A stretch of 32,000 bases of DNA from Planctopirus limnophila DSM 3776 (GCF_000092105.1 NC_014148.1:2580001-2612000); one strand, 5' to 3'. Counted from the stretch's first letter, positions 1 to 32,000 are shown. Translations and numbers: made by a program. Notes: generated by a model from the letters alone, not told the origin.

Positions 1-2025
1 TGCCTTGGTGGTTGTGGTCTGCTGGTGTTGAACCTCATCTGTACAACCCCGCTGGCAGCGCAATCAACAACGACAAACGCTCATCTTCTCGCCCAGGTGA
101 CGACCAAAAAAGCTCCACCCGAACCGATCGATCCGGCATCATTGACGAGTATCGAAGAGATCCAGAAGCTGCGACAGGTAAGCCAACTCAAGGATTTAGA
201 ACTCCCCCGACCTGCCCAGCCTGCTGACATCCAGGTGTTTCTCAAAGCCATTGACTGGGCTTTGCGTCATGAGGAAATTCGCAACAGCACGCAACGAGAT
301 GCACTTCTTCGAGTCACCAGACAAGGGCTGAATCGAGTCGCTGCCGCTGAGAAAAAACAAGCTCCCTGGTTGGCTCCCGGTGGACAGCATGTTCTGGGTT
401 ATGTTTCGGAAGTCGACGAATCGATCCAGCCCTATTCGCTCTGGATTCCCGAAGGTTATCAGCAGGAAAGCGCGGATCGATGGCCACTCGAAGTCGTGCT
501 TCACGGCCGAGACAATGATTTGAACGAAGTGAAATTCATTGACCAGCATGAGGGAAAGACTCTCAAGCAGTCTCCGAAACATTTTCGTCTGGAAGTTTTT
601 GGCAGAGGAAATAATGCCTATCGCTGGGCCGGAGAGACAGATGTCTTCGAAGCGATCCGGGATGTGACGAGGCGATTTCGCATTGACGATCAGAGAATCA
701 ACCTGTGGGGATTTTCCATGGGTGGTGCCGGTGCCTGGCATCTGGGTGTCCATCATCCGGATCGATGGTCTTCTGTGGGAGCTGGTGCCGGCTTTGCTGA
801 TACGATTGTCTACCAGAAGCTCAAAGAGCCCATCGAGTCTCCGCGTCGAGAGCTGTTGCGAATCTACGATGCGATCGACTATGCCCCCAATGCGGGATTA
901 GTTCCCATGATTGGCTACGGTGGATCGGAGGATCCTCAACTCGCGGCCGCACAGACCATGCAGAAAGCGGCTCGTGAAGCGGGAGTGGAGATCCCGGTAT
1001 TGATCGGGCAGGGGGTGGCACACAAATGGCATCCAGAATCCGAACAGGAGTTTCAGGCTTTTCATGATCGATATCGCCAATCGGGGCGCGTTCGTTTTCC
1101 ACTGAATCCGAAGATTCGCTTTACGACCTGGACAGTCAAATACCCTGAAGCCGACTGGCTGAAAGTCATTCGACAGGAGTTCCCTTACCAGATTTCGTCG
1201 ATTGATGCGTATATAAAAAATGACGCTGACCTTGTCGAAGTCTCGACGAAAAACGTGGCGATCCTGAGTGTGGATCGCCAGGCCGCCGAGTCGATCCGGA
1301 TTGATGGCAGCGAGGTTATGCCTCTAAGGAATGCTGCCGAAGGCTTGCTTCCCGACGTGTATTACGAACTTCGTGGCAACGGTTGGAAACAACTGGAGTA
1401 CAAAGCCTCGCGCGATGTCGAGATTAATGACATGAGGCACAAGCATCATCGCCTGCAAGGCCCCATTGATGACGCCTTTACTCAACCATTCGTGCATGTG
1501 ACGGGGAGCGGGCGGGCATGGAATAGCAGTCACGAGGCATACACGAACTGGTCTCTCAAAAGAAGTCAGCAGGAGTTTGATCGATGGCTGCGCGGGAGAC
1601 CGCCGGCAATTGTGGATAACGGTCTGAGTGATGAGATTCTTATGGACAAAAATCTGATTCTGTGGGGAGATCCCGGGTCAAACACACTGATCGCACGAAT
1701 TGTCGATCAACTTCCCATCGAATGGACAAAAGACAGAATTGTCGTGAACGGGAAAGAGTTTTCACCCCAGAACCATGCCATCGCGATGATTGTGCCGAAT
1801 CCACTGAACTCGCTCAAATACGTTGTGATCAACAGTGGTCACACATTCCATGAAGCTGAGTTCAAAGGTTCGAACGCTCAATTATATCCTCGTCTGGGAG
1901 ATCTGGCGGTTATTCGTTTTGAACAGCAGGAAAACGGCAGTTTTCGGGAAGAAATCGTGGAAAATCTCATTCTCGACAGCCGGTGGCAAATTCCTCAGCA
2001 ACAACCCGCTGATGCTCAAAAATGA
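1..2025 (+). CDS. secreted alpha/beta-fold hydrolase (esterase / peptidase S9-like); 5' end probably lies upstream of the window
   Basis: Track ORF 25..2025. The same frame stays open back to nt 1 (CLGGCGLLVLNLICTTPLAAQ, a hydrophobic signal-peptide-like stretch). It has a nucleophile-elbow motif GFSMGGAG (GxSxG). I recognise no other motif. Confidence 0.6.
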   Translation, partial: CLGGCGLLVLNLICTTPLAAQSTTTNAHLLAQVTTKKAPPEPIDPASLTSIEEIQKLRQVSQLKDLELPRPAQPADIQVFLKAIDWALRHEEIRNSTQRDALLRVTRQGLNRVAAAEKKQAPWLAPGGQHVLGYVSEVDESIQPYSLWIPEGYQQESADRWPLEVVLHGRDNDLNEVKFIDQHEGKTLKQSPKHFRLEVFGRGNNAYRWAGETDVFEAIRDVTRRFRIDDQRINLWGFSMGGAGAWHLGVHHPDRWSSVGAGAGFADTIVYQKLKEPIESPRRELLRIYDAIDYAPNAGLVPMIGYGGSEDPQLAAAQTMQKAAREAGVEIPVLIGQGVAHKWHPESEQEFQAFHDRYRQSGRVRFPLNPKIRFTTWTVKYPEADWLKVIRQEFPYQISSIDAYIKNDADLVEVSTKNVAILSVDRQAAESIRIDGSEVMPLRNAAEGLLPDVYYELRGNGWKQLEYKASRDVEINDMRHKHHRLQGPIDDAFTQPFVHVTGSGRAWNSSHEAYTNWSLKRSQQEFDRWLRGRPPAIVDNGLSDEILMDKNLILWGDPGSNTLIARIVDQLPIEWTKDRIVVNGKEFSPQNHAIAMIVPNPLNSLKYVVINSGHTFHEAEFKGSNAQLYPRLGDLAVIRFEQQENGSFREEIVENLILDSRWQIPQQQPADAQK

Positions 2026-2135
2026 TGACAGGTCGTTAACTGCTTGGATTATGTTCCCAAGTGGCGACGACGTGGATATTCGCATAACTCATCGCCATGG
2101 ATGACGCCAACAGCCTCGCATGAGCGACTGAAGAT

Positions 2136-2163
2136 GTGCGATCGGAGAGTGCGCCGATCGCAC
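2136..2163 (+). terminator. GC-rich stem-loop, possible terminator downstream of the hydrolase gene
   Basis: GTGCGATCGG (2136-2145) and CCGATCGCAC (2154-2163) form a perfect 10-bp stem with an 8-nt loop. No T-run follows, so this is not a canonical intrinsic terminator. Confidence 0.25.
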
Positions 2164-2267
2164 GAGATGTAAACCTGCAAATGACCCAACTCCGGCCTGA
2201 AGATTAATCAATGGCAAATGAGTTCATCTCATGCTGAGTCTAAGGTTTAACTGCGATCCTTGGCATG

Positions 2268-2351
2268 GGGTGGCTGGGGTCGAGCGTCTTCGCGAACCCC
2301 CAGTTGTTGCCGGCGATTGCTGGGGGTTCGAAGACTCAACCCCAGCCACCC
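2268..2351. repeat. 84-nt imperfect palindrome (long hairpin / REP-like element) in a convergent intergenic region
   Basis: Outer arms GGGTGGCTGGGGT (2268-2280) and ACCCCAGCCACCC (2339-2351) are perfect 13-mers. Inner arms CGAACCCCCAG (2293-2303) and CTGGGGGTTCG (2320-2330) are perfect 11-mers. The middle pairs partly, with bulges, and the loop is 16 nt. Confidence 0.6.
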
Positions 2352-2409
2352 GCCGCGCAGTTGTTGATTCAAATCCGTATTACAACAACTGATTCATATG
2401 AACCCGCAA

Positions 2410-3294
2410 TCAGCCAATGAACTCTAACTCGACCGGATGCGGAATGAGTTTGTGTTCATAAGCTCTCGCCAGCAGCAATTTCACAGCTTCACGGCCGCGA
2501 TCTCCAAAGTCGATCGTCCAGTCGTTCACGTACATACCTACAAAGACATCGGCTTTGTGGTCATCTAGATCTCGACCATACTTCTTGGCGTGGCCTAACG
2601 CTTCCTGGCGATGTTCAAGACCATAGACAATGCTCTGTTTGAGCAGAGCCGTGACTTCTTCCATCGCTTTGCGGCCCAGATCACGGCGGATGGCATTACC
2701 TCCCAGTGGCAGAGGAAGACCTGTCTTCTGCAGCCACCATTTTCCCAGATCGACCACTAGGCTTAAGCCTTGAGAGGCGTATGTCAACTGGCCTTCGTGA
2801 ATGATCAGTCCCGCATCAACTTCACCACGCTCGACCACATTCAGAATCTCGTCGAAGGGATAAAGTACGGGAGTAAATCGATCTCCGAGCAGTAATCGCA
2901 ACGACAAAACGGCTGTGGTCAACTTTCCAGGGATGGCAATTCTCTTGCCAATCAGATCGTCAATTTCCATCGGCTGACGAGCGACAACCATTGGGCCATA
3001 ATTATCTCCCATGCTACAGCCACAGGCACATAAAGCGTATTTATCGGTCAAATAGGCGTAACCATGCAGACTGACAGCGGAAAGCTCTAACTCCCCACGG
3101 AAGGCCCGCTGATTGAGCGTCTCGATATCTTGAAGTTCGTGAGTGAAAACGTACTGGCCGGTCGGAATTTTATCGTTCGCCAATGCATGAAACATGAAGG
3201 CATCATCAGGATCAGGACTATGGCCAACACGAATAAGGGTTCGATTATCCACGGATCGCACTTTCACAGCAGTTAACAGGCGAAATTCAGCCAT
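2410..3294 (-). CDS. menaquinone (futalosine pathway) biosynthesis protein, MqnA/MqnD (VitK2_biosynth) family
   Basis: 294-aa ORF. The N-terminal GHSPDPDDAFMFHAL motif and the periplasmic-binding-protein-like length match the MqnA/MqnD family as I remember it. I cannot tell MqnA from MqnD by eye. Confidence 0.6.
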   Translation of the reverse strand: MAEFRLLTAVKVRSVDNRTLIRVGHSPDPDDAFMFHALANDKIPTGQYVFTHELQDIETLNQRAFRGELELSAVSLHGYAYLTDKYALCACGCSMGDNYGPMVVARQPMEIDDLIGKRIAIPGKLTTAVLSLRLLLGDRFTPVLYPFDEILNVVERGEVDAGLIIHEGQLTYASQGLSLVVDLGKWWLQKTGLPLPLGGNAIRRDLGRKAMEEVTALLKQSIVYGLEHRQEALGHAKKYGRDLDDHKADVFVGMYVNDWTIDFGDRGREAVKLLLARAYEHKLIPHPVELEFIG

Positions 3295-3497
3295 TCACCC
3301 TGAAAAGGTGATTTCAGTAAGTTTCCATCCAAATCACGTTTCGTTTTACCGAAGCCGTGGTTGAGTTATAGTCATTTTTTGGCTTAACCGCACACGTCCC
3401 GTGCGATTAACATCTGATGAGCACCAATGGTTCACTGGGATTGAGCAATCGACTCGTCACCGCCCGCCATGGGATGACCGAGTGGACGTGAACAAGT

Positions 3498-3935
3498 GTG
3501 GTTCCAATGGGGAGTCGAATTCGATTGTCTGAGCCGGCGCGACCTCCTGTCGATCTCCCATCGACCGTGATTCCTGCCATTGGTGAACCCATCATCAGGC
3601 AACTTGTGCACGCGTTCTATCAGCGTGTTCAGCATGATTCACTTGTCGGCGGCATGTATCCTCCCGACGAGTGGGAGGCTGCCGAAACCCGCCTGGCAGA
3701 CTTTCTGGTCTATCGACTGGGAGGATCACAGGACTACCTCACCAAGAGGGGCGCACCACGGCTGCGCATGAGACATGCCAGCTTCGCGATCACACCAGCT
3801 GCCAGAAATCGGTGGATGGAACTGATGACCGAAGCACTCGCCGAAGCCCCTCTCCCACAGCCTTATGCGAACATCGTGACGCAGTTTCTCTCTGAGACAG
3901 CCACGTTTCTCATCAACCGAACTGACTCCCACTAG
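3498..3935 (+). CDS. glbO: group II truncated hemoglobin (HbO/GlbO-like)
   Basis: 145-aa ORF. FYQRV...MYP...EAAETRLADFLVYRLGGSQDYLTKRGAPRLRMRHASFAI closely matches the trHbO signature (GGP..Y...RGHPRLRMRHAPF). The start could instead be the second Met, at 3507. Confidence 0.8.
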   Translation: MVPMGSRIRLSEPARPPVDLPSTVIPAIGEPIIRQLVHAFYQRVQHDSLVGGMYPPDEWEAAETRLADFLVYRLGGSQDYLTKRGAPRLRMRHASFAITPAARNRWMELMTEALAEAPLPQPYANIVTQFLSETATFLINRTDSH

Positions 3936-3999
3936 CACAGATCGCAGCTATCCGTTTTTTGAAAGCTGTAGAATTCCTGACAAGTCAAGTCCCTCGTTG

Positions 4000-5247
4000 T
4001 CAGTTGGAGCAATTTCCAGTGGCCAGCTCATGTTTTGCCAACAGATACTGGTCGATATCTGAAGCCCTGAGTGCTGTCAGAACTTTCTGCAGGCAACTCT
4101 GCTGTCGCAAGGTCACGGGAATCATGACGTCTGGTGCAGGGCCACGACGCATGAGTCGTCGCGCCAGGATGTCCAGAAGTGGCATGATGCCTTGAGATGT
4201 CACTGTCGAAATGGGCAGGGCGTCTGGCCATTGTTGCAGGACGTCGCGATCCATGGGGAGATCGCACTTGTTGAGGAGCACCACCACATCGCGAAACTGG
4301 CGGGAAAGCTGTACGTCAGCGGCCTGCAATGATTGACTGGCATCGACCACATACATCACCAGATCCGCCTGCCCGGCAGTGGCCATCGTCTTCTGGATGC
4401 CTTCTGCTTCGAGCGGATCTTCACTTTCGCGAACACCTGCGGTATCGGCCAGGTGAACCAGCCAGCCACCGATCGCAGTTGAAGCCCGTACAATATCCCG
4501 CGTGGTCCCTGGTTGATCAATCACAATGGAACGCTCGTATCCCAGCAGTCGATTGATCAGGCTCGATTTTCCGGCATTGGGCAAACCGACAATCGAGACG
4601 ACCCAGCCTTCTGTCAGACGCCGACCGGTCTCCCACCATTTGAGACTCAACTCCACCGATCGGATCGCTTCATTTCGCGATTGGTCATCTGCAGGCCAGT
4701 TGATATCTGCTGCGAATTCCGGGAGTTTTTCGAGACTGTGAGCCAGAATCAATTGAGCCGATCTGACAGTCACAGCACGAGTGAGCACCTCTGTGCATTC
4801 GGCAACCAGATAGTTTTTGCGGGAGGCCAGTTGCTGCTGCCACGACTGCACGATCACGCCAATTCCCTGCAGCGAAGTCAAAAGGTTTTCGACCGCAGCA
4901 GTCCCTCCATGGCAGGAGATTTCCAGCACATCCTTTTCAATTTGAGTCAGGACGACCCCTTCAGCATGTTCTTGCCCCCAGTGGCCATAATGCACACTTT
5001 TCTCGGGAAGACTGGTCCAGTTGACCTGCCCTGCAGAGTGAAACAATTGTTGAGCCGAAGAACTCAGGCGACTTAAATCGCCGTGAACACGAACCAGTGC
5101 AATCGCAGAACGTCCAGCCGGAGACCACTGTGCCGCTGTAATCTGCGCGACACTCATCTTTTGAGAACTGAGCTGGGCGACGTATTGCTGTCTGCCATGG
5201 GCGAGCGGTGGCTGATGTGAGCGTTCCTGGTTCACGAAAACTCCCAT
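4000..5247 (-). CDS. mnmE: tRNA-modification GTPase MnmE/TrmE-like
   Basis: G domain motifs are GLPNAGKSSLINRL (G1), PGTTRD (G2), DTAG (G3) and NKCD (G4). The N-terminal ALVRVHG resembles the MnmE N-domain. A likelier start is the internal ATG at 5157 (MSVAQIT...). The usual C-terminal C-I-G-K motif is absent. Confidence 0.7.
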   Translation of the reverse strand: MGVFVNQERSHQPPLAHGRQQYVAQLSSQKMSVAQITAAQWSPAGRSAIALVRVHGDLSRLSSSAQQLFHSAGQVNWTSLPEKSVHYGHWGQEHAEGVVLTQIEKDVLEISCHGGTAAVENLLTSLQGIGVIVQSWQQQLASRKNYLVAECTEVLTRAVTVRSAQLILAHSLEKLPEFAADINWPADDQSRNEAIRSVELSLKWWETGRRLTEGWVVSIVGLPNAGKSSLINRLLGYERSIVIDQPGTTRDIVRASTAIGGWLVHLADTAGVRESEDPLEAEGIQKTMATAGQADLVMYVVDASQSLQAADVQLSRQFRDVVVLLNKCDLPMDRDVLQQWPDALPISTVTSQGIMPLLDILARRLMRRGPAPDVMIPVTLRQQSCLQKVLTALRASDIDQYLLAKHELATGNCSN

Positions 5248-5308
5248 CCTGTGCAGAAACGAGGCTCATCCCGTAGTAATGCAAGCCCTGCGAAAATCAT
5301 GTTGATCA

Positions 5309-5340
5309 CTGAATCGTCTGTCTGGAGAATCACGATTCAG
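5309..5340 (-). terminator. stem-loop immediately downstream of xseB
   Basis: CTGAATCGT (5309-5317) and ACGATTCAG (5332-5340) form a 9-bp stem with a 14-nt loop, starting 2 nt after the xseB stop on the minus strand. Only a weak, distal T-run follows (ATTTTCG). Confidence 0.3.
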
Positions 5341-5341
5341 A

Positions 5342-5839
5342 TTAAAACAGCCCTGTATTGGGGCGAGGAGAGTTATTCTCAGATCTCATCGAATCTTCTG
5401 AATAAAGTTGTTCAGTGCCGCGTCCTGGTTCGTCATCAACTTGTGTATCAAAAGGTGCCTCTGGCTCTGTGGCTGGAACACGGCTCAAGGTGGCCTCCGT
5501 GCGATCTGACGACTTTGGCGGAGTCTTTTCGAGGCTGGTATCAATGGTGCCTTTAATGATCGAATCGATGGGAATTGCCTCTGGCCCGGATCCTTTCAGT
5601 TGCGACTGCAGCATCTCAACTTTCGATTCAGCATTCTCCAGAATTTCGCTGCAAACCCGATACAGATGAATGCCCCGCTCAAACCCTTGAAGAGCGTCAT
5701 TCAGTGGTAACTGGCCTTCATCCAACTGATCAACAATCCCTTGAAGTTCCTCAAGGGCCTCTTCAAAAGAGGGGCCTTCCGTTGATGATGACGATTTTTT
5801 GCGAGCCATGTTCATCCTGTCGATTCCGAGGGATTCCAT
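5342..5839 (-). CDS. xseB: exodeoxyribonuclease VII small subunit with a long C-terminal tail
   Basis: SFEEALEELQGIVDQLDEGQLPLNDALQGFERGIHLYRVCSEILENAESKVEML is a typical XseB core. Alternative starts are at 5815 and 5809 (MNMARKK). About 85 further residues follow the core. Confidence 0.8.
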   Translation of the reverse strand: MESLGIDRMNMARKKSSSSTEGPSFEEALEELQGIVDQLDEGQLPLNDALQGFERGIHLYRVCSEILENAESKVEMLQSQLKGSGPEAIPIDSIIKGTIDTSLEKTPPKSSDRTEATLSRVPATEPEAPFDTQVDDEPGRGTEQLYSEDSMRSENNSPRPNTGLF

Positions 5840-5918
5840 CTGAATTCAAGTGTAACAACCCAACGGAAAAATCAGAGTGACTGATGCTTGAATGCATGAT
5901 CTCATCACGTTTTAGTTC

Positions 5919-7295
5919 TCAACTTTCAGGTGGAATCTGCCGACCTTGAGGATCCTGGTCAGGTCGCATCAGATCGTTCGAAAGTTCATGACGCAGTTCC
6001 GAAGAAATGTAATGCTCAGCTCGGCTGGCATTATCGTGCCATTGCTCTGGGCGTAAACCCAATCGCTGAGCCAGAAATGTCTCCCAGAGTCGATGCGCAC
6101 GCACGATCTGTCGCCCTCCCTGACGGCCAATCTCAGTCAGCACATAATGTTGATCTTCGTAGGACATGGCTCCTCTCCTGATCAATTGCCGACTTGCGGC
6201 CCAGATTCTCCAGGCGGGCTGCCCGGTTGATTCTGCCACCAGAGATGCCAGATCTTTCGTCGAAACCTGTCGGCCGGCCTCCTCCAATCGATAGAGGACC
6301 GCCAGCAGGTCTTCTTCTGCAATTCGCATCTGGGTACGCATCTGCTGACCCAGCCGGCTCAACGCTCCATATTCGGGACTCAACAGGAGCGCCAGCAACA
6401 GGCATCCACTGGCCACGAGAACCATCATGCCACTCGTACTGACAGCTTCAATCCCGTCCACACCAATAGATGCCAGCAGTGGGCCAACAAGACTGATGGC
6501 CAACACATGACCCATCACAGCCGAAAACAATCCAATGCCCATCGACAGCAGTATCATCGATGGAAAATGGTATGTCAGCAGCCTCGCTGTGGCAGGGGGA
6601 ATCACCAGCATCCCCAACACCAGCAGACTTCCCACCGTTTGAAACGCCCCCACAATTGTCACCGCCACTAGCACCGCCAGCAGGAGTTGAACACGGGAAG
6701 CGGCAATTCCTATCGACTCGGCAAATACGGTATCAAACGTCGAGATCAGCAGTTCTTTGTAAAAGAGCCATAGACAGGTCAGATTGAGAACCAACGTCAC
6801 CAGGGCCACAACAACACCAATGGGCAGACTGGTTCCTGCAAAGGTCTCAACGACGGCAACCTCCAGATTGCCAAACACTATACAGGCCGGATCGAGATGA
6901 ATTCGATCGGCCAGTGTTCTTAAAAGCAGCAGGCCCACAGCAAACAATGTGGTAAACACAATACCCAATGCGGTATCTGCGTGGATCGTTCGCAATCTCT
7001 GCAACTGCTCAATCAGGATGGAAGCCAATATTCCTGAGACTGCAGCTCCCGCCAAAAGAATGACCACACTCCAGCCACTTCCGGCTGGTAATAATCCACT
7101 CAAGAGAAATGCCACGACTACGCCCGGCAAAGCGGCATGACTTACACCATCGGCCAGTAGAGATTGCCTGCGCAAAACCAGAAACGAGCCGGGAATGGCA
7201 CAAGCCATGGCCACCAGTGCAGCCATCACCACCATCCAGGTATCAATCAGACACCAGGTGGAAAGCGCCTGCAGGATTTGTGTCAGTAACTCCAT
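5919..7295 (-). CDS. ABC-3 family metal transporter permease (TroD/YtgD position) fused to a C-terminal DtxR/MntR-type repressor domain
   Basis: 458-aa ORF. The first 320 aa or so are polytopic and hydrophobic, as in ABC-3 permeases. The C-terminal part, EEDLLAVLYRLEEAG...LTEIGRQGGRQIVRAHRLWETFLAQRLGL...ASRAEHYISSEL, matches the DtxR winged-helix plus RHRL.E.FL...EH signature. Confidence 0.8.
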   Translation of the reverse strand: MELLTQILQALSTWCLIDTWMVVMAALVAMACAIPGSFLVLRRQSLLADGVSHAALPGVVVAFLLSGLLPAGSGWSVVILLAGAAVSGILASILIEQLQRLRTIHADTALGIVFTTLFAVGLLLLRTLADRIHLDPACIVFGNLEVAVVETFAGTSLPIGVVVALVTLVLNLTCLWLFYKELLISTFDTVFAESIGIAASRVQLLLAVLVAVTIVGAFQTVGSLLVLGMLVIPPATARLLTYHFPSMILLSMGIGLFSAVMGHVLAISLVGPLLASIGVDGIEAVSTSGMMVLVASGCLLLALLLSPEYGALSRLGQQMRTQMRIAEEDLLAVLYRLEEAGRQVSTKDLASLVAESTGQPAWRIWAASRQLIRRGAMSYEDQHYVLTEIGRQGGRQIVRAHRLWETFLAQRLGLRPEQWHDNASRAEHYISSELRHELSNDLMRPDQDPQGRQIPPES

Positions 7296-7345
7296 GGATT
7301 TAATTCATGTCACAATCAAGGTTGGCAATTTCATCACAGTTGTTT

Positions 7346-8824
7346 TCAAGGAGAAACTTCACGAACTGACGTTGCTTCAAGCGGATGGGGGCTGCGAATG
7401 ACCCCTTGCCCAAAGTCAATTCGAAGCAGGATCTTCAGTTCATCGACGGTGTGCGGCCCCAGTGCATGTTCCAGTAGGTCGGCAGTCCGATCACCTTGCG
7501 CGGGAGGAAATTCAGCATGTTCAATCAAATACAATTCCAGCAGGCGATGCCGCAAAACAACAGCCTTCGCTTTCTGCCAGCCCAGTTCGGTCATTCGCCA
7601 TTGACCCGCACTATCGATTCTTAAGTAGCCTCGATTCACTGCCAGTTGTTTGAGAAGCGAAAGATCTTTCGTGGGTATGGATTTCGGAAAGCAAGCCGCC
7701 TGATGCAACCAGAATTCGTCCGGGGCGCCGGTCGATGGATGAACATCAATTAAACGCTTGTCCAACGCCAGTTGAGGTAAGTCTGCGTGACCAGTTTGCT
7801 CCGGAGCCATTGTTGCAGATTGGAGTTTCGCCGTTGCCGCTTCGAATTCTTCGTAGGTACTTCGCAACAGGTCGTCCAGCAACTGCTCCTGCTTCAGCAA
7901 TCGATGACTCCACCACTGATAGATGAAGCCATGTGACGAACCAAAACAGACACTGATTGCAAAAAACATTGTGGCACAGAGGACAATCGCCGGCCCTGTC
8001 GGAACATACTCCAGCTGACCACTGATCAGTGTTCCCAGCCCTGCAGACACCATCCCCAGCATTACAGAAACCGGGATCATCAGTCCCAGTCGATCAGACC
8101 AGAACCGCGCCGCTGCAGCCGGCGTCACCATCAATGCCACCACCAGTAAAAACCCCACCATCGGCAGAGCCAGCACACAAATGGCAGCTGTCATCCCAGT
8201 CAGCAACGTATCCAGCAAAGCGACGGGCAATCCCTGAGCAATGGCAAATTCCCGATCAAAAGCGATCAGCAGCAATTCTTTTCGTAACAGCAGACAGACA
8301 ATCACGACGATCCCTGCCAACCCGCCCAACAGGAGCACATCGGTGCTCGAAAGAGCAGCCGCTCTTCCAAAGAGCAGGCCCTCGAGTCCAGCCGCATTTC
8401 CTGAAGGAACCTGCTGAATGATCGAGAAGAAGACAACTCCCAGTGCGAGAAATCCACCCAGCGGAATGCCAAAAGCCACTTCTCCCCAGAGAGGTTTGAC
8501 CTGCTGCAATGCAAAACAGATCAGGACGGCAACCCCCGAAGCGAACATCGATCCACCGACCAGCCACGGAAGTGTGCCTGCTTTTTCAGGGGCCAGCCAT
8601 AACCCCAAAAGGAACGCCATCGCCACGCCGGGTAAAGCGGCATGACTGATCACATCGCTCAGCAGAACCTGACGCCGCAAAGTCAAGAAAACGCCCATCA
8701 ATCCGCACGACGCCCCTAAGAGCATTGTGCCCGAAAGCACCAGCAGAGCGTTGTAACTCATGGAAAACATGGTCTCGAAAACCACCGTTCTGGCTGAAGC
8801 AAATTCAAAGAACTGATCGATCAA
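7346..8824 (-). CDS. ABC-3 family metal transporter permease (TroC/YtgC position) fused to a C-terminal DtxR/MntR-type repressor domain
   Basis: 492-aa ORF. The first 300 aa or so are polytopic. The C-terminal 190 aa or so include LKQLAVNRGYL...MTELGWQKAKAVVLRHRLLELYLIEHA...ADLLEHALGPHTVDEL, a DtxR-like HTH and dimerisation signature. Confidence 0.8.
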   Translation of the reverse strand: MIDQFFEFASARTVVFETMFSMSYNALLVLSGTMLLGASCGLMGVFLTLRRQVLLSDVISHAALPGVAMAFLLGLWLAPEKAGTLPWLVGGSMFASGVAVLICFALQQVKPLWGEVAFGIPLGGFLALGVVFFSIIQQVPSGNAAGLEGLLFGRAAALSSTDVLLLGGLAGIVVIVCLLLRKELLLIAFDREFAIAQGLPVALLDTLLTGMTAAICVLALPMVGFLLVVALMVTPAAAARFWSDRLGLMIPVSVMLGMVSAGLGTLISGQLEYVPTGPAIVLCATMFFAISVCFGSSHGFIYQWWSHRLLKQEQLLDDLLRSTYEEFEAATAKLQSATMAPEQTGHADLPQLALDKRLIDVHPSTGAPDEFWLHQAACFPKSIPTKDLSLLKQLAVNRGYLRIDSAGQWRMTELGWQKAKAVVLRHRLLELYLIEHAEFPPAQGDRTADLLEHALGPHTVDELKILLRIDFGQGVIRSPHPLEATSVREVSP

Positions 8825-8862
8825 CTGGAATTGATCCAGCGGAACTCAATCGCCTGGAAACT

Positions 8863-9651
8863 CTAACTTGTCACGGATTGTCTCGCTGACATCCGCTGGC
8901 CCACTGCATCCAGAATCGAAAGCTGACCACCGTATGTGGCCTTCAGATTTTGAGGTGTCAACACTTCAGAAACCGCTCCCGCTGCAATCAGCCGCAAGTT
9001 TAACAACAGCACTTCGTCAAAGTATTCCGAGACCGTCTGCAGATCGTGATGCACGACAATCGTCGTCTTGCCTCGATCTCTCAATGCCTGCAACATGGAC
9101 ACAATCGATTGCTCTGTCGTGGCATCGACGGCAGCAAACGGCTCATCCATCAGATAAAGATCGGCATCCTGAGCCAGAGCTCTGGCAAGAAACACCCGCT
9201 GCTGCTGGCCTCCAGAAAGTTGACCAATCTGACGTCTGGCCACATCTCCCAGACCTACCTGTTCGAGAGCTGCCAAAGCCGTATTTTTGGCATCGCGATT
9301 CACTGGGCGAAACCACCCCATACGTCCGTAACAGCCCATGGCCGCCACTTCGAGGGCACTGATCGGGAAATCCCAGTCCACACTGGATCGCTGCGGAACA
9401 TAGGCCACTTTTTGTCGTACTGCCTGATAAGGCTGGCCAAAAAACAGAGCCTCTCCATTCTGCCGGGGGATCAAACCCAAAGCCGCCTTCAATAGGGTAC
9501 TTTTGCCAGCCCCATTGGGGCCAACAATCGCGATCAGTTTTCGACTGGGTGAGACATAGTCAATATTCCAGAGGACAGGCTTTCGGCCGTAAGCCACCGT
9601 CATATCATGAATGACAAGCGGTGAATCTGGTGGAGAATTCTCGGCATTCAT
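8863..9651 (-). CDS. metal ABC transporter ATP-binding protein (TroB/YtgB/ZnuC-like)
   Basis: Walker [17 protein letters not shown] signature LSGGQQQRV, Walker [10 protein letters not shown] prefer the internal ATG at 9651 (MNAENS...), which sits 2 nt after the upstream gene's stop (9654-9656). The track ORF extends to 9708. Confidence 0.9.
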
Positions 9652-9653
9652 GA

Positions 9654-10712
9654 TCAGTGGTCTACCTCGCACATTTTCACCGCTGGGCTCAGCGATTTGA
9701 AAAGACACCGGGAGCTGCTGTGAGTATTGCCAGATGATTGAGTCCAGCGATCGAGGGGAGCAGTTGATCCTCCGAGGATGGACGCGATCTGGCGGGCATT
9801 TTCCAGCATCATGCCGACATAGGTATCTGCCGGGGAACCTGGCTCTCCCAAGGCATCTGTATAGAGCGGCCCAGCGAGAATAAGTTCATGACCTCGGGCC
9901 TTTACGCCTTCAACGACAGCCCTTAAACCACGATCATTCACGCTGGATTCTGTAAAAATTGCCGGTAGTTTACGGCTGGTGATGATATCGACGAGGCGAT
10001 CAATATCTGCCACGCCAGGTTCAGAATCTGTCGTCACTCCCTGAATCGATTCGACAGGGATGTGATAACGCCTGGAAAAATAGGCAAAGGCATCATGTGA
10101 GGTGACCAGCAATCGCTGAGGTTCCGGGATCGAGGCCACCATCTCCTCAACAGTTTTGTCAAGACGGGCCAGCACGTCGGAAAGTTGGGCTTCTCGCCTG
10201 GTAATTTCGTCCTGAGCCTGTGGAAAAACATCCTTTAAAGTTCGAGCAATCAGCCCCAGAGTTGCTCGCCACAGGCTCACATCCATCCACACATGGGGAT
10301 CTGGACGACCTGAGTGGTCATCGGGATAAATGATCAGATCTTTGGGAATGTCACTCGTAATGGCAATCGACGGGCGACCCGGTCGATCCGCTCGCTCAAA
10401 CAGGGCATCCATTCTCCCTTCAAGATGCAGCCCCGAACTGAAAATCAGACGTGCATTCAGCACCTTCAGTAAGTCGGCCCGTGTGGGTCGATACAGGTGG
10501 GGATCGACGCCGGGGCGAATCAATGTGATTACTTCCCCCAGGGAGGGCGGAACCAGTTCACGAACCAGATCACCCACCATTCCCGTAGAGGCCACAATAC
10601 TGGCAGGTCGACTTAATGGTGGACTGCTCAACCCTGTCGAACACCCCGACAGCACCGCCAGCCAGGGGAAAAATTCACGGCGGGAAAAAGTCGAAGAGAC
10701 AGACATAACCAT
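9654..10712 (-). CDS. metal (Mn/Fe/Zn) ABC transporter substrate-binding lipoprotein (TroA/YtgA/ZnuA family)
   Basis: The motifs VDPHLY, DPHVWMD and HDAFAYF are typical of cluster A-I metal-binding proteins. There is no His-rich loop. The N-terminus from the ATG at 10712 ([24 protein letters not shown]) has a signal peptide with an LSGC lipobox. The track start at 10766 adds an implausible leader. Confidence 0.85.
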
Positions 10713-10876
10713 TTCACAGCGTTTTTGATTACTCAAAACATTATTTTCAATATGCCTGCATGTCATCGAAACGTCAAGTCACATTTTCTGCATCATTGAC
10801 GTGCAAGAGCTTTCTGCTCCTAATCTTTGGGAAATCCGGAAGGGATGATCCCCAGACTCTGAAAGAGCTTGACTTT

Positions 10877-11797
10877 ATGATTCCTTACAACCCGCATCGC
10901 TGGACAAGCCATTTGTTCGATGTTCGCGGCTCTATGGTTCAGGAAATACTCGGGCGGGTGGCTGTTTGCGTGATCTGGTCCACAGTGGTCACCATGGCTC
11001 ACTACCGATTCCCCGATTGGTTTCGTGGCTTTGAGTTTCCGGCGACAGGGCATACTTTACTTGGTGTCGTCGTCGGTCTGCTGCTTGTCTTCCGCACCAA
11101 TTCTTCCTATGACCGCTTCTGGGAAGGACGGAAACTCTGGGGATCGCTGATTAACGAATCCCGAAATCTGGGCAGGCTTAATCAATCATTACTGCAATCG
11201 ACTCCAGAAATTCAGCAGCGTTTGAGCTTATGGACTTCCGCCTTTTCGTGGGCCACCATGTACCGCCTGAGAAATGAACGCAGCCTGGGCCCAATTGCTC
11301 AAGAACTGCCGCCAGATGATGTGCATGCTGCAATCAGTGCTCTCCACCCCCCGATGTTTGTTGCCAGCCAATTGACGAATCTCGTCAACGAGGCCCACAG
11401 AACAGGGCATATCGACAGTATTCAACAGGGGTTTTTCGATCAGAACATTATGCTGCTGGTGGATTACCTCGGGGGATGTGAGCGAATTCGCAACACCCCT
11501 GCGCCTTTTGCGTATACCGTTCACTTGAGGCGAGTTCTGATGGTGTATTGCTTTACTTTACCTCTGGCTCTCGTCAATGACTTTGGCTGGCAGACGATTG
11601 TGGCGACCCTCATCATCGCCTACACCATGTTCGGTATTGAAGAGATCGGGGTTGAAATTGAAGATCCGTTTGGCGTCGATTCCAACGACTTGCCACTCGA
11701 AGACTTCTGTCGCACAATCCAGTCAAATCTGGCTGAATTAACAAGTGTCCAACGCTCTGCCACTGAACCAGTTAATGGGCCGCTCATTCAAAATTGA
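10877..11797 (+). CDS. bestrophin-like (YneE/UPF0187) ion channel
   Basis: FRTNSSYDRFWEGRKLWGSLINESRNL is the family hallmark, and TM segments flank it. The start is moved to the ATG at 10877 (MIPYNPHRW...). The track start at 10760 would overlap the divergent transporter gene. Confidence 0.8.
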   Translation: MIPYNPHRWTSHLFDVRGSMVQEILGRVAVCVIWSTVVTMAHYRFPDWFRGFEFPATGHTLLGVVVGLLLVFRTNSSYDRFWEGRKLWGSLINESRNLGRLNQSLLQSTPEIQQRLSLWTSAFSWATMYRLRNERSLGPIAQELPPDDVHAAISALHPPMFVASQLTNLVNEAHRTGHIDSIQQGFFDQNIMLLVDYLGGCERIRNTPAPFAYTVHLRRVLMVYCFTLPLALVNDFGWQTIVATLIIAYTMFGIEEIGVEIEDPFGVDSNDLPLEDFCRTIQSNLAELTSVQRSATEPVNGPLIQN

Positions 11798-11939
11798 TTC
11801 ACAGAGATACGTCTCGCAGTTTTCATCGTCAGGCTCATTTCAAAACATTCACAGCCTGGCCGATTGGCGAACTCTCCTTCCGATTTATAATTTGTAGTTC
11901 GTCCATCTAAGCATTAAGTACGCTCGCCCGGAAAGGCTG

Positions 11940-12605
11940 TTGATCGTGACTCACCCTATTTCTCCCGAGCATCTTCACCAGGCTCTTCAATGGCGGTATG
12001 CGGTCAAAAAATTCGACAGCCACAAGAAAATCCCTGATCACACGTGGAAGGTTCTCGAAGAGTCTCTTGTTCTCACGCCTTCATCTTTTGGCCTGCAGCC
12101 CTGGCGCTTTTATGTGGTGACAGATATGACTGTCAAAAGTCAGTTTCCAGCCATCTCCTGGGGGCAGACTCAGGTTCGCGATGCCTCGCATGTCGTGGTG
12201 CTGACTGCAAAAAGCGAACTTACAACGGAAGATGTCGAACGATACATGCATTCCATCTCCACAACGCGGCAGGTTCCTCTCGAATCTCTTGCCGGTCTGA
12301 AAAATGTCATCATCAACTCACTTCAGAATCCTCCTGCGGGTATGACCGTACGCGAATGGAACATACGACAGGTCTACATTGCCCTGGGAAATCTGATGAC
12401 GGCCGCTGCGCTTCTCGGCATCGATACCTGCCCGATGGAAGGAATTATTCCTGCCAAATACGACGAGATTCTCGATTGTCGCAAAGATGGCTACGAGACT
12501 GTCGTTGTCTGCACGCTCGGCTATCGTGCTGAAGATGACAAATATGCCGCTGCCGCGAAGGTTCGATATCCCTCCGAACAACTGATCTTTCACGTCGAGC
12601 AGTAA
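11940..12605 (+). CDS. NAD(P)H nitroreductase-family oxidoreductase
   Basis: WRYAVKKFD and PSSFGLQPWRFYVV match nitroreductase-fold motifs. The length is 221 aa. The start codon is TTG at 11940, or GTG at 11946. Confidence 0.8.
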   Translation: MIVTHPISPEHLHQALQWRYAVKKFDSHKKIPDHTWKVLEESLVLTPSSFGLQPWRFYVVTDMTVKSQFPAISWGQTQVRDASHVVVLTAKSELTTEDVERYMHSISTTRQVPLESLAGLKNVIINSLQNPPAGMTVREWNIRQVYIALGNLMTAAALLGIDTCPMEGIIPAKYDEILDCRKDGYETVVVCTLGYRAEDDKYAAAAKVRYPSEQLIFHVEQ

Positions 12606-12653
12606 TTCAGCACAGGTCGCATCTGGATGACCAGAATTGAATCATCCCGCCAA

Positions 12654-13592
12654 TTAAACTTCAAATTGGCAAACCTCAAATTGTGCCGCCAATTGTTGTA
12701 ACGGTAAACATGGCGTTGCCCCTCGATGACTTGCGACGAGGCCACCCAAAGTATTGGCAAATCGAGCGATTTTTACGAGTGGCCAGTTCTGCAAATGCCC
12801 ATAGATCAAACCGGCGGAAGTCGCATCGCCAGCGCCGACGGTATCCACGACTTGAATGGATTGCCCGGGCACTTTGACCCACTCCTCACGAGTACAGAGA
12901 CTCAATCCCGCTTTGCCCTGCGTCACACACATCCACTGTAATTCAGGGAATTTTTCAAAGACCACGTCTGCAGAAGCTTTCTCGAATGTGGTCGATGGAA
13001 ATCCTTGAGGCGAACTTTCCAGCATTCCCATTAATACAGGCCATTCATCCTCATTCAGCTTCAAGGCTGACGTCAGTCGCAACGAGGCAATGATCGCCTC
13101 ACAGTCGATATGAGGTGCCCTGAGATTGATGTCAAACAGGCGGCAAGCTGCTGGTGATTTTTCACGGGAGATTTTCAGGCAGGACAAGATCGTCTGATGA
13201 GATCGCTTGCCGCGCTGCGCCAGCGATCCAAAACAGATCGAACGGGCCGAAGCGCAGGCTTCGAGCCAGAGTGGCGACTGCTCAAGACCATCCCAGGCAC
13301 AATCCGGAGTGAAGACATATTTCGCAGACCCGGTTTGATCGAGTTCCACAGTGACAAGGCTCGTCGGTCTGTGAGCATCTACCTGTATCAGATGAGTGGG
13401 CAGCCCAATTGATTTGACCTGCTGCAATAGGTCGCGACCGGCCGAGTCGCTCCCAATTCGTGTCGCCAGTGTTGCATTCAGTCCGAGTTGCCGGGCATGA
13501 AACACCACATTTCCCGGTGCTCCCCCCATCACCCGGCCTTCAGGCAAACAATCCCATAACAACTCACCCAGGCCAACGAGGTCAAAACTCAT
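12654..13592 (-). CDS. PfkB-family carbohydrate kinase (fructokinase/ketohexokinase-like)
   Basis: GGAPGNV near the N-terminus and DTVGAGDATSAGLIYG near the C-terminus are the two PfkB signatures. I chose the ATG at 13592 (MSFDLVGLGE...), which is preceded by AAAGGAG. The track ORF runs to 13673. Confidence 0.85.
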   Translation of the reverse strand: MSFDLVGLGELLWDCLPEGRVMGGAPGNVVFHARQLGLNATLATRIGSDSAGRDLLQQVKSIGLPTHLIQVDAHRPTSLVTVELDQTGSAKYVFTPDCAWDGLEQSPLWLEACASARSICFGSLAQRGKRSHQTILSCLKISREKSPAACRLFDINLRAPHIDCEAIIASLRLTSALKLNEDEWPVLMGMLESSPQGFPSTTFEKASADVVFEKFPELQWMCVTQGKAGLSLCTREEWVKVPGQSIQVVDTVGAGDATSAGLIYGHLQNWPLVKIARFANTLGGLVASHRGATPCLPLQQLAAQFEVCQFEV

Positions 13593-13743
13593 GGAGAAAC
13601 TCCTTTTCAAACCGAGCAGCACCACCTTGAAGTCGAGGTTGCGGTATCGATAGTATTCAGGCGGTATGCTCACGAATGGTGTTCGCCATTCTGCTCAATC
13701 ACTCACCAGTCATATCCCACTCGTCCTCACCCAAGGTTCTATC

Positions 13744-14871
13744 ATGGGTCTCTTTGACAAACTGCGCGCTGAACTGATCGACATCATCGAGTGGCTGGAT
13801 GATAACCGCACCACACTCGTCTGGCGATTTCCTCGTTATCAGAACGAAATCAAAAATGGCGCCCAACTGATTGTCAGGCCCGGCCAGATGGCCGTGTTTG
13901 TCTATCGCGGTCAAATCGCCGATGTTTTCGAACCCGGAAACTATCAGCTCAAATCTGAAAATCTCCCCATTCTCGGAACTCTTCTAGGCTGGAAGTACGG
14001 CTTCAACAGCCCCTTTCGTTCCGAAGTCTATTTCGTCAGCACCCGCCAGATCACCGATCTGAAATGGGGCACTCAGAACCCTGTGATGCTTCGCGATCCT
14101 GAGTTTGGTCCGATCCGTCTACGGGCGTTTGGAACTTATGCGCTCAAGGCCATCGATCCGAAGGCCCTGCTCAAAGAACTCGTCGGGACAGATGGTGAGG
14201 TCGAAGCCGATGAGATTGGCGAGTTGCTCCGTTCGATCATCGTCAACAGCATGTCCACCTTACTTGGTGAAAAGCAGATTGCCGCACTCGATCTGGCTGC
14301 AAACTATCGCGGGATGTCCGAAGAACTACGCAAAGCGGTTCAAGAGCAGATCGACGATGAATACGGGCTGTCGATCCCCAATTTGCAGATCGTCAATATC
14401 TCCTTCCCGGAAGCGGTCGAAAAGGCGCTCGATACCCGCAGCAGTATGGGTGTCATTGGAGATATGAACAAGTTCCAGCAGTACAAGTTCGGCGAAGCGA
14501 TGGGAGATGCTGCAAACAATCCGAATGGTGGAGCAGGGGACGGACTGGGCATGGGGATGGGCTTTGCCATGGCCAGTCGTTTTATGAATCAGCCGGGTTA
14601 TGTCGCACCCGGAGTTAGTGGCCCTGCTGCTGCAGCGAATGTGGGCAGCCCGCCACCATTGCCCGGTGCTGTGCAGTGGCACGTCGCGTTGAATGGACAA
14701 TCGCTGGGCCCTTACACACCCGCTCAGGTTCAACAGGCCATTCAGACAGGCCAGCTCTCGGCTGAGAGTCTTGTCTGGAGCACAGGTATGGATCAGTGGA
14801 AGCCAGCCGGCCAGACACCTCTGGCCAGCCTGTTCCAGAGTGGCCCGCCTCCACTCCCGCCCACTCCGTGA
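13744..14871 (+). CDS. SPFH/band-7-type protein (YdjI-like) with Gly/Ala/Pro-rich linker and C-terminal GYF_2 domain
   Basis: The N-terminus MGLFDKLRAELIDIIEW...IVRPGQMAVFV is typical of the YdjI / 'virion core protein-like' SPFH group. The C-terminus WHVALNGQSLGPYTPAQVQQAIQTGQLSAESLVWSTGMDQWKPAGQ fits the GYF_2 (DUF4339) pattern. Start taken as the ATG at 13744. Confidence 0.7.
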   Translation: MGLFDKLRAELIDIIEWLDDNRTTLVWRFPRYQNEIKNGAQLIVRPGQMAVFVYRGQIADVFEPGNYQLKSENLPILGTLLGWKYGFNSPFRSEVYFVSTRQITDLKWGTQNPVMLRDPEFGPIRLRAFGTYALKAIDPKALLKELVGTDGEVEADEIGELLRSIIVNSMSTLLGEKQIAALDLAANYRGMSEELRKAVQEQIDDEYGLSIPNLQIVNISFPEAVEKALDTRSSMGVIGDMNKFQQYKFGEAMGDAANNPNGGAGDGLGMGMGFAMASRFMNQPGYVAPGVSGPAAAANVGSPPPLPGAVQWHVALNGQSLGPYTPAQVQQAIQTGQLSAESLVWSTGMDQWKPAGQTPLASLFQSGPPPLPPTP

Positions 14872-15030
14872 TCGTCCCGTGCAGTTCCAGCTCTCGATGA
14901 ATGCGGGCAATATCCACTCATTTCCAGCGGCTGGCTGAAACCCAGTCGCTGGAATGCTCGATGTCGCCAAGCCTCACCCTCTGTGGAAGACTTTCAAGCA
15001 AAGCCACGCACTTAAGGTGCATCAAGCAGC

Positions 15031-16218
15031 ATGTCTGATCCAACGCCGATTACGACTTTCGAGCCCGAACCTGAACCCGAGCGACCAGCGGCTGGAGGCA
15101 GCTCACGAGTCATCAACGATGGTCAGGCTCGTGTCTTTCCTTGCAGTCAATGCGGGGCTGATCTCGAATTCCGGATTGGTATCCAGCAGCTTCAGTGCCC
15201 ATTTTGCAATCATGTGGAACAACTGGAGATCCCTGCCGATGCTGCCATCGTCGAGCAGGATCTCGACGCCATGCTTGAGCGATTGCAAGAGCAGCATGGA
15301 GATCTCGAATCCGCGGAAGGAGAGGTCAATAGTGCCACCGTCGGCGACCAGGAAGTTCATTGCGATGGTTGCGGCGCAAACGTCCTCTTCGTGGGCACTC
15401 TCACCAGCAGCCGCTGCCCTTACTGCGGCAGCCCAATTCAACGTAATGATGTCCATAAATCCGCAGCTCGCATTCCGGTCGATGGGGTGCTTCCCTTTTT
15501 TATCGTTCGCGAGAAAGCCGCCAGTTGTATCGAGCAGTGGGTTCAATCCCGCTGGTTCGCTCCTAACGATTTCAAGAAACTGGGAGCCAAAGGGAAATTC
15601 GAAGGCGTTTATCTCCCTTATTTCACATTCGATGCCATGACATTTAATCGTTATCAGGGCGAACGTGGCGATCGCTACACTGTCACTGTCGGAACTGGTA
15701 AAGATCGACGCACTGAAACCCGCACAAGATGGTCTTACGCTTCCGGTCAGTTCCAGCGATTCTTTGACGATGTGCTGATTCTCGCGATTCGTTCGCAGCG
15801 ACATGATCTTGCTCAGCATCTGGAACCCTGGCCTCTGGAAAAATGCGTCCCCTTTACCCCCGATGCCATGGCTGGAATTTTTGCGAGAACGTATGACATT
15901 CCGCTCGATCAATCGTTCGAACTGGGCCAGCAAAGAATGCGGCAAGCCTTAATGGCCGAAACCCGCCAAAGGATTGGTGGCGACGAGCAACGTGTCCATG
16001 ACCTGAAAACTCAGTTTACGGCACTCACGTTCAAACACCTTCTGTTGCCTGTCTGGTTGCTGGCCTACCGCTATCGCGACAAGACCTACCCCGTCATGGT
16101 GAATGCCGTCACAGGCGAAGTGAGTGGCGATCGCCCTTACAGTTGGATCAAGATTACTCTGGCCATCCTCGCTGCGGCAGCCGCGGCATTGACTCTGTTT
16201 GCATTGACACAAAAGTGA
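15031..16218 (+). CDS. double zinc-ribbon protein with C-terminal membrane anchor (YdjG-like)
   Basis: There are two CxxC...CxxC ribbons, CSQCGADLEF...CPFCNH and CDGCGANVLF...CPYCGS. A C-terminal TM helix follows (WIKITLAILAAAAAALTLFAL). Confidence 0.6.
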   Translation: MSDPTPITTFEPEPEPERPAAGGSSRVINDGQARVFPCSQCGADLEFRIGIQQLQCPFCNHVEQLEIPADAAIVEQDLDAMLERLQEQHGDLESAEGEVNSATVGDQEVHCDGCGANVLFVGTLTSSRCPYCGSPIQRNDVHKSAARIPVDGVLPFFIVREKAASCIEQWVQSRWFAPNDFKKLGAKGKFEGVYLPYFTFDAMTFNRYQGERGDRYTVTVGTGKDRRTETRTRWSYASGQFQRFFDDVLILAIRSQRHDLAQHLEPWPLEKCVPFTPDAMAGIFARTYDIPLDQSFELGQQRMRQALMAETRQRIGGDEQRVHDLKTQFTALTFKHLLLPVWLLAYRYRDKTYPVMVNAVTGEVSGDRPYSWIKITLAILAAAAAALTLFALTQK

Positions 16219-17489
16219 TGCAGACCTCTTCATCTGCAACGACCTCGCCAAGTAAAGGTATGGCGGCTGGGATCAATATTCCGGACCTATTGATCCGCTG
16301 GGTGTGCTGCTGGTGGCTCCTCATGATTCTCGCCACCTGGCCTTTGTGGTGGGGTGTTCACGAATTTCCTACGATCCCGTATGTGCCTCTCATCGAGAAG
16401 TTTTCGCCGTGGGTCGATCCTGTCGCAACCATGGTTTTATTCATCGGTCTGCTGGCAGGAGTTTTGTTTCCCAACCCAAAGACGTGGTGGTGCATTCCGG
16501 TCTTGTGCAGCACCTGCTGGCTGGTGCTGGCCAGTCAGCAACGACTGCAGCCCTGGGTCTGGCATAGCGGTTTGATCGTTTTGAGTTGGCTGCTCTTTTC
16601 GCCTCGAACCGCGAGCCGCTGGTGGCTCGTGATCCTCACGACAATTTATATCTGCTCGGGAATCTCGAAACTCGACCTGGCCTTTGCCCATGAACTGGGC
16701 CCCACGCTTCTGGGTGGGTTGCTGCAGTCACTGGGGCTGAGCGCGATCTCCCGGCTGTGGTCACCCATCACCTGGCATACACTCAGTCTGGCTCTCCCCG
16801 CTGGTGAACTGCTGGTAGGGATACTGGTTGCCATCCCTCGTACGCGCACCGTGGGACTGATCCTGGCGATGATCATGCATGGCCTGCTGATCTCAGCTCT
16901 CGGCCCGAGGGGATTGAACCACAGCGCGGGGGTGCTCCTGTGGAACATCAGTTGTGCGGGAATTGCTTTTGGTCTTCTGGTACAGCATCGCCAGCTTCGA
17001 AAATCAAAACGGCAGAGCGAGCCACTTTTGCCAAAGGTTGAGAGTCTACAGACTCCATCCAGGCCGCTCTTCTCTTTCCCAGAAAATGTTCGTCACTTGG
17101 TAATGGGAAGTCTCCTCTGGCTCCCCGCGCTATTGGTTCTGTTTGAGCTCGGTGCCCCGTGGACAGGCTGGGCGGTCTATTCGATGCGCAGTGATAAAGT
17201 TGCACTTTACCTCAACGAAGACGACCTGCAAAAACTCCCGCCGTCATTGCAAAAGTGGGTCGAGCCAGGACTCCCCGAAGGCCCCTGCGCCGATCTCGAT
17301 CATCTCCACCGGCTGGCTTTGAATCATTGGACTCTCACCGAACTCAAAGCTCCCATGCCACCACAAAAATCATTCTCGATGGCAGTGATAGAGCACTTGA
17401 TCGAGGTGTATGCGCTCGACAGCCCGCTAGTCGCCCTAGGACACCCCAGTTCACGTTGGTCGGCAGTACGAACCTGGAGTTGTCAATAA
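16218..17489 (+). CDS. polytopic Trp-rich membrane protein of unknown function
   Basis: Several hydrophobic segments and about 110 soluble C-terminal residues. The ATG at 16218 overlaps the upstream stop (TGATG at 16216-16220), suggesting translational coupling. I recognise no family motif. Confidence 0.55.
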   Translation: MQTSSSATTSPSKGMAAGINIPDLLIRWVCCWWLLMILATWPLWWGVHEFPTIPYVPLIEKFSPWVDPVATMVLFIGLLAGVLFPNPKTWWCIPVLCSTCWLVLASQQRLQPWVWHSGLIVLSWLLFSPRTASRWWLVILTTIYICSGISKLDLAFAHELGPTLLGGLLQSLGLSAISRLWSPITWHTLSLALPAGELLVGILVAIPRTRTVGLILAMIMHGLLISALGPRGLNHSAGVLLWNISCAGIAFGLLVQHRQLRKSKRQSEPLLPKVESLQTPSRPLFSFPENVRHLVMGSLLWLPALLVLFELGAPWTGWAVYSMRSDKVALYLNEDDLQKLPPSLQKWVEPGLPEGPCADLDHLHRLALNHWTLTELKAPMPPQKSFSMAVIEHLIEVYALDSPLVALGHPSSRWSAVRTWSCQ

Positions 17490-17507
17490 CTCGATCATGG
17501 ATCGACT

Positions 17508-19079
17508 TTAAGACCGCGTCCGCTCAATCGCTTTCTTCCAGCCGGCATACCACGTTTCGCGATGATCGACGCTGATGCGCGGTTCAAAGACTCGATCCAC
17601 ATGCCAGTGATGTGATAAATCGGCCAACTGTGGCCAGAAGCCCGAGGCCAGTCCCGCCAGATAAGCGGCTCCCAGTGCCGTTGTTTCGAGAATCTGCGGT
17701 CGTTGCACGGGAATCCCCAGAATATCGGCCTGCATCTGCATCAGCAGGTTATTCGCTGTTGCCCCGCCATCAACCCGCAATTCAGGAATCGATAATCCCG
17801 AATCACACGTCATGGATTCCACCACATCGCGCGTCTGCAATACGATCGACTCAAGAGCCGCCCGGCATACATGTTCCTTCGTGGCACCGCGAGTCAACCC
17901 ATAGATCGCTCCCCGGGCTTCAGCATCCCAATACGGGGCTCCCAGACCAACAAACGCCGGCACCAGATAGACGCCTCCATTGTCAGACACTCGACTCGCC
18001 AGTTGCTCGCTGTCACTCGCCTGCTGGATAATCTGCAAGCCATCTCGCAACCATTGAATGACCGCACCCGCCGCAAAGATCGCCCCTTCCAGCGCGAAGG
18101 TTGTCTGTCCCGACATTTTCCAACCGGCAGTGGCCAGCAGGCCATACTTCGAGGGCACAATGGAAGAGCCGGTATTCATCACCACAAAGCAACCAGTCCC
18201 GTAGGTGTTCTTGACCAGTCCAGGGGTAAAGCATTGCTGGCCGAAAGTAGCCGCCTGCTGGTCGCCCGCGATCCCTGTGATGGGTAACTCCTCGCCAAAC
18301 CATTTGCGATCCGTCATGCCGAACAGGCCGCTCGATGGCTTCACCTCCGGCAGCATGGCCTGGGGAACTCGAAAGATTTTCAACAACTCCTGATCCCATG
18401 CTCCCTCGTGCAGATTCCACAACAATGTCCGGCTGGCGTTGGTGACATCGGTCGCATGCACCTGACCTGCAGTCAGCCGCCACAGCAGAAACGAATCGAC
18501 TGTTCCAAAGCACAGATCCCCATTTTCTGCCCGTTGGCGCAGGGCAGGGGATTGATCCAGGATCCAAGAAATTTTAGTAGCCGAAAAGTAAGGATCGAGA
18601 ACCAGCCCTGTCTTTTCTCGAATGAGTGGCTCGTGGCCCAACGCCTTGAGCCGGGCACATTCTGGCGAGGTAATGCGGCTTTGCCACACGACAGCATTGG
18701 TGACTGGGACTCCGGTGTGCCGATCCCAGATGATGGTCGTTTCCCGTTGATTGGTCAGACCAATCGCAGAAATCTCTCTGGGAGCAGCACCCACGGCATC
18801 AATCGCCTTACGGGTGCTGCTCAACGTCGTCAGCCACAACTGGTTCGGATCCTGTTCGACGTGCCCGGGTGAAGGGAAGAGCGGCGTGACTTCCTCCTGC
18901 CCCCGCCCCGCCACTTTTCCGTCCCGATCAAACAGTATCGCCCGGCTCGAAGTCGTCCCCTGGTCGAGAGCGAGGATGAAATCTGCCTGCTTTCTTGCAG
19001 ATTTTTGCACGCCACTCAATTCACTTGTCTGACTTCTAACGGGAACATCCCGAGGAAAGGCGGAAGTATTTTCGTCCAT
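17508..19079 (-). CDS. glpK: glycerol kinase
   Basis: ILALDQGTTSSRAILFD, GLTNQRETTIIWD, GDQQAATFGQ and the FGGY C-terminal region are all present. About 35 extra N-terminal residues leave the true start uncertain. Confidence 0.9.
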   Translation of the reverse strand: MDENTSAFPRDVPVRSQTSELSGVQKSARKQADFILALDQGTTSSRAILFDRDGKVAGRGQEEVTPLFPSPGHVEQDPNQLWLTTLSSTRKAIDAVGAAPREISAIGLTNQRETTIIWDRHTGVPVTNAVVWQSRITSPECARLKALGHEPLIREKTGLVLDPYFSATKISWILDQSPALRQRAENGDLCFGTVDSFLLWRLTAGQVHATDVTNASRTLLWNLHEGAWDQELLKIFRVPQAMLPEVKPSSGLFGMTDRKWFGEELPITGIAGDQQAATFGQQCFTPGLVKNTYGTGCFVVMNTGSSIVPSKYGLLATAGWKMSGQTTFALEGAIFAAGAVIQWLRDGLQIIQQASDSEQLASRVSDNGGVYLVPAFVGLGAPYWDAEARGAIYGLTRGATKEHVCRAALESIVLQTRDVVESMTCDSGLSIPELRVDGGATANNLLMQMQADILGIPVQRPQILETTALGAAYLAGLASGFWPQLADLSHHWHVDRVFEPRISVDHRETWYAGWKKAIERTRS

Positions 19080-19172
19080 AGTTGATTCTCATGAGCCAGT
19101 GATTCAGGTGAGACATTTTCACAAGATTCGAATCAACAGTCATGACGCAAGCAACCACAAAGCGGTGACTTT

Positions 19173-20567
19173 TTATTGATGGTGTTCGCTCAGCCATTGC
19201 CCCAGTGCCATGAGCGCAAAAGGTGTGGCAATTAACGGGTCGTCTTCCCGCATTTCACGTTGATCATTTTCCCATCGACCATCAGCGCGCTGTCGATCAA
19301 GAACCCGCCGGATTAACTCGTCCCACTCAGCGGAGTCGATGATTGATGGAATGACCACTCTCAATTCAGCCCACTGCGATGCTTCGTAGTAATCCAGACC
19401 TGCATCCCCATCGGGACTTTTGAATGACTCGCCCTCGTTGACCGTAGAGAAGGGGAGTGGCTTCGCACAGCCGGGTTCGACAGTCGGTCGATGAAGCTCA
19501 GGGAACTGCTTTTGCAAACAGATCTTTCTGGCCATTAACCCGTCCCAGGTCGCTGTAGGATAAGGTCTGGCCTGGGGAAGCTGGTCAGCACTGATTTCAA
19601 AACCTCGCTTATTCAGTGTATTTATGGGATCAGGGGTAAAGAAATACACCGTCACTCCCCTCTGCAAGGGATCATTCACCCGGCATCTACCAAGAAACGT
19701 CTCGGCATCCCGTGTGATGTCCGTTGTCAGGCCATCGGCTGCAGCCAGCGCCATCAGCACCATGCGGGTCACAGAAGTATTGGATGGACTCCCTTCGCGA
19801 TGAGATCGTTCCGAAGTTGTGTCTATCTGTGGAGCACGGTCATTGAGTGCCCCCCACCCCCCAAAATCCGGATCGCTTTGGATCCAGCCCTGGGCCTCAA
19901 TCCGTTGTGAGGCCTGGAGTGCCGCTGTCAATTGACGGCTCAGATCAGAATTTTCCACGGCATGGGTTCGGCTTAATGCCCGAAGCAATAGTGCAGTGGC
20001 ATGAACCGGATAATCAGCCGCCCGGCCGGGACCCTGAACCAATCCCATTTCATCAACATGCTTGGTGAGAAAGTCAATCCCCCGCCGAATGGCGATCGGA
20101 GGAATCACTCCTTCGACACCTTCACTTCGAGTCAGCAAATCGAGTGTTAGTGCCGTCTGACCAACTCCTCCCTGCATAACTCCATAGACCTCAGAGTGCC
20201 ACCCGCCGTCGGCCTGCTGCTGATTTAATAACCATCGAACGCCATGTTTCCATGCCTTCAGACAGCGCTCATACCTTTGGTCTGGTACAGAATCACTTGA
20301 AGCTTTGGTTGGCTTTGCTGCCACCTCCGAAACAGTCCGGAAACTTCTATCGCTGGTGGTGGGTAAATCCTCTTTGGGCTGGGAATCACAACCCGTCACA
20401 AAATGTAACAACCAGATGACACATATTATAGCAGGGCGCTGCAAGACCTTACGCCATGCCAAGATTGAAACAAGGATATTCCAAGGATGCCGTGTCATCA
20501 AAAAGAAGTTCTCCACTGCGAATCTCTTCAAAAACGGCTTTAGACGCATACGGATCACATTTTTCAT
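19173..20567 (-). CDS. prenyltransferase / squalene-oxidase-repeat (terpene-cyclase-like alpha/alpha toroid) lipoprotein
   Basis: QW-type repeats NQQQADGGWHSE and DRQRADGRWEND. The hydrophobic leader ends in a VTGC lipobox. The start is probably an internal Met. Confidence 0.5.
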   Translation of the reverse strand: MKNVIRMRLKPFLKRFAVENFFLMTRHPWNILVSILAWRKVLQRPAIICVIWLLHFVTGCDSQPKEDLPTTSDRSFRTVSEVAAKPTKASSDSVPDQRYERCLKAWKHGVRWLLNQQQADGGWHSEVYGVMQGGVGQTALTLDLLTRSEGVEGVIPPIAIRRGIDFLTKHVDEMGLVQGPGRAADYPVHATALLLRALSRTHAVENSDLSRQLTAALQASQRIEAQGWIQSDPDFGGWGALNDRAPQIDTTSERSHREGSPSNTSVTRMVLMALAAADGLTTDITRDAETFLGRCRVNDPLQRGVTVYFFTPDPINTLNKRGFEISADQLPQARPYPTATWDGLMARKICLQKQFPELHRPTVEPGCAKPLPFSTVNEGESFKSPDGDAGLDYYEASQWAELRVVIPSIIDSAEWDELIRRVLDRQRADGRWENDQREMREDDPLIATPFALMALGQWLSEHHQ

Positions 20568-20663
20568 CAGTCAGTTCGCGGTTCGTCTTCGGACAATTTT
20601 CATTCCGTTGATTCAAGCGGATCAGGTTTTGCTTCGAAACTCCTTCGACCTCCAAAAAGGAAT

Positions 20664-21782
20664 TTGAACATGCGACTCCTGCTCGTTGTAGCACTGGGAA
20701 TGTGTGGTTGGGCATTATGGCAGACGACTGAAACGGCCCAGATCATTGAAACCAGCTTCGAGACGATGCCCGCGGATCGCTCTGAAACTCAAGCAGCCGC
20801 TCCGGCAAAAAGTGAGCGATCCACGGCGTCGCAAGTCTCACATGAAACACAGAATTCCATCGACAAAGGAACACGCTGGCTAATGTCCGCCTTGAATCGT
20901 CGCGGTGTTGGCCCGGATATCGATCAACCCTTTGACCTGAGCTGCACTGCGATCACAGGTCTGGCATTGCTTTCTCAGGGGAACACTCCACGGGGCGGTC
21001 GGCATTCGGCTGAACTTCGGCAGATACTCGAAATCATGCTCATGAGAATCGATGACTTTCCACCTTCCAAAAATCGAGCGGTACAGCTTTCTCTGGTACA
21101 AAGAAAAATTGGACGCCACGCCGACCTCTTTTTTGCGGCACTGTTTCTCAGCCAGACTCTCGGAGAATCGAGCAGTTACGATCGTGAGATTCGCGAGAAA
21201 CTCGAACGACTGATCGATGTCATTGCCAGCAGCCAGAAAGATGACGGCACCTGGGGTGAAGAAAGTTGGGCCCCAATCTTAGGAACTGTCATGGGCTGGG
21301 AATCTCTCAGAGCCTCCAGTTCTTGCGGCATCAAAGTGCAGGCCTCGGCTGAGTTGGCAGGACAGGCTCTGCTCAAAAAGCTGCAAATTAAAAGCCAGCA
21401 GGAAACCAACTGGATGCACGACTTCTACAAGACGGCCTCCACCATCCGGGTCCTGCATTCCACGAAGCATCGACATGAGGCGGCGTACATCGAATGCGTC
21501 CGTCAGATGATTGAGATCGCCAAAATGGATGATCGACCTTTTCTCCACGCAGGTGGCGAAGAATACCTGGCGTTTTACTTGATGACAGAATGCCTGCTTC
21601 AAGAACAACGCGAAGACTGGCAACAATGGTACCCACTCGTCTGCAATCGATTGGTTAAACATCAGAACCGGGACGGAAGCTGGACCGGACACCATTGCAT
21701 TACGTCCCGCACCTTCTGCACAGCCGCTGCACTTCTTACACTGCAAGCCCCCCGGCGATCGCTCCCCATGTCCGATCTCTAG
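20664..21782 (+). CDS. secreted prenyltransferase / squalene-oxidase-repeat-like protein
   Basis: Signal peptide MNMRLLLVVALGMCGWALW. QW-like repeats SSQKDDGTWGEE and VKHQNRDGSWTGHH. It is divergent from the similar gene at 19173-20567. Confidence 0.5.
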   Translation: MNMRLLLVVALGMCGWALWQTTETAQIIETSFETMPADRSETQAAAPAKSERSTASQVSHETQNSIDKGTRWLMSALNRRGVGPDIDQPFDLSCTAITGLALLSQGNTPRGGRHSAELRQILEIMLMRIDDFPPSKNRAVQLSLVQRKIGRHADLFFAALFLSQTLGESSSYDREIREKLERLIDVIASSQKDDGTWGEESWAPILGTVMGWESLRASSSCGIKVQASAELAGQALLKKLQIKSQQETNWMHDFYKTASTIRVLHSTKHRHEAAYIECVRQMIEIAKMDDRPFLHAGGEEYLAFYLMTECLLQEQREDWQQWYPLVCNRLVKHQNRDGSWTGHHCITSRTFCTAAALLTLQAPRRSLPMSDL

Positions 21783-21980
21783 TGGCACAGCGCTGGGAGA
21801 AATGTGCTGGATTCAACTCATTTTTTGACGACATTTGCATCACTTGAAATCGAGCTCTCCCGGAGGGCTCTCCCGTAAAAGGATCTGAGCCACAGCCTGT
21901 TCAGCGACAGGTTAACTGGCCCAGAGAGCATGCTGATCCACTTGGACAAAGCGTCAGTACGAAGTATCTTCTCCAGGATC

Positions 21981-22109
21981 ATGTCACGAAAGACCCCTAT
22001 CCCGATCATCGATCTATTCGCCGGCCCGGGAGGCCTGGGAGAAGGTTTTTCCGCCTATTCCCACCACTTGAGAAAATCGTTTTTCAGAATGGCTTTGAAC
22101 AGCTATTGA
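21981..22109 (+). pseudogene. N-terminal remnant of a C5 DNA cytosine methyltransferase (motif I only)
   Basis: Hand translation from the ATG at 21981 gives MSRKTPIPIIDLFAGPGGLGEGFSAYSHHLRKSFFRMALNSY*. IDLFAGPGGLGEGF is the AdoMet-binding motif I (FxGxG) of Dcm-type enzymes. No motif IV (PCQ) or later motif appears in any frame nearby. Confidence 0.7.
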
Positions 22110-22129
22110 GACTCAATAAGAAACCGAAG

Positions 22130-22891
22130 ATGGCTCGCACTGATCTTTGGACTCGTGATCAACTCCTTTTGGCACTTCGGCTCTATTTACGGCTGCCGTT
22201 CGGGAAGTTGCATCGACTCAACCCAGAGATCATTGAACTCGCAAAACTCATAGGTCGCACGCCTAATGCGTTGGCAATGAAGGCATGCAACTTCGCGAAC
22301 CTTGATCCCGAACTTCAAGCTCGTGGAATTCGTGGCTTATCGAATCTCAGCAATGCAGATCGCGAAATCTGGATGGAGTTCTTAACCAATGCTGAGGGCC
22401 TAGCTTCCGAAGCGGAAGAGGCTGCTGAACGAATTGCAGGTGTCGCCATAATTGACCTGCCAGATCTCCGCCTGCCGACGGGCCCGACCGACTTCGAGCG
22501 AACCGTGCGAACACGCCGGGTTCAGTCCTTCTTCCGGGCTGCCGTGTTGACTACCTACAACTCCAGATGCGCGATCTCAGGAGTCGCTGGTGCCGAACTC
22601 CTGACGGCGAGTCACATCATTCCATGGAGCGAATCCATAGAGCGTCGTGCCGACCCCCGTAATGGTTTGTGTCTCAACGCACTTTTAGACCGAGCGTTCG
22701 ACCGGGGATTGTTTTCGCTGGATGACAACTTGCGTGTGATCGTTTCACGACGCCTGATCGACAACGTGGCAGACGCGAAGCTGAAGTGCTCACTGGATGA
22801 AATCGAGGGAAGTCCACTCGCCATACCATCCAGGTTCCGACCGGACCCAGAGGCCATTCGCTTTCATAGGGCTAAGGTTTTCCAACCCTAG
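22130..22891 (+). CDS. HNH endonuclease (HNH_2 / predicted restriction endonuclease type)
   Basis: FRAAVLTTYNSRCAISG...LLTASHIIPWSES...NGLCLNALLDRAFDRGLFSLDD is the HNH_2 signature as I recall it. The N-terminal part, TRDQLLLALRLYLRLPFGKLH..NPEIIELAKLIGRTPNALAMKACNFANLDP, is typical of this group. Start taken as the ATG at 22130. Confidence 0.75.
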   Translation: MARTDLWTRDQLLLALRLYLRLPFGKLHRLNPEIIELAKLIGRTPNALAMKACNFANLDPELQARGIRGLSNLSNADREIWMEFLTNAEGLASEAEEAAERIAGVAIIDLPDLRLPTGPTDFERTVRTRRVQSFFRAAVLTTYNSRCAISGVAGAELLTASHIIPWSESIERRADPRNGLCLNALLDRAFDRGLFSLDDNLRVIVSRRLIDNVADAKLKCSLDEIEGSPLAIPSRFRPDPEAIRFHRAKVFQP

Positions 22892-22997
22892 ATTCATCGA
22901 ACTCAGATGATGAGCATCAATAGGTGAGTCTTGAGCCCTTGTCCTGAGGTGTCCGCTGGTGGCAGTGGAGTGCATGTGGATGCCCGGAAATGCGAAA

Positions 22998-23030
22998 CGC
23001 CTAACTCCCCACAGAATGAGAAGTTAGGCG
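22998..23030 (-). terminator. stem-loop plus T-rich tract downstream of the tRNA-Cys 3' end
   Basis: CGCCTAACT (22998-23006) and AGTTAGGCG (23022-23030) form a 9-bp stem with a 15-nt loop. On the minus strand it is followed by TTTCGCATTT. It lies about 36 nt beyond the tRNA fragment's 3' end. Confidence 0.4.
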
Positions 23031-23065
23031 CTGATGGTCCGCCGGTGGCCACGATTGGCCGCAAA

Positions 23066-23111
23066 AGGCGCCGCCCGGATTCGAACCGGGGATGGTGGAT
23101 TTGCAATCCAT
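23066..23111 (-). other. 3' fragment of tRNA-Cys(GCA): putative attachment-site remnant of the integrative element
   Basis: The minus strand reads ATGGA-TTGCAAA-TCCAC (anticodon arm, GCA), CATC (4-nt variable loop), CCCGG-TTCGAAT-CCGGG (T arm), CGGCGCC (acceptor 3' strand) and T (U73 discriminator). The 26 nt upstream cannot form a D arm or pair with the acceptor strand. So only the 3' portion of the tRNA is present. Confidence 0.7.
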
Positions 23112-23344
23112 CAACCAGTTTACATAACACCATTCCAGAAAAGAACTTACAAAACAACACATCAGTTGCTTGTACCGCCCCTTGTACCAACTCTCAGGCA
23201 GCATTGTCCGAGATTATCATGGCGTGGCCGATGTTACCCGACTACGCGAGGAAAACTGTTCTGCTCATCGTGCGGTCTGAACTAACTGAACAGAATCCCA
23301 AATGACTCCCTGCAGCTAGTAACCTGGCAAGAATTAACTGTCAG

Positions 23345-23476
23345 CTACTTTCTCTCTGTGGACAGCACGTTCGCTGCACAGCCCAAAATGAATATCGCAA
23401 GAGTCGCCCAACCAAACGGCGTGGACAAGAAACTCCAAATGACGCCCCAGAAAATACCCCACACGAGTCCGTCAAC
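23345..23476 (-). CDS. possible 43-aa hydrophobic micro-protein (TTG start)
   Basis: Hand translation gives (M)TDSCGGIFWGVIWSFLSTPFGWATLAIFILGCAANVLSTERK*. AGGAA lies 7 nt upstream of the TTG. A competing ATG-initiated frame (23495 down to 23334) gives a less protein-like product. Confidence 0.25.
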   Translation of the reverse strand, partial: VDGLVWGIFWGVIWSFLSTPFGWATLAIFILGCAANVLSTERK

Positions 23477-23772
23477 TGTCAGTTCCTGAGACATTTGGAA
23501 TCCTTTCCATTAAGGAGTTAATGCGCGTCAGCCATGACGAGCTAACATCAACATCGGAAAGGAAGAAACACAACTTGACGGAAAAAGAATTTCTCGCATC
23601 TTACATCGACCCATCGCCTAGAAATATCGAATGAATCTCAAGTCTCTTCATTTTTTTATGAAGAATCGAGAAACATAATCGCCATTTTCCGGCAATAGTT
23701 GCTCACTCGGCCTATGAACGGCAATATGTCGAGGTTCCGCATCCTTAATGGTCATCACAATAGCTCGTCGCG

Positions 23773-24069
23773 TCAGTTAGAAGAATATGCCAAGAAGAGT
23801 CCGCTGAAACGAATTTGTATAGATGAAATACTGACCTCACACAGAGATAACCTTCTATTAGACAGGACTAAAACTCTTGATTGCTCTGCCTGTTTCAAGT
23901 CGTCGTGCGTCGCTTCTTCAGATAGGCTCAGCAGAAAGCCGTATAAACTCTCATTAATCTTCTTACCTTGTAACGAAGGTGTCCGTCCATTGTGGGTTGA
24001 ATCAGAATCAGCGATCAACCTTTGACAGTTCCTCTCCAATACCGAGAAAGCCAACTCGTTCCATTTCAT
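23773..24069 (-). CDS. hypothetical small protein downstream of (and overlapping) the large NTPase gene
   Basis: 98-aa track ORF overlapping the 3' end of the 1544-aa gene by 62 nt. An in-frame TTG around 24016 would reduce the overlap to about 9 nt. I recognise no motif, and the region is AT-rich. Confidence 0.25.
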   Translation of the reverse strand: MKWNELAFSVLERNCQRLIADSDSTHNGRTPSLQGKKINESLYGFLLSLSEEATHDDLKQAEQSRVLVLSNRRLSLCEVSISSIQIRFSGLFLAYSSN

Positions 24070-27000
24070 CGATTAAGTTCAAACACCATTTCTTGATTGC
24101 GTCGTCAGTCGCCTGTTCGTTCTGACGCACGATGAGTGTTGAAATCTCGCTTGCCGACATCGCCCCGCGACTAGCGACGTGTGTTCCATCTTCGCCAAGA
24201 AATTCGAGAATTCGTTCCGCAGCACGGCAAATAATATGAGGAAGCTGAACCCTTGACTGATTGAGAGCGTGAAGCAGGCGGTAGGGATCACTTTCAAAAC
24301 AGCGGCTTTCGACAAACCGGGCTATGAAATCCTCCAACTGTAACAGCCTTTCACCCGACATATTGAAGAACGCACTAGACACTTCTTGACGGACGTCCTC
24401 AGATTCGTCGGCGAGAAACTCTTCCAGTCGCTCAGCACATTTGTTTCCAACAACTTCTTCTGAGAGATTTCTCGCATAAACGTCGGCAGCGGCCTTTCGC
24501 ATAGTAACACTGCCAGATCGAATATCATCCCCATCAGTTCCTATCGCAACACCTTGAAGTTCAGCCACAACAATGCGACGGGCGACATTCTCAACAGCTT
24601 TAGAGTTATGGCAATACAGCGCATATCGAAGCAGTTCACGGAGTTGGGTGTAATGAGAGTAAATTGCATAGTAGATGAAGTTATCAAAGGGATATGTTGC
24701 ACAAATGTCTTTAGACTGGCGGCAATTTCTCAAGAATAATTCTACCGCAGTGTCGCGGTCAAAGTTGAGAAGCGGCAGAAATGTATCTATTGCACACGTC
24801 CGTACAGATATGATTGGATCTTGAGTCAATAATTCCAACGTGGGACGAAGTGAATTGAATCGAGTGTAGTCATTAAAAAGAAGAGACGACAACGCTTCGG
24901 CCGCTTGCCCGCGCACGCTATTGATGCCGTGCGAATGAGGATCGCCTCCGTAATAATTCTTCCCATCACCTGTGTCCTGCCAGATATCGGTGCACGGGTC
25001 GGGGTCTTTGGTAGCGTAATAGCACACAATCTCTAGAGCTCTTAGCGGTAGCGATCGAGCGGACAGCCTACGGATACAATTTGAAATCGCCGATCCACAC
25101 GGTCGATTTGGCAAATCGTGAACACGATAAACTACAGTCAAAAACATTTCTGTTGGAAATGCAGAGATCTGCTCATTATCAACTTTCTTTTCTTCCTCGC
25201 TGAGATTTCCAAAGCGACCGAAAAGACCGTTTAGAATGGCTGAAAAATATAGCGGATGGACATCGACGGGCATCTTCGTAACCAAGGAGGCAAACCGGGT
25301 TCGTTCTTTGCGGGTGAACTCTTCCAATAAGCGGGAAAGTTCTTCCGGACCGCCTCCGAATCGATCGGTCTTGCCGTCATACTTTCTCATCGCGGAGACC
25401 CATTGGTCGTCCGTCATCTTTTCTGCACTTGCTTGCTCTATAGGTGGGCCCACCCTGCTGACGAAACTCGTGTTGTCCTCTTTGACAATAGCATCCGACA
25501 GCCTCGGAAACTTCCTTTCTAGTTCCTCGATCCTGAGTGCGACACGGTTAGAAACACGTAAGCGGTCGAGCGAGCGAAGCAGGAGTAACTCGGACGAGCC
25601 TCGCCATCGCGGCGTTTTCTTCTCATATTCGTCGCATAAACCGATGATTTGCGACTCCAGTTGCTGAAACAATTCAGAAGAGCACTTTGGCGAGATCGCT
25701 TTTAAGGCAATCCGACTGATCGCACTCTCGCCCGTTCCGTCTCCACCGCCCGACCAGCTTCCATAACCGATGTTGAGTCGGCGTTGGTCGGCAACAAAGT
25801 ATTCGGCGCAGTCGTTTGCAAATTCCTCGGGATTCTCAGCCCATGATCGAAGTAACAAATACCCGAACGTCTGATGTGAATGTGTCTCAATCGTGGCCAC
25901 GTGGCGCCGAAACGCATCAACCTTGTGCAACGCTAGATGCTGGAGCGACTTTCGCAATGAAATTAGGACAGAGTCATTTATATCGAATGGATCGCCATTG
26001 TTCGAAAGCCATGGCCAAGCACGATTATTCAGGATGCCCGCACCGCGAACTTCAGTCTCCAAAACCGTCGCACGAACACGGTGAAGCATTCGTTCGACGA
26101 AGTACTCTGGTTCATCGGCAGCTGCTTTACCAACCATTATTGCACCAGTGTGCGAATGATTGAGCCGGCATTTGTCGAGAAAATTCCACGTCACGCCATC
26201 GTCAAATTGTTGAACTGCCCGATCGAACCATGTTGCCAGCACATCGATCACGAATCGGGGTGACTCGTTCTCTGCATTGTAATGCTGGCTCCAAAAGTCC
26301 CCTCCGCTGACTCTGCTCTCATAGTCGTCGTAGTCGCCTTTCTCGATCAGTTCGAGATAGATCGCAGCCATTTCATCACTTTTGTGAGCTTGCCCCCAAG
26401 ACATTATCCGTTGGATTCGCTGCCGCCAATCACCGTCGCGAGTCACGTACGGACGAATTAGTCGGGCAATTTCTGCAGATCTATAATCATGCAGGTGGTG
26501 TGATTCGAGAAACCAGATCGCTGCGTTATTGAACCGGGAATCGTCGGACGCGAGCCAATTCTTGAATACATGAAGCGAGTCTAGTAAATTGAACCATCCA
26601 ATGTGATCACGTAGAGCAGCAGAGACGTACCGGGAAAGGTCGCCATCCAAAACGTACGCTTCAAGTAGTTGCCATTCCTCCCGACTCGGCTGGCCAACTT
26701 GCTTGAAACCAGACGCAACCATCCGCTTGATGTGAAAGCGAATAGTTGGCGACTCAAGGATGCTACGAATGTCGTTGATGTACTGGCTGAAATCCTCTTC
26801 TCGACGAAACGCCAGAATCTGACGTACCTGTGCGCGGCGGAACAGATGCTGCTCGGATGACTCGAGAAGTTCGATGACGCTTTGCCCCGAGGCGCAGAAT
26901 CGTCTGGCAAATGCGTAATCAAAGAAAGACTCATGGAAAAACCGATAGTGGCGTTTGTTCGGAACCTCAATCAGGACATGTTCGGAAGCCATGGCTCGGG

Positions 27001-28642
27001 CGTCGTGCTGCCATTCGTCCGTAACTGATATCGGCGCGAACAGAAGTTGCTGTTCGCTCATTTTGGCCGTCAAGGCATCGATCACCTTGTTCCAGCGAGG
27101 TTCGCCACCAAGATTCGTCCTCAAGTTCTGTTGTTTGCGATCCCAATACCGATCGTACAATTCATTGACTGTGTTGAAGCCACGGGTCGGATCACCCTGC
27201 AAGAACAGCAGAAGATGAAACGGAGTGCCCAGGATTTCAAGCTGTTGTTGATTGAGCTTCACTTCTCCATGTCCTGCCAAACCCAGTGAGGCATGGACCT
27301 CAGCTTCGGTAAGCCTTGAAAGCGGAATTTTGGAGAACCCCGATTTGGAATTATCCAAGGTTCGCAAACGATGGTCATGTTCAAGATCAAACTCACGACA
27401 TGCCAGAATCATTTTCATCTGTGGATAGTTTTTGACGTCCTCACATAGATCACGAAACACCTCCCACATTTGGGGATTACGTCCCGAGACGAGACTCATT
27501 GCATCCAGCTGATCAATAAGTAAGACACTCGGAGCGTTATCCGCTATTCCCGCAAGGACGACTGCCGGGGATGCGCGCAGATCCATCTGCTCGCCGAGTT
27601 GGCTCGCAGTATGGCAGGGTGTGAACAAGTCCATCCTCAAACACAGATGTGGCATGTTGCTCGTCGAGAGTTGCGCTATGCACTGAGCCAAAACACAGCT
27701 CTTTCCAAATCCACCCGGTGCGACCAGCAATACTCCGCGCGATTCCGCCCCTGTGATCGTGTCGATTATTTGCCCGACAACATCACGAGTTATCTGTGCG
27801 GAGTTGATGAGTTCGGTTTCCGTGACCGAGAGATAGCGGCGATTTGCCGCGGTGACCGCATCATTGATCGTGGTGTCCAATTTCCAATTCTGAACTCCAA
27901 TTCCCTTCTCGTAAAAAAACGAACGAAGCCGGTCTCTGTCGATTTTTGGACCAAGGTTCTCAAGAATGAACTCTACGATCATTCGACGGACATCGTCGGC
28001 ATCTAGACGTGAACCGTCTGTGCGGTTGAAGAGTCCATCGATTCGTCGCTTCACGGAGCGTGTCAAGTCCTTGTGGCCGCGTGGAATGACTTCAAGCGTT
28101 TTCAGCGCCGCGAATGCGGAGTTAGGATCTCCGGCACAGATCGGAACGATTCGCGCATCAAACTCTGATCGGAGTTTCCCCGTCAAAATGTTCCTGAATT
28201 CATCAACATTTGTTGGCGTCTTCGCACGCTCCTCCAGTTCGCGAAGTTCGTTCGCACCAGTTGCGGATACGAATCGTGTTTCGGCGTTTGGCCACTGAAT
28301 CCGCTTGGTAAGTAGATCTCCAAGAATGCTTCTGCCGGTGTTCTTGTCTTGTCGACACAGATCGGCAACGGACCAATCCCCGCCTTGCTTCTGGCGTTTC
28401 ACAGAATGGAATTGGAACGCGCCATCATTCGTTTCGAGGTGGAATTCCACGCCGACCGATTCGTCGCCGAATGGCTCCACAGTGATCGACTTAAATCGGC
28501 CCTCAAATAGGTCAAGAACAGCGTCAACGGTCCAGACCGCTTCATAGTGATCACCTAGTTTTGCAGCTTCACCGGCGAGTCGAGGCATTGGAAAACCTAA
28601 ACTATAAGGCAAGTTGAAGAAGTTTCGTTGTCCAGTCGTCAT
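24008..28642 (-). CDS. NLR-like STAND (NACHT-type) NTPase with N-terminal PD-(D/E)xK (Cap4/DUF4297-like) nuclease-like domain and C-terminal HEAT/ARM-like repeats
   Basis: 1544-aa ORF. The N-terminus reads GDHYEAVWTVDAVLDLFEG...ITVEPFGDESVGVEFHLE...FQFHSVKRQK, with E56/D60...K82 as a tentative nuclease core. The Walker A is VAPGGFGKS (aa 307-315, nt 27698-27724) and the Walker B is VLLIDQLD (aa 373-380). The sensor-1-like motif is MILACREFD. The winged-helix motif typical of NACHT/STAND proteins is YRFFHESFFDYAFA (aa 566-579). The C-terminal 950 aa or so are helical, with HEAT-like units (DPIISVRTCAIDTFLPLL, ADESEDVRQEVSSAFFNM). Confidence 0.7.
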   Translation of the reverse strand: MTTGQRNFFNLPYSLGFPMPRLAGEAAKLGDHYEAVWTVDAVLDLFEGRFKSITVEPFGDESVGVEFHLETNDGAFQFHSVKRQKQGGDWSVADLCRQDKNTGRSILGDLLTKRIQWPNAETRFVSATGANELRELEERAKTPTNVDEFRNILTGKLRSEFDARIVPICAGDPNSAFAALKTLEVIPRGHKDLTRSVKRRIDGLFNRTDGSRLDADDVRRMIVEFILENLGPKIDRDRLRSFFYEKGIGVQNWKLDTTINDAVTAANRRYLSVTETELINSAQITRDVVGQIIDTITGAESRGVLLVAPGGFGKSCVLAQCIAQLSTSNMPHLCLRMDLFTPCHTASQLGEQMDLRASPAVVLAGIADNAPSVLLIDQLDAMSLVSGRNPQMWEVFRDLCEDVKNYPQMKMILACREFDLEHDHRLRTLDNSKSGFSKIPLSRLTEAEVHASLGLAGHGEVKLNQQQLEILGTPFHLLLFLQGDPTRGFNTVNELYDRYWDRKQQNLRTNLGGEPRWNKVIDALTAKMSEQQLLFAPISVTDEWQHDARAMASEHVLIEVPNKRHYRFFHESFFDYAFARRFCASGQSVIELLESSEQHLFRRAQVRQILAFRREEDFSQYINDIRSILESPTIRFHIKRMVASGFKQVGQPSREEWQLLEAYVLDGDLSRYVSAALRDHIGWFNLLDSLHVFKNWLASDDSRFNNAAIWFLESHHLHDYRSAEIARLIRPYVTRDGDWRQRIQRIMSWGQAHKSDEMAAIYLELIEKGDYDDYESRVSGGDFWSQHYNAENESPRFVIDVLATWFDRAVQQFDDGVTWNFLDKCRLNHSHTGAIMVGKAAADEPEYFVERMLHRVRATVLETEVRGAGILNNRAWPWLSNNGDPFDINDSVLISLRKSLQHLALHKVDAFRRHVATIETHSHQTFGYLLLRSWAENPEEFANDCAEYFVADQRRLNIGYGSWSGGGDGTGESAISRIALKAISPKCSSELFQQLESQIIGLCDEYEKKTPRWRGSSELLLLRSLDRLRVSNRVALRIEELERKFPRLSDAIVKEDNTSFVSRVGPPIEQASAEKMTDDQWVSAMRKYDGKTDRFGGGPEELSRLLEEFTRKERTRFASLVTKMPVDVHPLYFSAILNGLFGRFGNLSEEEKKVDNEQISAFPTEMFLTVVYRVHDLPNRPCGSAISNCIRRLSARSLPLRALEIVCYYATKDPDPCTDIWQDTGDGKNYYGGDPHSHGINSVRGQAAEALSSLLFNDYTRFNSLRPTLELLTQDPIISVRTCAIDTFLPLLNFDRDTAVELFLRNCRQSKDICATYPFDNFIYYAIYSHYTQLRELLRYALYCHNSKAVENVARRIVVAELQGVAIGTDGDDIRSGSVTMRKAAADVYARNLSEEVVGNKCAERLEEFLADESEDVRQEVSSAFFNMSGERLLQLEDFIARFVESRCFESDPYRLLHALNQSRVQLPHIICRAAERILEFLGEDGTHVASRGAMSASEISTLIVRQNEQATDDAIKKWCLNLIDEMERVGFLGIGEELSKVDR

Positions 28643-28664
28643 CTACCAAACCACGAAGATTGTG

Positions 28665-28775
28665 TTATTGGCATGTAAAACCTGACCACGAGTAAATACG
28701 ATTTTTAACAAGAATTACCTCATGATTCACTGTCTTCATTAGCAACTGCGCAGATTTTGAATAGGCAGCAGACAT
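28665..28775 (-). CDS. possible 36-aa leader/partner micro-ORF upstream of the large NTPase gene
   Basis: Hand translation gives MSAAYSKSAQLLMKTVNHEVILVKNRIYSWSGFTCQ*. A strong Shine-Dalgarno (GGAGGT) lies 6 nt upstream of the ATG at 28775. The ORF ends 22 nt before the 1544-aa gene's start. Confidence 0.3.
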   Translation of the reverse strand: MSAAYSKSAQLLMKTVNHEVILVKNRIYSWSGFTCQ

Positions 28776-28870
28776 CAATTACCTCCAACCGCCTGGAAAC
28801 GTGCAATCACTTTCTTTCGACCTTTCTCCTAAGCTGACTATTCAGACAATCCGTCCCTGGTCACCCTCGG

Positions 28871-28907
28871 CCCAAGCGTCGGGCACACCCAAATGTGCCA
28901 GCTTGGG
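28871..28907. repeat. two-tier hairpin
   Basis: CCCAAGC (28871-28877) pairs with GCTTGGG (28901-28907). These enclose GGCACA (28882-28887) paired with TGTGCC (28894-28899). Confidence 0.5.
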
Positions 28908-28921
28908 TTGAGGCGTTTTAC

Positions 28922-29026
28922 GCTCGCTGACCCGTCTTGCCTTCGTGTTGCGGTTCGCGGCAGCGAGGAGTGTAGCGTACGCGGAACGAGCGAGCGGGAG
29001 CGAACCGCAACGCGAGCTGAGCGAGC
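28922..29026. repeat. nested palindrome / cruciform-capable element upstream of the RHH-Rep module (candidate replication origin or recombination site)
   Basis: GTTGCGGTTCGC (28947-28958) and GCGAACCGCAAC (29000-29011) are a perfect 12-bp inverted repeat, extendable to 15 bp with one T-G pair. At its centre sits the 8-bp palindrome GCGTACGC (28975-28982). Outer arms are GCTCGCT (28922-28928) and AGCGAGC (29020-29026). Confidence 0.55.
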
Positions 29027-29038
29027 AACAAATCGTTA

Positions 29039-29096
29039 TTGACATCGTCACATATGACGGTACTATTTCCGTCACACTGTTCGTCACACGTTGACA
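29039..29096 (+). promoter_or_regulatory. candidate promoter with repeated CGTCACA sites upstream of the RHH gene
   Basis: TTGACA (29039-29044), a 16-nt spacer and TACTAT (29061-29066) form a sigma70-like promoter. CGTCACA occurs three times (29046, 29070, 29082; spacing 24 and 12 nt). The first copy is part of the inverted repeat CGTCA-CATA-TGACG (29046-29059). Confidence 0.35.
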
Positions 29097-29106
29097 AGGG
29101 CAACCC

Positions 29107-29517
29107 ATGGCAAAGAAGCAATCCGCAATGACTCCCCCCAAACCAGCGAGTAGCCCAGAAGCAAGCGGCAAGGCTCGCGTGGAACTCCGATTCGACGCCG
29201 ACGTCCTCGAAAAGATCAGGAAACTGTCAGAAGACGCTCAAATCAGTGTGAATCAACTGATGCACGGATTGGCCCGTTGGGCCACAGAAAATGTTCATCC
29301 TGGCGAACCCTACTTCATTCCAGGCAATAAGTTTGTCCAAGTCAAACGGCAACCTGGTGTTGTCTGGGCAGGCAAAGATAACTTCTTGCCGTCTGAAGAG
29401 GAGAAGCAGGAATACCTCGCGATGACAAACGGAGAATCGAGCCTAGAAGACAAAGAAGGGGAAGTTTACTTCATTCTCGATTTCACAGAGCGTCGAGTGG
29501 TTCGCGAGGATTTTTAA
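29107..29517 (+). CDS. ribbon-helix-helix (CopG/Arc-like) DNA-binding protein with extra C-terminal domain
   Basis: RVELRFDADVLEKIRKLSEDAQISVNQLMHGLARWA has the beta-strand/helix/helix pattern of RHH regulators. The remaining 80 aa have no motif I recognise. Confidence 0.55.
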   Translation: MAKKQSAMTPPKPASSPEASGKARVELRFDADVLEKIRKLSEDAQISVNQLMHGLARWATENVHPGEPYFIPGNKFVQVKRQPGVVWAGKDNFLPSEEEKQEYLAMTNGESSLEDKEGEVYFILDFTERRVVREDF

Positions 29518-29577
29518 GCCTTACTGCGTTCAAAAGCCTTGGTCTTCATCACAACACTTTTTGGAGCATTTAGCGTC

Positions 29578-30873
29578 ATGGATGACGAAACTGAATTTGA
29601 GAATGATTCTCTGACGATGGCAGCAGGTGCGGCCTCAAGTAACACGCACCTGCAAACTAGCCAACCTGTTGAATCCATATCAGGAATTGTCGCTATCGAT
29701 TGGTGGGAAGTTGGAGCCTGTGCCCTTTGGAGCACGAGTTCAAAGTCAGCCTGCGGAAAGTTTTTTCCGAAGCTGGAGGAACTGAGAGCCGCATCTCAAG
29801 ACACCAAGCAACCTCAGTTCATCCAGATTGGCAATAACGTCTGGCAAGTGATGGCCAAAGGGCGGGGCGGTGGCAAAGGAGCCTACTATCGTTACCAGCT
29901 GAGCTGTGAAGGAATTTCTGTCGCCCTGGGTGCCCAAGGCGGACAGTCACGACTTTTTTCCAATTTTGCTTACACAATACCTGGCGAGGCATGCCTGCTT
30001 CTGGGTGTTCCTGAATCCGAAAAACGAATCCAAGATGTTCTGACATATTTCGGTGGAACATTCACCGATCGATGGATCCGAAGAATCGATCTGTGCCTCG
30101 ATACACTGTATCCAGATCTCTGCCTGACCTTCTGCAAACTCCTTTTAAGTGGATACTATGTTGGATCAACTCGCGACTACGCTCTTTATCGATCCGCGGG
30201 CAACACTTCTGGATTTGGAACCACTTCATCCAGTGGCATTCAGATTCGTGTTTATGACAAACTCACAGAGTTATCGAAGAAATCCGAAGCGTATCAACTC
30301 GAGATGTATGCCAATCGCTGGGGCGGTGAGATTCCCTCCAGTGCTACGAGGATTGAGTACCAAATCAGAAAGGAATACCTCGCCCTATTCGGCATCAAGA
30401 CACTGGACGAAGCCGTCAAACGACTGCCAGACATCATTCGCCGAGTGACTCAGTTTGAACCAAATCCTCACTTTGGATTCACAACTTCGGTTCCTGATCG
30501 GGCCAATAATCATCAATCACGTGCCACCATTCACCCTTTGTGGGCGGCCGTTATCCACAAATTTCAACAATTTGCAGGGACTTCCCAAACCCCTCTCAAG
30601 CGAGTCGACCGAGGAAATCTCAATAATCGCAGAGCTCATCAAATGATCTCCGGCTTCCTAACAACTTCAGCAGCCAAAAGCGGCTACCCAATCAAGAATC
30701 TAAGCGATGCTCAGAATTGGTTGAAGGAACTCTCTGAACGGAACAACTTCACCGATACCGATTGGAAACTCAAAGGCGAAATGAAAGCGAAGTCGGAGAA
30801 TCAATCCATGGATTCTCACCGTTACCAGTCAAACTGGGAAGTCGATCGGGAGGATGTCGATGGACCACGATAA
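29578..30873 (+). CDS. rolling-circle replication initiator (Rep_trans / replication initiation factor-like)
   Basis: VAIDWWEV, WIRRIDLCLD, GIQIRVYDKLTEL and ATRIEYQIRKEYL fit the conserved blocks of the Rep_trans family as I remember them (IDWL.FT, R.DLA.D, R.YDK, R.E.E.R). Start taken as the ATG at 29578; the track's TTG is at 29539. Confidence 0.55.
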   Translation: MDDETEFENDSLTMAAGAASSNTHLQTSQPVESISGIVAIDWWEVGACALWSTSSKSACGKFFPKLEELRAASQDTKQPQFIQIGNNVWQVMAKGRGGGKGAYYRYQLSCEGISVALGAQGGQSRLFSNFAYTIPGEACLLLGVPESEKRIQDVLTYFGGTFTDRWIRRIDLCLDTLYPDLCLTFCKLLLSGYYVGSTRDYALYRSAGNTSGFGTTSSSGIQIRVYDKLTELSKKSEAYQLEMYANRWGGEIPSSATRIEYQIRKEYLALFGIKTLDEAVKRLPDIIRRVTQFEPNPHFGFTTSVPDRANNHQSRATIHPLWAAVIHKFQQFAGTSQTPLKRVDRGNLNNRRAHQMISGFLTTSAAKSGYPIKNLSDAQNWLKELSERNNFTDTDWKLKGEMKAKSENQSMDSHRYQSNWEVDREDVDGPR

Positions 30874-31078
30874 TTATTCCAATCTCAAGCTCATCACCGC
30901 AGAAGAACTGGCTAATATGCTGGCGATTTCACAGCGGACTCTCAGGAGACTTGTCTCTGAGGGAAAAGTTCTTCCAGCCATTCGTATCGGGAAATCAGTC
31001 CGTTGGATTCTTCGAGATGTTCTCGCCTGGGTGGAGCAGGGCTGCCCCAATCGAAGATCATCCAATCCCATGAAGTGA
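30854..31078 (+). CDS. excisionase / AlpA-type helix-turn-helix protein
   Basis: LITAEELANMLAISQRTLRRLVSEGKVLPAIRIGKSVRWILRDVLAWVEQG is the canonical HTH_17/excisionase pattern. The gene overlaps the Rep gene's end by 20 nt and sits directly upstream of the integrase. Confidence 0.75.
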   Translation: MSMDHDNYSNLKLITAEELANMLAISQRTLRRLVSEGKVLPAIRIGKSVRWILRDVLAWVEQGCPNRRSSNPMK

Positions 31079-31085
31079 GTCGAGC

Positions 31086-32000
31086 ATGGCCAGTCTCTTC
31101 AAACCCACATATACCCGAAAGAATCCGAAAACTGGCGAGCGTGAACTCGTCAAATCCAAGAAGTGGTACGGGCAATATCAGGATGCCCATGGGCAGCGTG
31201 TTCGCGTGCCGTTGTCGACCGACAAAGCCGCCGCGAATGCCATGCTCAATGAGCGTGTCAAACGGGTTCAAAGAGGCGAAGCAGGGCTCTGTGACCCATT
31301 TGAAGATTCCCGGCGACTACCGATCATCGAGCACCTCGAAGCCTTCATTCAATCACTCGAAGTGAAGCGTGTTTCCTCGAAACATCTGGAAGTCTCGCGA
31401 GCACGTCTCACCAAGATCTTCACCGAATGCAAATTCCACTCCTGGGATGACCTGAGCCACGGGAAATTCAATCACTGGCTGCTGGAGCTGCGCAAAAGGG
31501 GAGTGTCTGCCCGCACTGGTAACTACTATCTCCAAGTCTTGCGGCAGTTCTGCAACTGGATAAAACGCGATGGCCGCGCCCCTTCCAATCCGTTCGAGTT
31601 CGCCGAACCAGTTCGCGTGCTCGATGGCGAGACAACTCGGCCTCGTCGCTCAGCAACTCCTGGTGAGATCGAGCGACTGATCACAGCCACCCGCACTGGC
31701 AAAGACTTCGGCGTTCCTGCGGAAGATCGTGCGATGCTTTACCTGGTGGCCTATGCGACTGGTTTACGAGCTTCTGAGCTCGCCAGTCTGACTTGCCACA
31801 GCTTCGACCTAGGCAACTCTTCTCCATCTGTCACAGTCGAAGCCGGTTATTCAAAGCGACGACGAAGGGATGTCTTGCCGCTCCCATCGTTCGCCGTTGA
31901 AAAACTCATGGGTTGGCTGGCCGTCAAACGATCTGTGAACCCTGCAATAAAACTTTGGCCTGGGCGATGGCCGAACAAAGCCGCATTGATGCTTTCGCGT
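31086..32000 (+). CDS. tyrosine recombinase / phage-type integrase (3' end beyond window)
   Basis: Absent from the ORF track because no stop occurs. My hand translation from the ATG at 31086 is open for 305 codons to nt 32000. The SAM-like N-domain reads HWLLELRKRGVSARTGNYYLQVLRQFCNW. Catalytic box I reads LVAYATGLRASELASL. Confidence 0.85.
   Translation, partial: MASLFKPTYTRKNPKTGERELVKSKKWYGQYQDAHGQRVRVPLSTDKAAANAMLNERVKRVQRGEAGLCDPFEDSRRLPIIEHLEAFIQSLEVKRVSSKHLEVSRARLTKIFTECKFHSWDDLSHGKFNHWLLELRKRGVSARTGNYYLQVLRQFCNWIKRDGRAPSNPFEFAEPVRVLDGETTRPRRSATPGEIERLITATRTGKDFGVPAEDRAMLYLVAYATGLRASELASLTCHSFDLGNSSPSVTVEAGYSKRRRRDVLPLPSFAVEKLMGWLAVKRSVNPAIKLWPGRWPNKAALMLSR

Follow-up and report, generated by a model that had tools for sequence, protein, structure and literature searches.

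A large STAND protein of Planctopirus limnophila as a predicted Avs7-family antiviral sensor carried by an integrative element adjoining a tRNA-Cys gene

The question raised by this locus is whether the large protein that it encodes belongs to a described clade of bacterial immune proteins of the Avs or bNACHT type. The window, i.e. the whole stretch of DNA that was analysed, is 32,000 nt long and comes from P. limnophila DSM 3776. A first-pass annotation, made from the sequence alone, had proposed that its longest reading frame specifies a nuclease/NTPase/HEAT-repeat protein acting as a single-gene anti-phage sensor, and had left the assignment to a clade as the key open point. Public records go no further than calling the protein hypothetical or 'dsDNA nuclease domain-containing'.

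The reading frame, for which no strand had been given, is on the minus strand and runs uninterrupted over 1544 codons, as had been claimed (Table 1). Its first codon is probably not the true start: M19 is the better candidate, because the 'MPRxGG' equivalent to the M19 region is the N-terminus in 34/34 aligned homologues and because the GenBank entry ADG67838.1 is 1526 aa long. All the motifs quoted in the first-pass annotation were recovered at the residues given for them, both for the NTPase part (Table 1) and for the nuclease part (GDHYEAVW, 30-37; LDLFEG, 43-48; ITVEPFGDES, 53-62; VEFHLE, 65-70; FQFHSVKRQK, 76-85). The gene had also been described as visibly AT-richer than its flanks. The difference is only modest (GC of 0.502 for the ORF versus 0.531 for window positions 1-22900): the description holds for the 3' third of the ORF (24008-25500, 0.48) and for the 940 nt downstream (0.458), not for the rest of the ORF. 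Three general searches were unproductive: a promoter and terminator scan around the gene gave counts not above those of shuffled sequence, a megablast of the region against E. coli genomes gave no match (the window is not enterobacterial), and an NCBIfam search of the protein returned nothing meaningful.

Table 1. Positions in the window of the gene, of the parts of its product and of the neighbouring features
Feature	Position	Strand	Basis or record
Longest ORF, 1544 aa + stop	24008..28642	-	P. limnophila DSM 3776 Plim_2009 / WP_148227066.1
Probable true CDS, 1526 aa, start M19 (window 28588)	24008-28588	-	homologue starts and GenBank ADG67838.1
Cap4-type PD-(D/E)xK dsDNA nuclease domain and helical linker (effector), aa 19 to ~255	27878..28588	-	Pfam, PADLOC, SeAvs7 collinearity, model
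Nuclease catalytic core, aa 34-84	28391..28543	-	conservation and placement on model secondary structure
STAND NTPase (nucleotide-binding, helical and winged-helix subdomains), aa ~276-590	26873..27817	-	Foldseek, PADLOC, SeAvs7 alignment
Walker A GGFGKS, aa 310-315; invariant K314/S315 = SeAvs7 K291/T292	27698..27715	-	alignment
Walker B LLIDQLD, aa 374-380 (D377, D380); D377 = SeAvs7 D358	27503..27523	-	alignment
Sensor-1 ACR, aa 414-416; R416 = SeAvs7 R395	27395..27403	-	alignment
Winged-helix motif FFHESFFDYAFA, aa 568-579; invariant H570 = SeAvs7 H545	26906..26941	-	alignment
Alpha-solenoid sensor (homologue of the Avs7 sensor), aa 591-1544	24011..26872	-	model, sensor-only profile, BLASTP
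Imperfect copy (~85-90% identical, small gaps) of the element's right-terminal 131 nt	22934..23066	.	sequence comparison
tRNA-Cys(GCA) 3' portion, anticodon arm to acceptor end, U discriminator, without 5' half	23067..23112	-	read from sequence
136-aa protein, weak ribbon-helix-helix / Arc-like match, divergent from the Avs7-like gene	29107..29517	+	profile match
444-aa element protein	29539..30873	+	without match in Pfam, PHROGs, PADLOC
Excisionase-like HTH_17 protein, 74 aa	30854..31078	+	profile matches
Tyrosine integrase, running past the window edge; at least 450 aa on contig L011	31086..32000	+	PHROG phrog_1 1.9e-27; Pfam Phage_integrase

The three-part layout that had been proposed (nuclease, STAND NTPase, helical sensor) was upheld by Pfam, by Foldseek and by a model of the sensor; profile searches together with AlphaFold and Foldseek, the route suggested for checking it, yielded Cap4_nuclease, STAND and HEAT-solenoid matches. 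For the N-terminal part, the Cap4/DUF4297 pattern was borne out by the Pfam model Cap4_nuclease (PF14130), which matched aa 23-160 with E=4e-7 and 30.8 bits, above its curated gathering score of 26.2. The PADLOC match to LmuA/DUF4297 (2.8e-6) was confined to aa 22-119. The domain is collinear with the Cap4 domain of SeAvs7 from residue 11 onwards, and its secondary structure in an AlphaFold model of aa 19-650 (pLDDT 87.8) is alpha-beta-beta-beta. In 35 sequences E34 (helix 1), E56, E66, S80-x-K82 and Q84 are invariant. The trio E56/D60/K82 had been put forward as nuclease residues: E56 and K82 stand, D60 does not, being D in 15, E in 10 and other residues in the remainder of the 35 sequences. 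On these conservation grounds, E66 should be a better candidate than D60 for mutation. The active-site motif is SxK throughout the clade; the usual motif of such nucleases is (D/E/Q)xK, and at the beta-3 position SeAvs7 has QxK versus SxK here.

For the NTPase module, the best PDB fold matches found by Foldseek with the aa 19-650 model were EcAvs4 (8dgf_A, E=1.3e-11), NLRC4, the NACHT of NLRP3 (TMt 0.53) and EfAvs5. PADLOC models matched it too (PDC-M54A, 1.3e-15; Avs2, 9.5e-5). The Pfam search of the protein gave no NACHT (PF05729) match at E<=1; the best NTPase model was nSTAND_NTPase5, with 20.8 bits under a cut-off of 34, and weak NACHT matches were seen in two relatives (P0096 and P0240). 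The NACHT/STAND hallmarks reported earlier thus hold as regards the STAND fold, through the model matches, while 'NACHT-like' is a loose term for a protein lacking a Pfam NACHT match. The residues K314/S315, D377, R416 and H570 are invariant in 35 homologues, R388, downstream of Walker B, aligns with SeAvs7 R367 and is kept in 33/35, and an ACR(D/E)FD motif is common to the protein and SeAvs7.

The C-terminal region was modelled (aa 590-1544, 955 aa) as an all-alpha solenoid with a pLDDT of 90.6 and a pTM of 0.67, ending in a helix at aa ~1535-1543 of 1544. The ~950 aa of helical repeats with HEAT-like units that had been noticed in the sequence therefore correspond to a confident all-helical solenoid whose best fold matches are HEAT-repeat proteins, although Foldseek found generic HEAT solenoids only, with TM values of 0.2-0.3, among PDB entries to 2026-04-08 without 9N00. 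A C-terminal motif is strongly conserved, with C1520, L1521, I1524, D1525 and M1527 invariant. The sensor profile matches 4309 library clusters.

The clade assignment came from profile comparison. A single-sequence phmmer search of the protein against PDB sequences gave no match, a family profile being needed; the profile of 35 full-length homologues gave a single one, SeAvs7 (9n00_A, 1523 aa), with E=3.1e-54 and two collinear stretches (58-665 to 57-656 and 974-1385 to 958-1372). The N-terminal profile alone (E=2.5e-32, 12-629 to 11-621) and the sensor-only profile (E=1.3e-18, 408-785 to 961-1340 and 27-89 to 591-651) found it as well. Pairwise BLASTP puts the identity of the two proteins at 23%; its E value is 1e-18 over the N-terminal half and 1e-6 over the C-lobe of the sensor. 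Through this match the point left open by the first-pass annotation is answered: the domain combination is that of Avs7. From these comparisons the protein is best taken as a P. limnophila member of Avs7, a family of NLR-like bacterial phage sensors described only recently, and its gene as a sound but ordinary defence gene for which no new mechanism is predicted.

SeAvs7, whose structures are available (PDB 9N00/9N01/9YIX; Lee et al., Nature 2026, PMC13581612; bioRxiv 10.64898/2026.01.04.697583), protects against Drexlerviridae phages: it binds the phage major capsid protein, forms a tetramer with ATP and degrades dsDNA by means of its Cap4 domain (PMC13581612). The N-terminal effector is variable across the family, of which the authors curated 3,272 homologues, and is a Cap4 nuclease in SeAvs7 (PMC13581612). 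The sensor of SeAvs7 is bilobed and sharply bent, with a conserved C-terminal helix (1511-1521 of 1523), and R367 makes an autoinhibitory contact (PMC13581612). The two proteins are alike in many respects: the same order of three modules over nearly the same length (1523 versus 1526 aa), a single-gene system, horizontal spread, a Cap4 effector, Walker A, Walker B, sensor-1 arginine, autoinhibitory arginine and winged-helix histidine, and a homologous helical sensor with a conserved C-terminal helix. They differ in overall sequence (~23% identity), in a sensor N-lobe that cannot be aligned and in the contacts to EF-Tu, which are not kept in the P. limnophila protein; the latter comes from a planctomycete, SeAvs7 from Salmonella enterica. 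The segment without significant alignment covers aa ~665-974 of the sensor (~300 aa, roughly the N-lobe), so that ligand specificity could differ; it is of near-equal length in the two proteins (~309 versus ~302 aa). As to EF-Tu, the SeAvs7 contacts Q999, D1003, K1044, H1048 and D1059 face A, E, S1083, K1087 and D1093, in columns that vary within the clade and where the alignment is of low confidence. Because only 1/5 of these residues is identical, the EF-Tu step of SeAvs7 probably does not apply here. By homology at ~23% identity the ligand would be the phage major capsid protein, and an oligomeric active state and an abortive-infection outcome may be expected by analogy.

Other known systems share parts of this architecture. 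The Avs1-4 families, which sense terminase or portal, follow the same nuclease-STAND-helical sensor logic (e.g. EcAvs4, 8DGF, the best available fold match for the N-terminal half, and SeAvs3, which has a Cap4 nuclease). Membership of Avs1-4 was rejected: the sensors are without similarity, the PADLOC Avs2 match is weak and restricted to the NTPase, and the family profile matched no Avs3 or Avs4 chains among PDB sequences. The best PADLOC model, PDC-M54A, matched the NTPase at the same position within its 1621-position profile, with partial coverage; the sensors of 4/20 family members matched it also (best, 2.5e-5). Judging from its name, PDC-M54 is a multi-gene candidate, whereas no partner gene is evident beside the ORF, and we found no published function for PDC-M54A. 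The bNACHT proteins, NLRC4 and NLRP3 have in common with the protein the STAND fold, the winged-helix histidine motif and the Foldseek matches to NACHT modules, but its sensor is built from neither LRR nor NACHT-associated repeats; bNACHT membership was ruled out on the missing Pfam NACHT match. The N-terminal nuclease family is shared with CBASS Cap4 and with Lamassu LmuA, activation passing here through the fused STAND module. A CBASS Cap4 effector was discarded, since the protein is without a SAVED domain and its neighbourhood without a CD-NTase, i.e. without the cyclic-nucleotide signalling partner of CBASS Cap4. Lamassu was likewise discarded, the LmuA models covering aa 22-119 only and no LmuB/SMC-like neighbour being present. 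Dsr1 (defence-associated sirtuin 1) differs from the present protein in carrying a SIR2 effector and lacking an NTPase, and the PADLOC Dsr1 models matched neither the protein nor 20 family sensors; its sensor is of the same type as that of SeAvs7 and is also triggered by capsid protein (EcDsr1; PMC13581612).

The family is patchily distributed over several phyla: GTDB species representatives contain 527 loci, and plasmid-borne copies exist. Its NTPase-sensor body also occurs with a DUF4062 N-terminus or with no effector at all; among the 150 best library matches, the shorter proteins are of the latter kind (NTPase and sensor without effector), not SIR2 fusions. Restriction-modification, BREX-like, Gabija-like and mobile-element genes are met repeatedly in the vicinity of homologues. 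The neighbours of homologues include PglZ with a methylase, an island with SNF2, DUF1156, DUF499 and AAA_15, IS66, and integrases with a relaxase. Among 106 neighbour ORFs from 32 genomes, a survey made without control, the recurrent matches were type IIG restriction-modification, GajB-like UvrD, NERD-UvrD, SoFic, SIR2, Schlafen/AlbA, integrases and transposases; housekeeping genes were also present.

In P. limnophila a ~9.4-kb integrase-bearing element, inserted beside a tRNA-Cys gene, has the Avs7-like gene as its main cargo, which would account for the horizontal spread of the gene. The small integrative element announced by the first-pass annotation is upheld by the integrase, the excisionase-like gene and the tRNA-Cys repeat, its right end lying past the window. 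The tRNA-Cys piece, in which ARAGORN found no complete tRNA, reads as a copy of the att site at the element's left boundary; two independent assemblies break within it, at 23081. Together with the adjacent copy of the right-terminal 131 nt (window-equivalent 32306-32436, the 3' end of the integrase gene), it is the flanking direct repeat. From its position, the 444-aa protein may be guessed, and only guessed, to have a replication or maintenance role. Searched by exact pattern, GTDB genomes gave 0 matches to the right end of the element, and a protein-based GTDB scan also missed the P. limnophila locus; both the intact tRNA and the right-hand att site are therefore putative. With its integrase and excisionase, this compact element is a tidy example of single-gene immune sensors moving between genomes.

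The 1526-aa protein can accordingly be given a specific predicted function: it would sense phage capsid in the Avs7 manner and degrade DNA through its effector. The same prediction extends to homologues, numbering in the hundreds, from Planctomycetota, Chloroflexota, Cyanobacteria, Acidobacteriota and Verrucomicrobiota. To our knowledge, there is almost no experimental knowledge of phage defence in those five phyla. We consider it probable that the protein is an antiviral STAND of the Avs7 family which, as cargo of the element, would work by SeAvs7-like capsid sensing and Cap4 DNA degradation. In the uninfected cell it would be an ADP-bound, autoinhibited monomer, the C-lobe of the sensor restraining the NTPase and the Cap4 domain. 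Upon infection, the helical sensor would clamp a newly made phage structural protein, most likely, by homology, the HK97-fold major capsid protein. This would break autoinhibition and allow ATP binding (K314/S315, D377, R416 and H570), leading to oligomerisation (a tetramer in SeAvs7), and the assembled Cap4 domains (E34, E56, E66, S80-x-K82) would degrade dsDNA indiscriminately, so that the infection is aborted.

The Avs7 body plan could nevertheless serve another trigger, phage protein or host perturbation, sensed independently of EF-Tu by a Planctomycetota-centred clade. The unaligned N-lobe region and the unconserved EF-Tu contacts argue for it, as do the target switching known among related helical sensors of other Avs families and the fact that EF-Tu binding is predicted for only 192/1,757 Avs7 representatives (PMC13581612). 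Yet SeAvs7 and EcDsr1, two separate systems, are both triggered by capsid protein, AlphaFold3 supports a conserved broad capsid interface in other Avs7 homologues (PMC13581612), and the equal length of the unaligned segment suggests divergence rather than replacement; we hold a different trigger to be unlikely. Rather unlikely, too, is the bolder version in which a divergent sensor N-lobe, the absence of an EF-Tu co-factor and an SxK Cap4 would define a functionally distinct Avs7 lineage that recognises another phage component, or binds capsid proteins of planctomycete phages in another mode, and is moved about as the only cargo of a minimal tRNA-Cys-integrating 'defence shuttle'.

Instead of acting against phages, the protein could serve the element itself, by addiction or by exclusion of competing elements, or be regulatory like non-immune STANDs: a mobile element carries it as main cargo, STAND clades with and without a role in defence are intermingled (PMC13581612), and the surroundings of some homologues are uninformative or of housekeeping type. 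We regard this as very improbable, for Cap4 dsDNA nucleases are typical effectors of immunity, a role in defence has been proven experimentally for the closest characterised relative (PMC13581612) and several homologues lie inside clear defence islands. That the copy is decaying or inactive, without current function, is hardly credible: the slightly lower GC toward the 3' end and the non-canonical SxK would fit such decay, but the 4.6-kb reading frame is intact, SxK, shared without exception by the clade, is no private lesion, all catalytic and nucleotide-binding residues are invariant among homologues of 33-67% identity, and the same protein is found, identical, in several independent assemblies.

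The ORF, whose 1544 codons are uninterrupted, is clearly a real gene. Exact-sequence look-up gave Planctopirus limnophila DSM 3776 as its source, with the protein recorded as Plim_2009 (ADG67838.1, 1526 aa) and, in a 1544-aa version annotated 'dsDNA nuclease domain-containing protein', as WP_148227066.1. Because 34 of 34 aligned homologues start at the equivalent of M19 ('MPRxGG'), the true start is probably at window position 28588, giving the 1526-aa product. Full-length homologues (~1500-1550 aa, 30-76% identity) number in the hundreds. The ORF claimed by the first-pass annotation, and all the motifs quoted from it, were found at the residue numbers it gave, including Walker A GGFGKS (K314), Walker B LLIDQLD (D377/D380), ACR (R416) and the FFHESFFDYAFA motif (residues 568-579).

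When a profile of 35 homologues was run against all PDB chain sequences, the sole significant match was 9n00_A (also 9n01 and 9yix), a 1523-aa 'AAA family ATPase' (E=3.1e-54); 9N00 is apo SeAvs7, the Avs7 protein of Salmonella enterica (PMC13581612). The alignment is collinear and in two stretches (query 58-665 with chain 57-656, query 974-1385 with chain 958-1372). The stretches without significant alignment (~665-974 in Planctopirus, ~656-958 in SeAvs7) are of near-equal length, and the total lengths are 1526 aa versus 1523 aa. Taken alone, the N-terminal profile (E=2.5e-32) aligned from SeAvs7 residue 11 and spanned Cap4, the NTPase, the winged helix and the beginning of the sensor, and the sensor profile matched with E=1.3e-18. 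SeAvs7 segments were also rebuilt from the profile alignments and compared pairwise by BLASTP, with 23% identity as the result (N-terminal half, E=1e-18; sensor C-lobe, E=1e-6). The SeAvs7 residues named as functional, i.e. Walker A, D358, R395, the autoinhibitory R367 and the winged-helix H545 (PMC13581612), align with K314/S315, D377, R416, R388 and H570, which are invariant or nearly so across the family of the Planctopirus protein. The extreme C-terminus of Avs7 is a conserved helix (PMC13581612); that of the Planctopirus protein is helical in our model and strongly conserved in homologues. On these grounds, we assigned the protein to the Avs7 family, its effector being Cap4 as in SeAvs7. 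The profile match answers the question raised by the first-pass annotation, whether the domain combination falls in a described Avs/bNACHT clade, and its reading as an anti-phage sensor is supported in the form of an Avs7-type antiviral STAND. The protein, from a phylum in which phage biology has seen little experimental work, is a new and uncharacterised member of this family, the mechanism of which was published in 2026.

The proposed Cap4/DUF4297-type N-terminal nuclease was borne out: Pfam Cap4_nuclease (PF14130) matched aa 23-160 with 30.8 bits (curated cut-off, 26.2), and the PADLOC LmuA/DUF4297 models matched the same stretch. E34, E56, E66, S80, K82 and Q84 are invariant across 35 homologues that are 33-67% identical to the query; of the nuclease residues put forward earlier, E56 and K82 are among these, and D60 is variable. 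When aa 19-650 were modelled with AlphaFold (pLDDT 87.8, pTM 0.72), helix 1 and strands 1-3 were seen to carry the core residues, a predicted placement that is as expected for a PD-(D/E)xK core. The beta-3 motif is SxK, versus the usual (D/E/Q)xK; in restriction enzymes, e.g. Cfr10I, an SVK variant is known whose acidic residue has moved to another position.

The best PDB fold matches of the same model were EcAvs4 (8dgf_A, E=1.3e-11), NLRC4, the NLRP3 NACHT module (TMt 0.53), EfAvs5 and NLRP1, with ORC/Cdc6-type AAA+ proteins coming next; at the level of the modelled fold, these matches establish the NTPase as STAND. The earlier term 'NACHT-like' is a loose one, since Pfam gave no NACHT match in the ORF protein and only a sub-threshold nSTAND_NTPase5 match to the NTPase. 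The HEAT-like C-terminal region also stood: residues 590-1544 were confidently modelled as an all-helical solenoid (pLDDT 90.6, pTM 0.67) whose best PDB matches, at low TM, were HEAT-repeat proteins (CAND1, importin-beta family, SF3B1).

Other known systems account less well for the protein. Avs1-4, bNACHT, CBASS Cap4 and Lamassu have one module each in common with it, and in each a defining feature fails. The best PADLOC model was PDC-M54A, an uncharacterised candidate whose match to the NTPase reached 1.3e-15; in 4 of 20 relatives it also matched the sensor (up to 2.5e-5), and it may belong to the same broad family. The Avs7 sensor has been reported as common to Dsr1 (PMC13581612), a link that was not reproduced with the Dsr1 models compared. 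Run against a library of 1.84 billion proteins, the sensor profile had 4,309 matching clusters, and among the best of these the same NTPase-sensor body is found without effector (relatives of ~1250-1300 aa) or with a DUF4062 N-terminus. One such protein, P0125 (1782 aa), has the same NTPase and sensor preceded by an extra N-terminal region with a weak match to DUF4062 (9.8e-5), not to Cap4. Effector swapping is a described trait of Avs7 (PMC13581612), and these architectures agree with it.

Apo SeAvs7 is ADP-bound and autoinhibited; the two lobes of its sensor enclose the HK97-fold major capsid protein and clamp together, which frees the NTPase; on binding ATP the protein assembles into an asymmetric tetramer, whose Cap4 domains degrade dsDNA; Cap4 inactivation abolishes both defence and toxicity (PMC13581612). 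By homology, this scheme would carry over to the Planctopirus protein, save for one step. Its resting form would likewise be ADP-bound and autoinhibited, its sensor would envelop an HK97-fold major capsid protein, lobe clamping would free the NTPase, and ATP binding would lead to assembly and dsDNA degradation by the Cap4 domains. The step left out is the enhancement of assembly by open-form EF-Tu, which binds the exterior of the SeAvs7 sensor and is predicted to do so in one clade only (192 of 1,757 Avs7 representatives; PMC13581612). The EF-Tu contacts Q999, D1003, K1044, H1048 and D1059 align with A, E, S1083, K1087 and D1093, and the columns of these five validated contacts are also variable inside the clade of the Planctopirus protein. 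The assignment of a capsid-protein ligand is the weakest step: the sensor N-lobe is too divergent to align with that of SeAvs7, so that a different phage protein may be the ligand.

The gene had been described as the only large cargo of a small integrative element, and this was supported. Four genes, among them an integrase and an excisionase-like gene, lie upstream of it and divergent from it (see table). The 444-aa protein, which Pfam, PHROGs and PADLOC all left unmatched, may serve the replication or maintenance of the element. Downstream lies a tRNA-Cys fragment with the anticodon arm, a CCCGG/TTCGAAT/CCGGG T-arm, the acceptor strand and a U discriminator; its 5' half is absent, and ARAGORN found no complete tRNA in the window. 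Independent read-archive assemblies with the identical protein break at window 23081, and one of their contigs, L011 (9356 bp), covers exactly window 23081 to window-equivalent 32436. Its last 131 nt are ~85-90% identical to window 22934-23066, directly beside the tRNA fragment. Together, the fragment, the breaks, the contig span and the terminal repeat are the signature of an integrative element of ~9.4 kb whose insertion site was apparently a tRNA-Cys gene; just past 32436, one would expect the complete tRNA and the att copy of the right end. The claim that the gene is AT-richer than its flanks was right in direction, but the difference is mild (GC 0.502 versus 0.531 for the upstream chromosome).

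Features of the window discussed in the text
Feature	Coordinates	Strand	Remarks
Avs7-like gene	24008-28642	-	1544 codons
tRNA-Cys(GCA), 3' part	23067-23112	-	read from sequence; downstream of Avs7-like gene
Ribbon-helix-helix-like gene	29107-29517		small; divergent from Avs7-like gene
444-aa gene	29539-30873	+	between ribbon-helix-helix-like and excisionase-like genes
HTH_17 excisionase-like gene	30854-31078		divergent from Avs7-like gene
Tyrosine integrase gene	31086 onwards		divergent from Avs7-like gene; phrog_1, E=1.9e-27; continues past window end
49-aa ORF	23345-23494	-	inside element
16-nt inverted repeat	28943-28958 / 29000-29015		94% complementary, 41 nt apart
Promoter-like TTGACA-16-TACTAT	29039-29066
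CTTGTACCGCCnCTTGTACCAA motif	~23167-23190; L011-equivalent ~32240		once near each element end
HNH endonuclease gene	22106-22891	+	261 aa
ABC-3 permease genes	5919-7295; 7346-8824	-	adjoining
ZnuA-like binding protein gene	9654-10766

Several small features of the element were also noted. The 49-aa ORF lies on the strand of the Avs7-like gene, ~500 nt past its 3' end, and encodes two hydrophobic segments (MSQELTVDGLVWGIFWGVIWSFLSTPFGWATLAIFILGCAANVLSTERK); gene calling picked it up in contig L012 as well. The inverted repeat separates the divergent Avs7-like and ribbon-helix-helix-like genes, being located in their intergenic region, and is a possible operator at which the small repressor-like protein would act. 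In the circular form, the CTTGTACCGCCnCTTGTACCAA copies flank the att core on both sides, and could be arm-type binding sites of the integrase.

The family is patchily spread over Planctomycetota, Chloroflexota, Cyanobacteria, Acidobacteriota, Verrucomicrobiota and Myxococcota, even reaching a Methanothrix bin, with plasmid copies in Rhizobium, Sinorhizobium and an Isosphaeraceae strain. The Gimesia alba locus has two flanking integrases, an FtsK/TrwB-like ATPase, a relaxase-like gene and ParE; in Sorangium the homologue lies amid IS66 elements and a serine recombinase, and in one metagenomic genome it adjoins PglZ, DNA methylase and Schlafen/AlbA genes. In two genomes (loci L005 and L007, ~4000-22600) it is inserted within a conserved island of SNF2-NOV_C helicase, DUF1016, a nucleotidyltransferase/HEPN pair, DUF1156, AAA_15/21 ATPase, DUF433 and DUF499; at another homologue locus, L006, a transposase additionally interrupts the DUF1156 gene. 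Two further individual loci were uninformative. A cruder survey took in another 32 genomes and 106 neighbouring ORFs (≥230 aa, no more than 4.5 kb away); it recurrently gave GajB-like UvrD helicases, type IIG restriction-modification enzymes, NERD-UvrD, SoFic, SIR2, Schlafen/AlbA, integrases and transposases, along with ordinary metabolic genes; being uncontrolled, it lends support but is not quantitative.

Elsewhere in the window, just outside the left att region, the 261-aa HNH protein matched the PADLOC 'HNH' model PDLC04132 very strongly (4.7e-87) and Pfam HNH_2 (5.9e-15), with type II restriction-enzyme-like matches too; no methylase lay beside it among the ORFs scanned. Both ABC-3 metal-transporter permeases, which the ZnuA-like gene adjoins, carry a C-terminal iron-dependent-repressor (DtxR-type) dimerisation domain.
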